From assembly GCA_964429815.1 (NCBI GenBank), contig CAYSCM010000001.1, positions 32,001 to 96,000 of the forward strand: a stretch of DNA of 64,000 bases, read 5' to 3'. This DNA comes from an uncultured Candidatus Saccharibacteria bacterium. GTDB lineage: Bacteria; Patescibacteriota; Minisyncoccia; Phycocordibacterales; CAYSCM01. Under the pieces are notes generated by a model that ran no database searches, was not told the DNA's origin, and saw only the letters and a program-made list of their open reading frames with translations. Both the position numbers and the translations under genes were made by a program. Shown here in pieces: positions 1 through 64,000 of this stretch (positions are counted from its first letter, which is position 1; each line of letters starts with the position of its first letter).

Positions 1-268
1 TTCCCCGCGCGCGAGCGTACGTGAGTGGGACGTTGTTGGAGCCCGAACCGTTGCGGGCAATGGTTTTGAGGTTGACCATCCGTGCAAGCGCATCGACAGT
101 GAGAATCTCGTGCCCAAGAAGAAGGGCGACGACCCTCTCAGGCTCCGCAAGTGCGCCTGGATTTCTTTCGTGAAGAACTTCGAGACCCGCATCCTTGGCG
201 AGAGTCTGGAAATCCTTTTTGCCCGCATAGGTTCCGGGCGTTACGACAAGAACATTTTCTTTCTGCAT
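1..268 (-). CDS. D-isomer-specific 2-hydroxyacid dehydrogenase family protein, N-terminal part (gene runs off left edge)
   Basis: Own translation from ATG at 268 (open at the edge, so absent from the ORF track): MQKENVLVVTPGTYAGKKDF...LKTIARNGSGSNNVPL. SD AAGGAG lies 6 nt upstream. Confidence 0.5.
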   Translation of the reverse strand, partial: MQKENVLVVTPGTYAGKKDFQTLAKDAGLEVLHERNPGALAEPERVVALLLGHEILTVDALARMVNLKTIARNGSGSNNVPLTYARARG

Positions 269-346
269 GCCCTTCTCCTTCTTTCGTGGCCAACTCATGG
301 GGCCCCTCGCAGTTGTTCGGGTTTGAGACGTGCAAAATCCTGGGCC

Positions 347-375
347 ATACTACTTACCGCTTGTCAAATAGTCAA
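347..375 (-). promoter_or_regulatory. sigma70-like promoter for the gene starting at 268
   Basis: Minus-strand TTGACT (375-370), 17-nt spacer, TAGTAT (352-347). It shares the TTGACTATT -35 context with two other promoters in the window. Confidence 0.45.
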
Positions 376-385
376 CTCCCCGATC

Positions 386-419
386 TATAAAAAGTTAAGA
401 GCGGTCCGAAGACCGCTCT
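386..419 (-). terminator. rho-independent terminator after the KdsC-like gene
   Basis: 9-bp stem AGAGCGGTC/GACCGCTCT with a 4-nt loop (398-419), followed on the minus strand by TAACTTTTTAT. Confidence 0.6.
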
Positions 420-440
420 CGTAGGGCAGAAATCCGCAGG

Positions 441-1028
441 TTAGCCGTAGGGCAGCTCAAAGGGATCCTTCTTGTGGACGACTTCGACCAGGAAGTTCGC
501 GAGGTCGCGAATCGCACCCTCGCCGCCTGGCCGGATGCTCACGAAGTGGCAAATCCTCTTGATGGCCTCCTCGCCGGAGATCGGCGCTGCCGAAAAGTGC
601 ACGGCCTTGAGCATCGCGACATCGACAAGGTCGTCGCCCATGGCCCCGCATTGATTAAGTGTTCCCCCGTGTTTGGCGAGCCATTCCTTGAGCGTCTCGA
701 GCTTCTTGGGCCCGCCGCACCCTTCGAAAAGGTCGATGGGGGGCCAGGCACCGCTTTTGCAGGAAGGGAGATTGTTCAGCCGCTCTACGAGCGCGCGGAC
801 ACCGGCTGCGTTATCATCCTTCTCGTTGGTGATGACGCACAGGCGGATGCCGAGCGCCCGCATAAGAGAGAGCCCCTGGCCGTCGTAGTACGTGCGGATT
901 TTGGGTTTGAATTTCACGCCCCCGATCTCGACGCCTTCCCACACGGTGTTTGGAAAAAGGCATCCGTCGGAATCAAACGCGAAGAAAGAGACTTCGCGGG
1001 CACGTTCGAGTACTTCGGTGGACCACAT
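441..1028 (-). CDS. KdsC/YrbI-family HAD phosphatase (sugar-acid phosphate phosphatase)
   Basis: FAFDSDGCLF (HAD motif I), VITNEKD and GDDLVD motifs. SD AGGAGG precedes MWSTEV at 1028; the ORF-track start at 1082 is probably too long. Confidence 0.7.
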   Translation of the reverse strand: MWSTEVLERAREVSFFAFDSDGCLFPNTVWEGVEIGGVKFKPKIRTYYDGQGLSLMRALGIRLCVITNEKDDNAAGVRALVERLNNLPSCKSGAWPPIDLFEGCGGPKKLETLKEWLAKHGGTLNQCGAMGDDLVDVAMLKAVHFSAAPISGEEAIKRICHFVSIRPGGEGAIRDLANFLVEVVHKKDPFELPYG

Positions 1029-1160
1029 GGTCCCTCCTGTTTGTTTGTTGGCTACTGTTTGGCCGGACGCATTCTGACACATCCATTTTATTTGTCAATA
1101 TTCTTCCAGGCTGTCTGGCAATAGAAACCCGTGCTAAGCTTCGCGAGTAACAAACGCGCT

Positions 1161-1697
1161 ATGGACCACCTTAGTCCAGAACTTAGGAAGAAATTCTCGC
1201 AGGTACAGTTTCTCGCGCTCGACTTCGACGGCATTTTCACCACGGGCCACGTGTACGTGCGCCAAGATGGAGAAGAAAGCGTTAAGTGCGACCGGCGCGA
1301 CGGCTTTGGGATTGAGCTTCTGCGCCGAGCCGGAGCCGTTAAAGCTTGCATCATCTCGCGAGAGCCAAACCCCGTCGTGACGGCGCGCGCAAAAAAGCTC
1401 CAACTCCCGGTGTGGCAAGGGATCGAGCGCGGAGGAGGAAAGCTCGAGGTACTCAAAGCTCACGTGGCCGAGCTCGGCATTGCGCTTGAGAACGTCGCAT
1501 ACATGGGGGATGACCTCATCGACATTGCGGTGCTACGAAGCGTCGGACTCCCTATCAGCGTCCCGAACGCCCATCCGAAAGCGCAGAGAGAGGCCCTCTA
1601 CGTCACCAGAGCAGGCGGCGGGGACGGAGCGATCCGTGAGGTCGCCGAGCTTCTCTTGCTAAGCAAAGGTTTCGACCTCGAGGAGCTCTCCCGTTAG
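1161..1697 (+). CDS. KdsC/YrbI-family HAD phosphatase (second, divergent paralogue)
   Basis: LALDFDGIFT, IISREPN and YMGDDLIDIAVL motifs. Divergently oriented to the 441-1028 paralogue. Confidence 0.7.
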   Translation: MDHLSPELRKKFSQVQFLALDFDGIFTTGHVYVRQDGEESVKCDRRDGFGIELLRRAGAVKACIISREPNPVVTARAKKLQLPVWQGIERGGGKLEVLKAHVAELGIALENVAYMGDDLIDIAVLRSVGLPISVPNAHPKAQREALYVTRAGGGDGAIREVAELLLLSKGFDLEELSR

Positions 1698-1737
1698 CCC
1701 AGTGACCCTTTATATGCGTGGTATGGTTATCTCACCT

Positions 1738-2454
1738 ATGAAAAACGATGTCGTGCTAGTGATCCCGGCTCGCGGTGGAAGCAAGGGAGTGCCGCGGAAA
1801 AATATCCGCCCGCTCTATGGAAAGCCCTTGGTTGCCTACACCATTGAAGCGGCGCTTTCCTCAGGAGCCATTAGCCGCGTTATTGTCTCGACCGATGATC
1901 AAGAGATTGGAGCAGTGGCAGAAAAATTTGGTGCGGAGTATCTTGACCGACCGAAAGAAATTTCCGGTGATAAGGTGACACTCGAGCCGGTGATTAAACA
2001 CGCTCTTGCGGCGCTAAAAGAAAAGGAAAACTACGTACCCACCTACATTGCCTGCATTCAGCCGACTTCCCCACTCCTTAGTGGAGATGTTATACGACGT
2101 TGTGTGGAAAAACTTACAAAAGAAAATTTTGATTCATGCATTACTGCGTTTTTGCCTGACACCTACGAATGGAAGTGGAGTCCAATCGTCAAAGACGGTA
2201 AAGAAGTCGGCTTCGAACCTGAACGACCTGTTATGAAGCGCGTGGTGCGGCAAGATTTGCCCAAGGTTTACCACGAGAACGGCGCCTTTTACGTCACCAA
2301 GACCTCACTTTTTAACGAAATCGGCCATCGCTGGGGAGGCAAGATGGCGATCGTTGAGATGACGCAGTTGAATTCTATACAAGTCGATAGCGAAGACCAA
2401 TTCTGGTTTATTGAACAGATCCTCCGCAAGCGCGAAAAAGACAACAAATCGTAG
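1738..2454 (+). CDS. acylneuraminate cytidylyltransferase family (CMP-ulosonic/nonulosonic acid synthetase)
   Basis: N-terminal VLVIPARGGSKGVPRKNIRPLYGKPLVAYTI is the NeuA/KdsB-type CTP-transferase signature. Confidence 0.8.
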   Translation: MKNDVVLVIPARGGSKGVPRKNIRPLYGKPLVAYTIEAALSSGAISRVIVSTDDQEIGAVAEKFGAEYLDRPKEISGDKVTLEPVIKHALAALKEKENYVPTYIACIQPTSPLLSGDVIRRCVEKLTKENFDSCITAFLPDTYEWKWSPIVKDGKEVGFEPERPVMKRVVRQDLPKVYHENGAFYVTKTSLFNEIGHRWGGKMAIVEMTQLNSIQVDSEDQFWFIEQILRKREKDNKS

Positions 2455-2564
2455 CCGCAGTCACTAGACAAATCATCGATTTTCTGGTCTATTGACACCA
2501 GTAACAGATCGCCCTCTAAAAATGTTTAGAGGGTAGGCTCTTTTACAGTTTACAGGAGGAACCA

Positions 2565-4307
2565 ATGACTCTCGAGCTCAGGGACTTTGTCCCGAAGAAG
2601 GCCCTCGGGCTCCATCCCGCCGACGTTGTCGCTGGGATTCCCTGGGGAGGACTCTCCGGTATGCGGGTGTGTTTCATCAACATGCCACTGCGGGAGTCCG
2701 CGAAGCCAAATACCCCGCCGCAAGGTCCCGGCCTTATGGCGGCCCGTCTTATGCAGTATGGCGCTGACGTCTCGATTATCGACCTCAACGGCTACCGTAT
2801 CGATGACGAAGAAGCGCACAAGCGCGGACTCGTCAATGGCCGACACGTCTCCCACAATGAGGCGCGTCAGCTCATCGAGGCGACTTTCCACAAGTTCGGC
2901 GAACCGCACGTGATTGGCCTTTCGGGGAAAATCACGACGTTGCGCTGGCAGGAGTGGACCGCCAAGACGTGTCGTTCGCTCGCTCCAGAGGCGTTTCTCA
3001 TCTCCGGCGGTGGGCTCGCGACCGAGTTCAAAGAAGGACTCTTCAGCTGGGTGCCGCAGCTCGACGCGGTCGGCCACTCGGAAGGCGACGACATCATGGT
3101 CGCCTGCGTGAATGACGTTCGCAAGAGCGGAGGCAAGCGCGAGCGCATGACCGACTCGCCCTACTACGTGGGCGAAATCGGCGGACGCCACCGCTTCCTC
3201 TATGCGGGCGATCGACCAAGGGACCTCGATGCGCTACCGTTTGCTGCGCTCGAACTTCTCGAAGAAGACGTCTTTGGCAATCGCATACTCGACGAGTACA
3301 TCGCGACCCCCGTATGGGGACTCGCGGCGAACAACTCGTCGGCGGCACCTTTCGAGATGAGGAAGTCTCTCACGACCGTCTCCTCTCGCGGCTGTCCGTA
3401 TGCCTGCGCGTTCTGCTTCCGTGGAGCGCAAGGCGAGCAAAAGTGGGGGATCCGCTCCCCCGAGAACCTGCGAGCCGAAGCCGAGTGGATGATTCGGAAG
3501 TATGGCGTGGATTTCATCGGGTTTCCCGATGACAACTTTGCCGTAAGCGTCAAGCGCTGCCAATCGCTTCCGGAGGCCTTTGACGGGCTCTCGTTTCGTT
3601 GGGGCACGCATACGCGCCTTGACGAATGCACGCTCGATCGGATCGTGCCCATGGCGAAAGCTGGGTGCATCTATATCGGCGTCGGTGCCGAATCGGCCTC
3701 GAAACACACCCTCTACCGCATGAAAAAGGGCGGACACATCGTCCGCAAGGACGGCGTGGAGCGTCTCACGAAATGGAACGGGTTCGAATTTCCGACAACG
3801 ATGATCGAGGGGATTCGAAATTGCCGAGACGTGGGTATCCACGTGAACGCGACCTGGATCATGGGATACCCAGGGGAAACCTTGGAGGACCTCAAGACCT
3901 CGGTTGCTTTCATTTCCTGGCAACAGGAGCACTACACCAAGGGATTGGTGCCCGGCACGCCGGAGTATCAAAATGCCTCGGCGTCGGTGAATCGACGCAT
4001 GTTCACGGCGACGTGGTATCCGGGGACCACCATGGTGGAAGCCCCCGAAGCCACGAAACCGCGGGAGCTCCTCGGCGAGCACTTCGGGATTCGTTTCGTC
4101 GAGAAAGGAAGCGGGCATGCACACAAGTTCGTCCCCGTTCCCGACGACGCAATGAAAGCCTATGTGCTGGAACTCGATGACGCGACTAAGATCCTCCACG
4201 GATCCGACGGAGCGCCCATCAACTACTCGGACATGCCGGAGGAGGTCTTCCTCGAGGCCCGTAGTCACATCGATTCGGGTCAAACGGAAAAGATCCTGTC
4301 GATGTAA
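2565..4307 (+). CDS. B12-binding-domain radical SAM enzyme
   Basis: N-terminal Rossmann-like B12-binding region (VCFINMPL...PPQGPGLMAARL) and CxxxCxxC cluster motif SSRGCPYACAFC. SD AGGAGG at 2554-2559. Confidence 0.8.
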   Translation: MTLELRDFVPKKALGLHPADVVAGIPWGGLSGMRVCFINMPLRESAKPNTPPQGPGLMAARLMQYGADVSIIDLNGYRIDDEEAHKRGLVNGRHVSHNEARQLIEATFHKFGEPHVIGLSGKITTLRWQEWTAKTCRSLAPEAFLISGGGLATEFKEGLFSWVPQLDAVGHSEGDDIMVACVNDVRKSGGKRERMTDSPYYVGEIGGRHRFLYAGDRPRDLDALPFAALELLEEDVFGNRILDEYIATPVWGLAANNSSAAPFEMRKSLTTVSSRGCPYACAFCFRGAQGEQKWGIRSPENLRAEAEWMIRKYGVDFIGFPDDNFAVSVKRCQSLPEAFDGLSFRWGTHTRLDECTLDRIVPMAKAGCIYIGVGAESASKHTLYRMKKGGHIVRKDGVERLTKWNGFEFPTTMIEGIRNCRDVGIHVNATWIMGYPGETLEDLKTSVAFISWQQEHYTKGLVPGTPEYQNASASVNRRMFTATWYPGTTMVEAPEATKPRELLGEHFGIRFVEKGSGHAHKFVPVPDDAMKAYVLELDDATKILHGSDGAPINYSDMPEEVFLEARSHIDSGQTEKILSM

Positions 4308-4325
4308 TCCAGTTCTCTCACTCAG

Positions 4326-4357
4326 GGACCGCAGCAATGCGGTCCTTTTTTATTTTT
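4326..4357 (+). terminator. rho-independent terminator
   Basis: GGACCGCA gcaa TGCGGTCC followed by TTTTTTATTTTT. Confidence 0.75.
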
Positions 4358-4431
4358 ATGGTCGTTCGCATCCTCATCCTGACCAATCATCGTGCTTTTT
4401 GATGTGAGCGTGCTTTAGGTATAGTGGAGCG

Positions 4432-5394
4432 ATGAAGATAGTACGGTGGTCCATACCCAAGCACCTCGATCTGTCGATTGAGATTTCCGGTAGAGAACAT
4501 ATGGCACAGGGAGAAAAGATGGGGTCTACGAAAGCCTTGGATGTCCTGCGCGGAATAACCTTCAGCGGCTCAGCGCCGGCGATACAGTTTGCCGATGTCG
4601 AGTCTTTATTTTCCTTTGTAGAAAAAAAATTTTTACATAAGACATTTGCGGGAGTCGGCATCGAAGTCGGCGCGGGGCCGATGATATTTAGCTCGCTCCT
4701 TACGCGCTCACGACCAAACATTCAACAGATGTATGGAATCGAACTAAGTGGCGGTATCGTAGAATTCATTGCCCCGGGAGTGGTTGATGAATTGCTGGGA
4801 CCCAAGAGTGAAAAGGTAGTCGGGGTCATCGGCAGTTTCGACGCGATGGAGCTTACAAGCGAGAGTGTCGATTTTGTTCTTGATTTTATGTCGCTTCACC
4901 ATGCGACCGACCTCGGAGAGGCGTTCGCCGAATGCTACCGGGTGCTAAAACCAGGCGGCTTCGTTGTTCTTTTTGACAAGGCTCGCCCCGATTCCTTCAC
5001 CTCTCAAGACCTGGAGGGATTGCTCAATACCGAGTACAGCGATGAAGAGAAAAAACGCTTTGGGGTGCCTTCCGGCGAACACTTTACACGCCGGATGAAC
5101 GGGGAAAAAGAATACCGGCTTAAAGATTGGTCGGCGGGGGCCTTAGAGGCCGGTTTCCCGACCCTTATGCATTGGCGACTCGCGCGCACCAACGTGCCGG
5201 GTATCTCAGGATTGTACCGACGTTTGCTTTCTCATGTGCCGCTACGCACCCAGATGGCTACTACCGCTATTGCACAAAGCGTACTGGGCAGCGGCTCAAG
5301 AGTGAAGTTTTCACAAAAAAATTTGGTGTACTCGCGGTACGTGAACCCCTTCCCCCGCGAGATCTCGCTCATGATCGCGCACAAGGCTTACTAA
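4432..5394 (+). CDS. class I SAM-dependent methyltransferase
   Basis: Motif I GIEVGAGPM and post-I VLKPGGFVVLFD. Confidence 0.65.
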   Translation: MKIVRWSIPKHLDLSIEISGREHMAQGEKMGSTKALDVLRGITFSGSAPAIQFADVESLFSFVEKKFLHKTFAGVGIEVGAGPMIFSSLLTRSRPNIQQMYGIELSGGIVEFIAPGVVDELLGPKSEKVVGVIGSFDAMELTSESVDFVLDFMSLHHATDLGEAFAECYRVLKPGGFVVLFDKARPDSFTSQDLEGLLNTEYSDEEKKRFGVPSGEHFTRRMNGEKEYRLKDWSAGALEAGFPTLMHWRLARTNVPGISGLYRRLLSHVPLRTQMATTAIAQSVLGSGSRVKFSQKNLVYSRYVNPFPREISLMIAHKAY

Positions 5395-6299
5395 CTTCTC
5401 CACGCGCTCAGGTCGCGCCCGGTAAATGCCTCGAGTTTTTGCAGTTCGGGTTCATAGCGAGCGCGGAGGGCTTCTTTGAGCTTCGGGTCGAGCGTCCCGT
5501 AGCTAGCTTCCCCGGTCCCCGCCCTCGTGTCGATGGAGCGCACTACTTTTTGGTGGAGCGGCGTTTTGCGGAAGAGGGAGAGGAGGGGCTCTCCGAATGG
5601 CAGGGCTTTGAGTAGCTTCCGCGCCCTGAGCGCGTGTCTGCGCAAGAGTGTCGCTCCGGCGGAATTTATGGTCGTGGCGAGCGAGGGCGGCACGAACGAG
5701 GCATCGACGCCGATGAAAGAAAAGATATCTCTCATATATTTTTTTGGGTCGGCACGCATATCGTCATAGAACGTAATGAGTATCTGGTCGCGGGAAAATA
5801 CCTTGAGATAATTTTCGAGGTGCTTCATATAGAAGCTCTCCTCGATAAACGACGGTTTAGTTTTAATAATTTCCTCAAGGGTTGGGAGCTCATGTGCGCC
5901 CTTTAGCTTCGTGTACATGTAGTGGGAAAAAAAGCGCTCCGTAGGGTTTCGCAATACCGCAATGATCTTCGCTTTAGGAAAATGTGTACGGAGGCGCTCC
6001 GGCACCTCGGGTGCGTGAATATAGATAGGAGTGACTTCTCCGTATACCCTCTTCCCTACACAGTGACCAAAATGTTCAAAATACCCTTCGAGAGCGCCGT
6101 TGTATTTTGTTTTCCCCACCAAATCAGTGCGCCAGAAACTTTGCGTCGTGTTAAAAAAGTTGAGCTCTTTGGGTTCGGAAACACAGACCTCGGGGTGCTC
6201 TTTGAGACATTGGTGGAGCCAGGTGGTGCCCGTCCGCTCCGGACCAATCACGAAGAAATCAATGGAAAAAGGCTTTGCTGTAGATGAAATGGTACTCAT
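5391..6299 (-). CDS. sulfotransferase family protein
   Basis: 5'-PSB-like FFVIGPERTGTTWL and 3'-PB-like LRNPTERFFSHY PAPS-binding motifs. Confidence 0.75.
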   Translation of the reverse strand: MSTISSTAKPFSIDFFVIGPERTGTTWLHQCLKEHPEVCVSEPKELNFFNTTQSFWRTDLVGKTKYNGALEGYFEHFGHCVGKRVYGEVTPIYIHAPEVPERLRTHFPKAKIIAVLRNPTERFFSHYMYTKLKGAHELPTLEEIIKTKPSFIEESFYMKHLENYLKVFSRDQILITFYDDMRADPKKYMRDIFSFIGVDASFVPPSLATTINSAGATLLRRHALRARKLLKALPFGEPLLSLFRKTPLHQKVVRSIDTRAGTGEASYGTLDPKLKEALRARYEPELQKLEAFTGRDLSAWRS

Positions 6300-6931
6300 G
6301 AGGCCGTCGGGATGGATTCCTTGTCGCGGTTTGAGAAAAACAGGTAGTCGACGATGGCGTGGAAGAAAACCGCGTGAAGCGCCTCAACGGGACCGTAGGC
6401 ACCTTTTCCTGTCTCAATGATTATCTTGTGGTGACAGAGGCTCTTCGCTTTGCCTCCGTCAAAACCAAGAACGCCTATCGCCGTGCCGCCCTTAGCGCAT
6501 ATGTACTCGATCGCGCGAAGCACATTGGGGGAATTGCCACTTGCGGAAATGACGATGAGCACATCGTCGGGACGAAAAATGTGCTTAAGCTGGTCCGCAA
6601 AAACGTTCTCGTAGCCGACATCGTTCCCGAGCGCCGTCACGGCGGCGATATTGTTGAGCGCGTGAATACGAAACGGCTTTTCTTCCGTACCACCCCCGTT
6701 CGTGGTGAGATCGGCCGCAAAGTGAGCCGCCATGGCAGCGCTCCCCCCGTTGCCGGCGATGTAGATCGTAGAGCCCCTCTCCCGGGCCTTTTGAAGCACG
6801 TCGATAATCTCCTCGACCGCTTTGGAATCTACGGCGGAAGCAAGCTCGAAGGCATGCGCAAGATACCCTTCCATAAATTCGGGTACCGATCCTTTTGTCT
6901 TTTGATAGATGGTATCGACGTGTCCTCTCAT
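6296..6931 (-). CDS. gmhA: SIS-domain sedoheptulose-7-phosphate isomerase (GmhA-like)
   Basis: IYIAGNGGSAAMAAHFAADL and VISASGNSPNVLRAIEY motifs. 4-nt overlap with the next gene. Confidence 0.7.
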   Translation of the reverse strand: MRGHVDTIYQKTKGSVPEFMEGYLAHAFELASAVDSKAVEEIIDVLQKARERGSTIYIAGNGGSAAMAAHFAADLTTNGGGTEEKPFRIHALNNIAAVTALGNDVGYENVFADQLKHIFRPDDVLIVISASGNSPNVLRAIEYICAKGGTAIGVLGFDGGKAKSLCHHKIIIETGKGAYGPVEALHAVFFHAIVDYLFFSNRDKESIPTAS

Positions 6932-7932
6932 AGCGTTGTGAGCACCCCGCGGATGAGCTTCCCTTCCTCGAGGTCTTTGAGGGCGGCTCCTATCTCGTCG
7001 AAGGAATACTCTTTCGTAAGTAACTTATCCAAGCACATGACCTTCGGGTTTTCAACGTATTCACGCGCGTAGCGAGGAATGTCGCGGTCGAGCTCGCTCT
7101 CTCCGCCCCAGGTGCCGTAAAGCTTTTTGCCCTTGATGAGCCCGAAAGGGTTGATCGATATGGTTTCCCCGGGCGCAAGGTTTCCTGCAATAACGACGGT
7201 CCCGGCGTCCTTGACCGCGCGGTAGGCGCTCTCCATGGCGCCCTTGTTTCCCGAACACTCGACGGCCACATCGAAATCCTTTCCCTGAAACTCTTCGGCA
7301 GAGATCGCTTCATCGACGCCGAGCTCCTTTTTCGCATGCGCGAGCTTCCACGGAACGACGTCGATCGCGGTAACGTGAGCACCCTTCATGACGGCTCGAA
7401 TGAGTGCACTCGCTCCGATCCCCCCGATGCCGAATATAACCACTCGTTTGCCGTTGAGGTCTCCTAGGCGGTCGATGATACCCATGCCGGTCGGCACCGC
7501 GCACCCAAGAAGTGCCGCAATCGCGGGCTCCACCCCTTTTGACACCTTGGTGACACGATTCTCTGAGACGACCGCAAGCTCGGTAAACGTCGCCACGGAG
7601 CCACCGTTTACCTTCCCTTCTTTGCTTTGATACGTCGGCACCGGAGCGGATATACCCTCTCCAAGGATCCAACTTGCAACCACATAATCTCCGCTCCTTA
7701 CTTTCTGCACGCCTTCTCCGGCCGCGACCACCTCCGCTGCGGCTTCATGTCCCAATAAGTGGGGAATATATTCCGCTCCTTTCCTGCCGCGGATTTCATT
7801 GAGTTGGCTGTGGCAAAGTCCTGTCGCTAGCACTTTAATAAGTACCTGCCCCTTTTGAAGGGAGGGAACCTCAAGCTCCTCGATGGAGAGCGGTCCACCG
7901 ACGACGCGGAGTACTGCAGCGCGCGTTTTCAT
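6928..7932 (-). CDS. zinc-type (MDR) alcohol dehydrogenase family oxidoreductase
   Basis: GLCHSQLNE, GHEAAAEVVAAGEGV and GIGGIGASAL motifs. Start MKTRAAVL at 7932 is preferred over the track start at 7998. Confidence 0.75.
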   Translation of the reverse strand: MKTRAAVLRVVGGPLSIEELEVPSLQKGQVLIKVLATGLCHSQLNEIRGRKGAEYIPHLLGHEAAAEVVAAGEGVQKVRSGDYVVASWILGEGISAPVPTYQSKEGKVNGGSVATFTELAVVSENRVTKVSKGVEPAIAALLGCAVPTGMGIIDRLGDLNGKRVVIFGIGGIGASALIRAVMKGAHVTAIDVVPWKLAHAKKELGVDEAISAEEFQGKDFDVAVECSGNKGAMESAYRAVKDAGTVVIAGNLAPGETISINPFGLIKGKKLYGTWGGESELDRDIPRYAREYVENPKVMCLDKLLTKEYSFDEIGAALKDLEEGKLIRGVLTTL

Positions 7933-7933
7933 G

Positions 7934-8587
7934 CTAGGGGATAAACCAGTAGTAGTCACCCGTGTAGCCGACCTCGGCGAAGAGTTTTTTCCAATCATCG
8001 ACAGATAGGATGGTCTTTGCAGTAAGATTCCACTTCATCATGCGATCCTTCTCTTCTTCATGGTGGTAGGCGTCGACGGTAATGAACGAGTGTTTTCCTT
8101 TCACACGCTCAATCTCTCGAAGAGCCTCTTTACACTCAGGCAGTGGTAGGTTGTGAATGGTGTTAATCGAAATCACGAGATCGTAGGATTTATCCGCAAA
8201 TTGACTAAGATTTCTTGCATCTCCAACCGATACTGCGCCCGCAATTGAGGGCATGGCATTTTCGATAGCGTAGGAGGAAACATCAATACCGCGAACCACC
8301 ATGTGGGGAAGCCAATAGAGAAAATCATTAAGCATAAATCCCTTAGCACACCCGACATCAAGTACCGAAGAGTTGTTGTTGAGTCCGTAGTAATTTATGA
8401 AATCCCGAACCACCGGTACCCACCTCCCATCATAGCGGAAGCCGCCGTAGCCCTGATCCCTGGTGCCATCAAAAAACTCCCTGCCAAACTTTCGGGCAGT
8501 AGCAACATCCTCAGGAGACTTTTGTCCTCGAGCTTCAATGTTGCGTTTGGCTTTTGGATATTTCGAAAGAAGATCGATTTCTGCCAT
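7934..8587 (-). CDS. class I SAM-dependent methyltransferase
   Basis: VLDVGCAKGFMLNDF motif I. Confidence 0.7.
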   Translation of the reverse strand: MAEIDLLSKYPKAKRNIEARGQKSPEDVATARKFGREFFDGTRDQGYGGFRYDGRWVPVVRDFINYYGLNNNSSVLDVGCAKGFMLNDFLYWLPHMVVRGIDVSSYAIENAMPSIAGAVSVGDARNLSQFADKSYDLVISINTIHNLPLPECKEALREIERVKGKHSFITVDAYHHEEEKDRMMKWNLTAKTILSVDDWKKLFAEVGYTGDYYWFIP

Positions 8588-8596
8588 AGTGGTTGG

Positions 8597-10366
8597 TTAT
8601 TTTTTTTCGGGAAGAAGCTTAACCATCATGTTGTCATTGAACTCTTTTCTTGCAAGTAGCGGCTCGGGATCCTCGAGCGGCCGACCGAACTTTACCTGCG
8701 GGATTACGCGGTGCTTCGGGTTAATCTCGATGTTACAAAACACAGGCCCCCTCATCGCGAGCACCTTCTTAACTCCCCCGCTCAACTCGCGGTTCTTCTT
8801 GATCGTAATGGTTTTGAAGCCAAAGGAGGAAGCAATTTTGGCAAAGTCTGGGAACGCAAGTCCTCCCCCTTCCGAAGACGCAAGATACGCCGAATTAAAC
8901 CACTGATCTTGAGTCTGCTGTATCATACTGTAGCCGTGGTTATTCAATACAAAAATCTTGATCGGAAGTTTGTGCTTGAGAAGGGTACTTAACTCTTGCA
9001 AATTCATTTGGAGTGAACCATCTCCGGTTACACAAATAATTGATTTCTTGTTAAGCGCCAGGCTTACCCCAATGCTCGCCGGCAAAGCCCACCCCATCGC
9101 GGTGTTGTTCCAATCGTGGTAAAGACGCTGACCTTTCTTGAAGGAAAATCCCTGCATCATCCATGCGACCGTGCAGCCGGTATCAATGACCATTACTTCG
9201 TTCTGACGCGTGTAGCGAGAGAGCTCCTCAACAAATACATACGGATTGACCCCTTTCTCTTTGTAGTACGCGGGTGGGCACATGGGATATTTTTTCTTCC
9301 ATGCGGCAATACGTCTAAGCCAGGGTGAGATGTCGTTTTTTGGCAAACGTGCGGCGTGCTTTTGAAATGCCTTCAGCAGCTCTTTTGCGTCACCGGAGAT
9401 ACGCACATCGACTTTCAGGCCAAATTTTTTAAACTTCTTAAGTTCGTAGGGGTCAATATCGATGACTATCTTTTTTGCCTCTCGCGCAAACGTGTTGGGA
9501 GGACTACCCGTCGATTTGGTATCAAGACGGCTTCCGATTGAGAGGATCATGTCAGCGTTCTGGACGGCAAAATTGGCAAACCGCGTGCCGTGAGTGCCAA
9601 AGGTGCCGATGCGAAGTGGATGACTCTCTGGCAGGAGATCCCCTGCCCCCCATGTGAGTGCCGCAGGAAAGCCGAGTGTTTCCAAAAGTGAGATGGCCTC
9701 TTTTTCGGCCCCCGCGAGGTGGATTCCCCACCCAAACACAACGACGGGGCGCTTCGCCTGCCGTAGATAGTTTATGCTTCGAGCTACATCAACCGGCGCT
9801 TTCTTCTTCTCGACGGAGGGTGTAAACGAGGGAAGCTCTCCTGGATTAATTTCTCTGCGCTGAATGTCGTCGGGAATATCGAGCACTACGGGTCCTGGCC
9901 TACCACTTCGCGCCAGAAAGATCGCTTTCTCAAGCTCGTAGCGTATGCGCCTCTCATCGGTGATGAGTATCGCGTACTTAGTGATAGGACGATACATTTC
10001 GACCGTTGCCGTTTCTTGAAAACCCACTTGCCGCACGTTGGTATGACCTTTCATCCTAAAGGTGGCTACTTGGCCGGTAATAAATATGACGGGTACCGAA
10101 TCGTAGTAGGCGGAGCACACTCCCGTGATCATGTTCGTAGCACCTGGCCCTGAGGTGGACATCGCTACACCGAGGCCACCCGTGGCCCTCGCGTACCCGT
10201 CGGCAGCCATTGCCCCCGCTTGCTCGTGTCCTGGACAGATGACCTCCATTCCCCCCGTGCGCGCCACCGAATGAATAAGGTGAAGGGATGCTCCGCCGGA
10301 GATGGCAAAGACATGCTTCACCCCTTCTTTGCGGAGAACCTGTGCTACGTAGTCGGTGAGCTTCAT
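8597..10366 (-). CDS. thiamine-diphosphate enzyme of the acetolactate-synthase large-subunit family
   Basis: 589 aa with three-domain ALS architecture: N-terminal GVKHVFAISGGASL and C-terminal GDGSLQMNLQELST ThDP motif. Confidence 0.8.
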   Translation of the reverse strand: MKLTDYVAQVLRKEGVKHVFAISGGASLHLIHSVARTGGMEVICPGHEQAGAMAADGYARATGGLGVAMSTSGPGATNMITGVCSAYYDSVPVIFITGQVATFRMKGHTNVRQVGFQETATVEMYRPITKYAILITDERRIRYELEKAIFLARSGRPGPVVLDIPDDIQRREINPGELPSFTPSVEKKKAPVDVARSINYLRQAKRPVVVFGWGIHLAGAEKEAISLLETLGFPAALTWGAGDLLPESHPLRIGTFGTHGTRFANFAVQNADMILSIGSRLDTKSTGSPPNTFAREAKKIVIDIDPYELKKFKKFGLKVDVRISGDAKELLKAFQKHAARLPKNDISPWLRRIAAWKKKYPMCPPAYYKEKGVNPYVFVEELSRYTRQNEVMVIDTGCTVAWMMQGFSFKKGQRLYHDWNNTAMGWALPASIGVSLALNKKSIICVTGDGSLQMNLQELSTLLKHKLPIKIFVLNNHGYSMIQQTQDQWFNSAYLASSEGGGLAFPDFAKIASSFGFKTITIKKNRELSGGVKKVLAMRGPVFCNIEINPKHRVIPQVKFGRPLEDPEPLLARKEFNDNMMVKLLPEKK

Positions 10367-10370
10367 GGCG

Positions 10371-11228
10371 CTACCAGGGCATCTGCTCCTTAACGCTTAT
10401 AAAGAGTGTCCCGTCACGGTAGCTCTCGGGCATATCGCCGGCTTTTGTGACAAGTCCCCACCCTATCTTCTGCGAGAACAAATTGACGCCGGAGCCTGTA
10501 AAGTGCTTGAAAATGTGCTTGGCATTCTCCGCGGTCCCAACCTCGACCAGGCCGTCACAGCTCTCCCAATCGGAAGCTTCGGTCGAGAGGAGTACTTCCT
10601 TCTCGTGCCCTTCGACGTCCATTTTGATGAGATCAGCGCCGGCGAGAATCGGCCCGAACGCTTCGAGCTCCACGGAGAACATTTCCCGATCCCCGTAGAC
10701 GTCGTGCTTTGCTCCCGAGAGGTGACTCCCCGTAGTGTTGCCGAGCACTCGGGTAAAATCTGCTGAACCCGAGCGACTTGAGACGGCGCTGTTGTGAAGG
10801 CTGGCAGAATTACATCCGTTACGCGCAAGATTTTTTTTGAGGATATCGAAATGAACCGGATCGGGCTCGTAGGAGGAAACCTTAAAACCACAACGACAAA
10901 GGATAATCGAGTGAAGTCCAATATTTGCTCCGAGGTCTACAACGCTCGTATAGCGATTGCGATTGCGCCAGTAAAAACTGAAAATAACGAGTTCATTGAG
11001 GTCAAAGAGATTCCGCGAATCGACATTACCCATGTTGTGGTATGGAAACGAGATATCTCCAAATGGCGGAAAGTGGACCGACTCTTTTGAATCAACGGGA
11101 AAGAGCCTCTCCACTTCCTTCCGAGCTTTGGCGGCACGTTCTTTGAATGGCGCGCTTGTCGGAGTATGAGAGGGTAATTCCTGCGGGAGCGTGGCAAAGA
11201 TATTCTCCAAAAAAGCCGAGGATTCCAT
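10371..11228 (-). CDS. FkbM-family methyltransferase
   Basis: VVDLGANIGLHSIIL...YEPDPVHFDILKKNL is typical of FkbM. Confidence 0.7.
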   Translation of the reverse strand: MESSAFLENIFATLPQELPSHTPTSAPFKERAAKARKEVERLFPVDSKESVHFPPFGDISFPYHNMGNVDSRNLFDLNELVIFSFYWRNRNRYTSVVDLGANIGLHSIILCRCGFKVSSYEPDPVHFDILKKNLARNGCNSASLHNSAVSSRSGSADFTRVLGNTTGSHLSGAKHDVYGDREMFSVELEAFGPILAGADLIKMDVEGHEKEVLLSTEASDWESCDGLVEVGTAENAKHIFKHFTGSGVNLFSQKIGWGLVTKAGDMPESYRDGTLFISVKEQMPW

Positions 11229-11244
11229 GACGGGAGATACCCTA

Positions 11245-12042
11245 TCAGATTTTTCGTAATTTTAATAGCTCGGGGTCACGCGCGAGCGTTTTTGAAAAGC
11301 GCGCGCTCCCCCACGCGTCATAGACAACGTGTACATCTCTTCCCCCGACTACCTTTTTTGCTGACCCAATGACCCAGTCGAGACAGTCGAGAACTCGCTC
11401 CATGGGTATAAAGTCCCCGCGCGCTAGCTTTTTCCTTGTTCGAGCATACGTATCGCCCGCGCGCCTGCCGGCGGTGATAGTCTCCTGATGGATTTTGCTG
11501 CGCACCCAACCGGGGCCTATGGTGACGAAGCGAGCATCGTTCAGCTCCGCGTCGAGGATTTCAAACATTTTTATGGTCGCTATCTTTGAAACGGTATACG
11601 CCGAGAAATTGCGTGGTGCGTTGTTCGTCCCCCCACCAGAAAATGAAATTATGCAGGGTTTTTTGGATTTCGAACGTCTGGGCAGAAGTCCGTGGATGAT
11701 GCCCATGTGAGAAAGAAAATTGAGGCGAATTGATTTTTCCCAGTCTCCGAAAGAAACGCGTTGAAAAGCTCCTATGGGCGTAAGGGTCGCCGGAGCCAGT
11801 ACAAGAACGTCCCAGGCCACCGCGAGGCTCCGCAACGTACGTAGCGCCCTATGTACAGAGGCAGGTCGAGCGACGTCACAGTGTATAAGGTGTGCGCCAA
11901 GTTTTTGCAATCCTTCTGTGGTGTGGCTGCCGGTTCTATACGTGCCGAAAACCGCCCAGCCGCGGTTTAAGTATCTTCGAGCTATGGCGGTGCCGATATC
12001 GCTTGAAATGCCGACGATGATTATTGAGCCAGTTTTTTTCAT
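11245..12042 (-). CDS. short-chain dehydrogenase/reductase (SDR)
   Basis: GISSDIGTAIARRYL NAD(P)-binding motif and YTVSK catalytic motif. Confidence 0.75.
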   Translation of the reverse strand: MKKTGSIIIVGISSDIGTAIARRYLNRGWAVFGTYRTGSHTTEGLQKLGAHLIHCDVARPASVHRALRTLRSLAVAWDVLVLAPATLTPIGAFQRVSFGDWEKSIRLNFLSHMGIIHGLLPRRSKSKKPCIISFSGGGTNNAPRNFSAYTVSKIATIKMFEILDAELNDARFVTIGPGWVRSKIHQETITAGRRAGDTYARTRKKLARGDFIPMERVLDCLDWVIGSAKKVVGGRDVHVVYDAWGSARFSKTLARDPELLKLRKI

Positions 12043-12215
12043 GACGCGCTCTTTTGGTTGATGACGCTCGCGTTTTTCACGAATATGCCTATACTACACT
12101 ACTGCGCCACCGCAGGTTTCCAACCTACAAAACGCAGTGGAAAAGAAAAATTAATGGGTACGGTGAATTACAACGGGTCGAAACTTGACCCGTCTCTGGT
12201 AGAGTTGTACAGAAC

Positions 12216-13496
12216 ATGCGCCAAAAATTGAGCACCCTTGTCGAAAAACTGACGGTCGCGACCGGCATAAACTTTTCCTACCTCCTGCGCGGAGGGTCCT
12301 GGGCGTTTTCCGAGCAGGTGGTTACCAACGCCATCTCCCTCCTCCAGGCCATCGCGTTTGCCAACCTTATCTCTCCGCAGACGTATGGAGTGTTTAGTGT
12401 CGTGCAATCGTGGATAGGCATTCTCGTTACGTTCGCGCTCGGGAGCCTTCCAAACGCGCTTATAAAAAGCGTTGCGGAAGGCAACGACGGGGAGCTCAAA
12501 CGCGGATTTCTCCTCAAGCTTAAGTATGCTCCCCTTGCCTCTCTGCTCGGGCTCGGATTCTCCTTCTACTATCTATTTATAGGGAACAATACGACCCTCG
12601 CTTACTCGTTTCTCATTGCTTCGTTTTGCATGCCGCTTTACGTAGCGCTTCCGCAGGTCACGTTCTTCCTGTTCGCCAAGGGAGCATTTCTCGATAAGTT
12701 CATCGTGCAAGTGAGCGTTAGTCTTGCTTCGCTGGCAGGAATGACTATTTCAATGCTCTATTTCGGTTCTGTTCCATACCTGATGCTCGCCTACTTCATT
12801 CCACCGATCATCGTGAACGGCATCTTTTTTTGGCGCACGCTGCGCACCAAGGTTCATAATGCCAAGACCGGCGCGAACACGGAGCGGTTTGCGCTCCACC
12901 TTACGGGCATGAGTCTTCTTGGTTCGATAACCAAAAACATCGACCAACTCCTCATGTTCCACTTCAGCGGCGCAGTTCAGCTCGCGGTATATAAATTTGC
13001 CTTGATTCCCATACGAAAGCTGGAGACCTTTTTCCAGATCATCCTCGATCTGCTCCTCCCGCGATTTGCCAAGAGAGAGTACCGCGAGATTTACCAGGGG
13101 TTCGACAGAAAGCTCCTCCTTTCAGGCGCTTTTTCGTTGACGGTCGTGGCTGTTTATTTTTTCAGCATCCCCTACCTCTACAAGCTCTTTTTCCCGAAAT
13201 ACACCGACGCGGTGATATACTCGCGACTCCTTTCCCTGCTGTTTTTGTTTGGCCCTCTCTCATACGTTCAGCAGCTTTGGCTTGCGAAGGCGGAAACTAA
13301 ACGTCTCTATTTTTTAAAAATTCTCGGTGATTCCACCCGGATCTCACTTCATGTCGCGCTTATTCCCGTATTTGGGATCGCCGGTGCAGTGGGAAGCCGG
13401 ATGGTCGCATCCTCCTTTGTCAGCACCGCGGCATTCATTTTATTTTTGAAGGATAGGAGACGGTACGGTAAAGGCTCGAAGCGCCAATCGCAGTAA
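12216..13496 (+). CDS. Wzx-like polysaccharide/oligosaccharide flippase (MOP superfamily)
   Basis: 426 aa, polytopic and hydrophobic throughout, in a glycan-locus context. Confidence 0.65.
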   Translation: MRQKLSTLVEKLTVATGINFSYLLRGGSWAFSEQVVTNAISLLQAIAFANLISPQTYGVFSVVQSWIGILVTFALGSLPNALIKSVAEGNDGELKRGFLLKLKYAPLASLLGLGFSFYYLFIGNNTTLAYSFLIASFCMPLYVALPQVTFFLFAKGAFLDKFIVQVSVSLASLAGMTISMLYFGSVPYLMLAYFIPPIIVNGIFFWRTLRTKVHNAKTGANTERFALHLTGMSLLGSITKNIDQLLMFHFSGAVQLAVYKFALIPIRKLETFFQIILDLLLPRFAKREYREIYQGFDRKLLLSGAFSLTVVAVYFFSIPYLYKLFFPKYTDAVIYSRLLSLLFLFGPLSYVQQLWLAKAETKRLYFLKILGDSTRISLHVALIPVFGIAGAVGSRMVASSFVSTAAFILFLKDRRRYGKGSKRQSQ

Positions 13497-13508
13497 AAAA
13501 CCTTACTA

Positions 13509-14732
13509 TCACGCGCTCCCGCGGGGAGCGAGGGTGTGCGGCCAGGTAAGTACGCCAAGATCTGCCTCCTCGATGTTCTCTTTCCATTTTCGCATATCCG
13601 AAACCGAGATAAGATGTGCAAATTCCTTTTTCAGGGTTTCGAGTGTTTCCTGTTCCCAGGAAACTTTCTGAAATGCTTGTCGTTGCCACGGAAACGAGTC
13701 ACCTTCCTTGAGCCAGCTGTAGTTGTTGGCGACGTCGGGCATCACGAAACTGGACGCAAAGTACGCTATATCATCCCGCAAAAAGGCCCACGAGAGAGGG
13801 CCACTCGAGACGCACAGGTAAAAGAGCGCGCGCTGTACTAGGGCTAGATCCTGCTCGCTGTTCGTCCCATAGTCTTTGGTAAAGATAACGTTTGGCCCGC
13901 GCAGCGCTTCATTGATCTCGGCTCCCCTGCCTAAAATAATGAAGGTGCACTCGGGATACTGCTTCGAACAGTACCTAAAAAATTCTCGCCAGACTTTCGG
14001 TTTAGCGTTTCGGTGCGAGGCAAAAAAGGGATTGCTGCGCAGGCTGACCGCTACGGCGTATCCAGGCGCATGTTTTTTGATAAATGCTCGTGCCCACGCA
14101 TCAGTGAGGGCGGGTATCTTCAGCTTCGGTAGAGATCCGTACCGCTCGTAGAATTCCTTGAAAAACAAGTAGCCACGACGGTAGGGAGAATTGCTATTTA
14201 CGTAGTCAAAAAGAGATGGGGTGAGGATATACTTTCCCCGGCGCTCAGCGAGAAAAGACTCGAATTCATCCCTGGAATCGAAAATGTGGACCGACCCCAA
14301 CTTTGGATTGGTACGCAAAACAGGAAAAATCTCAATGAAGTGGAGCGGGACATTTTCTTTGGTGATCCAACCCGCATATTTAGAATGTCGACTAGGTCTT
14401 TCTCTGTCGTATACAAAAGCGTAGTCGATCTTTTCAACTTCATGGATGTGGGCCTCGCATAGCGTCCTGATCTGGTGCTCGATCAGTATCCCAAATGAGA
14501 CATCGGTGGTGAGAAAATCATTAATGCCCAGAATCCTTCGATCATTTCGCTCGTGGCGACGCAGAACGTAGCGGGCATAGCGCATCGAACCAACAATGCC
14601 TCGACGATACCAACGTTCATACACGCGATACGTCAAAAAATTGACTGCGACATCAAAGGCGGGTACCAAAAAGGGGGGCAGCATTTTTCGAAAATGCACA
14701 ACCGCAGGTTTCTTGTTGAGTGCGCGCAACAT
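13509..14732 (-). CDS. hypothetical protein, possibly a GT9-like (heptosyltransferase-like) GT-B enzyme
   Basis: Long intact ORF inside the operon. The C-terminal half (AVAVSLRS...KVWREFFRYCSKQYPECTFIILGRGAE) only loosely recalls GT9; the function is a guess. Confidence 0.4.
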   Translation of the reverse strand: MLRALNKKPAVVHFRKMLPPFLVPAFDVAVNFLTYRVYERWYRRGIVGSMRYARYVLRRHERNDRRILGINDFLTTDVSFGILIEHQIRTLCEAHIHEVEKIDYAFVYDRERPSRHSKYAGWITKENVPLHFIEIFPVLRTNPKLGSVHIFDSRDEFESFLAERRGKYILTPSLFDYVNSNSPYRRGYLFFKEFYERYGSLPKLKIPALTDAWARAFIKKHAPGYAVAVSLRSNPFFASHRNAKPKVWREFFRYCSKQYPECTFIILGRGAEINEALRGPNVIFTKDYGTNSEQDLALVQRALFYLCVSSGPLSWAFLRDDIAYFASSFVMPDVANNYSWLKEGDSFPWQRQAFQKVSWEQETLETLKKEFAHLISVSDMRKWKENIEEADLGVLTWPHTLAPRGSA

Positions 14733-14733
14733 G

Positions 14734-15231
14734 TTAGCGTCGGTAGGTTGAATTTTTTTTGATTGCCGTAATGATATCGCGTGTGCTTAATTTTTTGTCT
14801 TTCGTAAAGGTAATCCTGCAACCCACCTTCTGAGCGCTTTGTATTTCCTCTGCGAAATCTTTATTCGGCGGGATACCGCGGTAATCGGGACCGCGCACAT
14901 ACAGGTCCGGCTTGAGAGCACGTATGAATCTTGATCCATTGTTAGCATCATTAATGAACACGAAATCAACCGGGCGAAGCTGCGAGAGCATGTAGGCCCG
15001 CATATGCTCGGTGAACACCGGGCGGCCGATACCTTTTTGTCTTCGTACCTGTTTATCACTTGCGATCGCAACCACGAGCACATCACAGAGGCGCTTTGCG
15101 GATTCAAAATGCATCGCATGCCCGGGGTGGAGCAGATCATAGTTGCCGTTACAAAAACCGATGATCTTCCCCTCCTTTTTACGTCGAGCAAGTATGGGAC
15201 GAAGCTGCTGAAAGGAGATGATGCGTGCCAT
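14734..15231 (-). CDS. cytidylyltransferase-fold nucleotidyltransferase (HldC/RfaE domain II or TagD-like)
   Basis: GFCNGNYDLLHPGHAMHFESAK carries the HxGH motif. Confidence 0.7.
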   Translation of the reverse strand: MARIISFQQLRPILARRKKEGKIIGFCNGNYDLLHPGHAMHFESAKRLCDVLVVAIASDKQVRRQKGIGRPVFTEHMRAYMLSQLRPVDFVFINDANNGSRFIRALKPDLYVRGPDYRGIPPNKDFAEEIQSAQKVGCRITFTKDKKLSTRDIITAIKKNSTYRR

Positions 15232-15233
15232 AG

Positions 15234-16238
15234 CTACGGCTGATGGATATACTCGCGTGGATACTTTTTAAGTACATCCCACGACTCAGTGAGCCAAGAG
15301 ATAACTTCCTCAACCCCTCGCTCGAGCGGAATGCGCGGTTTCCACCCAAGAGCCTTCGCGGTCCCTCCAAACGAAAGCGCATAGACCTTATCCTGTCCAG
15401 GACGACCTTCACTCACTTTGGCGACTTCATTGAAACGAACCCCCATCTTGCGACACACGAGCTCAACGACGCCTCGAATGGAGCTCTGAGTGTGTGTCGA
15501 AAAATGATACACGCCACCAGACTTCCCTTTCTGGATCACGAGCTCAATACCGCGACATACATCCTCGATGTGTATGAAGCTACGCTTGATGGTGCCCCCT
15601 TGGTGAAGCGAGAGTTTAGTACCAACAAGGACCGAGAGGACCGTTTTTGGGATTACTTTGAAGAGCTGCTGATGCGCTCCATAGACATTCGCCGAGCGCA
15701 CAAAGCACACCGGAAAACCCTTGGTCTTATGGAGCGCGATGAGGAAGAGATCCCCTGCTCCCTTTGAGGCGGCGTAGGGCGTCGTCGGATTAAAGTAGGT
15801 AAGCGTCTCGGGGCCGCTGTATGAACCGTAAATTTCCGGCGTCGATATTTGTATGTACTTTTTTAAATAGGCCGTGTCTTTGAGGTGATCCGCGAGAGCA
15901 ACAATACCCAAGCAGTTGGTTCTAAACCAATCAAGCGGTTTTTTCCAACTAGCCTCAACGATGCCTTGGGCCGCGAAATTCACGACTATGTCAGGACGCT
16001 CGCTATCAAGGAGAGCGGCAAGTTTTTTTACATCTTTGTTTACGTCGAGCTTATGGAAACGATAGCGGCGCGCGGAGGGTTTTTTCCCTTTGTAGAGGTA
16101 GGGCAAAAATTCAGGCTCCTTCTCAGATGAGCGACTAATACCGATGACTATGTAATTTGTTTTCCGAAGCAGGTAATCGACGAGGTGTCCTCCCGAAAAA
16201 GAATTACTCCCGATGATAGCTATTTTTTTCAGAGCCAT
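15234..16238 (-). CDS. NAD-dependent epimerase/dehydratase (NDP-sugar 4,6-dehydratase-like)
   Basis: IAIIGSNSFSGGHLVDYLL and YAASKGAGD motifs. Confidence 0.8.
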   Translation of the reverse strand: MALKKIAIIGSNSFSGGHLVDYLLRKTNYIVIGISRSSEKEPEFLPYLYKGKKPSARRYRFHKLDVNKDVKKLAALLDSERPDIVVNFAAQGIVEASWKKPLDWFRTNCLGIVALADHLKDTAYLKKYIQISTPEIYGSYSGPETLTYFNPTTPYAASKGAGDLFLIALHKTKGFPVCFVRSANVYGAHQQLFKVIPKTVLSVLVGTKLSLHQGGTIKRSFIHIEDVCRGIELVIQKGKSGGVYHFSTHTQSSIRGVVELVCRKMGVRFNEVAKVSEGRPGQDKVYALSFGGTAKALGWKPRIPLERGVEEVISWLTESWDVLKKYPREYIHQP

Positions 16239-16249
16239 GTGAGCAAAGT

Positions 16250-17317
16250 TTAAAACGGACCGGTAAAACGCTTATCGGGCACATCGAGCGGCGTCGTGCG
16301 TTTCTTCTCTTCCGCTGCGACGAGCGACTCTAATTTTTTTGTATCCCCCTCAACCATAGAGACCACCATTCTGGCCATATCGATATAGCGCGGGTAGTAC
16401 TCATTGGCAAGCGCAGGCGTTGATGGGCTTGGCAGATCCGGCGCGGTAAGCCGGCGAGGGTTGGTCCGTAGACTGATTGTCGAATCCTCCGCGACTTGTG
16501 TGATTATCTCTCCCGCGACCCCGAAGCTGCGATGCCCGAGATCGGCCACAAGCAGCCGTCCTGTTTTTTTGACTGAGCGTGCTATTGTCTCGGTATCAAG
16601 AGGTTTAAGACTTCGCACATCGACGACCTCGGCGCTCACGCCAACCTTTTGGAGTAACTCCTGCGCACGCAGAGCCTCGTAGGTGAAGTAGGACGTTGTT
16701 ACAAGGGAAACATCGCTTCCCCGGCGCATTATACGAGCCTTGCCGATGGGCACCCTATAGTGACCCTCGGGAACATCTTCAGCAAGATCATGGAGCCATC
16801 GATGATCGATATATATGACCGGATTATCGTCCTCAATCGCGGCGAGCATCAGTCCCTTGGCATCGGAGGGGGTCGCGGGCATCACTACCTTGAGCCCGGG
16901 GATGTGCGCATAGAGGGCTTGGAGATTTTGTGAATGCTGCGGGCCCTGCCCCCATCCCATGCCGATGGTCATTTTCACCGTAAGGGGTACCGATTGCGCT
17001 CCGTTGTACATGTACGACCATTTCGCCGCATTGTTGATCACCTGCTCGATCGCAAGAAGGCTGAAGTCAACTCTCTGGTGCGTTAGGACTGGGCGCATCC
17101 CATTTACCGCCGCACCGATGCAGATCCCGGTTACCGCGAGCTCAGAAGTTGGCATATCAAGTACTCGTTTTGCGCCATGTTTTTTCTGAAGTCCCGTCGT
17201 CGTGCCAAAAATTCCCTTTGGATCAGGGACACCCAATCCTATAAGGAACACCGACTTGTCTTTAGCCAGAGCAAGATCAAATGCTTCTCGTATTGCTTGC
17301 GAATATGTTTTACGCAT
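16250..17317 (-). CDS. 2-oxoacid dehydrogenase E1 component, beta subunit-like (transketolase-like)
   Basis: Pyrimidine-binding and C-terminal transketolase domains (IGLGVPDPKGIFGTT...). Start MRKTYSQAIREAF overlaps the alpha-subunit stop by 8 nt. Confidence 0.8.
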   Translation of the reverse strand: MRKTYSQAIREAFDLALAKDKSVFLIGLGVPDPKGIFGTTTGLQKKHGAKRVLDMPTSELAVTGICIGAAVNGMRPVLTHQRVDFSLLAIEQVINNAAKWSYMYNGAQSVPLTVKMTIGMGWGQGPQHSQNLQALYAHIPGLKVVMPATPSDAKGLMLAAIEDDNPVIYIDHRWLHDLAEDVPEGHYRVPIGKARIMRRGSDVSLVTTSYFTYEALRAQELLQKVGVSAEVVDVRSLKPLDTETIARSVKKTGRLLVADLGHRSFGVAGEIITQVAEDSTISLRTNPRRLTAPDLPSPSTPALANEYYPRYIDMARMVVSMVEGDTKKLESLVAAEEKKRTTPLDVPDKRFTGPF

Positions 17318-18269
17318 AGAGGTGTTCGGCAAGAGCTTCCCTCTTTGGAAACGGGCTCTTTTCGGCAAAACGGAATGCTCCATCAACCTGTCGAATCGCA
17401 TCGTTTCGGATTTTTTCGATGAGGTCGCTAGAAAGCACCTCTTTCTTCAGGAGCTCACGCTCGAACATCGCGACAGGATCCTTCTTCTTCCACACGGCAA
17501 CCTCCTTCGGATCACGGTACCCAAGCTCGTCATCAAAATTTGGGCCGCAGTGCTCACGGTAGCGGTAGGTCGAAAATTCCAAAAAAACTGGACCCGAACG
17601 GACGGCTTTTCTGGCTTTTGTTGCGGCAGCGAGAACGGTCGAAACATCGTTACCATCGTGGCGCGACGCAGGAATGCCGTGCCCTTTGGCAAGCGCGTAG
17701 ATGGGGCGTTTAGGTTGGCGCTCAGAGAGATGTGTGTACACCGAGAAGCGGTTATCTTCGCACACAAATACAATGGGTAGTTTGTGGAGCGCCGCAAAAT
17801 TGAGACTTTCATGGAAAGCCCCCTCCTCGACGGTACCATCCCCAAAAAACGAAACGATGACGCGGTTTTCCTTCCGGAGCTTCGCTGCAAACGCCGCTCC
17901 CGTTGCAATCGGAATGCTGTTGCCGACGATGGGTGTGGCCCCGCCAAAACCGGCCTTGAGATCAATGAGGTGCATGGAGCCGCCCTTGCCACCGCAGCAG
18001 CCCGTAGCTTTGCCATAGAGCTCAGCCATCATCGCATTGAGGTTGCCGCCTTTAGCGAGGTAATGAGCGTGACAGCGATGGGTACTATACACGAGATCCT
18101 CTGCCGTGAGCGCCGCGCACACCCCAACCGCAACGGCCTCTTGGCCGATCGAGAGGTGGACGGGACAGCGCATCTTTCCTTCGCTATAGCGACGAGCTAT
18201 CGTCTCTTCCGTCGTGCGTATGAGAATGAGCTTGCGGTAGAGCGATAGGAGTGCTTCATTTTTCTTCAT
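17310..18269 (-). CDS. 2-oxoacid dehydrogenase E1 component, alpha subunit-like (ThDP-binding)
   Basis: GKGGSMH and the ThDP motif region FFGDGTVEEGAFHESLNFA. Confidence 0.8.
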   Translation of the reverse strand: MKKNEALLSLYRKLILIRTTEETIARRYSEGKMRCPVHLSIGQEAVAVGVCAALTAEDLVYSTHRCHAHYLAKGGNLNAMMAELYGKATGCCGGKGGSMHLIDLKAGFGGATPIVGNSIPIATGAAFAAKLRKENRVIVSFFGDGTVEEGAFHESLNFAALHKLPIVFVCEDNRFSVYTHLSERQPKRPIYALAKGHGIPASRHDGNDVSTVLAAATKARKAVRSGPVFLEFSTYRYREHCGPNFDDELGYRDPKEVAVWKKKDPVAMFERELLKKEVLSSDLIEKIRNDAIRQVDGAFRFAEKSPFPKREALAEHLYA

Positions 18270-18270
18270 G

Positions 18271-19248
18271 CTACGTAAGCCCTAGCTTCTGCATCATCTT
18301 GACGTTGTGGTAGAGAGGATTGTTGAGACCGTCTGTTATGTCGCCCCGTTCGTATGCTGCCTTTATAGAGCGCACTGCCTCGGGGATATCAAACTGGGCC
18401 TTAAAGCCGAGTACACGCTCTATCTTGTCGGCATTGAGCTTGTAGGAGCGGTTATCGACGATCGAAGCCGATACCTTGATCGAAACTGCGGGGTCGTTGA
18501 GAACATCCTTGATGAGTTTCCCCGTATCGAGCACCGAAATATTCCAGAACCCGGTATTGAAGACTTCGCGATGAATTTTCTCCTGCGGAGCTGCGAGGAG
18601 CGTCTCGTAAATACGCACCATGTCGCGGATATTTATATGGGGTCGCAACTGGCTCCCGCCGAAGATGGTTATTTTCTTGTTTACGAGCGCATGCATGGTA
18701 AGTAAGTTCACGGTGAGGTCAAGTCGCAAACGCGTCGCGTAACCACACACCGTGCCCGGACGCACCGTCACGTAGTTGAGGTTGGTACCCTCAAGAACCT
18801 TTTCACACTCGAGCTTGTACTTGCCGTAATCCGTGATCGGCCTTCCCACCCTCTCCTCGGTCACTTCCCCCTCTTGGATACCATAGGTGCTCGCGGAGCT
18901 TGCGTAGATAAACCGACCGATGTCGTTTTCCTTCGCCGCATCGATGACGTTGAAGAACGCGTCGTAGTTGATCGATTTCCCGAGCGTTGGGTCGAGCTCG
19001 AAGCTCGGGTCGTTCGACACGCACGCAAGGTGAATGAGGGAATCGCAGCCTTTGGCCGACTCGATTAACTTTTTTCGGTCACGGATATCTCCCCGGATCT
19101 CAGTGAGGTTTTTCTGCTTGATGCCGGAAAAAACATCGCCGTAGAGATAGAGGTCGTACACAACGACGCTATGGCCCGCTTCGAGAAGTTTCGGAACGAG
19201 AGCGCTGCCGACGTATCCCGCTCCGCCTGTGATGAAGATCTTGGTCAT
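18271..19248 (-). CDS. NAD-dependent epimerase/dehydratase
   Basis: ITGGAGYVGSALVPKLL and YGKYK motifs. Confidence 0.8.
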   Translation of the reverse strand: MTKIFITGGAGYVGSALVPKLLEAGHSVVVYDLYLYGDVFSGIKQKNLTEIRGDIRDRKKLIESAKGCDSLIHLACVSNDPSFELDPTLGKSINYDAFFNVIDAAKENDIGRFIYASSASTYGIQEGEVTEERVGRPITDYGKYKLECEKVLEGTNLNYVTVRPGTVCGYATRLRLDLTVNLLTMHALVNKKITIFGGSQLRPHINIRDMVRIYETLLAAPQEKIHREVFNTGFWNISVLDTGKLIKDVLNDPAVSIKVSASIVDNRSYKLNADKIERVLGFKAQFDIPEAVRSIKAAYERGDITDGLNNPLYHNVKMMQKLGLT

Positions 19249-19250
19249 AG

Positions 19251-20309
19251 TTATGCGAGAAGTTCGCTTATAAAATCTTTGAGTTCCGCTTTCTTGATAG
19301 GTCTCTTATTGCCCACTATGCCTATCGCAAGTGCTCCGACTGCATTGCCGATAAAGCCGACCACGTCGAGCGGCACCCGGTTATGTACCAACGGGGCCGT
19401 CAGGGCCAGGAAAGCATCTCCCGCCCCCATTCGGTCGGTAAACGAGCTCCTCATCGTGGGGGCGTTCGTGATCTTCCCCCGATTATATAGGTAACAACCC
19501 ATGGGCCCTCCGGTCACAATGAAGTTTTTGTACCGGAGCTTGGTGGCGACGTTTCGCATGACGCTTATTAGGTCGTGATTGCGCTCGCGCGCCTCGAGCC
19601 GGAGCTCTCGCTCATCGGCGCAAACATAGTCGGCTTTTGGAAATACCGAAAGGGTATGAAACCCCATATTACCCGCGTTCGCCTGGGCCGTAAGGGCCAA
19701 AAAGGGTGAACGCTGCATAAGCTCCTTACGGCTCGCCCGGTCGAGCATGCCGTGCCCGAAATCACCGCAGATGACCAGATCGTGGGACTTGAAGAGCTTG
19801 CGAAGTGTCCGGACGACCTCCGCGCTCTCGCTTGCGCTCGGAGACTTGTCGCTCATAACGTAAAACTCGAGGAGTTTCTGAAGCGGTACCTCTTCCATAA
19901 ACCGCTTCTTCATGATGGTGGGAGCGCTCTTTTTGTAGAAAAAGACTGGCTTGACGTTTTTCGGGAGCGAGCGGCGAACGAATGCTTCTTGGGAATTTTC
20001 CTCGCCGAGCATGGCAAAAAGCGTCACCTCCTTGCAAAAGCTCGCGAGATGGTTGGCGATGGCGATGGACCCTCCGGCGTAGAGCTCTTTTTTTATTTCT
20101 TTGAGCGCGACGATGGGTTCCTTAGCGGACTTTCCAATGGACCTTCCGAACGTATATTCGTCGAGAATAGCCTCGCCCACCACGAGGACTCGCGTGTCTT
20201 TCATCGCTTCGAGCACATCAAAAAGGTACTCTTTCGAATACCTCTTCTTGAAACGCATCAGGTACGAATTCCAGTCGGTGCTAAGATTCTCTTTCATGGA
20301 TTCCGACAT
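19251..20309 (-). CDS. PfkB-family sugar kinase (HldA/RfaE domain I-like heptose-7-phosphate kinase candidate)
   Basis: VLVVGEAILDEY... and C-terminal DRMGAGDAFLA motifs. Start MSESMKEN at 20309; the track's 100-aa N-terminal extension overlaps the upstream gene. Confidence 0.7.
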   Translation of the reverse strand: MSESMKENLSTDWNSYLMRFKKRYSKEYLFDVLEAMKDTRVLVVGEAILDEYTFGRSIGKSAKEPIVALKEIKKELYAGGSIAIANHLASFCKEVTLFAMLGEENSQEAFVRRSLPKNVKPVFFYKKSAPTIMKKRFMEEVPLQKLLEFYVMSDKSPSASESAEVVRTLRKLFKSHDLVICGDFGHGMLDRASRKELMQRSPFLALTAQANAGNMGFHTLSVFPKADYVCADERELRLEARERNHDLISVMRNVATKLRYKNFIVTGGPMGCYLYNRGKITNAPTMRSSFTDRMGAGDAFLALTAPLVHNRVPLDVVGFIGNAVGALAIGIVGNKRPIKKAELKDFISELLA

Positions 20310-20353
20310 GGTACCTGATGGGTGGGAAAAGAAAAGCCGCGAAAAGCTTCCTC

Positions 20354-21724
20354 CTAGGAAATAAAACTGAGCACAGCGGAAGCGATGTGAGAGGCCGACA
20401 TTCCGTCGAATTTCCAGCAGTAGCGATCTTTGAAAACTTTGCGCCGGTCGCTGTGAATCTCGGGGTGCGCAAGGTAGATGTTGATCCATTTCGCAAGTTC
20501 TCCCTTGGAGCCCACGAGAGCGGTCGAGCCGATGGAGAGCCAGGAAACTTGATTTTCCTCCAATCTCCAGCGCCTCACGAGGCTGCGCAGGAACGGTACC
20601 TTTGTTTCCCACCCGTCGAAATTGATGGTGATGAGCGGTTTATCGAAAATAGAAGAATCGATGATGATGGAAGAGATGGTATTGATGACCAGCGAGCTCC
20701 AGTAGAGTGAATCGTAAATGTGTTGAAAGAAGCTCATGTCGAGTTCCCCCTCTCGCTTGTCACGCTCAAGGTCATTGAGCTTGGCGGGGCCTGGAATATC
20801 AATAATAAAGTGCTCGTCTGGTGTGAATTTGGAGAGGTCGACGGGGAGGAACGGGTGGAGCCGAACCAAAATTTGCAAATCGTCGGGGATTTTCTTCTCC
20901 GCAAAGAGGTCTTTGAGGATCTGGCAGGTCTGCCAGTCGGTGTCGATGAAAAAATGTCCGGCGGGCGCGAAGAGGACGAGGCGTTTCTTCGGGTCAGCGC
21001 CGATTTTCTTAAAAAATTCTTCACGCGGGGTCGGCTGCATGGTGAGGTACTTTTCAAACTGCGGGACACCTGATAGCACGATCGTGGTCTCTTTGATGTG
21101 GTGGTAGCGCACCATATCCTCTTTCATGACCTCGTTATGGACGATGAGCCGATCCGGCACGAAGCGAGCATAGCTACGGGACGTCGTATTGTCCCACGAA
21201 CGCACCATCGCGACCGTTCTCACCCCGCGTGCTTTGGCATTTTTGAGAAGGAAGAGGTCCGAGTGATTAAAAAGGTCGGTCGCGAACACGACGCTGGGCC
21301 GATATGTCTCAACATATCGATTGAACGTGTCCTGATTATTGAGCCTATAGTCGAGAAAACGCAGGAATTTCTTGACTGGCGTGATCGGAGCGAACAGGGC
21401 CGTGAAGAGAAGCGACGTATAGTACTTCGGCCAGTTACCCGTCTTCGTCCGCGCCTCGAGTTTATGGATCCACATGACGTTCGTGTCGAGGAGCCACTCG
21501 GCCAGTCTTTGGAACAGCCGGTTGCGGAAACTGGTTACGTTCTTTCCAAGTTCCACCCCCTCGACAATGACGCCCGGGTAGCGTATTTTAAAATATTCCT
21601 CCTGGGGTTTTGCAACAAAAAGGACGACCCGCGCCTCCTTGGTGAGAAGATCGAGCACTCCCGTGTTGAGGATATTTTTTGTTATAAACGGATGAAAATC
21701 CGTAATGAAAACCGTCGGCTTCAT
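20354..21724 (-). CDS. hypothetical protein, probable GT-B-fold transferase of unknown specificity
   Basis: 456-aa intact ORF translationally coupled in the operon. Two-Rossmann-like layout is suggested by VVLFVAKP... and RLVLFAPAGH...LVRLHP. No family confidently recognised. Confidence 0.4.
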   Translation of the reverse strand: MKPTVFITDFHPFITKNILNTGVLDLLTKEARVVLFVAKPQEEYFKIRYPGVIVEGVELGKNVTSFRNRLFQRLAEWLLDTNVMWIHKLEARTKTGNWPKYYTSLLFTALFAPITPVKKFLRFLDYRLNNQDTFNRYVETYRPSVVFATDLFNHSDLFLLKNAKARGVRTVAMVRSWDNTTSRSYARFVPDRLIVHNEVMKEDMVRYHHIKETTIVLSGVPQFEKYLTMQPTPREEFFKKIGADPKKRLVLFAPAGHFFIDTDWQTCQILKDLFAEKKIPDDLQILVRLHPFLPVDLSKFTPDEHFIIDIPGPAKLNDLERDKREGELDMSFFQHIYDSLYWSSLVINTISSIIIDSSIFDKPLITINFDGWETKVPFLRSLVRRWRLEENQVSWLSIGSTALVGSKGELAKWINIYLAHPEIHSDRRKVFKDRYCWKFDGMSASHIASAVLSFIS

Positions 21725-22821
21725 TGAAATAGAGACTTCACCGAGGCAATCACGTGGTCCGACTCAGTTTTCGTAAGTGACGGATAGAGCGGTAGTGCGA
21801 TCATGCCGAAGCCACGCCGCTCGGCGTTGGGGAAGTCCCCTTTTTTGTACGCATATTTTTCCACGTAGTAAGGTTCGAGTGGGATGGGATCGTGATTGAC
21901 TCCGGTCTCCACTCCTAAGGCAGAAAGTTTTTTGCGCAGCTCATCCCGATCGTTCGGATCGACATACATCGCAAAGACATCGTACGCGTGCCGAACATTC
22001 TTATTTCGTCTTGGAAAGGAGACGCCTTGGATGCCGACAAACGCCCTCTCATAGACCTCATACCACTTTTTGCGCTTTTTCCACTGGGCCTCAATACGCG
22101 CGAGTTGGGGAATAAGCATGGCGGCCTGGAATGAGGTCAGAGGGTAACGATAGCCCAGGTAGAGCATACGACGATTACCCTCTCTTTTTTCCATCCCACT
22201 GTCACAAAAAACCCGTACCTTGCGGCACAGCTCAGCGTCGTTGGAGACCATAGCCCCCCCTTGCCCGCTCGTGATGTTTTTTGCCGCATGGAAACTGAAG
22301 AAGGCCGCCGCGGTGAGCTGTCCAGGGCGGATCCCCTCAAAATCACTCTCGAGTGCATGCGCGGCGTCCTCGATGACAAGAAGATTGTGCTTTTTTGCGA
22401 TCTGTGCGAGCCGCTTGATATCGACCATGTTGCCGTAGTAGTGGACCGGTACGATAGCCTTTGTTTTTACGGTTACAGCTGCCTCAATTTTGGCGAGGTC
22501 GATGAGCGATGTGTCTGGATCGACATCAACAAATACTGGTTTCGCACCGGTGTATTCGATGGCGTTTGCAGTCTGGACCGCAGAGAGGGCCGACGTGATA
22601 ACTTCATCTCCTGATCCGACACCAAGGGATGCCAGGGTCGCATGGAGCGCCGCAGTGCCACTTCCCACGACCGCGGTGTCTTTCGCCCCAAGGTATGCCG
22701 CCAAGTCTCCTTCAAGCTCCTTGGAAACCGGCCCGTATGTAAGCCATCCCGATTTCATCGCTTCGGTGGCTCGTTGTATGTCAGCCTTCTTAATTTCGGG
22801 TTTTAGAAATTCTACCTTCAT
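21721..22821 (-). CDS. DegT/DnrJ/EryC1/StrS-family PLP-dependent sugar aminotransferase
   Basis: GPVSKELEGDLAAYLG, VGSGTAALH and FSFHAAKNITSGQGG (PLP lysine) motifs. Confidence 0.85.
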   Translation of the reverse strand: MKVEFLKPEIKKADIQRATEAMKSGWLTYGPVSKELEGDLAAYLGAKDTAVVGSGTAALHATLASLGVGSGDEVITSALSAVQTANAIEYTGAKPVFVDVDPDTSLIDLAKIEAAVTVKTKAIVPVHYYGNMVDIKRLAQIAKKHNLLVIEDAAHALESDFEGIRPGQLTAAAFFSFHAAKNITSGQGGAMVSNDAELCRKVRVFCDSGMEKREGNRRMLYLGYRYPLTSFQAAMLIPQLARIEAQWKKRKKWYEVYERAFVGIQGVSFPRRNKNVRHAYDVFAMYVDPNDRDELRKKLSALGVETGVNHDPIPLEPYYVEKYAYKKGDFPNAERRGFGMIALPLYPSLTKTESDHVIASVKSLFQ

Positions 22822-23537
22822 CTCGTGAAGACAAGCATTTTGTATTTCGACTTCGTGGCGCCGACCATGCGATACAGCGAATCCAAAAACAAGGTGAGCG
22901 TGTATACAAACCAGTTTTTACCTAAATGAAAGAAAAGAAAACTATCGATGAAGTTGACATGGCGCAGTTCTGAGAGCGTGGCACCCACAGCCTCAAACTT
23001 AGCCTTAATCTCCGGCAGGGTTTCGACCTCCTTGTAAGACAACCCTTTCTGGAACGAAGGTACGCTCTCAGGTATGTACTCAAGCAATAGAATTTTGCTC
23101 CCCTTTTTCATGCCAGCTATTCCTTCAAAAAAGGCCAGCCTGGCTTCCGCCGAGAGGTGGACATATACGGTCGTAGTGTATACCACGTCGGCCTTCTTGA
23201 TAGCCTCGACAACTTCCGGTCGTGGTAATGGTTTTGGAACGAAGGATGTTTGCGGCAGGGTTCCGCGTATCCTCTGCACAATTTCGATATTGAACGGGAA
23301 ATCAAAACCCGTGAAGTGCGCGTTTGGCGCCAGTCTGTGAATCGCCTCAAGGTACTCGCCTACGCCGCACCCGACATCTACAACTTCCCTTGCTCCGGCA
23401 AAGTCACGGCGAGAGAAGGCGCCCGTGCGAATGTGGTAGGCGTACCGGTCTTGCCAAACATTATGATAGTGGCAGGGATTGTGGCCTTTTTTTGTTTGTT
23501 CGAGCCAATAGTCTTCTGTGCCGTTCGTATCAAGCAT
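22818..23537 (-). CDS. class I SAM-dependent methyltransferase
   Basis: VVDVGCGVGEYLEAI motif I. Confidence 0.7.
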   Translation of the reverse strand: MLDTNGTEDYWLEQTKKGHNPCHYHNVWQDRYAYHIRTGAFSRRDFAGAREVVDVGCGVGEYLEAIHRLAPNAHFTGFDFPFNIEIVQRIRGTLPQTSFVPKPLPRPEVVEAIKKADVVYTTTVYVHLSAEARLAFFEGIAGMKKGSKILLLEYIPESVPSFQKGLSYKEVETLPEIKAKFEAVGATLSELRHVNFIDSFLFFHLGKNWFVYTLTLFLDSLYRMVGATKSKYKMLVFTR

Positions 23538-24669
23538 GGGTGAGTATCGATTCGTATGCGCCTATGTACAGCTCCCCAATTCTATCCCAGCTGTGTTTTT
23601 TCGCTTCCTCTTTTCCATGCCGTGACATTTCCTCGCGAAGCGCGGGGTTCCCTACGATCTTTCGAATGGCGTCCGCGAGTTCTTTCACTGAATCCTGCGG
23701 CACCAAAAATCCATTGTAGCCGTTTTTTATCACATACTCAGAACCAAACCCGTTGGTACTCACGATAGGAGCCCCCAGTGAATGGGCTTCGTAGTAGACC
23801 ATGGGGAATCCTTCGAATGATCCTTCGATCGTCTGTGCCGCCAGCACGAAAAGAGTACAAGTGCTGTAAAGCTCAAGGAGCTTCTCGTCACTCACGCGCC
23901 CGAGAATATGGACCTGGTCTTCAAGCTTGAGCTCTTTCACAAGGGCCTTCAGCTCTTGTGCAAAAACATCGGTATCATGATAACTTCCCGCGATCTTATA
24001 TTCGAGCTCAGGAAATTCATCGCGAAGCAAATTGAGCGCGCGGACCACATAATTAGTACCCTTGCGCGGTTTGAGGCCTCCGACGGTCAGGAGAAATGGT
24101 TTCTTGGAAGCGGGGTAGCTTTTGATACCAATGAATTTGGATGGATCGACACCGAAGGGCACAAAGTGCCATCGATTGCCGAGCTTTACTGCTCGCTCGA
24201 TGCGCTCAATATTTTGCTTTGACCCGGTCGCGATGTAAGCGGCGTGGTCGTACATAAAGCGCATTACGATGCGCTTAATTCGCTGCCGCATGGTGTTTCC
24301 CGTCGGAACCACGCAGTAGGTCCCAGCAAGGGTGATAATGAATGGCTTACCTAGCACCCATGCCGCAAACGCCGCGCCTGGGCCGAGCGGCTCTATAAGC
24401 GCATGGATCACATCGCAATCTCGTAAATAACGAAAACACATAAAGGCGGTGTGGATCTGGTTCTTGAGTCCGAAACTCAAGTGATTCTTGGACAGGACGT
24501 TTTTTATTTCGTAGTTGACCAGATCATTTTCTGCCTTCTTCGAGGAAAGTACCACCACATTGTGGTAGCGCGCGACCCCACCAACAATGCCCTTCGAAAG
24601 CGTGTCCCAGCCGCCGTGGTAGGAAATCGAGGAGGTCACGTAGCCGATTTTGAGCCGCTTCATTGCCAT
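23530..24669 (-). CDS. GT4-family glycosyltransferase
   Basis: C-terminal EGFPMVYYEAHSLGAPIVSTN (EX7E-type) motif. Confidence 0.8.
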   Translation of the reverse strand: MAMKRLKIGYVTSSISYHGGWDTLSKGIVGGVARYHNVVVLSSKKAENDLVNYEIKNVLSKNHLSFGLKNQIHTAFMCFRYLRDCDVIHALIEPLGPGAAFAAWVLGKPFIITLAGTYCVVPTGNTMRQRIKRIVMRFMYDHAAYIATGSKQNIERIERAVKLGNRWHFVPFGVDPSKFIGIKSYPASKKPFLLTVGGLKPRKGTNYVVRALNLLRDEFPELEYKIAGSYHDTDVFAQELKALVKELKLEDQVHILGRVSDEKLLELYSTCTLFVLAAQTIEGSFEGFPMVYYEAHSLGAPIVSTNGFGSEYVIKNGYNGFLVPQDSVKELADAIRKIVGNPALREEMSRHGKEEAKKHSWDRIGELYIGAYESILTHA

Positions 24670-24713
24670 ACGCTAGCAGATAAGCCAATAAATACGAACT
24701 GGATGATGGATAG

Positions 24714-24742
24714 TTGACTATTGCAGATAATCGTGCTACAAT
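24714..24742 (+). promoter_or_regulatory. near-consensus sigma70 promoter with extended -10
   Basis: TTGACT (24714-24719), 17-nt spacer, TGcTACAAT (24734-24742). Lies 32 nt upstream of the Nudix ATG. Confidence 0.55.
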
Positions 24743-24774
24743 TTTGCCCGGTCTACAAAGCCGAGGAGGCACAC

Positions 24775-25362
24775 ATGCCGAAGTTCTTTCCTGCCCGCCC
24801 CGACCCGGAGCCGCCGGTCTTTTTCGAAGGCGGCGATGGCGTCCGCAAGGGATGGAGCCGGCCGTTCCTTGATGACGCTGAATACCTCACTGCCCTCAAC
24901 AAGCTCCTGATCGTCTGTTCGGACGTCTTATGGGTGAGGCCGGAATCGCAAGAGCTCTGGCTCACCTGGCGCAAGGTGCACAGCACGAAAGGCCCGTGGA
25001 TGTTCGGCGGGCGTCAGCTGCGCGGGGAAACGCCGCGCGAAGCGGCCGTGAGGAAACTCTCACGGGAGGTCGGTACCGACGTCGGGCCGGATGAACTCTC
25101 GTACCTGGCGACGCTCGTGTGGCTCTCCGAATTTCGTCAACAAGAACCCCAGGGCGCCGGCTGCCATTTCATCCTGTTCCACTACTGCTGGCAGCCACAG
25201 GACGAGCTGGTCGCTTCGAAGCAGGCAAAGCTCGACCCGGCCGAGTACGATCTCGAGCACGGCATCAAAGCCTACGGCTTGGCCGACATCGAAGCGCTCG
25301 ACGGGAAACTCTGGCCGCAACGCCAGCTTCTCATCGATCACTGGCGTCGCTGCTTCGGCTAG
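24775..25362 (+). CDS. Nudix-hydrolase-like protein
   Basis: Degenerate Nudix box GGRQLRGETPREAAVRKLSREVG. SD GAGGAGG precedes the ATG at 24775; the track start at 24721 is a TTG extension. Confidence 0.55.
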   Translation: MPKFFPARPDPEPPVFFEGGDGVRKGWSRPFLDDAEYLTALNKLLIVCSDVLWVRPESQELWLTWRKVHSTKGPWMFGGRQLRGETPREAAVRKLSREVGTDVGPDELSYLATLVWLSEFRQQEPQGAGCHFILFHYCWQPQDELVASKQAKLDPAEYDLEHGIKAYGLADIEALDGKLWPQRQLLIDHWRRCFG

Positions 25363-25391
25363 TAGACGTCCGCTCTCGTTCTTAACACTTT

Positions 25392-25422
25392 CGGCCGCAC
25401 CCACAGGGTGCGGCTGATTTTT
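25392..25422 (+). terminator. rho-independent terminator (copy 1 of twin hairpin)
   Basis: CGGCCGCACCC aca GGGTGCGGCTG followed by ATTTTT. Confidence 0.7.
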
Positions 25423-25423
25423 C

Positions 25424-25451
25424 TTGACTATTTAAAATAGTGTGATATTAT
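25424..25451 (+). promoter_or_regulatory. sigma70-like promoter
   Basis: TTGACT (25424-25429), 16-nt spacer, TATTAT (25446-25451). SD AGGAGAGG precedes the ATG at 25483. Confidence 0.5.
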
Positions 25452-25482
25452 CTTCCTAGACTAGAAATTTCAGGAGAGGAAC

Positions 25483-25977
25483 ATGAGCGTGGATAGACTA
25501 CTAATCTCCAAAGAAACAAAAACCCATGAATGGTATCTTCAAAAAAAAGCCCGCGCCGCAGGCGAAACGGGCTATGATCTCTTCTTCAGCAGACTGCAGC
25601 CGTCGGACTTCAGTTTTGTCCTAGAGAAAGAGGCGGGCCGAGTCCTAATTGTAGGGACGAATTCTCAAATTCGCAATTTTTTTGCGGACCAAGAAAAAAT
25701 CCTTCGCGAGGTCTGCACAAGACGTGCCATAGCAAATCCGACGTTCATGGCCGCTGCCTCAACCAACTGGTTCTGGCAAAAATTCTTCAACTATGGAAAT
25801 TTTTTGGACAACCATCCCGAGGGAGCGACCCTTCCCGCGTTGGTTATTGCCTCGGGCGACATCCGCCACTACGACGACTGGGGTCGCGGCACCACTATCG
25901 ACAAGATCGATACGTGGCTCTCTGGCCATTGCGAGCGCTTCGGTGTACCGATTGAGTACATCAAAAGCGCCAATTAA
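25483..25977 (+). CDS. hypothetical protein (no family recognised)
   Basis: 164-aa ORF with its own promoter, SD and terminator. Confidence 0.6.
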   Translation: MSVDRLLISKETKTHEWYLQKKARAAGETGYDLFFSRLQPSDFSFVLEKEAGRVLIVGTNSQIRNFFADQEKILREVCTRRAIANPTFMAAASTNWFWQKFFNYGNFLDNHPEGATLPALVIASGDIRHYDDWGRGTTIDKIDTWLSGHCERFGVPIEYIKSAN

Positions 25978-25985
25978 TTAAGACT

Positions 25986-26017
25986 TCGGCCGCACCCATA
26001 GGGTGCGGCCGATTTTT
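25986..26017. terminator. rho-independent terminator (copy 2 of twin hairpin), between convergent genes
   Basis: TCGGCCGCACCC ata GGGTGCGGCCGA followed by TTTTT. Near-identical to the 25392-25422 hairpin. Confidence 0.7.
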
Positions 26018-26996
26018 ACTTTCCGGGATTTTTTTCGTACCAGGCGATTGTTTTTTTGAGGCCATCTCGTAGTGCCGTCACCGCTTCCCAGCCGGTATCG
26101 CGTTTTATTTTTGAGACGTCCGGAACACGTCGCTTCACGCTTCCCGTGGGACCTGGTTTGCGTTCAATAACGTTCGGCCTCCATCCGGCACGTTCGAACA
26201 AGACTTCGACGAGTTCCCCGATGTTAGTCTCGACGCTCGTACCGATATGATACGTCTCCCCGTCCGTTTTAGAACTTTCCATTACCGCCTGCATCGCCTC
26301 GACCGCATCATCAATGTAGCAAAATGAGCGCGTCTCATCGGCGCCGTAGAGGGCGAACGGATCTTCGCGTCGCTCGATGCGCCCCAACACATCGGGAATC
26401 ACGTGGTGGCCGGAGCGGGGTCCGTAGAAATTATGGGGGCGTACAACGACCGTGCGAAGTCCATACTGTTTTGCATAACTGTTGAAGAGTAGTTCTCCTA
26501 TCAACTTAGTACCGGCATACGACCACCGGGGATTACGAGGGTCAGCGATGACAAGCGGGACATTTTCAAGCGTAGGCAGCGGCAAGATGCCGAAGGCTTC
26601 AAGGGCACCGGCATATGCCTCGTTCGACGAGGTAAAAAGTATTTTTGACCCCTTCTTGTTCTTCTTAAACCACTCGAGCGCATGGACATTAAGAAGAAGG
26701 GCGGAGCGGAGAATTTCCGCAGGTATCTCATAAAAAAGCTTGGTCGAGTTAATGGCGGCTAGATGGTAGACGTCGTCAAAATCGAAGCCGAGCTTCTCCC
26801 AAGCTCTTGCTTGCGTGAGGTCGCACTGTAGGAACACAACTCCCCTCTCCTTAGTGAGAGCCCGGAACTCTTCGTCATGCTGCCCGAGCGCAAAGTTATC
26901 TACCAGGGTGAGCTCGTACCCAGCACCCTGTAATCGCTTAGCTAGGTGGTAGCCGACAAATCCTGCTGCCCCGGTTATCAAAACTCTTTTTGCCAT
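26016..26996 (-). CDS. NAD-dependent epimerase/dehydratase
   Basis: VLITGAAGFVGYHLAKRL and YAGTK motifs. Start MAKRV at 26996. Confidence 0.8.
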   Translation of the reverse strand: MAKRVLITGAAGFVGYHLAKRLQGAGYELTLVDNFALGQHDEEFRALTKERGVVFLQCDLTQARAWEKLGFDFDDVYHLAAINSTKLFYEIPAEILRSALLLNVHALEWFKKNKKGSKILFTSSNEAYAGALEAFGILPLPTLENVPLVIADPRNPRWSYAGTKLIGELLFNSYAKQYGLRTVVVRPHNFYGPRSGHHVIPDVLGRIERREDPFALYGADETRSFCYIDDAVEAMQAVMESSKTDGETYHIGTSVETNIGELVEVLFERAGWRPNVIERKPGPTGSVKRRVPDVSKIKRDTGWEAVTALRDGLKKTIAWYEKNPGK

Positions 26997-27907
26997 GATA
27001 GTCTTCGCTTTATCGCGATCCGAAGAGCCTTGAGCGCTTCCCGACCGGAAACGATCGGCCTTGGCCACTCCGAGAACCATTCAGGAAGGATAGGGAACCG
27101 CTTCTCCGCTCTGAGTTGCACGTTATTTGCCTTGATGGCTCCGCCGAGAAGTTCCATGCTCTTCCCCGCTCGGCCGTGCGCATAGAAAAAGGCGCGCATA
27201 TCTTTCGGCAGACAATGCCCGCCGAAGGCTTTGCCATAGCGGAGGTACGGCTTTCGTTCGAACAAAAAATTGACGACGTTCTCTATTTTGGAGAGCTCCT
27301 TTTGGCTGGTCGGGGTTCCCATCGCGTTACCGAATTCATTCACGAATGCGATACGCATGGCATTCCAGACATTCGACAAATATTTTATGTACGATGCTTC
27401 TTCGGGGGTGCCTGCGAAAGATTTCACCGAACGTTTACGCCACTCATCGAGAAAGCTCGGTTTCTTTTTCCCGGTGCGTGCGCCAACGACGAAGTAGTAC
27501 GGATTGAGGCATTCCTCTACCGCCTTCTTTTCGTGCAAAAATTCAGGAACATAGAAATCAAATGCGAGTTTATCCAGTGATTGTGGTATGACGGTAGAGC
27601 GTAGTATGACCGTCCCCTTCGCTCCCTTCAGGGTCTCAAGGGCTTTTTCTATCGGGGAAACATCCTGAATGCCTTCTTCGGATACGCGATCGCCCACACA
27701 GACCACGTACACGGTGTTCGGGCCATCGTGTTCACGTGCGTGCGAGAGAGAAGCGATTTCCGAGCATTCTTTCTGATATTTTGGGACGTATTTGAGCGAA
27801 GTCTCTGCCACGTCATAGCAAAAAACCGGATATCTCATGATCCGCAGCGAGATGGCATTTGCTTGGCCGACCCAACCGTATCCAACGATGACAATCGTCT
27901 CCTTCAT
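26978..27907 (-). CDS. nucleotide-sugar dehydrogenase-like protein (UDP-glucose/GDP-mannose dehydrogenase family), short form
   Basis: N-terminal IVIVGYGWVG NAD motif and catalytic-Cys motif GGHCLPKD at about residue 232. Only about 77 aa follow it. Confidence 0.6.
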   Translation of the reverse strand: MKETIVIVGYGWVGQANAISLRIMRYPVFCYDVAETSLKYVPKYQKECSEIASLSHAREHDGPNTVYVVCVGDRVSEEGIQDVSPIEKALETLKGAKGTVILRSTVIPQSLDKLAFDFYVPEFLHEKKAVEECLNPYYFVVGARTGKKKPSFLDEWRKRSVKSFAGTPEEASYIKYLSNVWNAMRIAFVNEFGNAMGTPTSQKELSKIENVVNFLFERKPYLRYGKAFGGHCLPKDMRAFFYAHGRAGKSMELLGGAIKANNVQLRAEKRFPILPEWFSEWPRPIVSGREALKALRIAIKRRLSWQKEF

Positions 27908-27936
27908 GGCGAAAAACTATAACATAAAAATGGCCT

Positions 27937-29073
27937 TTAGGTAACGGCCCGAAGGGACTCGAGAATGAGGCGCGCCCGCGCTTCCCAGCTGTAGCGTTTC
28001 GCGAGTTCGCGAGCGACCCGACCTCGATCCACAAATTTGCCCCGAAGTCCTTCGAGCACCGTTTTCAAAAGAATTTCCCCATCGCCAGCGGGAACGAATG
28101 CCGCCTCCCGGTCGGAGAGAATTTCCCGCACCGAGGGAAGATCCGTCGTGACAATAGGAATTCCGCTCGCCATGTAGCTGAACATTTTAAGCGGTGACAT
28201 AAACTTGGCGTAGTGTTCCGTGTTTGGATAGTTCATGACGTGCACGTTGGCGGCTCGGAAATAACCGACCATGTCCTTTTGTGATGGAGTAGCATTAATA
28301 TGAAATTGACTATCTCGAAGACCGGCAGAGTGTGCCATATCGATCGCACGAGCCCTATCGACCTGCGACATACCAGCAAGAAGTAAATACGCGTTTGGTT
28401 CCTCATGGAGTAGTTTCGGAAACAGACGTATAAGCTCCTCGACGCCCTTGCCCCTTCCCATGGTGTGGAGTGCCCCTACATACCCGACCACCTTCGCTTC
28501 GGAGGGGATGCCGTTGCCCCGACGCCACACTCCTACATCAAACGGCTCACGGTAGGGTCGCACATCGACTCCATCGTGAGCTACCACGATCTTCCCAGGA
28601 TCCACCCCTTCGCTCTTCAGAAGCTCTGCGTGTGCTCCCGTGATGGCAACAATGAGCCGAGCACGTTGAAATAGAATTCGAGCGAATCGATTCAGTTTTT
28701 TGGTGTGAACTTCCCACACTACCCTCCCCGTTTTTGCGACAAGAGAAAGCGCCACCTCATCACGACCGTAGATGATATCCGCTCTCGAACTGCGAGCGTA
28801 GAGGTACGAAGCGAAAGCAAACGTTACCACCTGTACGAAAAAGCCAGCGCTCCCGAATCGCACGAGGTCGAGCGAGAAAAGCCTTACGATGCGAAACTGC
28901 GTGCGCACATCATAAAACTCAAACGGATCGACAGCAAGCCGACCGAAGCGCCACGGTACTGCGAGAATCACCTCATGGCCTTCACGGGCAAAGGCCTCGC
29001 ACATCTTCACGACCTGGAGGCCATGCGCCTTCTCGGTCGGCAGTCGGATGTTGGCGACGTAGAGGATTTTCAT
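27937..29073 (-). CDS. GT4-family glycosyltransferase
   Basis: ANIRLPTEKAHGLQV at the N-terminus and the typical GT-B C-terminal domain. Confidence 0.8.
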   Translation of the reverse strand: MKILYVANIRLPTEKAHGLQVVKMCEAFAREGHEVILAVPWRFGRLAVDPFEFYDVRTQFRIVRLFSLDLVRFGSAGFFVQVVTFAFASYLYARSSRADIIYGRDEVALSLVAKTGRVVWEVHTKKLNRFARILFQRARLIVAITGAHAELLKSEGVDPGKIVVAHDGVDVRPYREPFDVGVWRRGNGIPSEAKVVGYVGALHTMGRGKGVEELIRLFPKLLHEEPNAYLLLAGMSQVDRARAIDMAHSAGLRDSQFHINATPSQKDMVGYFRAANVHVMNYPNTEHYAKFMSPLKMFSYMASGIPIVTTDLPSVREILSDREAAFVPAGDGEILLKTVLEGLRGKFVDRGRVARELAKRYSWEARARLILESLRAVT

Positions 29074-29876
29074 AGACTCCTGCGACGCTTATAGAGAAAA
29101 TTGAGCCAGCCGAACGCTAGGTTAAATGCGAGCTGCCGTGTCCACGAAAGATTCTCCTTCCAGGACTCATCGAGCTCTATTTTCTCACTCGCTTCCCCCT
29201 TCATACGGTTGCCACTTATTTGATGATGCGGAAAGGCCCGAAAAGAGAGCATGGCGGGTTCGTAGGAGAGGCCGACCGCTTCCAAGATGCGGGCGAGGGA
29301 TTCCTGCGGATGCGCAACAAGCTCCTCATAGCGCAAGAACAGGTAGCGCGCTTTGACCCTCCTGCGCAGAAGCTCGACTTTGGCGTTCATGAAAAACCAG
29401 CGCGAGAGCGAGAACCACACATGGGCTCCATATTTACGCAGATAGGATGAAAATACCCCGCGCCCGTCTCGCACTACGTGCACGATTACGGGGTCGGGGA
29501 GCGCCCGGCACATGAGTTCGGTATAGTCAGCGTTCTTTGATGAGTCGACAACGACCGAGGCCCCCTTGGTAGCGGCAGCCTTGGTATAGATGGTACGGAC
29601 ACGTTCTCGGTACTGCGCGATGTCGACCGCCTTCCCTGTCTTGGCGTAACGATAATTTTTTGAGCCGAATAGAAAACCGCTTTTGCTTCGGGCTACGTCA
29701 AAGAGTTCCCCTTTCGGGAGAATGTCCCGCCAAAAAGGGTCACTGGTGGGGTCCGAATCCTCCGAGACGAGCTCGCCGATGCCGATGACTTTCGAATGTG
29801 AGTCGAGAAGAAGGTCCAGGAGTGTTGAGCCACTGTGCCCACTTCCGAGGATAAAGAGTACTTGGGGGATTCGCAT
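29070..29876 (-). CDS. sulfotransferase family protein
   Basis: LFILGSGHSGSTLL (5'-PSB) and HVVRDGRGVFSS (3'-PB) motifs. Start MRIPQ at 29876. Confidence 0.7.
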   Translation of the reverse strand: MRIPQVLFILGSGHSGSTLLDLLLDSHSKVIGIGELVSEDSDPTSDPFWRDILPKGELFDVARSKSGFLFGSKNYRYAKTGKAVDIAQYRERVRTIYTKAAATKGASVVVDSSKNADYTELMCRALPDPVIVHVVRDGRGVFSSYLRKYGAHVWFSLSRWFFMNAKVELLRRRVKARYLFLRYEELVAHPQESLARILEAVGLSYEPAMLSFRAFPHHQISGNRMKGEASEKIELDESWKENLSWTRQLAFNLAFGWLNFLYKRRRSL

Positions 29877-29974
29877 GAGAGTGAGTGTTACACGTAAACT
29901 AAATCGACATCGGGAAAGTTGCAATGAGGAGCCTGCGTTTTACTTGTGGCGCTGAGGGGATATAATCCTTACCT

Positions 29975-31243
29975 ATGGACGACCGGGAACGTAGGGTGTG
30001 CCGTATATCCGGCGAGCCTCTCACCGAACTTTTCACACTCGGCGAACTTTACATTTCCGATTTCATCCCGCGAGAGGGAAAGCCCCGTATGAAAAACAAG
30101 GTTGAACTTAAGCTTATGCTTGCACCAAAATCCGGTTTGGTACAGCTCGCGCACACCGCCCCTTTCGATGAGATGTACGGCGAGTATTGGTACCGCTCGG
30201 GCACCAATGAGACCATGCGTCGGGAGCTTAAGGACATCGCAGATTCCGCTTCAAGACTTATGCGACTTGCGAAGGGAGACGTGGTAATTGACATCGGCTG
30301 TAATGACGGGACGCTTTTGAGTTTCCTGGGCACCGAGGTCGTCCGCATAGGCTTTGACCCCGCACGCGGAGACTATCCCGAGCTTGCAAAAAAACATGCA
30401 GACCTTGTCGTGACCGACTACTTCACCTGCGCTGCGTTCAAAAAATCGAGCTTTGGCAAGCAAAGGGCTAAGGTTATCACATCGATCGCGATGTTTTATG
30501 ACCTCGAGAAGCCCGATGAGTTCGTTGCGGATATTGCCGAGGCTCTCGACGATGAAGGACTTTGGATAATACAGATGAGCTACACTCCGCTCATGCTCAA
30601 GCAGTTGGCCTTTGACAACATCTGCCACGAGCACCTTGAGTACTATACGCTCCATTCGCTCCAGTACCTCCTCGCGAAGCATGGGCTCAAGGTCGTTGAC
30701 TGTCAGCTCAATGACGTCAATGGAGGGAGTTTCAGGATCTATATCCGCAAGGAGAAAGCTACTCCCGCCACATTTGCGACCGCGCCATACCGTTATGTAG
30801 CGCAATTCCGGGTCGATTCCATACTCGCGTATGAGAAAACCCTCAACCTAACCGACCCGAAGACCTACCTCGACTTTTTCGAACACGCGAAACGATTGAA
30901 AAAAGAAACCGTCGACTTTATCGTATCCGAAAAGAAAAAGGGTAAGAAGATCTGGGCGTATGGGGCCTCCACCAAGGGCAATACACTCCTGCAGTGGTTC
31001 GGTCTCAATGAGACCCACATCGACGGCATAGCGGAGCGCTCTCCGGCAAAGTTCGGGCTCAAGACAGTGGGCAGTAATATCCCAATTTATTCAGAAGAGG
31101 AGATGCGGGCCGCAAAGCCCGATTACCTTTTGGTCCTGCCGTGGCACTTTATCGAAGAGTTCGTGCGGCGAGAACAGGCGTTCCTCAACGGCGGCGGGAA
31201 ATTCATAGTTCCCTGCCCGAAGTTCGAAATAGTTGGCGCCTAG
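29975..31243 (+). CDS. NDP-sugar C-methyltransferase (TylCIII-like: Zn-ribbon, SAM MTase and C-methyltransferase C-terminal domain)
   Basis: N-terminal CRISGEPLTELFTLGELYISDF, then VIDIGCNDGTLL; length 422 aa. Confidence 0.7.
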   Translation: MDDRERRVCRISGEPLTELFTLGELYISDFIPREGKPRMKNKVELKLMLAPKSGLVQLAHTAPFDEMYGEYWYRSGTNETMRRELKDIADSASRLMRLAKGDVVIDIGCNDGTLLSFLGTEVVRIGFDPARGDYPELAKKHADLVVTDYFTCAAFKKSSFGKQRAKVITSIAMFYDLEKPDEFVADIAEALDDEGLWIIQMSYTPLMLKQLAFDNICHEHLEYYTLHSLQYLLAKHGLKVVDCQLNDVNGGSFRIYIRKEKATPATFATAPYRYVAQFRVDSILAYEKTLNLTDPKTYLDFFEHAKRLKKETVDFIVSEKKKGKKIWAYGASTKGNTLLQWFGLNETHIDGIAERSPAKFGLKTVGSNIPIYSEEEMRAAKPDYLLVLPWHFIEEFVRREQAFLNGGGKFIVPCPKFEIVGA

Positions 31244-31246
31244 TCG

Positions 31247-32251
31247 TTATTCCCTCCTCTGAGCCGCCTCTACCATTTCTTCGACTAGTTCCTTGAAGGA
31301 AATCTTTGGCTCCCATTCGAGCTCCTCAGCAATTTTTGCGTTGTCTCCACGGCGCGGATACATTTCCGCAGGGCGATAGAACTCGCTCGCCACGCGCACA
31401 CGCACAGTACCGGACGGGTCCACTCCGACCTCATATTGCCCTTCCGCTTTCCACGCGATATCCATACCAAGACGTTTCGCAGCTATTTCGATAAACTCCC
31501 GTACGGTATGGGCCCTGCCAGAGGCTATGACGTAGGACTCCGCCCTATCGTGCTGCAGGGTCTTCCAAACGGCTTGGACGACGTCTCTGGCGTGTGACCA
31601 ATCGCGCCTCACATCGAGATTCCCTATCCGCAACTCCTGCTCTTTCCCCAGAGAAATGCGCGCGAGCGTCGTCGCTATTTTTTGGGTCACGAATTCCCTT
31701 CCACGACGAGGACTCTCGTGATTAAAAAGAATTCCAGACACGGAAAAAATATGGTGGTCACGCCGATATGCCTCGATAAGGTTATGCGCAGCTGTTTTTC
31801 CGACGCCGTAGGGGTTGCAGGGCCGAAAGGGCGTATTCTCATTTTGCGGGCTTTCTGACGCTTCGCCGTACATTTCTGCCGATGATGCTTGGAACAGTCT
31901 CGATCCAGGCAAAAATTCTCGCATCGCCTCGAGGATAGTGAGGGGAACGAACGCAGTGCTCTCAAGGGTTTTGCGCGGGTTCTCCCAGGGGTTTGCCACC
32001 GTGCTCACCGAGGCAAGATTATATATTTCATCGGGACAGACGACTTTGAGCTGTTCGCGTAAAAAGTGAGAGTCGGTCACATCCCCTGCGGAGAGCGCGA
32101 CCCCGGTAACGTCTTTAAGATTTTCCTTCGTCGAACCTGCGCGTTCAATGCCGAACACCCGATATCCCTTTTGAAGCAAAAGTTCGGCCAAGTAGGAACC
32201 GTCTTGGCCGCCGATCCCCGTGATAAGGGCTGTTGTTGCCTTCTCTCTCAT
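31247..32251 (-). CDS. GDP-mannose 4,6-dehydratase paralogue (divergent catalytic motifs)
   Basis: ALITGIGGQDGSYLAELLL and GILFNHESPRRG motifs, but SSAEMYG and NPYGVGK replace the canonical TSE and Y-AxAK contexts. Confidence 0.7.
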   Translation of the reverse strand: MREKATTALITGIGGQDGSYLAELLLQKGYRVFGIERAGSTKENLKDVTGVALSAGDVTDSHFLREQLKVVCPDEIYNLASVSTVANPWENPRKTLESTAFVPLTILEAMREFLPGSRLFQASSAEMYGEASESPQNENTPFRPCNPYGVGKTAAHNLIEAYRRDHHIFSVSGILFNHESPRRGREFVTQKIATTLARISLGKEQELRIGNLDVRRDWSHARDVVQAVWKTLQHDRAESYVIASGRAHTVREFIEIAAKRLGMDIAWKAEGQYEVGVDPSGTVRVRVASEFYRPAEMYPRRGDNAKIAEELEWEPKISFKELVEEMVEAAQRRE

Positions 32252-33283
32252 CTATTCATCTCCCCCCTTCTTATGGCCCGCGATAAGTCGTAGGTCCGAT
32301 TCAACCATCATCTCTACGAGATCTTGAAACGATACCTTCGGCTTCCACCCCAATTCCCGCAGGGCTTTGGTGGAATCGCCCTCAAGAGCCTCAACCTCCT
32401 GTGGTCGGAAGAAGCGCGAATTGACTTCGATGATACATTTTCCGTGCTGATCGTATCCCTTTTCTTCGAGTCCCTTCCCCCTCCACGTAATGTCGATCCC
32501 AAGCGCATGACACACCGCTGCGACAAGATCTCTCACGGTGTGGGACTTTCCTGTGGCGATAACATAATTCGAGGGTCGCGCAGGCTGGAGCATCATCCAC
32601 ATCGCCTCGACGTAATCTCCCGCAAAGCCCCAATCGCGTTTGGCCCCAAGGTTCCCTAGCCTTACTTTTTCCTGAAGTCCAAGTTTGATTTTCACCAATG
32701 AGTGGGTAAGTTTGCGTGTCACGAAGTGCTTGCCGCGGCGAGGACTTTCATGGTTGAACAATATTCCGGAGACAGCGTACTTACCTTCTTTTTGCCAGGC
32801 ACTCACAAGCTCATGTGAATGCAGTTTCGAGACCGCATACGGGCTTACTGGCTGAAATGGGCTCGCCTCGCTCTGCGGTGGCGGGGTGCTGCCGAACATT
32901 TCGCTAGTCGAAGCCTGATACACTTTCACTTTCGGGTTGCGACGGAATGCTTCAGTGCCAAGGCGTTCGAGGCCTTTGAAGTTTATATCGTCGGTCTCAT
33001 CGGGACAGAGAAACGAAACACCGACATGCGATTGTGCCGCAAGATTGTAGATCTCATCAGGTTTGGCTTCCTCAAGCGCTCGCACGATGGTCGGCATGTC
33101 GCGCATATTCCCATACATGAGATCGATCTCACCCTTGATATAGAGATCCTCTATCCGCACGAAAGGGTCCGTGCTGGTGCGGCGCATAAATCCGAATACT
33201 CGGTACCCTTTTCGTATCAGAAGCTCAGCCAGGTAGGAACCGTCCTGCCCCGTGATGCCTGTTATAAGAGCCCGTTTTTGCAT
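32252..33283 (-). CDS. gmd: GDP-mannose 4,6-dehydratase
   Basis: ALITGITGQDGSYLAELLI, QASTSEMFG, SPYAVSKL and GILFNHESPRRG motifs. Confidence 0.85.
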   Translation of the reverse strand: MQKRALITGITGQDGSYLAELLIRKGYRVFGFMRRTSTDPFVRIEDLYIKGEIDLMYGNMRDMPTIVRALEEAKPDEIYNLAAQSHVGVSFLCPDETDDINFKGLERLGTEAFRRNPKVKVYQASTSEMFGSTPPPQSEASPFQPVSPYAVSKLHSHELVSAWQKEGKYAVSGILFNHESPRRGKHFVTRKLTHSLVKIKLGLQEKVRLGNLGAKRDWGFAGDYVEAMWMMLQPARPSNYVIATGKSHTVRDLVAAVCHALGIDITWRGKGLEEKGYDQHGKCIIEVNSRFFRPQEVEALEGDSTKALRELGWKPKVSFQDLVEMMVESDLRLIAGHKKGGDE

Positions 33284-33291
33284 AGGGAAAA

Positions 33292-34515
33292 CTATACACT
33301 AGCGAGCGCCTCCCTGATAACTTCCTCCACCCGTTCACGGGAAAACAAGCTCTGCGAACACGCAACCGCCGCACGGGACATGGCCGCACGGACGGCGACA
33401 TTGCGTAGCGTTGAAAGCGCGGAGAGATACTCCTTAGCCGTCTCGGCATAGAACACTTCCTTCCCGTTTTCGAAGGGATAACCGACCGTACTGTACTTGG
33501 ACGTTATGAGCGGGACGCCACGCACCAGGGGTTCGAACACTTTTCCCTGCATGCCGACGCGCTTCGGGGATGGGACTAGGGCGATATCCATCGAACGCAC
33601 GTAGGTCGGAAATTCTTCGGAGGGGATGAAGCCGTCGTGGATGATCGTTTTTCCGTCGATATATTTCCGAAAATAATCGGGGAGTCGTGTGCCGGAGATA
33701 TGGAGCTCGTAGGCACCTGGAGAAGATCTTGCAAGTTCTGGCATGATGCGCCCCAGAATGAACTGAAGTGCCTTGCGGTTGTGGGATATGGCGTAGGAAG
33801 ATCCCAAAAAGAGCACCCGCAGCGGTTTCATCTCGCGAATAGGGTGAGATTCCCCTATGAGAGCGGGAAGCCATCGAAGCGGCAGCACTTCGACTTTCCG
33901 TGCTCCTAGACGCGCGTAGGCGGCTGCGTCGTTGGGATTGAGCGCTAGGATAAGTGTACTTTTTTTAGAGACCAGCCACTCGCTCATGAGTTTTATGAGA
34001 TAGCGTGGAATAGTTAGAAGCGAACGTTCGTGTTCCTCGAGGAAATGACGTGCTTCGAAATTTATCGATCGCGTTATTATCGGGATTCCGCGCGAACGAA
34101 CTTCTCCATAGAGTGGCCACAGATAGGTGTAGTCGAACCAAACAACGTCCGGCTGAAATGTGTTGAGTTCTTCCGCCAGTACCCTCCTCGTCAGCGGGTC
34201 ACTATACTCAAACGCCGCCCCGTCCCAAAGCCGCGGATCGATGAGACGCCGCAGGAAGCGCCCGAGACGCTCCTGGGTCGACCTCTCTCGGGCGAACGAG
34301 TAGGTGACTGGCCGTATTGGAATTCCCCACGTCCTCTGCGCTTCCTCCACCGCGCTCCTATCCGAAGGGACGACCATGACGATGACCCGCACCCTGCAGC
34401 CAAGCTTTTGGAGAAGCTTGATGCCCATGCCCCGATCAAGTTCATCGGCTCCCTGCATGGAAAAGGGGGTGCGAGGCGTTACCACCAGCACTTTCTTGCC
34501 GCGGATCCCTTCCAT
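33292..34515 (-). CDS. GT4-like glycosyltransferase
   Basis: GT-B layout with C-terminal MQGKVFEPLVRGVPLITS. Confidence 0.65.
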   Translation of the reverse strand: MEGIRGKKVLVVTPRTPFSMQGADELDRGMGIKLLQKLGCRVRVIVMVVPSDRSAVEEAQRTWGIPIRPVTYSFARERSTQERLGRFLRRLIDPRLWDGAAFEYSDPLTRRVLAEELNTFQPDVVWFDYTYLWPLYGEVRSRGIPIITRSINFEARHFLEEHERSLLTIPRYLIKLMSEWLVSKKSTLILALNPNDAAAYARLGARKVEVLPLRWLPALIGESHPIREMKPLRVLFLGSSYAISHNRKALQFILGRIMPELARSSPGAYELHISGTRLPDYFRKYIDGKTIIHDGFIPSEEFPTYVRSMDIALVPSPKRVGMQGKVFEPLVRGVPLITSKYSTVGYPFENGKEVFYAETAKEYLSALSTLRNVAVRAAMSRAAVACSQSLFSRERVEEVIREALASV

Positions 34516-34516
34516 G

Positions 34517-36331
34517 TTAGGTTTTTATGGAAAATGCTTTCGCCCACAGCTGGAACACCAGGAGACTCCACAGGCTTTGGAGATGATATCCGCCTTGCTG
34601 GTGGTCCTTGCGAAGCCGTTCTATCTCATGCCAGTTAAAAAGGCTTTTTGTTTCGACGTAAAATGATGGAGAAAGTACCTCCCTGGCAAATGCTGCGACG
34701 TCGGGACGACGCAGCCACTTTGCGGCTGGAGAAAACCACCCCCTTTTTTCCTGGCTGAGGAGAAACTCCGGCACATGACCGCGGAGCGCCTCTTTGTAGA
34801 GTATTTTTTTATCAAACGACGAAATGAGATCGCTCTGGGATAATCGATCCGCGAAGGAAAGAAGCTCCAGGTCGAGGAGCGGCACGCGCACCTCAAGCCC
34901 CGCGGCCATCCCCATCTTATCGGTACGCAGTAGCGCCTCATCGACAAGCCAATTCTTTCTGTCGACGGCCATGAACTGTTTTTCAAATGACTTCTCTACC
35001 GTCGGGAATCTGTTGCTCAGATATTCGAGGACGGGCTCACTATTGTTGTCACCTTTTTCAAGAATCGCTTGCACAGTATCCTCCGTTTGCAACATGAACC
35101 ACGCGAAACGCTCTCCTCCCTCTTCTGTCGACAGGGGTTTTAGTTTTTTATTGAGCAACCCGAGCTTTGAAAATAGCGGAATGCGACGAAGTAAACTTAG
35201 CTGATGTGATTTGCGATAACGCTCATATCCACCAAAGAGTTCATCGCCCCCGTCACCTGCGAGAGCTACTGCAACCTGCGGTTTTGTGAATTCCGCAAGT
35301 TTGAGCATAGAAAGCGACGTCGGATTCCAGTTTGGATCATCGAGATGCCAAACCGCCTTTTCGAGATAGGGGATAACCTCTGTGGCGGAAAAGAGGACAC
35401 TATGATGTTCAACACCAAACTGTGCCGCAGCGCGCTTGGCAAGTTCAAGATCTGCATTGAATTTTTCTTTTTGCTCTCCCTCCTCAAGTTCAAACCCTAC
35501 GCTAAACGTTTTCAGTTTGTGTCCCGTCTCAAAGAGAGCTGCCAGGATAGCATTTGAATCTAGGCCTCCCGAAAGATAGAGCCCTACTGGGCGATCAGAA
35601 ACAAGTTGGCGACTTACGCCCCCCTTCAACACTTCCCATAGCTTGTGCGCGCGGTCTGTTCGGTCCGCTGGCAGGAAAATCTCTCTCTCATACGCTTGGT
35701 ATGTGCTAAGTGATATTTCGCCACGACGGTACTTGAGCACCTGACCTGGTTGAATACGAGATATGCTCTCAAACATTGTCGTGGGTCCTGGCGTATAGAG
35801 AAATCGGAAATAGAGATTGAGCGAATCGCGATTAAGTTTTCGAGTAATTCCCGTTTCGAGGAGCGCCTTGATCTCCGAAGAAAAAAAGAGCTCGTTATCC
35901 TTTTCTAGATAGTAAAGAGGCTTGATGCCGACCGGGTCGCGCACGAGATAGAGAGTTTCTTCTCTCTCGTCCCAGAGCGCAAAAGCAAACATGCCATTGA
36001 AACGTGAGAGGCAGTCAACTCCCCATCTCTCCCACGCCGCCAAGATAACTTCGGTATCGCTCTCGCTCCGAAAGGGGTAGGCCGGCAATTCTTTCTTGAT
36101 ATCGCGGTAGTTGTAGAGTTCTCCGTTGTAGGTAATGGTGAATCGCCCGTCGTGGCTTGCCATCGGCTGTTTGCCACCCTCGGAGAGGTCAATGATAGCG
36201 AGGCGATTGTGCCCCAAGGTTACTTTCCCAGCCCAAAGCCCCGTGCCGTCGGGGCCCCGGTGGTTGGTTTCTTTATTCATCCGCTCAACAAGAGCGGAGT
36301 GACTTCCCGTACATCCGTTAATGCCGCACAT
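34517..36331 (-). CDS. asnB: asparagine synthase (glutamine-hydrolysing) family amidotransferase
   Basis: MCGI N-terminal nucleophile Cys and the SGGLDS PP-loop motif. Confidence 0.85.
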   Translation of the reverse strand: MCGINGCTGSHSALVERMNKETNHRGPDGTGLWAGKVTLGHNRLAIIDLSEGGKQPMASHDGRFTITYNGELYNYRDIKKELPAYPFRSESDTEVILAAWERWGVDCLSRFNGMFAFALWDEREETLYLVRDPVGIKPLYYLEKDNELFFSSEIKALLETGITRKLNRDSLNLYFRFLYTPGPTTMFESISRIQPGQVLKYRRGEISLSTYQAYEREIFLPADRTDRAHKLWEVLKGGVSRQLVSDRPVGLYLSGGLDSNAILAALFETGHKLKTFSVGFELEEGEQKEKFNADLELAKRAAAQFGVEHHSVLFSATEVIPYLEKAVWHLDDPNWNPTSLSMLKLAEFTKPQVAVALAGDGGDELFGGYERYRKSHQLSLLRRIPLFSKLGLLNKKLKPLSTEEGGERFAWFMLQTEDTVQAILEKGDNNSEPVLEYLSNRFPTVEKSFEKQFMAVDRKNWLVDEALLRTDKMGMAAGLEVRVPLLDLELLSFADRLSQSDLISSFDKKILYKEALRGHVPEFLLSQEKRGWFSPAAKWLRRPDVAAFAREVLSPSFYVETKSLFNWHEIERLRKDHQQGGYHLQSLWSLLVFQLWAKAFSIKT

Positions 36332-37373
36332 GTTCGATAAGTATAGTCGAAATCGTTTTTACGATGGCTTTGGTGCTGAAGCGCTCTCCCGCCACACGCG
36401 AGAGGTACGCTCCGATCTGGGGGCGGTCGACCGACTCGACGAGCGCACGTATTCGCTCCGCGAGCGCTATGGGGTCGCGTTCGGGAAAGGTGAGACGCGA
36501 GGCGTACTGCCCAAAGTATCCGCTAAACGCGACATTGCTCACGATGGGAGGTGTTCCCGCGGCCATGGATTCGATGACGGCTTTATCGAGGCCGCCGGGC
36601 GGGGTCATATTGACGGAAACGCTCGCCCGACAGTACCACACGGGAAGTCCCTCGTTGGGAATGGAGCCTATAAAACGGACGGTCTTCCCTAGTCCGCGTT
36701 CTTCGACGAGCCTGAGAAGCTTTTTTTCATATGCGCGATCGCTTTCGTGGACCGGAGCTCCAATGAACGTGACGCTGAACCTCTCCTTCCAGTGACGCTT
36801 TAAGATCTCTGCCGCCTCGATGAGCGTATCGCAGTTCTTGATGGGCGTGATACGCCCGACGCTTATGACGGCACGCTCCTCACGCGCAGAGCTCTCGCAG
36901 GCAAAGCGCCCCACCTCGATGCCATGCCCGAGAATGTGAAGTTTCCGCGACGGCAACCGAAAGCTGTAGCGCGATGCGGTTAAGACCGCGTGGCTGAAAA
37001 GATGCGCTACGTAGAGCTTGAGGTTCACCTGCCGATGCGTATACCATAATCCGACCCGCTTTCCCATAAGGCGCCAGGGTATGCCGCCCAAGACGACATA
37101 CTCGGGATTCATGTGAACGAGTACGACGTCGTACGGACGACGGATGGAAAAAATATATTGATAGAAACGCCACAGGTACGTGAGCCTCCCGGCACCTTCC
37201 TCCTTCCCCAGCGAGCGCACATGGACGTTCTCGGGTAGTGTAGCTCCTCCGCGTTCAAGACAGATGACCTCGACGGCCGTAAAGTGCCGTGCGAATTCCT
37301 GCAACCACGATATGACGTACGCTAGAAGATCGTCGTCTTCGTCAATTTTCTGGGTAATAAAGAGGAGTCGCAT
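36318..37373 (-). CDS. GT4-family glycosyltransferase
   Basis: GT-B C-terminal domain GGLDKAVIESMAAGTPPIVSN. Confidence 0.75.
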   Translation of the reverse strand: MRLLFITQKIDEDDDLLAYVISWLQEFARHFTAVEVICLERGGATLPENVHVRSLGKEEGAGRLTYLWRFYQYIFSIRRPYDVVLVHMNPEYVVLGGIPWRLMGKRVGLWYTHRQVNLKLYVAHLFSHAVLTASRYSFRLPSRKLHILGHGIEVGRFACESSAREERAVISVGRITPIKNCDTLIEAAEILKRHWKERFSVTFIGAPVHESDRAYEKKLLRLVEERGLGKTVRFIGSIPNEGLPVWYCRASVSVNMTPPGGLDKAVIESMAAGTPPIVSNVAFSGYFGQYASRLTFPERDPIALAERIRALVESVDRPQIGAYLSRVAGERFSTKAIVKTISTILIEHVRH

Positions 37374-37374
37374 G

Positions 37375-38478
37375 TCAGTTCGTGAGAAGGTCGATATAGC
37401 GCTTCAGGTATTCCTTCTTGGTTGCCGCAAAGCCGGTGAGGCCGAGAACGAAATCCCCTGCCGTCGCCCTGCCATCTTTAATGGTCTCTCGCAGTGCGTC
37501 AGCGAACTCATTTATTGAGCGGCCTGCGACGATGGCGGAGCGTGCGCCGAGATTGTAGAGCTCCCGGGCTACGCCTACATCGGTCGACACGAAAGGGCAC
37601 CCGAGTGCCGCGGCTTCGACAAGCGCGAGTCCGTAGCCGTCATAAGCGCTGGTGAAAAGGAGGGCATCCGCGCTTTTATAGAGGCCGCCGAGATTCTCTC
37701 TCCAGCCCATGAATACAACTCTGTCGGAAATACCGAGGTTTTTTGCCCGAAACTCCAAATGTGCCCGGTCACTTCCATCTCCGGCAATACAAAGCCCTAC
37801 CCCTTTCGGCTGCAAGGCTATAACATCAATGGCCAGAGCGATGCCTTTTTCTTTCTCAAGCCGAGCCGCAACAAGCACGTGCTTGCGAAATTGCGGGTAC
37901 ATTTTCTTGAGATCACTACCTTCTTCTTCCCAGAGTTTTTTGAGATCCGTAAATATCGGCAGTACGTGGACGGGAGCTTTCAGGCGGAGGGGCCGTAGCG
38001 AGTCGACTATGCGTTTGCTGACGACGCGTATTGAGTTGGTTTTGGGTAAAAGTATCGTGCCGATGAACACTCGCAGGCGATTGAGCATCGAGAGCGAAGC
38101 AAAATAGGGGCTCAAAAAATCAGTATGGATCTGCGCCTGGAAGCGTGCGCGATGATACCGAGCCAGCCGCCAACCGACGAGCCCCGTCTCGAAGGGGTCT
38201 TGCGTGCTCACGACCGAGACACCCTTGATTTTTTTGCCGATGCGGTAGGCGCCCAACAGGTACAAGAGTCTGTGGCATGCACTCGTCGGATACAGGAAGA
38301 GATTTTCCTCTGCCACAGCAGCAAACCCGTGTCTTTTTGTCGAAAACACGATGACGTGAAGCTCGCTTCCTTTGTGCCTATGTGTTTCGAGCGCGTGAGC
38401 ATACTCCCGCAGGCGCTGCCGCACGGCGGAGCGCTCGTCGAATGCCTTTCGGTCTGTTGATACCATGAGCACCTTCAT
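37375..38478 (-). CDS. GT4-family glycosyltransferase
   Basis: YDGYGLALVEAAALGCPFVSTDVG. Confidence 0.75.
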   Translation of the reverse strand: MKVLMVSTDRKAFDERSAVRQRLREYAHALETHRHKGSELHVIVFSTKRHGFAAVAEENLFLYPTSACHRLLYLLGAYRIGKKIKGVSVVSTQDPFETGLVGWRLARYHRARFQAQIHTDFLSPYFASLSMLNRLRVFIGTILLPKTNSIRVVSKRIVDSLRPLRLKAPVHVLPIFTDLKKLWEEEGSDLKKMYPQFRKHVLVAARLEKEKGIALAIDVIALQPKGVGLCIAGDGSDRAHLEFRAKNLGISDRVVFMGWRENLGGLYKSADALLFTSAYDGYGLALVEAAALGCPFVSTDVGVARELYNLGARSAIVAGRSINEFADALRETIKDGRATAGDFVLGLTGFAATKKEYLKRYIDLLTN

Positions 38479-39587
38479 ACGTTTTTCTTCAAGAATTCCT
38501 CCACAGCCTCAACCATCTTCGCTTCAGAAAATTTGGCAAGCGAGCGCCTCCCTGCCGCGGAAAGTTTCCCCGCAAGTGAGCGCTCCCCGAGCACCCGGAG
38601 CATCGCGGTCTCCAGGGCTTTCCGATTGTTGTAGGGCACAAGAAGTCCGTTTTTGCCATCCTCGATGACTTCCGGGTTACCACCAACTTTGGTCGTCACG
38701 ATCGGAGTGCCGACGGCAAGGACTTCGAGAAGTTGGTGCGAGAGCCCTTCGTAGCCGGTATTGAGAACAAAAAGGTCCGCCGCTTTGATGTAGCGCAGGA
38801 GAACGTCGCGCTCGAGATTTCCTGCCAGAACGACATTCTCCTCGAGGCCTTTCGTTTCAATGAGCGTCTCAAGAGCTCCTCGCTGTGGCCCGTCCCCGGC
38901 AATCATGAGCTTCACGTTGGGGAATTTTTTACGTAGCGTCGGCACGGCCGAGATGAGGGTCTCAAAACCCTTCCAGGGTACGAGGCGCCCTGCGGACATG
39001 ACAAAAACCCCGTCGAACTGGAGTATCCCGCGCAGTACGTCGCGCCTCCCGGAGACCGCAATATCTTCAACGGCGCTTAAAATGACCTCGATTTTTTTTG
39101 CTTCGATCCCCCACTTCCCTATGACTTTCTTGAAATAGGCGCTCGGCACGATGATGCGCCGCGCCTTGCGGGCGACGTAGCGCTCGACGAAGACGAAGAG
39201 ACGGACAAGCGGGTGCGTTTGTCCCTGCTTTACGAAATCGTCGAGAAGTTCGGTGACACCGAATCGGTTCATGCCCTGCTCCCACGCGAAATCCCCCGCG
39301 ACGCGTAAGAGGAAGGTCTTTTTTCGAAACGAGGCGACGAGTGCAGCCGGGAACCCCACGGAAACGGGGTCGAGGGCGAGAATGGCGTCACAGCTCTCCG
39401 AGAGCTTCCACAGGAGGGCTAGGTACACGAGGTGGCGTACTCCGGGCGGAAACTTCCGGACCTTCCCAAAGTAGGCGACGGAAATTTCGATGCCGCGGCC
39501 GGGGAGGTGTGTGATGAGGCTTTTGGCAAAAGTAGCCGGCCCGCCGACATCAGGGGGGAGAAGCGGGGTCGCTAGCAAGAGCCGCAT
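38475..39587 (-). CDS. GT4-family glycosyltransferase
   Basis: YEGLSHQLLEVLAVGTPIVTTKVGG. Start MRLLLATP preferred. Confidence 0.75.
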   Translation of the reverse strand: MRLLLATPLLPPDVGGPATFAKSLITHLPGRGIEISVAYFGKVRKFPPGVRHLVYLALLWKLSESCDAILALDPVSVGFPAALVASFRKKTFLLRVAGDFAWEQGMNRFGVTELLDDFVKQGQTHPLVRLFVFVERYVARKARRIIVPSAYFKKVIGKWGIEAKKIEVILSAVEDIAVSGRRDVLRGILQFDGVFVMSAGRLVPWKGFETLISAVPTLRKKFPNVKLMIAGDGPQRGALETLIETKGLEENVVLAGNLERDVLLRYIKAADLFVLNTGYEGLSHQLLEVLAVGTPIVTTKVGGNPEVIEDGKNGLLVPYNNRKALETAMLRVLGERSLAGKLSAAGRRSLAKFSEAKMVEAVEEFLKKNV

Positions 39588-39620
39588 AGGAGTAGTATAA
39601 CGGCAAACCATGGCTCTCGG

Positions 39621-40829
39621 TCAGCGCGAAAGGAGCGGCATAAATACCCTTTCGCGCATACCGGCAGCGACGAGGCTCCAGTCATATTTTTCAAACACGA
39701 GCTTGCGAGCATACTTGACGACTCCCGAGACCTTCTCGGGACCGGCAAGAATATCTTCGACCGCCGCGACGATATCGCTCGGAGAGTCTTTATCGACGGC
39801 CCACCCGGTGGTCGGTTTGTCGGGGTTTCGTTTCGCATCAAACAGGAAGTCCGCAATGCCCCCTTCCTGGGTCCCAATGACGGGAATTCCTGCTGCCATA
39901 GCTTCGATGAATGAATTTCCCATGCCCTCCGAGCGGCTCGGGCGGATGAAAATATCGCACGCTTTGAGATACTTCGGCATCTCGTCATGAGAGAGCTGGC
40001 CGAGGAATTTCACCCGCCTCTCGACCCCAAGCTCCCGCGCAAGGGCCTTTAGTTTTATCTCGTCGGGCCCGACGCCAAAGACGACGAAATGGACACTCTG
40101 TGGAAGGCCGCGCTGTGCGCGTATGACGTCGTCGACAGCGTTTTTGTGGACAAGCCGGGAAGTCGTCACCAGAAAAACATCGCCCTCTTTCTTGCCGAGG
40201 AGCGTCTTCACCGTTTCCATCTCCTCGGGCGGATAGGAGGCCGAGAAACGTTTGGTATCAACGGCGTTCGGGATGATTTCAAGGCGCCCCTTGAAACCTC
40301 GTCGGCGCGCCCAGGAGCCTAAGAACGTGGAGATCGCTTGGATAGTGTCGGCCGTCGTGAAGGCGCGAGAAAAAAGTGGCCATACCGGGCGAGCCAGGCG
40401 TTCGATATGCTCCGGTGGATCACCTTCTTGGAGGGTGAGAATAAACGGGACCTTGGGGTGGAACCACTTGAAAAGCGCCGCGGGGATGCCACATGAGTGC
40501 GCCATCATTGCCCAGATAGCATCGAAGTGATACCTCCGGTGAAGCGAGAGGGCCTTCCAGGCCGCAAGAAACTGAAAGAGATGCTTATTGTAGTGGAGGG
40601 GAAATCGCTTAAGGTCTGCCATCGTGGGGTTCGGACGCGCAGGCCCAATGCGATGGACATACACATTTCCTATTTTTTCTTCCTTGGGAAGGGAGGAGTC
40701 GAATCTCAGGCACACCATGTGAAGTTCAATTTCAGATGTAGCAATGCGATCAGTAATTTCTTTGATAGCCACCTCTGCCCCGCCCACGTGCGGGTAATAG
40801 GTCAGGGAAAAAATGAGTATTCGTTTCAT
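39621..40829 (-). CDS. GT4-family glycosyltransferase
   Basis: SEGMGNSFIEAMAAGIPVIGTQEGG. Start MKRILIF at 40829 forms an ATGA overlap with the upstream gene. Confidence 0.8.
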   Translation of the reverse strand: MKRILIFSLTYYPHVGGAEVAIKEITDRIATSEIELHMVCLRFDSSLPKEEKIGNVYVHRIGPARPNPTMADLKRFPLHYNKHLFQFLAAWKALSLHRRYHFDAIWAMMAHSCGIPAALFKWFHPKVPFILTLQEGDPPEHIERLARPVWPLFSRAFTTADTIQAISTFLGSWARRRGFKGRLEIIPNAVDTKRFSASYPPEEMETVKTLLGKKEGDVFLVTTSRLVHKNAVDDVIRAQRGLPQSVHFVVFGVGPDEIKLKALARELGVERRVKFLGQLSHDEMPKYLKACDIFIRPSRSEGMGNSFIEAMAAGIPVIGTQEGGIADFLFDAKRNPDKPTTGWAVDKDSPSDIVAAVEDILAGPEKVSGVVKYARKLVFEKYDWSLVAAGMRERVFMPLLSR

Positions 40830-41689
40830 GTGCGCCGCGCTTCCTTGATGTATTCCTCGACGGACTTGGTTATCTTCCACCCGATGGATTCCGACCTACT
40901 GGTATCGATCGCGGAGCTCATACGATTCCCTGCACGCTCGGGAAGCATTTTAATTTCAGTGCCAAACAGTTTCGCAATGTCGAGGATGGAATATTCACGC
41001 ACATCCCCCAAACCATAGTCATCGCCCTCCCCCCTTTCCCCAACAATCACAAGTCCCTCGACAATGTCGTGCACGTGGGTAAAGTTGCGTTTTTGGGTGC
41101 CGGGAGACACGACCGTAAGGGGTTCCCCCGCAAGATATTTTTGTCGGAAGATTTCTATGACCGTACCGTACGCCCCCGCACGTTCACGCGGCCCATACAC
41201 GTTGTAAAAATAGGTGATCGCGTACGGGACGCCAAACCACACGCCGTAGTTATGAACCAGGTCCGTATTGCTTGCCTTACACCACGCATAGGGGCTCTGG
41301 TGCCTCCCAAGCCCATCATCAGCAAATTTTGTGGACGATCCGGCGTAGACGAGTTTTGATCCACGGTTTCGACAGAACTCCACCACCCCAAATGTTCCAA
41401 GTACATTGAGGTCCCATACCAGTGAAGGCTCGTCAAAGCTCTTTTCGACACGGGAATACTCCCCGAGGTGATATACAACATCAGGTTTCTCCGGTATGTG
41501 CGTGTCGATATCTTTGGTATGCCCCTCGCGATAGGTGACTCCAGGGACGTGATTTTCCCTCGAGCCGGTGAAATAGTTATCGAGGGATATGACCTTATGC
41601 CCATCTTTCGCGAGACGTTCACATAAGTGTGAGCCTATGAAACCGGCTCCGCCGGTCACTAGGATGAGTTTTTGTATAGCCAAAGCCAT
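40826..41689 (-). CDS. NAD-dependent epimerase/dehydratase (UDP-glucuronate decarboxylase-like)
   Basis: LVTGGAGFIGSHLCERL, LDNYFTGSRENH and YAWCK motifs. Confidence 0.75.
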   Translation of the reverse strand: MALAIQKLILVTGGAGFIGSHLCERLAKDGHKVISLDNYFTGSRENHVPGVTYREGHTKDIDTHIPEKPDVVYHLGEYSRVEKSFDEPSLVWDLNVLGTFGVVEFCRNRGSKLVYAGSSTKFADDGLGRHQSPYAWCKASNTDLVHNYGVWFGVPYAITYFYNVYGPRERAGAYGTVIEIFRQKYLAGEPLTVVSPGTQKRNFTHVHDIVEGLVIVGERGEGDDYGLGDVREYSILDIAKLFGTEIKMLPERAGNRMSSAIDTSRSESIGWKITKSVEEYIKEARRT

Positions 41690-41718
41690 GGAAGTTAAGC
41701 CTACGGTAGCGATTCTCT

Positions 41719-42498
41719 TTATTCAATGATCTCGTACTCGGCCGCTTCGGCTGACACTGAAATGCTCGAGTCGTGTTTTCGGCGCGCAAGGTATACAGCG
41801 CCTGCGCCGAGCGCTAGCACGGTGCCGAGCGCGAGCCACCACAGGTACGGGGAGTGTTGTTCCTCCCCAGTAGCCACGAACCCCGGCTTCGGGGTCAGTG
41901 CGCTCTCTACAACGCCCGGGGGTGGCTCGAGGTTGGCGGGCTTTCGCGACGCTTTTTGTGTAATCACATTTGGGGAAGAAGGAGCGGTTTTTGCTGTCGG
42001 GATATCGGCTTGCGCGAGTGCCCGACCTGGAGAAGGTTTCGCGGCGATGAAGCCTCCGAGGGTGCGTGAGAGCGAAAGTCCGTCCCCTGCCGCGCCAAGC
42101 GCGTGTGTGTACGTGACCGAATCGAGCGTCGAGCTTCCGCTCAAAAGCGCGATTGTTTCGCCGGTATTCGAGAGCGAAAACGAGCTATCAAAAAGCGCCC
42201 CGGTGTAAGATGGGTTGTCGGCCAAAAATTTCGCCGGATCGGCGGCGATGACCGCATACACCCCCGAAGCCAGAACAGACGTACCGGACGCTTTGAGAGT
42301 GTGTCTGACTCCACCCTCGAGCAGCCTGAGGGTCGTAAGGTCGACGGGTCCGCCTCCCCCGTTGTATACCTCGATCCACTCGCGGCCATCATCGGCACCA
42401 GGGAGGTCATAGAGCACCTCGCTGATAGAGACCTGCGCGAAAAGCGGTAGTGGAGCGACGAGGAGCCCGATAAGCGCGCTAGTTCGAGTCATCAGCAA
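41719..42498 (-). CDS. lamin-tail-domain (LTD) protein with signal peptide and C-terminal membrane anchor
   Basis: ISEVLYDLPGADDGREWIEVYNGG is the LTD signature. N-terminal hydrophobic leader and C-terminal YLWWLALGTVLALGAGAVYL helix. Confidence 0.7.
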   Translation of the reverse strand: MLMTRTSALIGLLVAPLPLFAQVSISEVLYDLPGADDGREWIEVYNGGGGPVDLTTLRLLEGGVRHTLKASGTSVLASGVYAVIAADPAKFLADNPSYTGALFDSSFSLSNTGETIALLSGSSTLDSVTYTHALGAAGDGLSLSRTLGGFIAAKPSPGRALAQADIPTAKTAPSSPNVITQKASRKPANLEPPPGVVESALTPKPGFVATGEEQHSPYLWWLALGTVLALGAGAVYLARRKHDSSISVSAEAAEYEIIE

Positions 42499-44260
42499 GC
42501 ATTTTTCGAAGCTCTTCGGGTGAGGGTTCGCCCGTATGCTGTTGTGTCGGAGTCGCTTCGTTGGTCAATTCTTTCGATGATTCCCCCTTTCGTTCCTCCT
42601 GGGCTCGAGCGCGCTCAGCCATAGCCTTTGCGAGTGCATCGCGCAGTGCATTGTTTTGTTTCGGAGTCTCCGGCTGCGCCTGCTCCCTTTTATCTTTCTT
42701 TTCGAGCTCTTTCCCGGCCACCTGGCGTAGCGTCTCGCGAAGTTTCGCAAGATGGTCTCCTGTCGACTGCTGCGGGCGAGAAGATATCTGTGAAGGAACT
42801 CCCGTGGAAGGAGGAGGTGCTCTTCTCTCCTCACGGCGGGTATCAGCTCCGCGCTCAGGGCGCGCTTCAGCATTACGATGTTCGCGGGGACGAGATCCCC
42901 CGTTGCGGTCTCGGGAGGAAACGCCCGCTCCGGCAGGAGCCGTCGATGGTCGCAGGGGTTCCACCGGTTCATGCCACTTGGCAATATCCCGCTCGACATC
43001 AGCACGTGGGCGAGCAAATTGCTGGCGCGACATCGCAAGGATTTCTTGCTTAAAGGAGCGCGTGGGTGCCTCAATTGGCGGAAGAGTTACGGCAGAAAAG
43101 GGCGGCGAGCCGACGCCGTCGATCATGAGTGAGAGGTATATCTGGCGAAGACCAAGGTTGACGATATCCTCTGCAGTAAATTTTGGCGCAAAAACTTTCT
43201 CCAGGAGCTCCGCATCGAGTGGACCCACTCGAAAGGCGATAGTGGTGCCAACGTTGCCAAACACCGCATCGCGCACCTCCTCTTCCATTTGTTCCACATA
43301 TTGATGTGCGATGGTGAGGGAGAGCCTATATTTGCGGGCCTCGGCAAGAATATCCGCAAAGGATGCATTCGCAAACGACTGAAACTCGTCTACGTAAAAA
43401 TAGAGACTGGGGAGTTTGGCCTGTGTTGCGGCGGAAGTATCTGCGCGGCTCATGGCGGCCAAATAGATGCGCGTGGTGAGCATAGAACCAAGAAGTGCTG
43501 TGTTTGTCTCCCCCACTAAGCCCTTGGAGAGATTCATGATGATGATTTTTTTCTCATCCATCAATTTACGCAAGTCAAAAGAAGATTTGGACTGTCCGAT
43601 GATGTTGCGAATAAGGGGGTTGGAGCTGTACTGCCCCACCTTGTTCTGAATTGCAGGGGTTGCTTCTGCTGCGAAGCGCTCAGTGTACTTGGCAAATTCA
43701 TTGACCCAAAACGCTTTCACTGATGGGTCGGAAATGTTAGCGACAACTCGATCTCGATAGGGTTTATCCGAGAGCATGCGGTTCACCGCAAGGAGCGTTG
43801 TGTCTGGATATTCCAAAAGTGCCAAGAGTGTATTGGTAAGGATGTATTCCATGCGGGCGCTCCAGGTGTCTGGGCCCCACACTTTTTTAAAGGCACTCAT
43901 AAGTCCCGAGGCGACGAAGTGTCTTCGCGCTGGACCCACATCTTCCATCACGTTGAAGGCCACCGGGTAGTCGGTATCAAACGGCGCGAAATAGAGCACG
44001 TCTTTCACACGCTCGGCCGGAATATAGTCGAGAAGTTTTTCAGCCGTGCCACCGTGCGGATCGATAAAGGCAAGTCCCTCACCATTCATAATGTCCTGGA
44101 TGGCCATGTTCTCGAGAAGAGTCGACTTACCCATGCCCGTTTTACCGATGACATAGACGTGCCGTGAGCGGTCTTTGGCTTTGATGCCAAAGGGGGTGCG
44201 CTTGCCGCGTGAGTCGGTAACAGCAAAATACGTTATCCTCTCGTCGGGATTCATCTTCAT
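42479..44260 (-). CDS. soluble VirD4/TraG/TraD-like (type IV coupling protein-like) P-loop ATPase with a disordered R/E/P-rich tail
   Basis: Walker A VIGKTGMGKST and Walker B-like FYVDEFQSF. The last roughly 170 aa are low-complexity. No N-terminal TM segments. Confidence 0.55.
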   Translation of the reverse strand: MKMNPDERITYFAVTDSRGKRTPFGIKAKDRSRHVYVIGKTGMGKSTLLENMAIQDIMNGEGLAFIDPHGGTAEKLLDYIPAERVKDVLYFAPFDTDYPVAFNVMEDVGPARRHFVASGLMSAFKKVWGPDTWSARMEYILTNTLLALLEYPDTTLLAVNRMLSDKPYRDRVVANISDPSVKAFWVNEFAKYTERFAAEATPAIQNKVGQYSSNPLIRNIIGQSKSSFDLRKLMDEKKIIIMNLSKGLVGETNTALLGSMLTTRIYLAAMSRADTSAATQAKLPSLYFYVDEFQSFANASFADILAEARKYRLSLTIAHQYVEQMEEEVRDAVFGNVGTTIAFRVGPLDAELLEKVFAPKFTAEDIVNLGLRQIYLSLMIDGVGSPPFSAVTLPPIEAPTRSFKQEILAMSRQQFARPRADVERDIAKWHEPVEPLRPSTAPAGAGVSSRDRNGGSRPREHRNAEARPERGADTRREERRAPPPSTGVPSQISSRPQQSTGDHLAKLRETLRQVAGKELEKKDKREQAQPETPKQNNALRDALAKAMAERARAQEERKGESSKELTNEATPTQQHTGEPSPEELRKMLADDSN

Positions 44261-44338
44261 GAGTATAGCAATTTTGCCGCCATCGCGATGCAAAAAGCCC
44301 CGCACTCTTTTGCGGGGCTTCCAGGTGTACGGCTTCGA

Positions 44339-44554
44339 TCAATGAACGCTGACCGGCTCGAGATCGTGGCTTTTCACGGCCTGGAACGCTGTGTCACGGT
44401 CGCTGATGATCGCGAGTTGGGTCCCGTCTGCCGCGTGGACGGAGAATGCGCGCTCACCATTTTCAACGACCGGCTTGATGTAGGCCACCCTATTTAGCAT
44501 CCACACCTGCCACTCAGCCTGCGTCAGGGGCCTGTAGATGGTGTCGGTTTTCAT
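44339..44554 (-). CDS. DUF1150-family small protein
   Basis: VAYIKPV...FSVHAADGTQLAIISDRDTAFQAVKSHDLEPVSVH matches the DUF1150 pattern from memory. SD GAGGTG at 44559-44564. Confidence 0.6.
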   Translation of the reverse strand: MKTDTIYRPLTQAEWQVWMLNRVAYIKPVVENGERAFSVHAADGTQLAIISDRDTAFQAVKSHDLEPVSVH

Positions 44555-44619
44555 GGCACACCTCGTCGTCGCTACCTTCAGTAGACCAGATATCCGATTT
44601 CACGCAATTGCGTTACGCA

Positions 44620-45975
44620 CTACTGTGCCGCTGTCGTCGAAGCCGCTGGTTCACGCGCCAACACCGTGCGCAAGCTCGTGTACTTGTTCGCGGCATCCCA
44701 GATGAGGTACGAGTTCAGGCCGGAGTCGAGGTTTGCTTGTATCTGCTCCTTCACCATGTCAGGCGTGTAGGTGACGGGGTAGTCAAACGATTGGAGCCAG
44801 GGGCGAATGATGGAAGCGGGATAGGCCGGCTTTGAGTACAGACCGCTCGCCAATTCCCTGGTCGTCGTGGGAGTCGTCGTCCCCGCCACTTCCACGGTTT
44901 TCATGATGGGCGTGTAGGCCATCGAAAAGAGCTCGGTGGTGGTCGCCATCGCCCGTGCGACTGCCGAGTCGAGAGAGACTCTAACCACCTTGTACGGGTC
45001 CGAGTTGACGTTTTTAAGTCCAACAAAGCCGCTGTTGTAGTGGGAAGGGTAGACCATTGGGTCTATGAAGTCGAAGTAGGGCATCGCGCGCTCGAGAACC
45101 TGTCCGATACCGAGGTCGTCGACGTGGACCGTCACATAGCCGAAGAGATCGGCGGACATAACGGCGCCGATCTGCTTTACGTGAGCGTGCAAATATTGGA
45201 AAAACTCCTCGAGCGCCTGCGCCTTGGTCTTCCCCTCGTCGAGCATATAAACCGCATCCGCCATAGGACCATCCGAGGGGAAGCGAATGTAATCGAAGTT
45301 AAGCTCGTCGAAGCCCATCTCCTCGTACGAGACTTTGCTCAGTTCGACGATGTAGTCCCAAAACGGTTTCGCGCCGACGTCGACAAACGAGAGTCCTCCA
45401 TAGTTTTTCCAAATCCCTCCCTTTTTGCTTTGCACCGCGAGATCGGGATGCTCCTTCGTGTAGGTGGGGTCTTGGAAGACAGTAATGCGGCCGATGACGT
45501 AAATGCCCTTGTCGTGCAGGTTTTTAACGAACGACTTCATGTCGGCCGCACCGCACGCTTTCGAGACATTATCCCGGAGGAGTGAGCTATCGGTCGGAAA
45601 GGCGATGCCGCCGGAGTAGTCCTTTATGTCAATGACGATTGCGTTGAGTTCGGTCCTGTCGATGAGCCCCAGAAGGTCTTTGCGGAACGAGGGCGTACCC
45701 GCCGCGCACTGGCTCATGTAGATGGCCTTCACGGGGTCCGGGGTCGGCACATGGGTGATCGAGGGGTGTTGCACGATGGTGGTCGTGGCCGCCGAGGTCG
45801 AGCTGGCGAGCGTGGCATTGTGATAAGACGTTTCAATAGCGGCCGGAATGCCGAAAAAGGCCGCCGCGGCCACGCCGGAGAGAAGAAGCCCAAGATAGGC
45901 TCCCCGGATAAGCCCCAAGGGCTGTTTTTTAGGAGCGCGCATCGACGCCAGGGCGTTCACGCATCGCGCTGTCAC
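44620..45975 (-). CDS. membrane-anchored putative glycoside hydrolase (DUF4015/GHL-type TIM barrel)
   Basis: NAIVIDIKDYSGGIAFP, GRITVFQDP and GFDELNFDYIRFPSDG motifs, with an N-terminal TM helix. Confidence 0.55.
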   Translation of the reverse strand: MTARCVNALASMRAPKKQPLGLIRGAYLGLLLSGVAAAAFFGIPAAIETSYHNATLASSTSAATTTIVQHPSITHVPTPDPVKAIYMSQCAAGTPSFRKDLLGLIDRTELNAIVIDIKDYSGGIAFPTDSSLLRDNVSKACGAADMKSFVKNLHDKGIYVIGRITVFQDPTYTKEHPDLAVQSKKGGIWKNYGGLSFVDVGAKPFWDYIVELSKVSYEEMGFDELNFDYIRFPSDGPMADAVYMLDEGKTKAQALEEFFQYLHAHVKQIGAVMSADLFGYVTVHVDDLGIGQVLERAMPYFDFIDPMVYPSHYNSGFVGLKNVNSDPYKVVRVSLDSAVARAMATTTELFSMAYTPIMKTVEVAGTTTPTTTRELASGLYSKPAYPASIIRPWLQSFDYPVTYTPDMVKEQIQANLDSGLNSYLIWDAANKYTSLRTVLAREPAASTTAAQ

Positions 45976-46129
45976 GACTGCGTCCCTCCTGCCGCAAGGC
46001 GAACGCGAGGGCGGCTACCAGTAATCCGAAGAGCACGTAGAGCGGGGTCTTCCAGGGGGTCGGAACGCCCACGAACGGCAAGAGAGCGACGAGGAGAGCG
46101 AACAGAATGATGGTGGCATGTTTGGACAT
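45929..46129 (-). CDS. small membrane protein (hypothetical)
   Basis: 66 aa from MSKHATIILFALLVALLPFVG, with two hydrophobic helices. Overlaps the start of the next gene. Confidence 0.4.
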   Translation of the reverse strand: MSKHATIILFALLVALLPFVGVPTPWKTPLYVLFGLLVAALAFALRQEGRSRDSAMRERPGVDARS

Positions 46130-46243
46130 GCGCACAGTATACCCTATAAGCACTGACCTAAGCGGGAACGAAGGTTCATTCCTGCATTTCACCCAAACCA
46201 GAGGGTCTTGAAGGGTCTGGAGGGGTTAGTGCTTGGGTATACC

Positions 46244-46927
46244 CTATGTACCTTCGACCATGACGACGAATTCACCCCGCACCGTATCGGGATTTTCCGC
46301 AAAGTGGGATTCGATCTCCGAAACGGTGCCCACCAGCGTCTCCTCGTACACCTTGGTGAGCTCGCGCGCGACCGCAATGCGCCGGGTTGGCGGGAGATGC
46401 GCCCTGAGCGACGCGAGGGTTTTCATAATGCGGTGCGGGGATTCATAGAAGACAACGACGCGAGATGAAGCGGCTATTTCCCTAAAGAGGGTTTCTCTCC
46501 CTTTTTTGTGGGGCAAAAAACCCAAGAAAGTAAATTCAGATACCGGAAATCCAGACGTTGAGAGAGCCGCAATCGCCGCGTTTGGTCCCGGAATGGCAAT
46601 AATTTTTACCTCAGGGAGCTTTTCGCGGATAAGAGCAACGAGACGAGAGCCTGGATCTGAAATTCCTGGAGTTCCTGCATCCGAAACAAGTGCCGCGCTC
46701 TTTTCCTCCGTGAGGGCGTCGAGAATTTCTCCGTGGCGTTTATCGGAGGCATGCGCGTTATAAGAAAGCATAGGCTTTTTGAGACCATATTCGTGGAGAA
46801 GCTTGCCGGTCACTCGTGTGTCTTCGCATACGACAATATCGACCTCAGAGAGTACTCGCAGCGCCCGCGAGGTAATATCCTCGAGATTACCGATGGGGGT
46901 CGCGACGATGTAGAGCATGACGGCCAT
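46244..46927 (-). CDS. rsmI: 16S rRNA (cytidine1402-2'-O)-methyltransferase
   Basis: LYIVATPIGNLEDITSRALRVL...VVCEDTR tetrapyrrole-methylase-fold signature. Confidence 0.85.
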   Translation of the reverse strand: MAVMLYIVATPIGNLEDITSRALRVLSEVDIVVCEDTRVTGKLLHEYGLKKPMLSYNAHASDKRHGEILDALTEEKSAALVSDAGTPGISDPGSRLVALIREKLPEVKIIAIPGPNAAIAALSTSGFPVSEFTFLGFLPHKKGRETLFREIAASSRVVVFYESPHRIMKTLASLRAHLPPTRRIAVARELTKVYEETLVGTVSEIESHFAENPDTVRGEFVVMVEGT

Positions 46928-47006
46928 GGCATGAACCTACCACAATTTGCCGAAGCTCGGAAAAGGGGTTTAATGGGTAACGGAACGGTGCAAAAAGGAG
47001 TTCGCA

Positions 47007-47231
47007 ATGCCGAGAAAAAAGCTCGAGGACATGCTTAATGCCACTGCGGAAGATTGGGCGAAGATCCCCCCCGATCCGGATGGACGCCGTATGGTATCCG
47101 TATCCGGCCCTCTCGAGGGGGATCTTCTCAGCGCCGCTCATGCCGCGCTTCATCACGGCGTCGGTCTCAAAGCCAGGACGAAAGAGGCAAAACTCTCTAT
47201 GCATGAGAACGTGTCCGAGCAGGACAAATAA
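47007..47231 (+). CDS. hypothetical small protein
   Basis: 74 aa. SD AAGGAG lies 7 nt upstream, and a terminator follows directly. Confidence 0.45.
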   Translation: MPRKKLEDMLNATAEDWAKIPPDPDGRRMVSVSGPLEGDLLSAAHAALHHGVGLKARTKEAKLSMHENVSEQDK

Positions 47232-47245
47232 CGCCTGCGCCCCAG

Positions 47246-47277
47246 GACGCCCGCCACAAACGGGCGTCTATTTTTTT
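47246..47277. terminator. bidirectional terminator between convergent genes
   Basis: GACGCCCG ccacaaa CGGGCGTC followed by TATTTTTTT. Confidence 0.65.
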
Positions 47278-47810
47278 GGAAAAATCGCCATACGGCGCCA
47301 GTCCAGAAAGAATGCCGGGAGAGGAACAAAATAGTTTTTGAGAGCATCCTTCTCCGAACCGGCGGGGTCGTGATAGAAAAAACCTGCGATTTCCCCGCCC
47401 TCACCCTCTCGAACCCCCACTAAAAGTACCTGATGGAATTTACGTTGATCCCAGAGGCGTAGTTGTGTCGAAATTATAACAGGATTCCCTATCTTAATGG
47501 CATTGCGAATCTGTGTGATATCGCGCTCGGACATCTGCTCTTTTCGCTCACATCCAAAACCAAATCTTTGTATAAGCGAGACCGAATAGTCATGTATCCA
47601 CCCCGAATCGCCGTAGCCTCCTTCCCTCATACCCCGTGCAATGAGTTCATCGAGACTCGGCAATTTTGCACCAAAGTACGCAAGCGCCATGTATACACAG
47701 GTCATCCCGCAGGAAAAAATACGTGAGTCAGGATTTTTGACGTCACGATACTGGGAATAGTAGGGAACTTCGAGAATCGTATCCGTGAAGGTTATCTGTC
47801 GGGTCATCAT
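47268..47810 (-). CDS. peptidase C39-like (papain-fold) domain protein
   Basis: VPYYSQYRD...SCGMTCVYMALAYFG with a downstream His region, typical of the C39_2 family. Confidence 0.6.
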   Translation of the reverse strand: MMTRQITFTDTILEVPYYSQYRDVKNPDSRIFSCGMTCVYMALAYFGAKLPSLDELIARGMREGGYGDSGWIHDYSVSLIQRFGFGCERKEQMSERDITQIRNAIKIGNPVIISTQLRLWDQRKFHQVLLVGVREGEGGEIAGFFYHDPAGSEKDALKNYFVPLPAFFLDWRRMAIFPKK

Positions 47811-47817
47811 GGTTGTA

Positions 47818-48282
47818 TTACGAAGTTAGAAATGGGTGGATATAAATAGCTGCCACCTTACGAACAGGATTACCCTCCGCCTGTGCCGCGTAATGTAGAG
47901 GATGTTCAATCGGGATGCGATATTCGAAACGGCTGCTGACGGCGGTCTTTTCGTTGAGCACAAAACCGTTGTGCTCATGCATTTCCTCATCTCTCTGTTT
48001 TATTTTTTCCCAAAGAACGACAGCTCCAGGGACTGGTTTATCCGTTGTGGTCCATCCTGATGCTTCCATATCCCGTGTCGTGCCCGAGACTGTGGCATGA
48101 ACTTCCTTAAGCAACTTGAAGTGGTACAGGATTGAAGAAACAAAATAAGCGCAAGAAACATCACCGTCGCGCAAGATGTCCTCCTTCTTGCCATCCACCT
48201 CCGCATAAAGAGTGCGAAAAAGGTTCGAACCGACCGAGTTGCGGATCATCGCGAGGTAGGTGTCCTTCAATAAAAATTTCAT
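47818..48282 (-). CDS. hypothetical protein with possible Cys/His papain-like (NlpC/P60- or CHAP-like) motifs
   Basis: SCAYFVSSILY and HEHNGFVL motifs; the function is a guess. Confidence 0.45.
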   Translation of the reverse strand: MKFLLKDTYLAMIRNSVGSNLFRTLYAEVDGKKEDILRDGDVSCAYFVSSILYHFKLLKEVHATVSGTTRDMEASGWTTTDKPVPGAVVLWEKIKQRDEEMHEHNGFVLNEKTAVSSRFEYRIPIEHPLHYAAQAEGNPVRKVAAIYIHPFLTS

Positions 48283-48310
48283 TTCCCGATACTACTTTAT
48301 TTTACTGAGG

Positions 48311-48392
48311 TGGGCGAGGGGAGAGTTGAACTCCCAATCCTTGCGGAATACGCTTCTGAGGCGTACGTGTATACCAATTCCACCACTCGCCC
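48311..48392 (-). tRNA. tRNA-Leu (anticodon CAG), class II with long variable arm
   Basis: Hand-folded. Acceptor GGGCGAG/CTCGCCC. Anticodon stem TACGC/GCGTA with loop CTCAGAA. Variable arm TCC-GCAA-GGA. T arm GGGAG-TTCAACT-CTCCC. No encoded CCA. Confidence 0.9.
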
Positions 48393-48544
48393 GTCTGTTC
48401 CATCCTACTCAAATATGAAAACGGGTCTAGCCGACATCAGACCGCGTGGGTCTCATTTAAAGGCGCCATCAATCCGATTTAAGCCTTCGACACACTGTTC
48501 TGTCAGCCGACTGGCGAGGGGCGGAAAAGCTGTACCGTCCTGTG

Positions 48545-48616
48545 TGCGAGTGGAAGGAATCGAACCTTCGACCTCTGTCTTATCAGGACAGCGTTCTACC
48601 ACTGAACTACACTCGC
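48545..48616 (-). tRNA. tRNA-Ile (anticodon GAU)
   Basis: Hand-folded. Acceptor GCGAGTG/CACTCGC. D arm GTTC/GAAC. Anticodon stem CTGTC/GACAG with loop CTGATAA. T arm GAAGG-TTCGATT-CCTTC. No encoded CCA. Confidence 0.9.
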
Positions 48617-48923
48617 AATGAGGTGGATACTAGCAAGAGAGCGCCTCCCTATCAACAGCTCCCCCTTCATGCGGGGTGCGTTTGGTCGGTACAATGATGG
48701 TGGTTCCAGTAGAAAGGAGAGAACCTTTGTGCGGTTGGTCACGACGTACACTCAAACGGGATCGCGGTCGTAGCCGAGAAATTCGGTCAAAGCCCATCCA
48801 GGAGGAGCTTTCCCTGCTCACCCCGAATGTCTCACGTGTCCTTCCCGAAGCCACAGTCGCTCCACCGGCGAGTCGCTCCGCGCGGCTCCCCTCACAGCAG
48901 CGACTCGCTGAGCTCTATGCCGC

Positions 48924-48973
48924 AAGGAGGTGATCCAGTCGCGTAAGAGCCCTACCAAGGCGCTTACGACTAC
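48924..48973 (-). rRNA. orphan 16S rRNA 3'-terminal segment (AGTCGTAA, hairpin, CTGGATCACCTCCTT)
   Basis: Minus-strand sequence GTAGTCGTAAGCGCCTTGGTAGGGCTCTTACGCGACTGGATCACCTCCTT. 15-nt identity to the universal 16S end, followed by the ITS and tRNA-Ile. Confidence 0.7.
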
Positions 48974-49028
48974 CGTTTTCGAACGTTCTTTCTTTCAAGC
49001 GCGCCGCGTTAGCGGCGCGCTTTCTATT

Positions 49029-49057
49029 CAAAAAAAGACCCGCTCTCAGAGCGGGTC
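49029..49057 (-). terminator. rho-independent terminator of the small-membrane-protein operon
   Basis: GACCCGCT ctgag AGCGGGTC followed by TTTTTTT on the minus strand. A second 11-bp GC hairpin lies at 48997-49022. Confidence 0.7.
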
Positions 49058-49069
49058 AGGTACGGGGGG

Positions 49070-49477
49070 TTATGCATCGTCGCGGTGACATAGCCGCAGG
49101 AGCGCACTAACGATGAGGACAGCTCCGAGGACGACCGGGGTGAACGCGGCGTTGAGTTCCCTATGGATGCCTAACCGGAGACCAATGAAGGTGACGACGA
49201 GGCCACCGAAGAACAGGATCGCGCTTTTCTCCACGTACGGGCTCCAGATTCGACAGAGGATGCCGCGCCATCCTCCCGTCATGAGAGCGGAAGCTACCAC
49301 CCCCAAGCTGTAGGAGGGAAAAGAATCCGTTTCCCGAACGAGGGCGTGGACGAAAAGCATGAGCCCGAGGAGAAAGACAAACGTGCCGAGTCCGATGATA
49401 AGCCGAGCCACGATGGACTCGCGAAGAACGCGAGGACGACTCCAATCGTGAAAAAGCTTGGTGGAGCGTTGAGACAT
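49070..49477 (-). CDS. small integral membrane protein (hypothetical), about 135 aa
   Basis: Starts at MSQRSTKL with SD AGAAGGAGGG 7 nt upstream. Three to four TM-length hydrophobic segments. Confidence 0.55.
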   Translation of the reverse strand: MSQRSTKLFHDWSRPRVLRESIVARLIIGLGTFVFLLGLMLFVHALVRETDSFPSYSLGVVASALMTGGWRGILCRIWSPYVEKSAILFFGGLVVTFIGLRLGIHRELNAAFTPVVLGAVLIVSALLRLCHRDDA

Positions 49478-49561
49478 GGATGGACCCTCCTTCTTTCGTC
49501 GTGATACCACTCTTCCTGAGCCGCCGCAACCTGTGGAAAACCGTTACGCAAGAAGGCCGCC

Positions 49562-49771
49562 CTACGGGCGGCCTTGCGGCTTTTTCTCGGCGCGACAGAT
49601 AAAGACGCACAGTATCATAAGCGCGATCGCGATGATGATAAAGAGCGTCCCCGCCGGCAGCGCATGAACAGGTTTTCCGCGTTGGATGATGCCGCCGATG
49701 AGCGCGGCAAAGCCGGCACCGGCAAGAACGAGCGCGAAGAAAGCCGTTGTGAGATTCGCTGCCTTTTTCAT
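49562..49771 (-). CDS. small membrane protein (hypothetical), 69 aa
   Basis: MKKAANLTTAFFALVLAGAGFAALIGG... with two TM-length segments. ATGA overlap with the upstream mini-ORF. Confidence 0.5.
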   Translation of the reverse strand: MKKAANLTTAFFALVLAGAGFAALIGGIIQRGKPVHALPAGTLFIIIAIALMILCVFICRAEKKPQGRP

Positions 49772-49893
49772 GGGAGCCTCACGAGCGGTCCGTGGAAGTA
49801 GAGAAACACGTCGAGCGCCAAACTGAAAAAGAACAGGCTTAGCAGGATACGTTTCTTCCCGCTTGGGCCCGAGAACGCCTTGATGGGATGCAT
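49768..49893 (-). CDS. mini-ORF, 41 aa hydrophobic peptide (hypothetical)
   Basis: Own translation: MHPIKAFSGPSGKKRILLSLFFFSLALDVFLYFHGPLVRLP. SD GGGAGGG lies 6 nt upstream. Below the ORF-track cutoff. Confidence 0.4.
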   Translation of the reverse strand: MHPIKAFSGPSGKKRILLSLFFFSLALDVFLYFHGPLVRLP

Positions 49894-49996
49894 GCTAGCC
49901 CTCCCTGGTACCTTGGCACATCCTAGCTAAAGAGGCATGCCGGCGCAATCTAAGAAGAGCGCCGCCGGTGGTGCCGGCGGCGTCGTGTCCCCACGA

Positions 49997-50251
49997 TCAA
50001 GGGAAGGTTCGGTCGATGAACGAGCCGAAGTAGCCGACGCCGAAGCCGAGTCCGAGGTACTGGAGCGGTCGGAGCGGTGCCTCGAGCATGTTGACGGCAG
50101 CGTAGGCGCCGAGCATCCAGGCTATACCTACCGTGAGCGCCCCGGCGGCCACGCCGGTCGCAACGTCACGGTACCAAGAGGCCTGAGCGTCCCACATGTG
50201 GTCGAGGCGCTCGAGTCCAGTGCGATAGTTCCGTAGGGTTCCGTCGGGCAT
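49997..50251 (-). CDS. small membrane protein (hypothetical), 84 aa
   Basis: SD AAGGAGGTT at 50255-50263. Hydrophobic core VATGVAAGALTVGIAWMLGAYAAV and a second segment LGLGFGVGYFGSF. Confidence 0.55.
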   Translation of the reverse strand: MPDGTLRNYRTGLERLDHMWDAQASWYRDVATGVAAGALTVGIAWMLGAYAAVNMLEAPLRPLQYLGLGFGVGYFGSFIDRTFP

Positions 50252-50322
50252 AGGAACCTCCTTTCCTTTCCCGTCCCTGTTCTACCGAAGTTTTGCGCTC
50301 TACACAATGGCTTCCTCCCCAT

Positions 50323-50357
50323 GCGCAAAAAAGCCCCTTATAAGGGGCTTTTTTGCG
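50323..50357. terminator. strong bidirectional hairpin with A/T runs immediately after the 16S trailer stem
   Basis: CGCAAAAAAGCCCC ttataa GGGGCTTTTTTGCG. Confidence 0.6.
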
Positions 50358-50359
50358 TT

Positions 50360-50388
50360 GGTACCAGAGTCTCTTTTGTTCCGTTCAA
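50360..50388 (-). promoter_or_regulatory. 3' arm of the pre-16S processing stem (RNase III-type)
   Basis: Complementary to 51987-52015: 8 bp, a 2x2 internal loop, then 19 bp. Confidence 0.7.
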
Positions 50389-50516
50389 TATACCAGTACG
50401 CATTTCTGGAAAGCGAGCAGACTTTAAAGACATACTGCTATGGTCTACTTCCGTACTCGATCGAGATACAGAATATCGACCGGATAAGTCTTACCTTCCG
50501 AAGAAGGAGACAGTTC

Positions 50517-51981
<1,465 letters not shown>

Positions 51982-51986
51982 ATTCG

Positions 51987-52015
51987 TTGAACGGAACAAA
52001 AGAGAGGCTGGTACC
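51987..52015 (-). promoter_or_regulatory. 5' arm of the pre-16S processing stem
   Basis: GGTACCAGCCTCTCTTTTGTTCCGTTCAA on the minus strand, pairing with 50360-50388. Preceded in the leader by the SD-like AGAAGGAGGT. Confidence 0.7.
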
Positions 52016-52230
52016 TCCTTCTTGATTCCTTTTACCCGTCCGAGCCGCAAAGCGGTTAGGATTAGGGTTTTTTGATCAGACTACACCGCCCTGGTTGGCG
52101 GCTAATCTAGTTGAACAGATTTTGTCTGCTCGCACATAACGTTCTTTGATTATCAATGATCACTACCTCATTGGCCGTTCGCCTCAAGCGGATTAGGCCG
52201 AAACAAAAACCTGCCCAAGGCAGTGCAGAC

Positions 52231-52258
52231 AGTATACGCAGAATTTGATGGGTGTCAA
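52231..52258 (-). promoter_or_regulatory. candidate 16S promoter
   Basis: Minus-strand TTGACA (52258-52253), 16-nt spacer, TATACT (52236-52231). About 250 nt upstream of the 16S 5' end. Confidence 0.5.
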
Positions 52259-52386
52259 ATGAAGGTCGCTCGCACACATCTTTTTGGAAACACGCATAAA
52301 ATAGGGCTTATTTTTGCTCCGCTCGCGCCGTCGCTCTGTGCGAGGTTTCCAAAAAGAGAATGCTCGCTCAAACAGGAAATGTAAAA

Positions 52387-52989
52387 TCAGATTGCGCCAC
52401 TCTGTGGAGGTTTTTTATTGAGATGTTGCCCAAAGAACGCCAGAGCTGTGATCGTTGTGTTGGCAAAAATCAAATAAATCGGATAAATCAGGTTAGCAAT
52501 ATCGAATTTTGTAGTCGAGACGGCAGCTAGAATTGCAGCGACGGCAATCATTGCCCACCCGAGAACGTTTTCTGAATAGGGCTCTCGATATGTCTTGGCT
52601 ATTGTCGGAATAGTCGAAATCAGGTCAGCCAGTACCGCTAGAATGAGCGCTACGAGAGGTTGTTTTGTAATTTGCCACAAACCTATAGCGATTATTGCTA
52701 GAGCAAAACAAGTATAATCAAGTGCCCCGTATTTTCTGTACCCATAACCAGACAAAGCAACAACAAGAATAAGCGCAGTGTTAAAAGTTGTTGTTATCAA
52801 GATTATGATGGACCACGATGCGCCGGCACTGAACTGAGCGGCTATGGCAATAATTTGTAGCGTGGTCCAAAGAACAAATGAAATTATATTTGGCCGAGTC
52901 GTACCCTTTATCATGCTTCTGACATAGGGGAAAACAGAGGCAATCTGGATTATTCCAGCAATAATTCCAACTACCGCATGCCAATCCAT
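52387..52989 (-). CDS. polytopic integral membrane protein (hypothetical; faint PQ-loop-like flavour)
   Basis: 200 aa from MDWHAVVGIIAGIIQIASVF, hydrophobic throughout. The track's N-terminal extension overlaps secF and is rejected. Confidence 0.5.
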   Translation of the reverse strand: MDWHAVVGIIAGIIQIASVFPYVRSMIKGTTRPNIISFVLWTTLQIIAIAAQFSAGASWSIIILITTTFNTALILVVALSGYGYRKYGALDYTCFALAIIAIGLWQITKQPLVALILAVLADLISTIPTIAKTYREPYSENVLGWAMIAVAAILAAVSTTKFDIANLIYPIYLIFANTTITALAFFGQHLNKKPPQSGAI

Positions 52990-52990
52990 C

Positions 52991-53893
52991 TTATTTCTTC
53001 TGCCAGCGCTCGATGGTGACGAGAAGTGGCGAGCCGAGGAAAATTGAGGAGTAGGTACCAGCGGCAATACCAATGAGAAGGGCAAGGGCGAAATTTTTGG
53101 TCGCCTCCGCGCCGAAAAAGTAAAGCGCGAGGAGCGAGAGGAGCACGGAGAGCGAGGTGTTGATCGAGCGATTAAAGGTCTGCGCAATACTCTTCCCAAC
53201 CGTAGTCCCAAACTCTTCCCGAATTCCCTGCTGGTGATTCACGCGGAGATTTTCACGCACGCGGTCGAAGACGACGATGGTATCGTGGACCGAAAAACCG
53301 AGCACCACGAGAAGCGCAGTGACAAAGAGCGTATCCACCTCAAACCCGGCATAGTGTCCGAGTATCGCAAATACCCCCGTTGGAATGATGACGTTATGGA
53401 TAAGCCCCACAATGGCGACCAATCCATACTTCCACGATGAAACAGGCTGCGACACCTTGCGAAACGCGAACGCGATGAAGAGGAGGATGGCCACGATGAC
53501 GAGCGCGACCGCGATCGTCGACTTGGTGCGAAGTTCCGAGCCGATCGTGGGGCCGATAGAGTTGTGCTGCTCACTCGTGATCTTCGCCGTCCCCCCGAGA
53601 GAAAGGGCGTTGAGAACTGCCACACGCTCTGGCTCTTGGAGATCTCGCGAACGAAGGATGTAACCATCGACTCCTGTGGGGCGCAGCGAGTAGGTTCCGA
53701 GCGTGAGAGTATTTAATTTACCCTCAGCCGCGGTTTTATCGGGCACTTGTCCCGCGTAGTGGACCTCTGTGAGAGCCCCGCCGGTAAAATCAATGCCGAG
53801 CTGAAGTCCAAAGAAAACAATCGCAAGGAGAGAGAGCCCCACCAGGACGGCGGAGAGGGCGTAGAAGAGTTTTCGATAAGTGATGACGAACAT
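52991..53893 (-). CDS. secF: protein translocase subunit SecF
   Basis: LGIDFTGGALTEV and the C-terminal RND-like TM bundle. Confidence 0.85.
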   Translation of the reverse strand: MFVITYRKLFYALSAVLVGLSLLAIVFFGLQLGIDFTGGALTEVHYAGQVPDKTAAEGKLNTLTLGTYSLRPTGVDGYILRSRDLQEPERVAVLNALSLGGTAKITSEQHNSIGPTIGSELRTKSTIAVALVIVAILLFIAFAFRKVSQPVSSWKYGLVAIVGLIHNVIIPTGVFAILGHYAGFEVDTLFVTALLVVLGFSVHDTIVVFDRVRENLRVNHQQGIREEFGTTVGKSIAQTFNRSINTSLSVLLSLLALYFFGAEATKNFALALLIGIAAGTYSSIFLGSPLLVTIERWQKK

Positions 53894-53895
53894 AG

Positions 53896-55281
53896 CTAGA
53901 ATTTGAACCCGTTACCAAAGAGTGCTCGCACTGCGCCCTTGTTTTCCCGGTGAAGAAGGCCGAGCGCATAAAGGAAGGTACGGCTTATAGAGACCGCGGT
54001 AAACATCGAGACGAGGACCCCGACCCCGAAGACAAGCGCAAAACCTTTAATAACCGCTGTGCCGCCAAGCCAGTAGAGGATAAAGGCGGTAATGATGGAA
54101 GAAATATTTGAGTCGCGGATTGAAGGCCACGCACGCGCAAAGCCTTCACGGATGGCTTCACCGAGCTTGTGTCCACGATTGAGCTCCTCTTTCATACGCT
54201 CGAATATGAGAATGTTCGCGTCAACCGCCATACCGACAGAGAGAATGAATCCTGCGATGCCGGCCGCAGTGAGCGTCACCGGGATGATCTTAAAGAGCGC
54301 GAGCATCATGACGACGTACATTCCGAGCGCCAGAATAGAGATGAGGCCGGGGAGGCGGTACCACAGGAGCATGAAGAGGGCGACGGCAAGGAAGCCGAGT
54401 TCGCCCGCATAGACACTCTTAGCTGCTGCCGCTTCTCCGAGCGAGGCACCGATCGTTTGAGTCCCGATAAGGGAAATGGGTACAGGGAGCGCGCCGAAAT
54501 TGAGGCTCTGCACAAGATCGCGCGCCTCGGTCGGCGTAAAGTTCCCGGAAATCGTCGCTTTACCACCAGTGATGGCCTCGCGGATGACTGGGGTCGATAT
54601 CGGTACGCCGTCGAGGAAAATGCCCAGTACGCCGCCTACATGCTCGCGCGTAATCTTTTCAAAAAGCGCCGAACCTTCCGCATTGAATTCGATCGACACG
54701 ATCGGTTGATTAATGTTCGCGCCACCCTGCCCTGTCCCGAAATTGAGCGTTGCGCGGGAGAAGAGGCGCCCGGTGAGGCCGGTGTCCGTGAAGGCCGAGT
54801 TGACGTCGAAAGTTTTGGCCTCTGAGGAGCCCGGCTCCGGTATCTTCGCGTCCGGCTTCATGAGCTTGAACTCAAGGAGAGGCGTCTTGCCGATGGCGAA
54901 AATCGCGGCGTTTACGTCCGTGACGCCAGGAAGCTCGACGATGAGGCGGTTCTCGGAGACGCCGGAGAGCGCGCTTGCGCGCTCCACCTGCACGAGAGGC
55001 TCCGAGACACCGAAAGCATTTACACGGCTCTCAATGACGGTGCGCAGCACTTCCATCGATGGTCCAATGTCGCCGGAAGCAACCTTTTTGGTGTCGGCTT
55101 TGTAGACGAGATGCGACCCGCCCGAGAGGTCGAGGCCGAGCTTAAAGGCGAAGCGCCCCGGGGAAAGCTGGGAGTGATAGACGAAGTAGCCGACCGCAAT
55201 CCCTGCGATGAGTATTAAAATGGCACTGACGCGCTGCCATACCATGGGGGTGAGCTTAGCAGAAAACCCTACCGTATGCAC
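53896..55281 (-). CDS. secD: protein translocase subunit SecD
   Basis: LGLDLSGGSHLVYKAD and the C-terminal TM bundle. The start may instead be at 55245. Confidence 0.85.
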   Translation of the reverse strand: MHTVGFSAKLTPMVWQRVSAILILIAGIAVGYFVYHSQLSPGRFAFKLGLDLSGGSHLVYKADTKKVASGDIGPSMEVLRTVIESRVNAFGVSEPLVQVERASALSGVSENRLIVELPGVTDVNAAIFAIGKTPLLEFKLMKPDAKIPEPGSSEAKTFDVNSAFTDTGLTGRLFSRATLNFGTGQGGANINQPIVSIEFNAEGSALFEKITREHVGGVLGIFLDGVPISTPVIREAITGGKATISGNFTPTEARDLVQSLNFGALPVPISLIGTQTIGASLGEAAAAKSVYAGELGFLAVALFMLLWYRLPGLISILALGMYVVMMLALFKIIPVTLTAAGIAGFILSVGMAVDANILIFERMKEELNRGHKLGEAIREGFARAWPSIRDSNISSIITAFILYWLGGTAVIKGFALVFGVGVLVSMFTAVSISRTFLYALGLLHRENKGAVRALFGNGFKF

Positions 55282-55286
55282 TACTG

Positions 55287-56231
55287 CTACAGGAGCTCCT
55301 GGGTTTGTGTGAGACCTTCGATAAGCGTATGTCGAGGCACGTATCCGAGAATCTTTTTTGCCTTAGATATATCGGCAAAGCTGTGTGGGATATCTCCAGG
55401 GCGAGAGGGCGCAAAATGAGGCTCGATAGAGGTTCCAAGCACGGTGTTGATGGTCGCCACAAGTTCGCGAAGGTTCGTCCGCTCCAGCCCCCCCACATTG
55501 AAAACCTCGCCCGCGATACCCTCTTTCTCTGCCGCCAAGATATTTGCAGCCACGGCGTCGGAGACGTAGGTGAACGAGCGGGAAGCTGACCCATCGCCAT
55601 AAATAGTCGGCCGTTCCCCGGCCTTCATAAGTTTAATGAATTTGGGAATTACCGCGGAATACTCTGAATTCGGATCCTGCCGCGGCCCATAGATATTAAA
55701 ATAGCGTAGGGAGACAGTTTCGAGCCCGAAAAGCGAATAAAATTGTTTTGCGTACACCTCCCCGAGATATTTCTGCGCAGCATAGGGAGAAAGAGGATTG
55801 GGAGGCAAATCTTCGACCTGCGGTAGCACGGGCGTGTCGCCATAGTAGGAACTTGATGCGGCATACACCACTCGCTGGACGCCCGTGTCGCGGGCCGCGA
55901 GAAGTACCTGGAGCGTTCCCGTCGCATTCGCCTCATGCGAGGTAAGCGGGTCCCGTACGCTCTTGGGAACGGACGGTACCGCTGCCTGGTGGAACACAAC
56001 ATTAGCGCCCGAGAAAACGCGGGCGAGAGCGCCGAGGTCGAGAATGCTCGCCGGTATGAATTCGATACGGTCGGCAACACCTTTAAGATTTTCTGCACTA
56101 CCTGTTGATACGTCATCGACCACTCTGACGGTATACCCGCGCAACAGAAGCTCTTCAACGAGATGCGAACCAATGAATCCCGCACCTCCTGTTACCACAG
56201 CTCTTTTCATGGTAGGTGTAACGACCTTCAT
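55287..56231 (-). CDS. NAD-dependent epimerase/dehydratase (UDP-hexose 4-epimerase-like)
   Basis: VVTGGAGFIGSHLVEELL and YAAQK motifs. Confidence 0.8.
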   Translation of the reverse strand: MKVVTPTMKRAVVTGGAGFIGSHLVEELLLRGYTVRVVDDVSTGSAENLKGVADRIEFIPASILDLGALARVFSGANVVFHQAAVPSVPKSVRDPLTSHEANATGTLQVLLAARDTGVQRVVYAASSSYYGDTPVLPQVEDLPPNPLSPYAAQKYLGEVYAKQFYSLFGLETVSLRYFNIYGPRQDPNSEYSAVIPKFIKLMKAGERPTIYGDGSASRSFTYVSDAVAANILAAEKEGIAGEVFNVGGLERTNLRELVATINTVLGTSIEPHFAPSRPGDIPHSFADISKAKKILGYVPRHTLIEGLTQTQELL

Positions 56232-56236
56232 GCGGC

Positions 56237-57586
56237 CTACGTTCCACTTCTCGAGAGAAGTGCGCGTACGGTCTTAAGGGCAATGTGGAAATCAAGCACG
56301 AGTGAGCGGTGTTTTACGTAGTACAAGTCGTAGGAGAGTTTCCGCGCTGTTTTTTCAACGTCAACGACACCCCGGGGGGCATCGTAGTCATTGATCTGTG
56401 CCCAGCCGGAGAGACCTGGCTTCACCAGGTGTCGGGCGTTGTAGAGAGGTAATTCTTTTTCGTAGGCCCTAACCAACGTGGGGATCTCCGGACGAGGCCC
56501 GATGAGAGAGAGCTCACCCCGTAAGACATTCAAGAGCTGGGGAAACTCGTCGATACGTGATTTGCGCAGTACTTTTCCCGCCTCCGTGATACGGTTTTTC
56601 TTGTGAAGCTCAGGATCGCCGTGATCATCAAAGAGCCAAGAGCGGAATTTCATGAGCTCAAAAGAGCGGTTATTCTGTCCGACCCTCTCCTGAGATATAA
56701 AAAGCGGCCCCGAGGAAGTTACTCTCAGTGCGATCGCGCCTCCAAAGCAAAATGGGAGCGCGATGACACCCGCAATGAGTGCCACCACGATGTCCATCGC
56801 ACGCTTGAGCGCGTCATACGCACTATGCCGATCGCGAATTTCTTCAGTGAGAAGCTTGGTTTCGTCGATGAGTGTAAGCGGCACACGCTGAAAGAGGTCC
56901 TCAAAGAGCGTCGCAGTATCGATAAAACGCGTACCCTCGAACACTAACGCGGAAAAATCGCGCGCGTACGGGGAAAGTTTCTCGTGGTGCGCATCGAATA
57001 CAATGACCCGAGGCCTTTCTTGGCGCGCACGCGCGAGAATTTTTTTTGCATCGAAGGCGCTCGCGGAGATTTTGTCTTTAAGGATGATGCCGTGTCGTGG
57101 ATTATGTGTGAGCTCATGCGCTATCGCATCTATCTCCTTTCCCTCCCCAATGAGATACGCTGTCACAGGTACCCGAGGTCGAAGCTTCGGGACAATGAGA
57201 AGTCGCCAGAAAAGAATACTCCCCACAGATACACCGAGGTAGATGAGAAGTGTCGTCTTCGGAGCAATACCAAACCAAGGAGCAAAGAAAAAGAACAAGG
57301 CGGCAATGATGACATTCGCGACTTGGGCCTGGACAATCGCTAGCGGCATGCGCTCAACCACCGCGAGAGTGCGACGCTCGTAGAGCTCAAGAATGAAAAA
57401 AACCCCTATCCAAACGAGAAAGAGGAACGAAAACGGCACAAGATGTTGCAGGAAAACGGCTCCGGTCGGAAACGAAAAGGTCCTCAAATAGAGGGATAGC
57501 CATAGGGACGCGACAAAACAAAAAACGTCTCCGAGGAGGAGCACGAAGGTGCCGGTGTGCCGAAGCCGCATGGTCACACCATACAA
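56237..57586 (-). CDS. polyprenyl-phosphate sugar-phosphate transferase (WbaP/exopolysaccharide priming transferase family)
   Basis: N-terminal TM helices and the C-terminal bacterial sugar transferase domain (KFRSW...DEFPQLLNVLRGELSLIGPRP). Confidence 0.8.
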   Translation of the reverse strand: MYGVTMRLRHTGTFVLLLGDVFCFVASLWLSLYLRTFSFPTGAVFLQHLVPFSFLFLVWIGVFFILELYERRTLAVVERMPLAIVQAQVANVIIAALFFFFAPWFGIAPKTTLLIYLGVSVGSILFWRLLIVPKLRPRVPVTAYLIGEGKEIDAIAHELTHNPRHGIILKDKISASAFDAKKILARARQERPRVIVFDAHHEKLSPYARDFSALVFEGTRFIDTATLFEDLFQRVPLTLIDETKLLTEEIRDRHSAYDALKRAMDIVVALIAGVIALPFCFGGAIALRVTSSGPLFISQERVGQNNRSFELMKFRSWLFDDHGDPELHKKNRITEAGKVLRKSRIDEFPQLLNVLRGELSLIGPRPEIPTLVRAYEKELPLYNARHLVKPGLSGWAQINDYDAPRGVVDVEKTARKLSYDLYYVKHRSLVLDFHIALKTVRALLSRSGT

Positions 57587-57649
57587 CGATTTAGCTCTTA
57601 CACAAGTTACCTATGTGGAGCGCTACCTCGTGGTAGCCTTTTATAAACT

Positions 57650-58762
57650 ATGAAGGTTCTCTATGTCATCACAAAAGGTAATTTTGGAGGCGCCCAGCGC
57701 TACGTGTTTGAGTTGGCGGTTGAAGCAAAACGTCGAGGGCATGATGTGACTGTCGTTTACGGGGAGCCCGGCGTATTGATCAAGAAGCTAGCAGGGGCCT
57801 ACATACGGACAATTTCCCTTTCTACTCTTCAGAGAAACATCAATCCCCTCAAAGAGATCGGGAGTTTCATTCGCCTTGTGTCCCTCATACATTCATTACA
57901 TCCTGATGTGGTCCATCTCAATAGCGCCAAAGCCGGAGGACTCGGCGCCCTCGCCGCTCGCGTGATGGCAGTACCACGAATTGTTTTCACTGTTCATGGC
58001 TGGCCCTTTAACGAAGAACGGCTATGGGTTGACAACATGGTCCGGGCTTTGTTGCAGTGGCTTACGGTGATGCTAACGCATGTAAGCATTGTCGTTGCAG
58101 AGAGCGACAAAAAGCAGGTCGCTCACTGGCCCTTTGTGCAGAAGAAAATAGTGTGCATTCATAATGGCGTTGGCACCATAGATTTTCTTGAAAGGAGCAC
58201 CTCGCGCGCAAACCTTTTATCTACGCACGTCGAGAAATTCTGGATCGGAGCACATACCGAAAACAAAAATAAGGGCATCGACTTTCTTTTGAAAGCCTAT
58301 GCGCGCGCCCGGGAAAAACTTTCTTCCGCGATCATCGTACTTTTCGGCACAGGGCCGGAAGAGTCCAATCTTAAACGCCTCACACGGGAGTTAGGGATCG
58401 AGGATAAGGTTTTTTTTCTTGGATTTTTAGATAATGCACGAGCGTACCTTAAAGCTTTCGATGTTTACACCATTCCCTCCCGTAAAGAAGGATTGCCGTA
58501 TTCACTCCTCGAGGCCGGCGCGGCGGGACTCCCGGTCGTTGCGAGCCGGGTGGGAGGCATCCCCGAAGCAGTAACCGACACGCAAAGTGGTTTTCTCACA
58601 GCCCCTGGCGATGTAGTACTTCTTTCAGCCAGGCTCGCAGAGCTCATAGAAAGCGAACCGCTGCGCGAAAAATTTGGACAGGCCTTGCGAGCGAAAGTTG
58701 AAAAAGAATTCTCTCTTTCTCACGTGTTTGAAAAAACATTTGCTCTCTACTCACACCCCTAG
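57650..58762 (+). CDS. GT4-family glycosyltransferase
   Basis: KEGLPYSLLEAGAAGLPVVASRVGG. Confidence 0.8.
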   Translation: MKVLYVITKGNFGGAQRYVFELAVEAKRRGHDVTVVYGEPGVLIKKLAGAYIRTISLSTLQRNINPLKEIGSFIRLVSLIHSLHPDVVHLNSAKAGGLGALAARVMAVPRIVFTVHGWPFNEERLWVDNMVRALLQWLTVMLTHVSIVVAESDKKQVAHWPFVQKKIVCIHNGVGTIDFLERSTSRANLLSTHVEKFWIGAHTENKNKGIDFLLKAYARAREKLSSAIIVLFGTGPEESNLKRLTRELGIEDKVFFLGFLDNARAYLKAFDVYTIPSRKEGLPYSLLEAGAAGLPVVASRVGGIPEAVTDTQSGFLTAPGDVVLLSARLAELIESEPLREKFGQALRAKVEKEFSLSHVFEKTFALYSHP

Positions 58763-59902
58763 AAACTCTTTCCCGATATCGTCGCGGTGGAAGGCCCTGC
58801 TGTAGGCTCGCTGTCCCATCAAAATGCCGAGCCCCATATACTCGGTGAGGAGGTGTGAGCCGCCGTAGCTCATGAAGGGAATGGTGATGCCGGTCACCGG
58901 CAAGAGCCCGATGTTGAAACCGATGTGAATGATGAGGTGACTCAAGAAGTACACCGCAAGGCCAGCTGCAAATAAGGTCTCAAAATTACTCTCCCCGTGC
59001 ATAGCGGTCGCGATGATACGCCACAAAATAATCCCGTAGAGGATAAAGAGCAGAAGAACGCCAACAAATCCCCACTCTTCGGCGAACGCTGCGAAGATAA
59101 AGTCCGTTTGATACTCAGGGAGAAACTGCAGCCGGCTCTGGGTTCCGTAACCAACCCCCTTCCCCACAAGCCGTCCCGAGCCGACCGCGATCGTGGACTG
59201 GTAGGCATTGTAGCCGGCGCCGCGAATGTCGGTGAGGGGGTGAATGAACGTGAGGACGCGCTGCTTCTGGTATGGCCGGAGTGCAAAGAGCCACATGCCC
59301 GCCGCTATCACGGCCGCGACCAGAAAGACCGTGAGAAGATGACGAAGCGATATCCCCGCAACGAGGACCATCCCGAGCCATATGGTGCCGATGATGATGG
59401 CCGAACCGAGATCAGGCTGGAGAAAGATGAGGACGAAAGGAACGAGCGTATACGCGCCAGAGAGGAGGATGTGCCGGATGTGTGCTATTTCCACATGCCG
59501 ACGCGAAAAATACTTGGCGAGGACTATGATGAGCACGAGCTTCATCGGGTCGGCGGGTTGCAGCGCGAATGAACCGAAGTTGAAGCGAGCCTGAGCGCCC
59601 TTAGCGATGGAGCCGAACACGAAAATGAGGAAGAGCAGCGCGATGGCCGCGACGTAGAGCGACGCGATAACGGAGGTGCGCCGCAGGAAGTGATAGTCGA
59701 AGAGTGCGAAAATGAAAAAGCTCGCAAGCGCGAGCGCTATCCAGACAAGCTGTTTGTTGAAGAAGTAATTCTCCGCCCCGAAGGAATTCATCGTAAAGAG
59801 GCCTGCCGCGAGGATGGGGAGCGTCGAGAGGAGGAGCACCCAGTCGATACTCTGCCGTATGTTCGTGAAAAAACGGCGTCCTCGGGCGATGGTAGCGGCC
59901 AT
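58751..59902 (-). CDS. rodA: FtsW/RodA/SpoVE-family peptidoglycan glycosyltransferase
   Basis: QSTIAVGSGRLVGKG...LPEYQTDFIFAAFAEEWGF. Start MAATIARG at 59902, just after the upstream stop. Confidence 0.8.
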   Translation of the reverse strand: MAATIARGRRFFTNIRQSIDWVLLLSTLPILAAGLFTMNSFGAENYFFNKQLVWIALALASFFIFALFDYHFLRRTSVIASLYVAAIALLFLIFVFGSIAKGAQARFNFGSFALQPADPMKLVLIIVLAKYFSRRHVEIAHIRHILLSGAYTLVPFVLIFLQPDLGSAIIIGTIWLGMVLVAGISLRHLLTVFLVAAVIAAGMWLFALRPYQKQRVLTFIHPLTDIRGAGYNAYQSTIAVGSGRLVGKGVGYGTQSRLQFLPEYQTDFIFAAFAEEWGFVGVLLLFILYGIILWRIIATAMHGESNFETLFAAGLAVYFLSHLIIHIGFNIGLLPVTGITIPFMSYGGSHLLTEYMGLGILMGQRAYSRAFHRDDIGKEFLGV

Positions 59903-59904
59903 GA

Positions 59905-60666
59905 TCAGAGAGGCCTGACCCGGACCTTCACATCGACCGTAGTCGAGGTCGCTGTAAACGGACGAGGCCACGTGAAGGTGAGCGTGTTACTCCCCTGCGC
60001 AGGGAGCTCTCTCACGACCGTGCGGGACGCCGCCATTGCATTGCCGTTTTCGTTGAAGATAACCGCGGTCGCCTCGATGCTTTGTATCGGCCGAAGTGAG
60101 GTGTTGCTGATGGTCACCGTGAGCTTGGGAGAGGCGCCCGCCTCGGAAAGTCCTCGCTCCCCTATCAAAATACTTTTAGCAGGATCGTCGGCTAGGGTGA
60201 AATTTTGTACGGGCGAAAATTCGAAGAAGGTGCGCGAGGGGGTTCGATTCCCCGTCGTTATGCCCGGTTCAACGATGACGTTAACCTGGCCTGGCGAGAG
60301 GAATGTGGTCCCCTTACGCTCCACGACGAGGATGTTTCCCTCATCGTAGAGCTTGAAATCGTAGGGAAAGGAGAGAACAGCACCGCTCTCATTGGGATTG
60401 TTGACGTAGGCGATCGCCGTCCACACCCCCGGCGTTACCTCGACGGAGCGTGCCCACATGACCGTGGCTGGGGATGTTTTGAAGGGGCAGATTTTCTTGC
60501 AAGCGCCACCGCAGTCAATTCCCTCTTCCCTGCCATCTTGTCTGCCGTCGGAGCAGGTCGGCGCCGTGGAGAGGAGTGAGTACGCGATACCCCCAAAAAG
60601 AAGCAGAAGAACGAGTAGTATGCCGCTTACGTAGAGGCCCTTGCGGCGATTAGCCCAGGCTGACAT
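59905..60666 (-). CDS. membrane-anchored extracytoplasmic protein (hypothetical)
   Basis: Start MSAWANRRKG at 60666, one N-terminal TM helix and a Cys-rich segment CSDGRQDGREEGIDCGGACKKIC. The track start at 60699 lies inside the terminator. Confidence 0.55.
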   Translation of the reverse strand: MSAWANRRKGLYVSGILLVLLLLFGGIAYSLLSTAPTCSDGRQDGREEGIDCGGACKKICPFKTSPATVMWARSVEVTPGVWTAIAYVNNPNESGAVLSFPYDFKLYDEGNILVVERKGTTFLSPGQVNVIVEPGITTGNRTPSRTFFEFSPVQNFTLADDPAKSILIGERGLSEAGASPKLTVTISNTSLRPIQSIEATAVIFNENGNAMAASRTVVRELPAQGSNTLTFTWPRPFTATSTTVDVKVRVRPL

Positions 60667-60684
60667 GGGAAGAATAGTAACACG

Positions 60685-60715
60685 AAAAAAACACCTCACT
60701 TTGAGGTGTTTTTTT
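60685..60715. terminator. terminator of the 23S-5S unit (bidirectional hairpin)
   Basis: AAAAAAACACCTCA ctt TGAGGTGTTTTTTT. Confidence 0.7.
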
Positions 60716-60730
60716 GACTTTTAAATCCCC

Positions 60731-60840
60731 TAACCTGGCGGCTACCTACTCTCCCCTTGCGAGTACCTAGCGGCGTAGCGGGCTGAAAGCGAGGGTTCGC
60801 AGCTTTCAGAGCCGCAGGCCTGTTCGAGGCCGAGGCGGGG
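60731..60840 (-). pseudogene. 5S rRNA-like element lacking the 5' ~25 nt and carrying an extra internal hairpin
   Basis: 37 nt identical to the 5S 3' end (60731-60767 equals 60914-60950). It then diverges but stays alignable (GCCCGCTACGCCGCTAGGTAC versus GCCCGCTAGCGCCGATGGTAC). Inserted hairpin CTGAAAGC...GCTTTCAG. Confidence 0.5.
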
Positions 60841-60875
60841 TCACGCATAAAATGCAGCAGCATTTTATGCGTGAC
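60840..60875. repeat. perfect 16-bp palindromic hairpin
   Basis: GTCACGCATAAAATGC agca GCATTTTATGCGTGAC. Confidence 0.85.
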
Positions 60876-60914
60876 TAACGGCATGTCCCGTCCAAAATGT
60901 TAGTTAGAAACTAT

Positions 60915-61022
60915 AACCTGGCGGCTACCTACTCTCCCCTTGCGAGTACCATCGGCGCTAGCGGGCTTAACGGCCGTGTTCGGAATGAGAACGGGTGTTT
61001 CCCCGCCGCCAAACCACCAGAT
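60915..61022 (-). rRNA. rrf: 5S rRNA
   Basis: Minus strand: CTGGTGGTTTGGCGGCGGGGAAACACCCGTTCTCATTCCGAACACGGCCGTTAAGCCCGCTAGCGCCGATGGTACTCGCAAGGGGAGAGTAGGTAGCCGCCAGGTT. Helix I closes with G-U pairs. Flanked by the 12-bp inverted repeat 60889-60900 / 61057-61068. Confidence 0.85.
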
Positions 61023-61073
61023 TATAAATTCCAACTATTTTCGATCTCTAAGTGTGACATTTTGGACGGATTC

Positions 61074-61119
61074 TCGGAATGAGAACGGGTGTTTCCCCGC
61101 CGCCAAACCACCAGATTAT
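61074..61119 (-). repeat. orphan duplicate of the 5S 5' half
   Basis: 46-nt perfect direct repeat of 60980-61025. Confidence 0.85.
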
Positions 61120-62388
61120 GAGATTCAAAAAGTCGGGTTCGGCAGCCGACTTCCTCGATAGGATGAGGAAGATCGGCTGCCGCCCGCGCAAGGACGTGAG
61201 CAGTTGAGCGGGGCGCTCCTCCCGAGCGGCCACCATTCCCATCGCAGTGCTAAAGCGCTTCTTAGAATGGTCGCGGAGGGCGACACCATTCCAGCTCCGC
61301 AAAGGGTCCGTGCACGCTTCTTTCCCACGTCCGAAAAGCGAAAACAAAGAACTTAACGTTTCGAAGCGTCCGAAATCCGGGTAGATTTCGGCCACCAGTA
61401 AAACGTCAAGCGGGTTAAAAAAGTAACGAAAATCATATTCAATCAATTGCGACATGCAGATTCCCTGACAGGAAACTCGACGTATTAGTACGCCTCGGCT
61501 CAATCCGTTGCCGGACTTCCACCTGGCGCCTATCAACGTAATAGTCTCTTACGGGTCTCAACGAGTCCTCATCTCAGAGTTGGCTTCTTGCTTAGATGCT
61601 TTCAGCAATTATCCATGCCGAACTTAGCTACGCAGCGTGCTTCTGGCGAAACAGCTGCCACACCAGAGGTTCGTCCATTCCGGTCCTCTCGTACTAGGAA
61701 CAGATCTCTTCAAGACTCAACGCCCATGGTAGATAGGAGACCAACCTGTCTCACGACGGTTTGAACCCAGCTCGCGTATCTTTTTAATTGGCGAACAGCC
61801 AAACCCTTGGGACCTTCTCCAGCCCCAGGATAAGATGAGCCGACATCGAGGTGCCGAACGGTACCGTCGCTATGGACGCTTGGGTACCACTAGCCTGTTA
61901 TCCCCAGAGTAGCTTTTGTCCGATAATCTTCCCCCGCATCTAATGCGTAAGGTCGGTTCACTTTGCTCCGCTTTCGCGCCTGCTCGGCATGTACGCCTTA
62001 CAGTCAAGCTCCCTTTTGCCAATACACTATCGGCACGGTTTCCATTCGCGCCTAGGGAACCTTAATAGACTCCTCCGTTACTCTTTAGGAGGATAGCGCC
62101 CCACTAAAACTGCCTGCCATGCAGTGTCCCTCATCGTTTTTGCCGACGAGGTTAGAGACTATATGTTGTCAGGATGGTATTTCACTGGCGAGTCCACACT
62201 CCCCGGAAGGAATGCTTCAACCTCTCCCATCTATGCTGCGCAGAAAAAACATAGCCCCACTACAAAGCTACAGTAAAGCTTCTGGGGTCTTTTCGTCTAA
62301 CCACGGGTAACCGGCATCTTCACCGGTATTGTATTTTCACCAGGCTGATCCTCGAGACAGTCCCCCAGTCGTTACACCATTCGTGCAC

Positions 62389-62428
<40 letters not shown>

Positions 62429-63158
62429 GATTATAGTTATCGCCGACATTCACCAGGGCTTGCATAGCCCAGCACTACACATAAATGCATAGCACCATCC
62501 ATGCTTGACCTTCTGGCATTGGTCAGGTGTCACCCCCTATACATCCTCTTACGAGTTCGCAGGGAGCTGTGTTTTTGGTAAACAGTCGCCAGGAGTACTT
62601 TCGCTGCGGCCCCGCCGACTTGCGTCGAAAGGGCAGGCCTTATTGCTAACGTACGGCCGCTTTTTTGCCGAGTTCCTTGAGGATCAATCACCTGTTCGCC
62701 TTGGTCTACTCGACCTGACCACCTGTGTCGGATTACGGTACGGTCTCGTGTTTGTTATGCTTAGAGATTTTTCTTGGAAGCGTGCTCCCATGCGTAAATC
62801 CTCCGTAGAGGATCTCCCCGTGATGCTCGGACTTGCGACTCCCGGATTTTCCTAGAAGTCATCCTCACACCCCAGACACCAATCCAATAAGATGCGCATA
62901 GTACAACCCTTCGTCCTCTCATCGCACAAACACAAGGTCATGGAATATTAACCATGCATCCATTAGGTACGGCTTTCGCCATCCCCTTAGGACCGACTAA
63001 CCCTTGGCTGATCTTCATCGCCAAGGAAACCTTGGTCTTTCGGCGTGGGGGAGTCTCACCCCCATTGTGGTTACTCGTGCCGGCATTCTCACTTCGCAAC
63101 GCTCCACGCTCAGTTACCCTCGCGCTTCATGGCGGATGCGAACGCTCTCCTACCGCGT

Positions 63159-63336
63159 TATGTGTTTCGTTGAGGAGCCGAGGATGGCTCCTCGGCTATT
63201 AGTCTTCTTCGTCGTTATAGATGAACGGTATAGGTCCAAACATTGACCAGACCGCGACCGCAATGACGTAGATTGCAAACCAGTCGTCTTCCAACATGGC
63301 TTCACCTCTTTTGTACTTTCCTCAACGAAACACACA
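63159..63336 (-). other. intervening sequence (IVS) replacing 23S helix 45
   Basis: The E. coli hairpin GCAGCGACGCTTATGCGTTGTTG is replaced by about 175 nt. The insert is closed by a 16+2 bp stem (63159-63176 / 63319-63336) between CCGAAACTGAGGG and GGTAGGAGAGCGTTC. Confidence 0.7.
63199..63297 (-). CDS. candidate 32-codon mini-ORF inside the 23S IVS
   Basis: Own translation: MLEDDWFAIYVIAVAVWSMFGPIPFIYNDEED. SD GAGGTG lies 5 nt upstream. Stop TAA is followed by the 9-bp hairpin 63176-63197. Confidence 0.3.
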   Translation of the reverse strand: MLEDDWFAIYVIAVAVWSMFGPIPFIYNDEED

Positions 63337-63417
63337 ACACCCTCAGTTTCGGTACAACGCTTAAGCCCCGATTATTTCCGGCGCAAGATCTCTCGATGAG
63401 TGAGCTGTTACGCTTTC

Positions 63418-63449
<32 letters not shown>

Positions 63450-64000
63450 TCATTGTCAGAGAAATTTCACCTCCTTAAGATGCACTGAGCGTTGATTTTG
63501 GGACCTTAACTTGAGATCTAGGCTCTTCCCTTTTTGACCACCGGAGCTTAGCCCCCGGAGTCTAACTGCGTGGTAGTGGAGAACGGTATTTGGAGTTTGA
63601 TAGGATTGACGAGCTTTCGCCCTATTCAATCCTTCCAGTGCTCTACCCCCGTTCTATAAACCACACGCCAGCCCAAAAGCTGTTTCGGAGAGAACCAGCT
63701 ATTACCAGGTTCGATAAGCTTTTCACTCCAACCCACAAGTCATCCGAATGCGTTGAACGACATACCGGTTCGGGCCTCCCCACTCCTTTCGGAGTGGTTC
63801 ACCCTGCTCATGGGTAGCTCACCTGGCTTCGGGTCGTATACGCGCTACTTAGTCGCGCTATTCACACTCGCTTTCGCTACGGCTTCGTCCGACAAAGGAC
63901 TTAGCCTCGCAACGCGCATACACTCGCCGGCTCATTCTTCAATAGGCACGCGGTCACCCGGAAGGATAGAAGCACCCAAGACTAGCCGATGGGTCGTTGC

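Follow-up and report, generated by a model that had tools for sequence, protein, structure and literature searches.

A complete 5S rRNA gene nested between two pieces of an ancestral 5S gene in a CPR bacterium, probably a duplication or insertion scar

Introduction

A complete 5S rRNA gene that lies between two 5S-like pieces raises the question of what the outer pieces are, i.e. the two halves of a split gene that still works around the gene nested inside it, or the debris of a rearrangement. This arrangement stands at the end of the only 23S-5S operon seen in the window, i.e. the whole 64-kb stretch of DNA that we analyzed, from an uncultured CPR bacterium. A preliminary description of this DNA had listed six elements at the locus, from an orphan 5S 5' half, here called (i), to a 5S-like element, here called (vi). 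All six are found on the minus strand, and their occurrence by chance is not expected.

Results and discussion

Anatomy of the locus

The 23S rRNA gene is the upstream gene of the operon, with a match to RF02541 that covers model positions 552-2925, and the elements of the nest follow it on the same strand (Table 1). In addition to (i) and (vi), we use X for the filler between (i) and the inner 5S, Y for the filler 3' of the inner 5S, and U and D for the ancestral upstream and downstream 5S flanks. Two features that the preliminary description had omitted are an outer flank stem (61133-61120/60730-60718) and a terminator hairpin (60715-60685).

Table 1. Features at the end of the 23S-5S operon; positions are those of the window.
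Feature	Position	Strand	Details
23S rRNA gene	61464..64000	-	5' end cut by the window edge; Rfam RF02541, 2011 bits
Ancestral upstream 5S flank, 5' arm of the outer precursor stem	61120..61133	-	ACTTTTTGAATCTC
Fragment (i), ATAA + 5S nt 1-42	61074..61119	-	Perfect copy of 61025-60980
Upstream arm of the 13-bp stem bracketing the inner 5S	61057..61069	-	CCGTCCAAAATGT; 100% complementary inverted repeat
Inner helix I extension, 5' arm (precursor stem)	61022..61036	-	AGTTGGAATTTATAA; alignment columns 19-33
Intact inner 5S rRNA gene	60916..61021	-	Rfam RF00001, 81.3 bits
Inner helix I extension, 3' arm	60901..60915	-	TTATAGTTTCTAACT
Downstream arm of the 13-bp bracketing stem	60888..60900	-	ACATTTTGGACGG
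Perfect 16-bp palindrome, 4-nt loop	60840..60875	-	Stable hairpin in the predicted transcript fold
Fragment (vi), 5S 3' part	60731..60839	-	Repeat and alignment analysis
Ancestral downstream flank, 3' arm of the outer precursor stem	60718..60730	-	GGGGATTTAAAAG
Operon terminator hairpin, 14-bp stem	60685..60715	-	Inverted repeat; 3' arm ends in seven U
Conserved 253-aa ORF directly downstream	59905..60666	-	Synteny anchor used to find relatives
Junction 31-mers of the nest			CATTCCGAGAATCCGTCC, CCAGGTTATAGTTTC, CGCCGCTAGGTACTCG

The two inverted arms around the inner 5S pair as had been reported, and form a stem of 13 rather than 12 bp (61069-61057 with 60900-60888, 100% complementary); the arm occurs nowhere else in the window, where 0.06 matches are expected by chance. 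The perfect 16-bp palindrome at 60875-60840 is likewise present, is unique in the 64-kb window, and is expected zero times in shuffled sequences. In the modeled transcript this palindrome is a stable hairpin and not a canonical terminator, because no U-run follows it. One arm of the palindrome weakly resembles the Y arm (11/16 identical).

Terminator-like sites are absent between the 23S gene and 60715, and the sole terminator follows (vi). This hairpin is missed by a simple terminator scan and gives weak Rfam terminator-type alignments, and the nearest relative (locus L002, see below) has an equivalent hairpin at the same place. Rfam searches at E<=10 over 60600-61470 return no match to an intron or intervening-sequence family, while permissive thresholds applied to the region and to single fragments yield only the inner 5S plus chance-level matches. 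Searches of the window, of the relatives' loci, of viral contigs, and of plasmids give no match to the filler, i.e. X, Y, and the 5' part of (vi); the plasmid matches are all to the inner copy and come from ordinary 5S genes. Specifically, the viral contigs contain neither the palindrome nor the (i)/X junction, a pattern in which the upstream arm of the 13-bp stem is included.

Only the inner copy is a complete 5S gene

Running the 5S model on the copies, a check suggested in the preliminary description, gives 81.3 bits for the inner copy, 12.5 bits for (i), and no match for (vi). The inner copy, for which a complete 5S had been claimed at 61022-60915, is placed by Rfam at 61021-60916 across RF00001 model positions 1-120, and is the only one of the three 5S pieces to pass the full-model gathering score of 38. 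It shares 99% identity with the L002 5S, and its helix I is extended by a precursor stem (alignment columns 19-33 pair with 139-153). Compensatory changes preserve this stem across 7 loci, and that of the inner copy is compensated in its own way. We infer that the inner copy is a working 5S gene with a matured product. A promoter-like TAGAGA-18-TATAAT at 61050-61021 was considered as a 5S promoter and rejected, because its -10 box abuts the mature 5S 5' end.

Fragment (i) had been called a 46-nt perfect copy of the 5S 5' half, and this is correct: 61119-61074 is identical at 46/46 positions to the ATAA+5S unit at 61025-60980, with the repeat extending to 55 nt at 93%. It holds the 5' strands of helix I and helix II, and helix III up to loop C (CCGA). 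Scanned alone, (i) is recognized as a 3'-truncated 5S that covers model positions 1-47 only (E=1.3), and misses the RF00001 gathering score even when truncated mode is allowed. At 5S position 16, the inner copy and (i) share a G, a lineage-specific derived base where 6/6 relatives have A.

Fragment (vi) is more heterogeneous. Its last 37 nt (60767-60731) are identical to 60950-60914 at the 5S 3' end, and no helix I 5' strand is present, both as previously described. Aligned without gaps at a spacing of 183, (vi) is homologous to the inner copy over 69 nt (81%); 60799-60768 is diverged (7 substitutions and 2 indels), and for 60839-60800 homology is none or doubtful. In the ungapped register, recognizable homology starts at the loop C CGAAC (60799), 3 nt or less from the point where (i) ends. 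No 5S match to RF00001 was found for (vi) at E<=10, in context or alone, truncated mode included.

All nine differences between (vi) and the inner copy fall within 27 of 110 comparable nt, for which a uniform spread would have a probability of (27/110)^9, i.e. ~3e-6 by our own arithmetic. Three clustered substitutions convert a 5/8 match into a perfect 8-bp hairpin at 60809-60783 (CTGAAAGC-11 nt-GCTTTCAG), of which the 64-kb window holds no other copy. The hairpin itself is thus as reported earlier, whereas its description as an insertion depends on the alignment, since the ungapped register has no net insertion and the hairpin there replaces the helix III 3' strand and loop B.

Relatives carry a single plain 5S gene at the same place

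The nearest relative, L002, has a 23S gene 91-97% identical to that of the window, keeps the gene order, and holds a single 5S without fragments, and the loci L003, L004, and L011 are near-identical to it. Overall, nine relatives' loci (the nearest and eight more distant) hold one plain 5S each and zero fragments, and neither fragment of the nest qualifies as a 5S; both results favor the simplest reading of the preliminary description, i.e. decayed partial 5S duplications. A short-word blastn of the 5S gives a single match in every relative locus, and the 5S 3' motif is found once each in six species-representative genomes. A second 5S 3' end was not found in the genome or metagenome records scanned. 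The neighboring-protein search returned no relative between 53% and 100% identity, and the genome and metagenome scans no closer relative, with the metagenome scan re-finding only the L002-type contig.

The flanks of the L002 gene also locate the outer pieces. Fragment (i) with 11 nt of upstream flank matches the sequence that precedes the L002 5S at 98% identity (nest 341-397 vs. L002 9814-9870), and the 3' end of (vi) with the downstream flank is 98% identical to the region downstream of it (nest 704-752 vs. L002 9900-9948). Therefore, (i) and (vi) occupy the position of the ancestral gene. The ancestral layout, which all relatives examined keep, was 23S, spacer, one 5S, terminator, and 253-aa ORF, with the 5S closed by a precursor stem of ~14 bp; the outer flank precursor stem of the nest is also predicted in L002.

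Origin of the nest

We conclude, with a probability of roughly 0.7, that the nest is a lineage-specific partial duplication or insertion scar in a CPR/Paceibacteria-type bacterium, co-transcribed with the operon and discarded. The rearrangement is real and probably non-functional. This reading builds on the anatomy of the sequence, the homology of the flanks, the fragment-free relatives, and the restriction of a complete 5S to the inner copy. A copy of the resident 5S body, from ~5 nt upstream to ~3 nt downstream of the 5S, would have been placed between the two ends of the ancestral gene, embedded in ~170 nt of unrelated filler that forms a two-tier stem of its own. The first 46 nt of the ancestral gene, i.e. 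(i), would remain on the ancestral upstream flank, and its last ~66 nt, in (vi), on the ancestral downstream flank and terminator. Transcription would start at the 23S promoter, run through the whole nest, and end at the terminator (60715-60685), and the transcript would fold concentrically, with the outer flank stem and the (i)/(vi) helix I around the inner stem and inner 5S. Duplex-specific processing of its stem would mature the inner copy to the cell's 5S, and the outer pieces would be discarded as spacer.

A local origin via replication template switching or repeat recombination is most likely. The locus holds perfect direct repeats of 46 and 37 nt and perfect inverted repeats of 16, 13, and 8 bp, and both outer pieces share the lineage-specific bases of the inner copy. 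Replication template switching at quasi-palindromes is described as creating hairpins or making them perfect (PMC8794818; PMC7202029). The inverted repeats found here are like such hairpins, a likeness of pattern that suggests the mechanism, and the three changes that perfect the 8-bp hairpin of (vi) are as expected from template-switch correction (PMC8794818). The identity of (i) and of the (vi) 3' end beside a changed middle needs a very recent event, gene conversion, or selection.

The flanks and filler constrain how the copy arose. A simple tandem duplication, with X derived from U and Y from D, is rejected, as the similarity of X to the upstream flank and of Y to the downstream flank is not above that of shuffled sequences (P = 0.67 and 0.70, respectively). 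The inner flanks are identical to the outer flanks at 23/42 positions and to the flanks of other genera at 21-27/42. Being no closer to the outer flanks than to those of other genera, they exclude a simple recent local duplication that included the flanks. The matrix of inner-flank identities is flat (21-27 of 42), and indicates no specific donor lineage.

These same flanks bear on an alternative that we consider unlikely, in which the cell took up DNA from another Paceibacteria-type lineage, and this foreign cassette, made up of a 5S, the long precursor stem belonging to it, and hairpins trailing behind, became inserted in loop C of the resident 5S; gene conversion would later have homogenized the 5S bodies. 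Inner flanks that differ from the outer ones as much as between genera, and that nonetheless form a compensated stem of the family type, are in line with it, as are the lack of a detectable relation of X and Y to U and D and the distance of at most 3 nt between the end of (i) and the point where homology in (vi) begins, as a single insertion point would give. However, the inner 5S and its proximal flanks (ATAAT and TTA) are of the resident type, the G16 and the 3' G of the inner 5S are common to the outer pieces, and no donor-like sequence was found in the collections scanned. From a donor with such flanks, differences at 5-10% of the 5S positions would be expected, and the scenario thus needs the additional conversion step.

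Predicted fold and the split-gene question

Folding of the nest, as minimum-free-energy structure and as ensemble, predicts a concentric structure (z = -8.9) in which (i) pairs with (vi) around the inner 5S with a probability of ~0.999. The outer flank stem is paired in the minimum-free-energy fold, and the 13-bp bracketing stem is paired in the predicted folds. The preliminary description had proposed that the geometry would let (i) supply helix I to (vi) around a looped-out inner 5S. The geometric part of this proposal agrees both with the predicted pairing and with the location of the two pieces, inside the same flanks as the one 5S of the nearest relative. A role of the 13-bp stem as an "insulator" against mispairing with decoy strands was also considered; scrambling the stem left the predicted pairing unchanged, and the idea was dropped.

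The functional part of the proposal, i.e. a split 5S-like gene, is not supported. When (i) and (vi) are joined, helix I is intact, helix II retains 5/7 pairs with one G deleted, and helix III retains 2/6 pairs in the ungapped register or 3/6 in the gapped one. In loop E, (vi) reads CCGCTAGG in place of the family-invariant strand CCGATGG (GAUGG to GCUAGG). In the gapped alignment, the joined pieces violate ~15 of 76 family-invariant columns, 6 of them in nt 47-75, the sole part that does not depend on the register. As read from the alignments, the virtual outer gene does not preserve the core of 5S helices, loop C, and loop E, and the middle of (vi) is predicted to be remodeled into self-contained hairpins. 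Covariation of (i) and (vi) had been suggested as a further check; relatives carry neither piece, so there is none to score.

We therefore regard it as very unlikely that (i) and (vi) give a used 5S-like RNA or a regulatory two-piece RNA. The pairing through helix I and the ancestral flank stem speaks for such a product, and so does the absence of substitutions in (i) and in the last 37 nt of (vi) against nine changes in the (vi) middle, although short-tract gene conversion or a recent origin accounts equally well for this identity. Against it stand the damage to helix II, helix III, and loop E, the remodeled middle, the failure of (vi) to match the 5S model, and the absence of the arrangement from the relatives examined. 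There is a similarly slim chance that the nested layout as such was selected, with the ancestral flank stem and the (i)/(vi) helix serving as an outer processing clamp or giving a stable two-piece 5S-like RNA with its own role, or with a self-complementing inverted-repeat cassette that could enter an essential single-copy 5S, since it supplies a replacement gene.

Assembly support

Two independent k=31 assemblies from different runs bear on the integrity of the locus. One Logan contig (L012) begins at the first 31-mer past the 37-nt repeat, and another (L001) at the first 31-mer past the 46-nt repeat. Contig ends that lie exactly at repeat boundaries argue against misassembly. The records of 2 NCBI contigs include a 135-aa ORF that spans the (i)/X junction; for the Y/(vi) side, no spurious ORF that crosses it is on record.

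It is thus highly improbable, even more so than a functional split gene, that the locus is in truth a simple 5S and that the assembly took a wrong path through repeats or strain variants to give the nest. The source genome is metagenome-derived, and in L001 the inner 5S body is indeed followed directly by the ancestral downstream flank, i.e. the "simple" path; this could reflect repeats collapsed at k=31, or a simple allele that part of the population does carry. However, 5S parts are joined to unique sequence in X, in Y, and in the middle of (vi), which in any case requires the existence of molecules that carry partial 5S duplications. The contig ends at the 46-nt and 37-nt repeats are those that the nest predicts, the (i)/X junction ORF is found on both NCBI contigs, and the repeats are shorter than the k-mers that would usually be used for final assemblies.

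The least probable alternative is a MITE-like element, a 182-nt unit (61069-60888) that carried a 5S into the resident 5S: its perfect 13-bp terminal inverted repeats do bracket the inner 5S, yet direct reading of the sequence finds no target-site duplication beside them, the arms are single-copy in the 64-kb window, the viral contigs lack the (i)/X junction and the palindrome (patterns that cover the upstream arm only), the genome and metagenome records scanned hold no second 5S 3' end, and the arms are better explained as the outer tier of a precursor stem.

Comparison with known systems

Tandem 5S genes occur at the ends of rRNA operons, e.g. in E. coli rrnD, which has two 5S genes with a tRNA between them. 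The nest is like these in being a local duplication at the 3' end of an rRNA operon, with copies kept identical by concerted evolution. In contrast to the rrnD copies, which are complete and functional, only 1 of the 3 pieces is complete here, and the pieces are nested rather than serial.

Bacterial 23S rRNA can carry intervening sequences that RNase III excises at a stem, leaving a fragmented rRNA, and insertions in rRNA are common in CPR bacteria. A stem-closed insert that is cut out while the rRNA pieces stay paired is what the outer gene would resemble if it worked. Unlike these intervening sequences, the insert here matches no such family and holds a functional gene, and the outer pieces do not pass as 5S.

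The closest parallel is offered by 5S remnants, which are known beside normal 5S genes (Stepanov and Fox 2021, PMC7812874). Like (i) and (vi), these are incomplete, partly diverged, with extra or remodeled segments, located at the end of an rRNA operon by a normal 5S, and judged unable to fold as a 5S. Both (i) and (vi) present the feature that defines remnants in that work, i.e. a recognizable incomplete 5S core beside a normal 5S at the operon end. By analogy, the unusual layout described here resembles a nested form of such remnants. There are three differences. The published remnants lie downstream of the normal gene, each after a putative terminator, and are therefore probably not transcribed (PMC7812874), whereas no terminator separates (i) and (vi) from the operon. 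Second, the nest has one piece upstream and one downstream, which are the two ends of the ancestral gene. Third, the host is a CPR bacterium with one 5S locus seen.

The same study describes 5S expansion segments of 13-109 nt that leave the conserved core intact (Stepanov and Fox 2021, PMC7812874). The outer gene is formally like an expanded 5S, as a segment closed by a helix interrupts it in loop C. In contrast to those cases, the interruption is ~275 nt long and holds a whole 5S, and the 3' core is damaged (9 changes in 27 nt).

Implications

The nest leaves the current understanding of 5S rRNA unchanged. It is a warning for annotation that fragments of 5S next to a genuine copy should not be counted as additional genes. 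It also indicates that an essential rRNA gene, of which no second copy is seen in the window, can be rearranged without loss. Two precursor stems, one inside the other, compete here for the same helix I strands, a natural case that could help to probe 5S processing in CPR bacteria. Finally, the 46- and 37-nt direct repeats predict collapse to a simple gene by recombination, and one assembly may already show the collapsed simple allele.

Structure of the 5S locus

By Rfam scan, the locus is one 5S gene and two 5S fragments, an arrangement we call the nest. A permissive scan of 60600-61470 returns the intact inner copy as the sole 5S match. When scanned alone, the piece on its 5' side (the 5' fragment) yields a 3'-truncated 5S match (12.5 bits, E=1.3), and the piece on its 3' side (the 3' fragment) has no 5S match at E<=10, with truncated matches allowed. 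Of the two copies that the preliminary description had proposed to score with the 5S model, the inner one is thus recognized (81.3 bits), and the 3' fragment is not.

The six-element observation made earlier at this locus is confirmed: a reading of 61400-60500 and the repeat finder recover the perfect 46-nt copy of the 5S start, the perfect 16-bp palindrome and the identity of the terminal 37 nt of the 3' fragment with the 5S 3' end. The inverted repeat around the gene is also perfect, with a length of 13 bp and not 12. Within the 64-kb window, palindrome, 13-bp arm and the 3' fragment's 8-bp hairpin each occur once, and none would be expected by chance.

Features of the rRNA region and 5S locus
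Feature	Position	Strand	Evidence
23S rRNA gene	64000-61464	minus	Rfam; truncated by window edge
5' fragment (5S-start copy)	61119-61074	minus	repeat finder, 46/46 perfect; to 55 nt at 93% with upstream bases
Perfect 13-bp inverted repeat bracketing the intact 5S	61069-61057 with 60900-60888	minus	repeat finder
Intact 5S gene (inner copy)	61021-60916	minus	Rfam, 81.3 bits vs gathering score 38
Perfect 16-bp palindrome	60875-60840	minus	repeat finder
3' fragment	ends 60731	minus	final 37 nt = 5S 3' end; 69 nt at 81%, ungapped register
Terminator closing the operon (14-bp hairpin + U-run)	60715-60685	minus	sequence reading, repeat finder
250-aa-class ORF	window 59905-60666; L002 10001-10762; also L006, L009, L016		
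16S gene	51980-50519	minus	Rfam; ~9 kb beyond 5S, same strand as 23S-5S

The palindrome arm GCATTTTATGCGTGAC and the downstream-arm region of the 13-bp stem ACATTTTGGACGGGAC are identical at 11/16 positions (60840-60900); the two hairpins may have a common origin, with weak statistics. Another long hairpin (61140-61182; 10-bp perfect core, ~18 bp in total) lies just 5' of the 5' fragment in the 23S-5S spacer, and no U-run adjoins its 3' side. The rRNA genes of the window are unlinked and on one strand (64000-48309): 23S-5S, ~8.9 kb of protein genes, 16S, tRNA-Ile(GAT) and tRNA-Leu(CAG). The block between 5S and 16S holds a 253-aa ORF, FtsW/RodA, GT4, a sugar transferase, an epimerase, SecD and SecF. 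A Logan contig, L012, separately spans from the 3' end of 5S to the start of 16S.

A single 5S gene in relatives

Relatives were searched for with the 253-aa ORF directly 3' of the locus (60666-59905), which has no Pfam family, as the anchor. In the protein search, its best homologue outside the source organism is 53% identical, with none between, and comes from a metagenome contig of 402 kb that has near-identical versions in further data sets (L002-L004, L011). Downstream gene order in these loci is that of the window (FtsW/RodA, GT4 glycosyltransferase, sugar transferase, epimerase, SecD, SecF), and the 23S of L002, the nearest relative's locus, is 91-97% identical to the window's. Its layout is 23S, tRNA-Ala(CGC), single 5S, terminator and ORF, and there are two differences between its 5S and that of the window.

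Directly 5' of the L002 5S is TTTTGAATCTCATAAT, the sequence found 5' of the window's 5' fragment, and directly 3' is TTAGGGGATTTAAAA, found 3' of the 3' fragment. Fragment end plus flank is 98% identical to L002 on both sides (57 nt and 49 nt, respectively), while the window's intact copy has the 5S body alone in common with L002. Short-word blastn of the 5S gives one match in each fetched relative's locus and no fragments, and a metagenome scan for the 5S 3' end returned nothing beyond the L002-type contig again. The 5S 3' motif occurs once per genome in 6/6 species-representative genomes carrying it (Zambryskibacteria, Paceibacterota and MAGs labelled Saccharibacteria). The fragment-free single genes and the L002 flank matches mark a plain single 5S gene as the ancestral state; the nest is confined to the window's lineage, with its fragments at both ends of the ancestral gene. 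With one Rfam 5S, two fragments and relatives without fragments, the original reading of decayed 5S duplications is supported.

The L002 tRNA-Ala(CGC) (9491-9566) lies between 23S and 5S; the window's 344-nt 23S-5S spacer lacks a tRNA and does not align with that of L002, and the spacer of L006, another relative's locus, has an apparent tRNA-like sequence by eye. The L002 23S (5620-9328; 3709 nt) includes two blocks of ~219 and ~421 nt that are missing from the window 23S and resemble intervening sequences or introns, which are frequent in CPR rRNA genes. Several Paceibacteria-type lineages have, directly 3' of the 5S terminator, a conserved 250-aa-class ORF that belongs to no Pfam family and carries a membrane segment at its N terminus; other lineages (L013, L015) have a different upstream neighbour.

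Relation between the two fragments

With 5S and the 3' fragment in the ungapped register (spacing 183), the two are homologous from the CGAAC motif of loop C (60799) onward, and identity is at random level 5' of it. The 5' fragment stops 3 nt into the same motif, so that in this register the two fragments resemble a single gene split at nt 46/47. A gapped alignment adds matches upstream (CGAACAGGCC), and the fragments then overlap by at most 19 diverged nucleotides. The hairpin first described as inserted in the 3' fragment does fall inside a 28-nt insertion under the gapped alignment, but not in the ungapped register, where homology begins only at 60799. Under both, the 3' fragment starts in or adjoining loop C.

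Relative to the inner copy, 7 substitutions and 2 indels distinguish the 3' fragment, every one of them within nt 49-75, and there are no changes in its final 37 nt or in the 46 nt of the 5' fragment. Under uniform spread, such clustering of 9 changes has a probability of (27/110)^9, or ~3e-6 (hand calculation). Through three of the substitutions, CCGTTAAG has become GCTTTCAG, which is perfectly complementary to upstream CTGAAAGC. Position 16 is G in the 5' fragment and inner copy and A in 6/6 relatives; a G near the 3' end is common to the inner copy and the 3' fragment.

Folding and the probable working 5S

The preliminary description also suggested that the fragments could pair around the looped-out inner 5S as a split 5S-like gene. 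The nested geometry is real, and such pairing is what thermodynamics predicts: the 421-nt transcript has a predicted concentric fold (-193 kcal/mol, z = -8.9), with a helix I pairing probability of ~0.999 both between the fragments and within the inner copy, and ~0 for crossed pairings. The idea of a functional split gene is not supported. Judged against the Rfam 5S structure line, the outer gene has an intact helix I and keeps the inner five pairs of helix II, with one pair lacking its G, and only 2/6 (ungapped register) or 3/6 (gapped) of the helix III pairs required between its halves. The family-invariant loop E strand CCGATGG is CCGCTAGG in the 3' fragment, and ~15/76 family-invariant columns under this fragment are broken in a gapped global alignment that includes its doubtful 5' part, 6 of them in nt 47-75. 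Its middle is predicted to self-fold into two hairpins. A need for the 13-bp stem in correct folding was dropped, as scrambling its arm left predicted pairing unchanged.

When 5S from seven loci is aligned together with 30 nt of each flank, the flanks form a ~14-bp extension of helix I with compensatory changes at at least 7 of its pairs. The inner copy has a compensated version of its own, with the 13-bp stem outside it (predicted fold, -78.2 kcal/mol, z = -5.7), and the L002 version persists in the outer flanks, which now lie 400 nt from each other. This favours the inner copy as the gene processed into 5S.

We propose that transcription runs from the 23S promoter to the terminator, and that in the RNA the ancestral outer stem would enclose the two-tier inner one concentrically. 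Because RNase III and RNase M5-type enzymes mature 5S, the inner copy would be released and trimmed by duplex-specific rRNA processing enzymes. The fragments, the filler on both sides of the inner 5S and the palindrome would be degraded as spacer.

Assembly support for the nest

Unique filler is joined to 5S parts, which requires that there be molecules carrying partial 5S duplications. In Logan assemblies k is 31, shorter than both repeats (46 and 37 nt), and their contigs should therefore break at the repeats. L012 (run SRR12313482, 8.8 kb) begins exactly at the first 31-mer beyond the 37-nt repeat, where the path leads into the downstream flank. Likewise, the Logan contig L001 (run SRR12313479) begins exactly at the first 31-mer beyond the 46-nt repeat, which is weaker evidence because this start is also the first k-mer past variable base 16. 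In L001 (1-110), an inner-type 5S body is directly joined to the ancestral downstream flank, reflecting either k=31 repeat collapse, with a thinly covered loop clipped, or a coexisting simple allele produced by 37-nt-repeat recombination. A 135-aa spurious ORF spanning the junction of the 5' fragment and filler is recorded on two NCBI contigs (longest 501,704 nt), and the neighbouring ORF also on a 311,824-nt contig. Given the fused unique filler, the exact contig starts and the recurring junction ORF, it is very improbable that the nest is a misassembly.

Origin and comparison with known 5S remnants

Plain tandem duplication including flanks is excluded: the upstream and downstream fillers do not resemble the corresponding flanks, and inner and outer flanks are 23/42 identical, as distant as inner flanks and those of other genera (21-27/42). 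Neither the window nor relatives, viral contigs or plasmids contain a match to the filler. What was copied comprises the 5S body and 3-5 nt to either side of it, with the lineage's own bases, which favours a putative local source over import, unless later gene conversion homogenised the 5S bodies. The locus is made up of perfect direct and perfect inverted repeats, which we infer to be the signature of replication template switching, a process documented in the cases described by PMC8794818 and PMC7202029 to create and perfect RNA hairpins.

An expanded 5S is ruled out by the damaged core and ~275-nt interruption, and a known intron or IVS family by the lack of a match in the Rfam scan of 60600-61470. 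There is no sign of a mobile element, with no target duplication and no other copies in the window or the viral contigs scanned.

Stepanov and Fox described insertion-bearing 5S remnants next to normal 5S at operon ends in Peptococcaceae and Pseudoalteromonas, judged them pseudogenes, and left aside 5S database entries containing internal duplications (PMC7812874). The nest belongs to the same kind of phenomenon, yet differs from these remnants in having one piece on each side of the working gene, in that its pieces represent both ends of the ancestral gene, in that no terminator shields them from transcription, and in its host, a CPR bacterium, where it is the only 5S locus seen. With its 46- and 37-nt direct repeats, the nest could revert to a simple gene via two recombination events.

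Follow-up and report, generated by a model that had tools for sequence, protein, structure and literature searches.

The window analyzed here, a stretch of 64,000 nucleotides, carries rRNA genes that are unlinked and arranged in an unusual order on the minus strand (50519-64000), with the 23S and 5S genes followed by about 9 kb of protein genes (RodA, glycosyltransferases, an epimerase and SecD/SecF) and then by the 16S gene; tRNA-Ile(GAT) and tRNA-Leu(CAG) are found about 1.9 kb past the latter. The same unlinked order is kept in a relative whose RodA is 77% identical (L005, 4857-21149). The rRNA features of the window are:

61464-64000, minus strand: 23S rRNA gene (Rfam LSU_rRNA_bacteria, 2011 bits, model positions 552-2925)
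63950-63979 (approximate), minus strand: helix 25 of the 23S rRNA, an ordinary hairpin of ~30 nt without an insert (first block of the Rfam alignment)
63155-63340, minus strand: expanded helix 45 of the 23S rRNA (Rfam alignment, and blast and pairwise alignment with the relative L005)
60916-61021, minus strand: 5S rRNA gene (Rfam)
50519-51980, minus strand: complete 16S rRNA gene (Rfam)

The host can be placed through the RodA protein (58751-59971; FtsW/RodA), whose gene adjoins the rRNA genes and which has thousands of homologues. The source genome's own RodA (P0001) is 100% identical, the next best matches are 62-82% identical, and the identical protein is encoded on an NCBI contig of 501,704 bp. 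Contigs of the organism are also present in the sequencing runs SRR12313479 and SRR12313482. Homologues that come with a source name are from Candidatus Kaiserbacteria, Paceibacterota, Parcubacteria and Patescibacteria, and these names therefore identify the host as a CPR bacterium, which the first-pass annotation had not recognized; taken together with the unlinked rRNA genes and the intron-rich relatives, they point to a Paceibacteria-like member of the CPR/Patescibacteria. The gene order of this lineage (mechanosensitive channel, 23S, 5S, an ORF of ~250 aa, RodA, glycosyltransferases, SecDF and 16S) is conserved, so that helix 45 can be read in the relatives as well.

The 5′ end of the 23S gene is missing, as the gene runs off the window at model position 552. 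Helix 25, the other classical site of intervening sequences (IVSs), is nonetheless inside the window and unexpanded; the first-pass annotation of this DNA had put it at or beyond the window edge. In the Rfam alignment of 62600-64000 to the LSU model, the helix-45 hairpin is entered directly 3′ of the conserved CCGAA-ACUGAGG motif and is followed by a long unaligned insertion, which occupies the apex of the hairpin (E. coli ~1164-1185). Helix 45 is thereby 186 nt long (63155-63340, minus strand), of which the outer ~7 bp represent the native helix-45 stem and the remainder the intervening sequence. The net insertion is ~158 nt relative to the relatives, and the extra length is ~158-164 nt over all comparisons. 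The first-pass annotation had described the helix-45 hairpin as replaced by an insert of about 175 nt and had proposed alignment to an LSU covariance model as a check; that alignment places the extra sequence in the helix-45 apex and not elsewhere, and the flanks it had named, ACCGAAACTGAGG at 63353-63341 and GGTAGGAGAGCGTTC at 63154-63140 in RNA sense, are correct. It also holds that no further large insertions lie 3′ of the IVS, since the distance from the insert to the 3′ end of the gene is 1691 nt against ~1695 model positions. The parts of the expanded helix and its flanks are, from 5′ to 3′ of the rRNA:

63341-63353, minus strand: conserved 5′ flank in the 23S, ACCGAAACUGAGG (identical in L005, L009, L011, L012, L015, L017 and L020)
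63319-63340, minus strand: 5′ arm of the closing stem, GUGUUGUGUGUUUCGUUGAGGA (MFE fold and inverted repeat I1)
63298-63318, minus strand: A-rich leader of 21 nt, AAGUACAAAAGAGGUGAAGCC (mostly unpaired in the MFE and centroid folds)
63199-63297, minus strand (rRNA sense): ORF of 32 codons plus stop, with the product MLEDDWFAIYVIAVAVWSMFGPIPFIYNDEED (listing of ATG ORFs)
63177-63196, minus strand: GC-rich 8-bp hairpin, GCCGAGGA-GCCA-UCCUCGGC (fold and inverted repeats I2 and I3)
63155-63176, minus strand: 3′ arm of the closing stem, UCCUCAACGAAACACAUAACGC (MFE fold, inverted repeat and self-match)
63140-63154, minus strand: conserved 3′ flank in the 23S, GGUAGGAGAGCGUUC (sequence and alignment with relatives)

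In RNA sense, these give the order ACCGAAACUGAGG / GUGUUGUGUGUUUCGUUGAGGA / AAGUACAAAAGAGGUGAAGCC / AUG and 32 codons / UAA UA / GCCGAGGAGCCAUCCUCGGC / UCCUCAACGAAACACAUAACGC / GGUAGGAGAGCGUUC; an example stretch of the IVS reads GTGTTTCGTTGAGGAAAGTACAAAAGAGGTGAAGCCATG.

The ViennaRNA MFE fold closes the insert with 22 uninterrupted base pairs (63319-63340 with 63155-63176), of which 16 (63319-63334 with 63161-63176) are perfect Watson-Crick pairs and two (63335·63160 and 63339·63156) are G·U wobbles, and the two arms are also recovered by an inverted-repeat finder (I1) and as a blastn self-match. The stem of 16 perfect pairs plus 2 bp reported in the first-pass annotation is thus real in its 16 perfect pairs and too short in its extent. 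Terminal inverted repeats that form a nearly perfect duplex of at least ~20 bp, as here, are characteristic of the IVS class. The IVS region folds with an MFE of -83.9 kcal/mol versus -59.3 +/- 4.1 kcal/mol for dinucleotide shuffles (z = -5.97), and none of the 200 shuffles is as stable. The duplex encloses a loop of 142 nt, whose interior of leader and ORF is structured at the level of the shuffles (z = -0.89), which rules out a structured RNA in the loop; the structural signal resides in the closing stem and the small 3′ hairpin alone. This GC-rich hairpin begins 2 nt past the stop codon of the ORF and abuts the 3′ arm of the closing stem, and an alternative 8-bp pairing (GAGGAGCC/GGCUCCUC) is available.

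Searches with Rfam found no family in the insert at the gathering threshold, nothing credible at E<=10 and no group I or II intron, and neither the 32-aa ORF nor a 61-aa alternative frame had a Pfam match, even at E<=10. A group I/II intron or a homing-endonuclease element is rejected on account of this lack of Rfam and Pfam signal and of the small size of the insert, and an IVS of the S23p type (23S_rRNA_IVP, a four-helix bundle) is rejected on account of loop ORFs that match no Pfam family.

An insert in a 23S gene could also result from a chimeric join that brought foreign sequence into a metagenome-assembled genome. The source is probably metagenome-derived, and no independent contig across the junctions was obtained when the peptide and three spurious ORFs that overlap the 23S/IVS were looked up by exact match. 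Against such an artefact, the insert sits exactly at the helix apex, and its two ends pair with each other over 22 bp so as to prolong the native helix in register, an arrangement that would not arise from a random misjoin. Further, the flanking 23S is colinear with the relatives on both sides (94% and 91% identity to L005 on either side of the insert), and two NCBI contigs are on record with this 32-aa product. We accordingly regard a misassembly as a highly improbable source of the insert.

For the distribution of the insert, we sampled seven distinct lineages of relatives, of which five were located through conserved synteny and two through the 23S flank, with the distance from ACCGAA to GGTAGG as the yardstick for helix-45 length. 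This distance is 193 nt in the window, 35 nt in six of the lineages and 65 nt in one:

Lineage 1, L005 (its 23S is the same as in L006 and L010): 35 nt
Lineage 2, L009: 35 nt
Lineage 3, L011: 35 nt
Lineage 4, L012/L013: 35 nt
Lineage 5, L015/L016: 35 nt
Lineage 6, L017-L019 with L023/L024 (identical in the region): 35 nt
Lineage 7, L020-L022: 65 nt, with a helix 45 of 58 nt

Helix 45 itself thus measures 28 nt in six of the seven lineages and 58 nt in the seventh, against 186 nt in the window (one further contig, L008, stops just past the flank and gives no helix-45 length). The closest relative found on a long contig (L005/L006/L010, with the 77% identical RodA) shares the gene order of the window and has the 28-nt helix. 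The first-pass annotation had suggested a comparison of IVS presence and absence among relatives, and the long insert is absent from all seven lineages. A scan of genome contigs with the 5′ flank GGGGCTTAAGCGTTGTACCGAA recovered only two unrelated MAGs, one of Uhrbacteria and one delta-proteobacterial, in each of which helix 45 is normal. A scan of metagenome contigs with the lineage flank recovered four contigs, none of them from the source organism; helix 45 is normal in three, and the fourth ends just past the flank. Neither the window nor the loci L001-L011 hold a second copy of the IVS or the peptide, phages, plasmids and viral contigs (the latter by degenerate-pattern scans) gave nothing meaningful for either, and no sequence homologue of the insert was found. 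The long insert therefore appears, as far as these lineages tell, to be specific to that of the host, with the sporadic distribution across the seven relative lineages that is typical of IVSs.

A moderately extended helix 45 (58 versus 28 nt) with a longer hairpin is seen in L020/L021/L022 at 3809-3873, and helix 45 appears to be a recurrent site of length change in the host group, even in the absence of a full IVS. Other positions of the 23S vary as well: L005 displays two inserts with no counterpart in the window, of 218 nt (~6974-7191) and 420 nt (~7855-8274), which are situated near E. coli ~1925 and ~2590 and have no Rfam intron match at the gathering threshold. Three other relatives feature LAGLIDADG_1 ORFs within their 23S (L013, 4954-5433; L014, 1049-1528; L017/L018, 3568-4050). 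The set of rRNA insertions is thus likely to turn over quickly in the host lineage. The helix-45 insert is predicted to be a recent gain within one Paceibacteria-like lineage, whose relatives seem to carry introns at other 23S sites instead, and the host lineage most likely acquired the element recently, as a neutral or selfish insertion.

Insertions of at least 100 bp are found in 82% of CPR 23S genes (Tsurumaki et al. 2024, PMC11270868), and numerous non-intron inserts of less than 200 bp, located at the two classical IVS sites of the CPR 23S, have been read as RNase III-type IVSs (PMC11270868). The insert of the window agrees with this set in its CPR host, its length of 100-200 bp relative to E. 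coli, its classical IVS site and its lack of an intron or of a domain in its ORF. In particular, it resembles the CPR 23IS4 inserts (PMC11270868) in host, in type of site and in size below 200 bp, and likewise in the absence of a group I/II intron, a homing endonuclease or a Pfam-annotated ORF. Of the ORFs it extracted, that survey annotated those with known Pfam domains only, such that small orphan ORFs like the one in this insert were not assessed (PMC11270868). Group I introns with LAGLIDADG genes are also among the CPR 23S insertions, as are the LAGLIDADG ORFs in the 23S of the relatives L013 and L017; they differ from the host's insert in occupying other sites (around E. coli 1917-1952 and 2593-2657), in having a ribozyme core and in being religated, none of which applies to it.

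Outside the CPR, the best-characterized parallel is the helix-45 IVS of Coxiella burnetii, which is 428 nt long and is cut by RNase III in the middle of its 28-bp terminal stem, yielding 23S fragments of ~1.2 and ~1.7 kb and an excised RNA that is rapidly degraded (PMC4990558). Its ORF, S23p (~14 kDa, 23S_rRNA_IVP), is apparently not expressed (PMC4990558). The insert of the window shares with this IVS and with the S23p IVSs of Leptospira and Brucella the location at the helix-45 apex, the long stem of terminal repeats and an ORF in the loop, and its predicted fragments of ~1.2 and ~1.7 kb match those of Coxiella. It differs in the length of the expanded helix (186 nt here against the 428-nt IVS), in the stem (22 versus 28 bp) and in an ORF of 32 codons with no Pfam match in place of S23p; further, cleavage by RNase III is demonstrated in Coxiella (PMC4990558) and predicted here. 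The IVSs found in helix 45 of Salmonella, Yersinia, Proteus and Campylobacter (~90-150 nt; PMC2801512 and the references of PMC11270868) are alike in site, similar size, stem-loop form and sporadic presence among close relatives. Unlike the likenesses of form, there is no sequence similarity between these IVSs and the insert of the host. We know of no report of a coding-like ORF in the helix-45 IVSs of these four genera.

Taken together, the structural and phylogenetic evidence supports the insert as a putative classical-type IVS in the helix-45 apex. It is a known kind of element, in CPR too, and represents one further example without sequence relatives. The ~158 extra nucleotides extend helix 45 into the 22-bp duplex that closes the 142-nt loop, and we posit that in the pre-rRNA this duplex of two turns would serve as a substrate of the double-strand-specific RNase III, which would cut both strands of the stem and release the insert, leaving ends that are not religated. 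The mature 23S would then consist of a 5′ piece of ~1.2 kb or more and a 3′ piece of ~1.69 kb (63154 to 61464), which would stay together within the 50S subunit; helix 45 is on the surface of the subunit, and a break would hence be tolerated. The host also has a stem of the kind that RNase III processes around its 16S gene, 29 nt long and 93% complementary (50360-50388 with 51987-52015), the 3′ arm of which lies ~130 nt beyond the 16S end. It was detected by an inverted-repeat search, which was used in place of ViennaRNA duplexfold since the latter was uninformative on the 16S flanks, and may count as indirect support for RNase III processing in the host.

Alternatively, the extended helix 45 might stay in the mature 23S as a surface-exposed expansion segment, with the 23S unfragmented. 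The variation of helix-45 length in the lineage, mostly 28 nt and 58 nt in L020-L022, indicates that extra length is tolerated. The stem has only 22 bp, which puts it among the shortest that RNase III processes efficiently and counts against excision. A tblastn search with an approximate E. coli Rnc query found no RNase III gene in the 64-kb window, which covers ~13% of a contig of roughly at least 500 kb. Retention as a conserved structural feature is at odds with the absence of the insert from the closest relatives and with its want of a homologue, and an interior no more structured than shuffles (z = -0.89) is unlike that of a folded expansion segment. Inserts of the same architecture and site have been excised wherever tested (PMC4990558), and the CPR survey, in a passage that cites Brown et al., describes CPR rRNA inserts as removed from the transcripts (PMC11270868). 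We therefore hold a retained segment to be unlikely, and favor, as the reasonably probable outcome, an IVS in the helix-45 apex of the host's single 23S gene that is most likely excised by RNase III to give a fragmented 23S. The 23S of this organism would thus probably appear fragmented and be ~160 nt longer in the DNA, which matters for rRNA annotation, for the design of probes and primers and for RNA integrity scores.

The ORF, which had escaped the first-pass annotation, takes up 99 of the 142 loop nucleotides, and its product MLEDDWFAIYVIAVAVWSMFGPIPFIYNDEED has acidic ends, a hydrophobic core of 22 residues and no Lys or Arg; it is predicted to be a single transmembrane peptide with a protein-like composition. 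NCBI gene calls include this product on two contigs, the longest of 501,704 bp. Dinucleotide shuffles of the loop contain an ATG ORF of at least 32 codons in 4.7% of cases, such an ORF plus a strong Shine-Dalgarno (SD)-like motif in 0.6%, and one that is equally hydrophobic in 1 of 20,000, all of these ORF statistics being post hoc. By a codon and amino-acid composition score trained on 51 long ORFs of the window, the ORF read in frame reaches +12.0 bits, while its five other frames lie between -4.7 and -38.6. The score of host genes is 8.3 +/- 4.9 bits, and only 0.6% of open off-frame windows attain +12.0. The choice among synonymous codons carries no information, the host bias being too weak to lend it power. 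The loop ORF is more gene-like than chance, and a view of the insert purely as junk leaves that unexplained.

These features raise the alternative that the IVS carries a real micropeptide gene, for which the released RNA or the pre-rRNA would act as a mini-mRNA of a single-pass membrane peptide. The architecture of an A-rich leader, a 32-codon ORF and a 3′ hairpin is suggestive of this, with a leader that is mostly unpaired, like host gene starts, and a stable hairpin after the stop codon; so are the rarity of an ORF of this length and hydrophobicity among shuffles, the composition score that is high in the coding frame only, and the NCBI gene calls on two contigs. However, phmmer against 1.84 billion representatives returned only the peptide itself, in a set where any peptide 50-90% identical to it would fall into the same 50% cluster and so escape notice; at the 90% level, its cluster has no other member. 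A word-index search with a doubled 64-aa query gave no candidate, the peptide's own entry included, as the index apparently lacks proteins this short. The peptide is also absent from all relatives sampled, from the rest of the window and from phages, plasmids and viral contigs, and neither the conserved homologues nor the purifying selection that would mark a small membrane protein or type I toxin was found. Uninformative synonymous codons and post hoc statistics further weaken the case. Moreover, in the only studied IVS ORF, S23p of Coxiella, the protein was not expressed and the excised RNA was rapidly degraded (PMC4990558).

The leader features an SD-like GAGGUGA at 63302-63308, 4 nt before the AUG, which was considered as a sign of translation and rejected, as the 16S of the host has no anti-SD and its genes make no use of SD motifs. 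The 3′ tail of this 16S reads GGAUUAAUUCC where GGAUCACCUCC is expected (50519-50535, minus strand), and in the alignment it appears as GGAUUAAUUCCAAU versus the bacterial consensus GGAUCACCUCCUUU, with the anti-SD core CCUCC lost. SD-like motifs precede 9.6% of the gene starts of the window versus 8.1% of internal in-frame start codons, which served as the control, and this lack of enrichment agrees with a 16S devoid of an anti-SD. The GAGGUGA motif hence has no partner in the 16S, which tells against the micropeptide. On this evidence, a real micropeptide gene in the IVS is rather improbable, and we consider the loop ORF most likely to be no conserved functional gene, though its composition is protein-like. 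More specifically, a protein-coding gene nested in rRNA, from which RNase III would release a mini-mRNA for SD-independent translation from the A-rich leader into a 32-residue membrane peptide, strikes us as very doubtful. If true, it would couple production of the peptide to rRNA transcription in a minimal-genome CPR bacterium and, if translated, would constitute a rare case of a peptide gene expressed from inside an rRNA precursor.

Several further observations concern the rRNA genes around the IVS-bearing 23S. The 442-nt spacer between 23S and 5S (61022-61463) has no detectable tRNA and otherwise aligns poorly with that of L005, which features a tRNA-Ala(CGC) between 23S and 5S at 8728-8803. 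The 5S gene has a truncated copy of its 5′ part within this spacer, 94 nt upstream of the gene itself and recognizable as a 55-nt direct repeat with 93% identity (61074-61128 versus 60980-61034); L004, a Logan contig from this organism, stops near the 5S side of this repeat region. At the other end of the locus, the 16S gene is short (1462 nt versus a model of 1533 positions), and the tip of its helix 44 (50600-50640, minus strand) appears in the alignment as a truncation of the apical part of the penultimate helix. Directly after the 16S processing stem, there is a perfect palindromic terminator-like hairpin of 17+17 nt (CGCAAAAAAGCCCCTTA/TAAGGGGCTTTTTTGCG, 50324-50357), and given this hairpin the 16S appears to constitute a transcription unit of its own.

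Follow-up and report, generated by a model that had tools for sequence, protein, structure and literature searches.

We conclude that the stretch of DNA analysed here (64,000 nt, called the window) carries an intervening sequence (IVS) in helix 45 of its 23S rRNA gene and that a 32-codon open reading frame inside this IVS, the mini-ORF, is probably not expressed as a functional protein in its host. With a probability of roughly 0.55, the element is a CPR helix-45 IVS of known kind and the mini-ORF is lineage-specific cargo within it. The best-supported view of the IVS is that its stem is the part under selection. The mini-ORF itself is more gene-like than chance and real as a sequence feature. 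It is without support from conservation, and we regard it as an unusually gene-like orphan that is not yet evidence of a new gene class.

The host is a Paceibacteria-type CPR bacterium. Matches of the neighbouring RodA gene were confined to Patescibacteria/Paceibacterota (Parcubacteria) MAGs, with a best identity of 65%, and the nearest neighbour protein, P0004, is 53% identical to the 264-aa gene next to 5S. The gene order 23S–5S–264-aa gene–RodA is kept throughout the clade. The 16S gene is unlinked from the 23S–5S pair and lies 9 kb downstream of 5S. The 23S gene occupies the last 2.5 kb of the window, and its 5' part is missing, cut by the window end. Its alignment to the Rfam LSU model breaks at about model position 1210, in the helix-45 hairpin, which is the insertion point. 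In helix-45 IVSs, the tip of this helix (E. coli position about 1170–1180) is replaced by extra sequence; here the tip measures 186 nt, vs 22–30 nt in relatives that have no IVS. The alignment break and the comparison with Paceibacteria loci bear out a claim made earlier from the letters of the DNA (the sequence-only reading), namely that the element hosting the ORF is a helix-45 IVS of 23S. The features of the locus are the following.

61464..64000, minus strand: 23S rRNA gene (Rfam LSU_rRNA_bacteria, 2011 bits, model positions 552-2925).
63155..63340, minus strand: helix-45 IVS of 186 nt, with flanks ...ACCGAAACTGAGG and GGTAGGAGAGCGTT...
63319..63340, minus strand: 5' arm of the basal stem, GTGTTGTGTGTTTCGTTGAGGA, a presumed RNase III substrate.
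63303..63311, minus strand: SD-like purine stretch AAAGAGGTG, 5 nt upstream of the ATG.
63199..63297, minus strand: mini-ORF of 32 codons with its stop, encoding MLEDDWFAIYVIAVAVWSMFGPIPFIYNDEED; an orphan, coding-like.
63176..63197, minus strand: 9-bp hairpin AGCCGAGGA-gcca-TCCTCGGCT, directly adjoining the 3' arm of the stem.
63155..63176, minus strand: 3' arm of the basal stem, TCCTCAACGAAACACATAACGC.

Read along the rRNA-sense strand, these elements follow one another as 5' arm, leader AAGTACAAAAGAGGTGAAGCC, ATG and 32 codons, TAA-TAG, hairpin and 3' arm. The ATG is at 63297, 5 nt after a GAGGTG at 63308–63303; the stop codon TAA is followed in frame by TAG, and the 9-bp hairpin starts one base after the TAA. 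The SD-like stretch, the ATG, the 32 codons, the TAA, the 9-bp hairpin and the rRNA-sense strand had all been described in the sequence-only reading, and every one of these sequence details was correct on re-reading. The mini-ORF, with its tandem stop, fills the cargo slot neatly. Folding of the 186-nt IVS gave –82 kcal/mol (z = –7.2 vs shuffles), with a basal stem of 22 bp in both the MFE and the centroid folds and two further hairpins predicted in the interior. The element has the properties by which helix-45 IVSs are recognized: insertion at the tip, long complementary ends and sporadic occurrence among relatives.

The IVS belongs to a family with a common frame, or chassis. A scan of metagenomes for CPR-type 23S flanks lying 171–201 nt apart returned 42 loci, and the window IVS was aligned with 12 other CPR IVSs, a subset of these metagenome loci plus the genome locus L014 (13 sequences; alignment A1). 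The stem motif common to the members reads G[CT]TTGTGnnnTTCATTGAGGA ... TCCTCAATGAA..., and the basal stem has 22 pairs, with 274 of 274 cells paired (100%) and compensatory double changes in 12 of the 22 pairs across the 13 sequences. None of 500 shuffles reached the A1 values for paired cells, compensatory pairs or covariation score, and slid controls of the alignment paired at 38–50%. A short hairpin directly 5' of the 3' arm, read from predicted folds, is present in 10 of the 13 members (the window and nine of the 12 others), and the GAGGA motif that closes the 5' arm likewise belongs to the chassis. The equivalent hairpin is found whatever the interior holds, so the hairpin after the stop codon of the mini-ORF is a chassis element and not an ORF terminator. 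The earlier claim that it is linked to the ORF is not supported. More generally, a hairpin 3' of a stop codon may belong to the surrounding RNA element and not to the ORF. The stretch from SD to ATG, AAAAGAGGTGAAGCCAT, is itself a diverged direct repeat of the hairpin region AATAGCCGAGGAGCCAT, with 12 of 17 positions identical.

What the chassis encloses varies. Many interiors of the family are sense-strand tRNA-like cloverleafs; their D and T loops are canonical, their anticodon loop is often aberrant, and some of them encode a CCA. Others are unrelated sequence. Among the 13 chassis members, the mini-ORF is present in the window only, and none of the 42 loci from the metagenome scan has an interior like that of the window. 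ARAGORN detected no tRNA-like element in the window's IVS, and Rfam at E <= 10 returned only noise for it (best E = 2.2). The interior is swappable, non-conserved cargo, and the chassis consists of a covarying stem of ~22 bp and a short 3' hairpin. In the literature searched, we found no description of a covarying CPR IVS chassis with a cargo slot that often holds tRNA-like cloverleafs, and this chassis with tRNA-like cargo may be of more interest than the mini-ORF itself.

The distribution of such insertions was followed along the conserved gene order. Of the 17 Paceibacteria RodA loci that include this part of 23S, 12 have a native helix-45 tip of 22–30 nt, four carry unrelated IVSs of 94–147 nt, and one (L036) carries a separate 441-nt helix-45 IVS with a 120-aa S23p ORF (PF05635, 23S_rRNA_IVP, E 6e-28). 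The closest relative of the host, represented by the P0004 carriers on contigs of 161–402 kb, has a native 28-nt helix-45 tip and no IVS. The 23S flanks of this IVS-less relative are 92.4% identical to those of the window, whereas those of the chassis relatives are only about 80% identical, a patchy distribution of the kind typical for IVSs. A 22-mer from the 23S flank, AAGCGTTGTACCGAAACTGAGG, had no matches in the genome contig collection, which does not contain the 23S of this species.

By analogy with Salmonella and Coxiella (PMC4990558), the IVS would be transcribed within pre-23S and its long stem would be cut, presumably by RNase III. The 23S rRNA would be left in two pieces, and the excised IVS RNA would probably be degraded. 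The insertion site, the covarying stem, the architecture of the family, the missing anti-SD, the orphan status and the coding-like statistics are shown by the data, whereas for the window's IVS we infer that RNase III cuts it, that the 23S is fragmented and that the mini-ORF is not translated. The gene-like look of the mini-ORF would be due either to its blocks of GAA/GAC and GUC repeats or to a coding fragment that was captured recently or is decaying.

This gene-like look was quantified with a codon score, for which frame-specific codon tables were derived from 43 long ORFs of the window and a log-likelihood ratio was computed between the in-frame model and the better out-of-frame model. The mini-ORF scored +12.8 (0.43 per codon), which exceeds the mean for 30-codon pieces of real genes (0.27 ± 0.13 per codon) and about equals that for TM-like pieces of real genes (0.39). 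The 294 other window ORFs of 28–45 codons averaged –0.16 ± 0.19, and none of them reached the mini-ORF; nor did any of 1598 windows of 23S, and among ORFs of 30 or more codons that arose in shuffles the fraction reaching it was 0.04%. The codon and period-3 statistics of the mini-ORF are like those of host genes, with a score dominated by GAA/GAC/GTC repeats. By frame-1 per-codon contributions, seven GAA/GAC codons in two GA-rich end blocks supply +8.5 of the ~12.8, and three GTC codons, partly in a GCGGTC hexamer repeat, supply +3.8; low-complexity period-3 repeats thus carry most of the codon signal. With the hexamer repeat collapsed, the score was still 0.385 per codon.

Chance levels were obtained from dinucleotide shuffles of the 142-nt IVS interior. 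A sense ATG ORF of at least 32 codons arose in 4.8% of the shuffles, such an ORF together with a 4-mer SD-like motif in 1.1%, and such an ORF with an equally hydrophobic 19-residue window in 0.005% (5e-5). The hydrophobic core has a Kyte-Doolittle value of 1.94 over 19 residues, which was matched by one of the 294 other small window ORFs (0.3%). Because 0.3% of these ORFs are as hydrophobic and none scores as high in codon usage, the mini-ORF is not a typical chance ORF. It was also called as a gene by the pipeline behind the protein collection, which did not call the longer overlapping ORFs. AlphaFold2 predicts one helix for the peptide, spanning residues 2–20 (pLDDT 79.6), followed by a proline-rich coil through GPIPFIY, and the "TM-length core" of the sequence-only reading is accordingly only approximate. 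The peptide has no basic residue, and acidic clusters flank its core on both sides, an arrangement that is atypical for membrane insertion under the positive-inside rule.

The usability of the start codon depends in part on the 3' end of the host 16S rRNA.

50519..50532, minus strand: 16S rRNA 3' tail GGAUUAAUUCCAAU, without a CCUCC anti-SD core (Rfam SSU model positions 1520-1533).

When this tail is aligned to the consensus GGAUCACCUCCUUU, the CCUCC core is gone, and the 16S tail likewise lacks CCUCC in eight related Paceibacteria (for example GGAUUAUUUCAAUU). The anti-SD is retained in roughly half of Parcubacteria and other CPR groups. A subgroup of Parcubacteria is reported to lack the anti-SD motif and presumably forms no SD helices (Tsurumaki et al. 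2022, PMC9297842). In the window, GGAGG or AGGAG occurs upstream of only 2–4 of the 43 long ORFs, close to the intragenic background, and the leaders of window genes pair with a canonical 16S tail no better than background. The GAGGTG had been taken as a good match to the anti-SD. As a sequence the match is real, with a leader duplex of –11.7 kcal/mol with the canonical tail, but with the host's own tail, which has no CCUCC, the duplex reaches –4.3 kcal/mol and uses a different stretch of the leader. Given a host tail without CCUCC and SD motifs near background, the SD-like element cannot act canonically. An SD match is not evidence of translation in Parcubacteria lineages that lack the anti-SD. 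A CTCCTT 12 nt beyond the annotated 16S end was considered as a displaced anti-SD and rejected, since it is the 5' arm of a TTCG-loop hairpin; relatives have a TTCG-loop hairpin at the same place beyond 16S, without the CTCCTT motif.

The start region is also structured. The region from –20 to +20 around the mini-ORF start has an MFE of –8.3 kcal/mol, vs –5.2 ± 2.5 for real ATG genes, and 88% of real ATG starts have less structure. The AUG is part of a local hairpin and is ~35% unpaired in the ensemble; the leader is A-rich and ~63% unpaired. The AAGCC before the ATG gives a context score above that of 84% of real starts, a level reached by 6.4% of random ATGs. Overall, there is no SD pairing to the host 16S, and structure hides part of the AUG; the host's genes, however, rarely show an SD themselves, and their start contexts are like that of the mini-ORF. 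The coding-like codon score, the rare hydrophobic core, the gene call, the AAGCC start context and the neat fit into the cargo slot are observations that run against non-expression.

Homologues were sought at the protein and DNA levels. In a collection of 15 billion proteins, the mini-ORF peptide found only itself, as a singleton 90% cluster (NCBI) on two contigs, the longest of 501,704 bp. A phmmer search against 1.84 billion cluster representatives returned only the self match and one spurious repeat protein; with a 32-residue query, phmmer detects relatives above roughly 60% identity only, and relatives above 50% are hidden inside the same representative. Pfam and NCBIfam held no family match for the peptide, even at E = 10. 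Searches of phages and plasmids with blastn and tblastn gave no match to the peptide or its DNA, and two back-translated peptide patterns had no match in viral contigs. None of the seven longer ORFs overlapping the mini-ORF was present in the protein collection, and an overlapping 61-aa ORF, used as a handle for homologous IVS DNA, had no match. No paralogue of the peptide or of the interior was found elsewhere in the window or in 127 fetched loci. A kinship with small ORFs near the 16S gene had been suggested; these ORFs have no sequence similarity to the mini-ORF and no paralogue occurs in the window, so we reject it. As to conservation of the frame, no homologous interior was present among the sequences searched, in which the sampling of the lineage is thin. 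This thin sampling, together with the insensitivity of a 32-residue query, makes the absence of homologues weak evidence.

We consider the mini-ORF most likely not to be a functional expressed gene because its SD-like element has no anti-SD partner in the host, its AUG lies in a local hairpin, no homologue was found and the closest relative has no IVS. The competing view, in which the IVS has as its cargo a genuine micro-protein gene that is translated from an SD-independent start in a host without anti-SD, appears unlikely to us. The excised RNA of ~150–180 nt would then serve as a small mRNA, shielded from exonucleases by its 3' hairpin; initiation would proceed via the A-rich, largely unpaired leader, and the product would be a 32-residue hydrophobic helical peptide with acidic ends, in or on the membrane. 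Such a gene would explain a coding-like codon usage and a hydrophobic core beyond the reach of other small ORFs and of shuffles, and would be in keeping with the compact layout between ATG and tandem stop, a start context similar to that of the host's real genes, the openness of the leader, the call by an independent pipeline and the confidence of the predicted helix. Protein-coding cargo is, moreover, known at the same site in the clade (S23p, in L036). It has to contend, however, with the lack of a homologue at the protein or DNA level and the absence of the IVS from the closest relative, with an SD that cannot pair with the host 16S and an AUG held in a start window more structured than most, with a codon score resting largely on GAA/GAC/GTC repeats, and with a peptide whose acidic residues on both sides of the core and lack of basic residues are atypical for membrane insertion. 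Transcription at rRNA levels within pre-23S is also hard to square with a hydrophobic product, and the Coxiella precedent is negative: the IVS ORF (S23p) is not made in vivo in Coxiella, where the IVS RNA is rapidly degraded, and in E. coli, expressed from there, this RNA decays with a half-life of about 4 min (PMC4990558). If the mini-ORF were translated, no coding cargo other than S23p would have preceded it in an IVS, and its family otherwise carries tRNA-like elements or unrelated non-coding sequence in the cargo slot; the rRNA precursor would double as mRNA, and protein would be expressed from an excised rRNA spacer. The micro-protein would join a very small list of IVS-encoded products. 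To our knowledge, S23p is the only such product known, and it has never been shown to be expressed.

That the mini-ORF is a fossil of horizontal transfer seems quite unlikely. In that case, the IVS or its cargo would have come from an SD-using lineage, in which it was a translated mini-gene or the 5' end of a membrane-protein gene, and would persist as a silent, undecayed passenger in a host devoid of anti-SD; as to present function, this overlaps with the main view. A near-canonical SD, AAGAGGTGA (–11.7 kcal/mol with the canonical tail), in a genome with SD motifs near background would be expected of such a passenger, as would coding-like statistics that persist without detectable conservation. 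The chassis is patchy over lineages with ~80% identical 23S flanks and absent in the 92% relative, and IVSs have been viewed as spreading horizontally (PMC11270868). Yet neither the protein collections nor the 42 metagenomic IVSs of similar length yielded a donor-type copy, the SD-like stretch is also explicable as a diverged copy of the chassis hairpin, and GAGGA is a chassis motif. We give still less credence, and consider it improbable, that the interior acts as RNA, as a structured aid to IVS excision or 50S assembly in which the mini-ORF is incidental. The two further hairpins predicted in the interior, the structured tRNA-like cargo of sister IVSs in the same slot and an IVS that folds far better than shuffles (z = –7.2) are compatible with this role, but the z-score comes mostly from the basal stem and the 3' hairpin. 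The interior, furthermore, has no Rfam family match and no tRNA-like element by ARAGORN, no homologue was found for analysis of interior covariation, and the period-3 codon signal is not explained by RNA structure. We therefore retain the reading of the mini-ORF as unexpressed, lineage-specific cargo of a CPR helix-45 IVS.

The mini-ORF is reminiscent of type I toxins (Fst/Ldr, Hok, TisB) and small membrane proteins, which share with it a length of ~30 residues, a hydrophobic helical core and encoding in a highly structured RNA with pairing 5' and 3' ends. The acidic C-terminus of the peptide presumably also resembles that of Fst. The mini-ORF differs from these toxins in having no Pfam or NCBIfam match and no basic residues and in lying inside an rRNA gene. 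A consensus promoter scan placed no plus-strand promoter-like site for an antisense RNA over the IVS, and an assignment to the type I toxins was rejected for want of a family match and of a plus-strand promoter-like site reading into the IVS.

With the IVSs that encode S23p (PF05635; Leptospira and Coxiella, and also the relative L036), the window has in common that the loop of a helix-45 IVS contains an ORF on the sense strand. The mini-ORF is, however, 32 aa long instead of about 120, its product is predicted as a hydrophobic helix and not a four-helix bundle, and it has no Pfam match and no homologue of any kind. The sequence-only reading had described it as unrelated to S23p, and the present data agree: the peptide of 32 aa, with a single predicted helix, matches neither Pfam nor NCBIfam, whereas the L036 ORF, as a control, matches PF05635 (6e-28). 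The closest parallels for the element as a whole are the helix-45 IVSs excised by RNase III in Salmonella, Campylobacter, Leptospira and Coxiella, which resemble it in insertion at the tip, a long inverted-repeat stem extending the helix, sporadic occurrence among close relatives and the 100–200 nt size class (PMC4990558, PMC11270868). It differs from them in its CPR host and in a chassis that is specific to the CPR, has an additional 3' hairpin and takes exchangeable cargo; cleavage of this IVS and fragmentation of its 23S are presumed.

Within the CPR, short non-intron insertions at classical IVS sites of 23S have been read as RNase III-type IVSs (PMC11270868). The 23IS2/23IS4 insertions of that survey (Tsurumaki et al. 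2024, PMC11270868) are, like the window's, shorter than 200 bp, non-intron and located at classical IVS sites in CPR 23S. They were described without ORFs, whereas the window insert has an ORF of 32 codons, a length below usual ORF thresholds, and tRNA is not mentioned in the survey (0 occurrences). The IVS of the window is one more case of a short helix-45 IVS, an element whose frequent occurrence in the 23S genes of CPR was known before.

Some CPR 23S genes from metagenomes have helix-45 IVSs with the basal-stem chassis seen in the window, and the cargo of these IVSs is a tRNA-like cloverleaf on the sense strand. The compared loci are:

tRNA-like cargo in chassis-type helix-45 IVSs
L084, 1765-1967, tRNA-like cloverleaf; also L109, L115 and L119
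L090/L107, tRNA-like cloverleaf
L094, 1657-1866, tRNA-like cloverleaf
L097, 11387-11598, tRNA-like cloverleaf
L101, 9367-9587, tRNA-like cloverleaf
L105, tRNA-like cloverleaf
L121, 3770-3970, tRNA-like cloverleaf

The types assigned by ARAGORN include Trp-CCA, "Asp-ATC" and "Phe-AAA"; several further calls have anticodon loops of 6 nt. The D and T loops of these cargos are canonical, and some encode CCA. Such elements might serve, inside an rRNA gene, as RNase P/Z processing signals or as tRNA mimics. A survey of CPR insertions nowhere mentions tRNA (PMC11270868), and we found no description of such cargo in CPR helix-45 IVSs in the literature searched.

CPR 23S genes also hold helix-45 IVSs of a second class, unrelated to the first: here a GC-rich basal stem surrounds arms made of short units repeated in tandem (AAAGTCC/TTAAAGT, for example, or CAAAT/CCAAAT, on one arm with the complements on the opposite arm). 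These IVSs form very long imperfect hairpins and contain no ORFs:

Repeat-built helix-45 IVSs
L020 and L049, helix-45 region
L082, L087, L096, L102, L104, L117, L118 and others

Insertions also recur at two other sites in the 23S genes of relatives (L007-L081 and L125-127), at query positions 1582/1583 and 2245/2246 along the window's 23S, corresponding to approximately 62419/62418 and 61756/61755 in the window. At 2245/2246 the 23S gene of nearly all related Paceibacteria is interrupted by 300-900 nt of extra sequence; fewer have an insertion at 1582/1583. These probably represent group I introns or homing-endonuclease inserts of the sort described for CPR. Both sites are empty in the window's 23S. 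Its closest relative, L125, has inserts at both (219 and 420 nt), yet lacks a helix-45 IVS.

The order of the rRNA genes is unusual (window 48309-64000, minus strand): protein genes spanning about 9 kb separate 23S-5S from the 16S, beyond which come tRNA-Ile and tRNA-Leu. In the 9-kb stretch lie a 264-aa gene, RodA, a glycosyltransferase (encoded on the other strand), a sugar transferase, an epimerase, SecD, SecF and a 200-aa gene; the order 23S-5S-264aa-RodA is kept across many Paceibacteria loci. The 1.9-kb spacer between the 16S 3′ end and tRNA-Ile contains:

49070-50251 (-), four same-strand ORFs of 84, 41, 69 and 146 aa

Membrane-like hydrophobic stretches occur in at least three of the four. 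On codon frame the ORFs score 0.19-0.34 per codon, positive values such as real genes give. This spacer is presumably the 16S-region cassette that the sequence-only reading saw echoed in the mini-ORF of the IVS. The spacer ORFs share no sequence similarity with the IVS peptide. Just downstream of tRNA-Leu lies a gene for a Peptidase_C39_2-like protein (47268-47810, minus strand; E 5e-10), adjoined by a 154-aa ORF. Processing of small secreted peptides is a common role of C39 peptidases.

The 3′ tail of the 16S (GGAUUAAUUCCAAU, window 50519-50532) lacks the CCUCC anti-SD, as do the 16S genes of 8 related Paceibacteria, and the SD motif is almost absent at 43 gene starts across the window. This absence bears on every SD-based ORF call in the window, and it has a precedent in a Parcubacteria subgroup already known to be without the anti-SD (PMC9297842).
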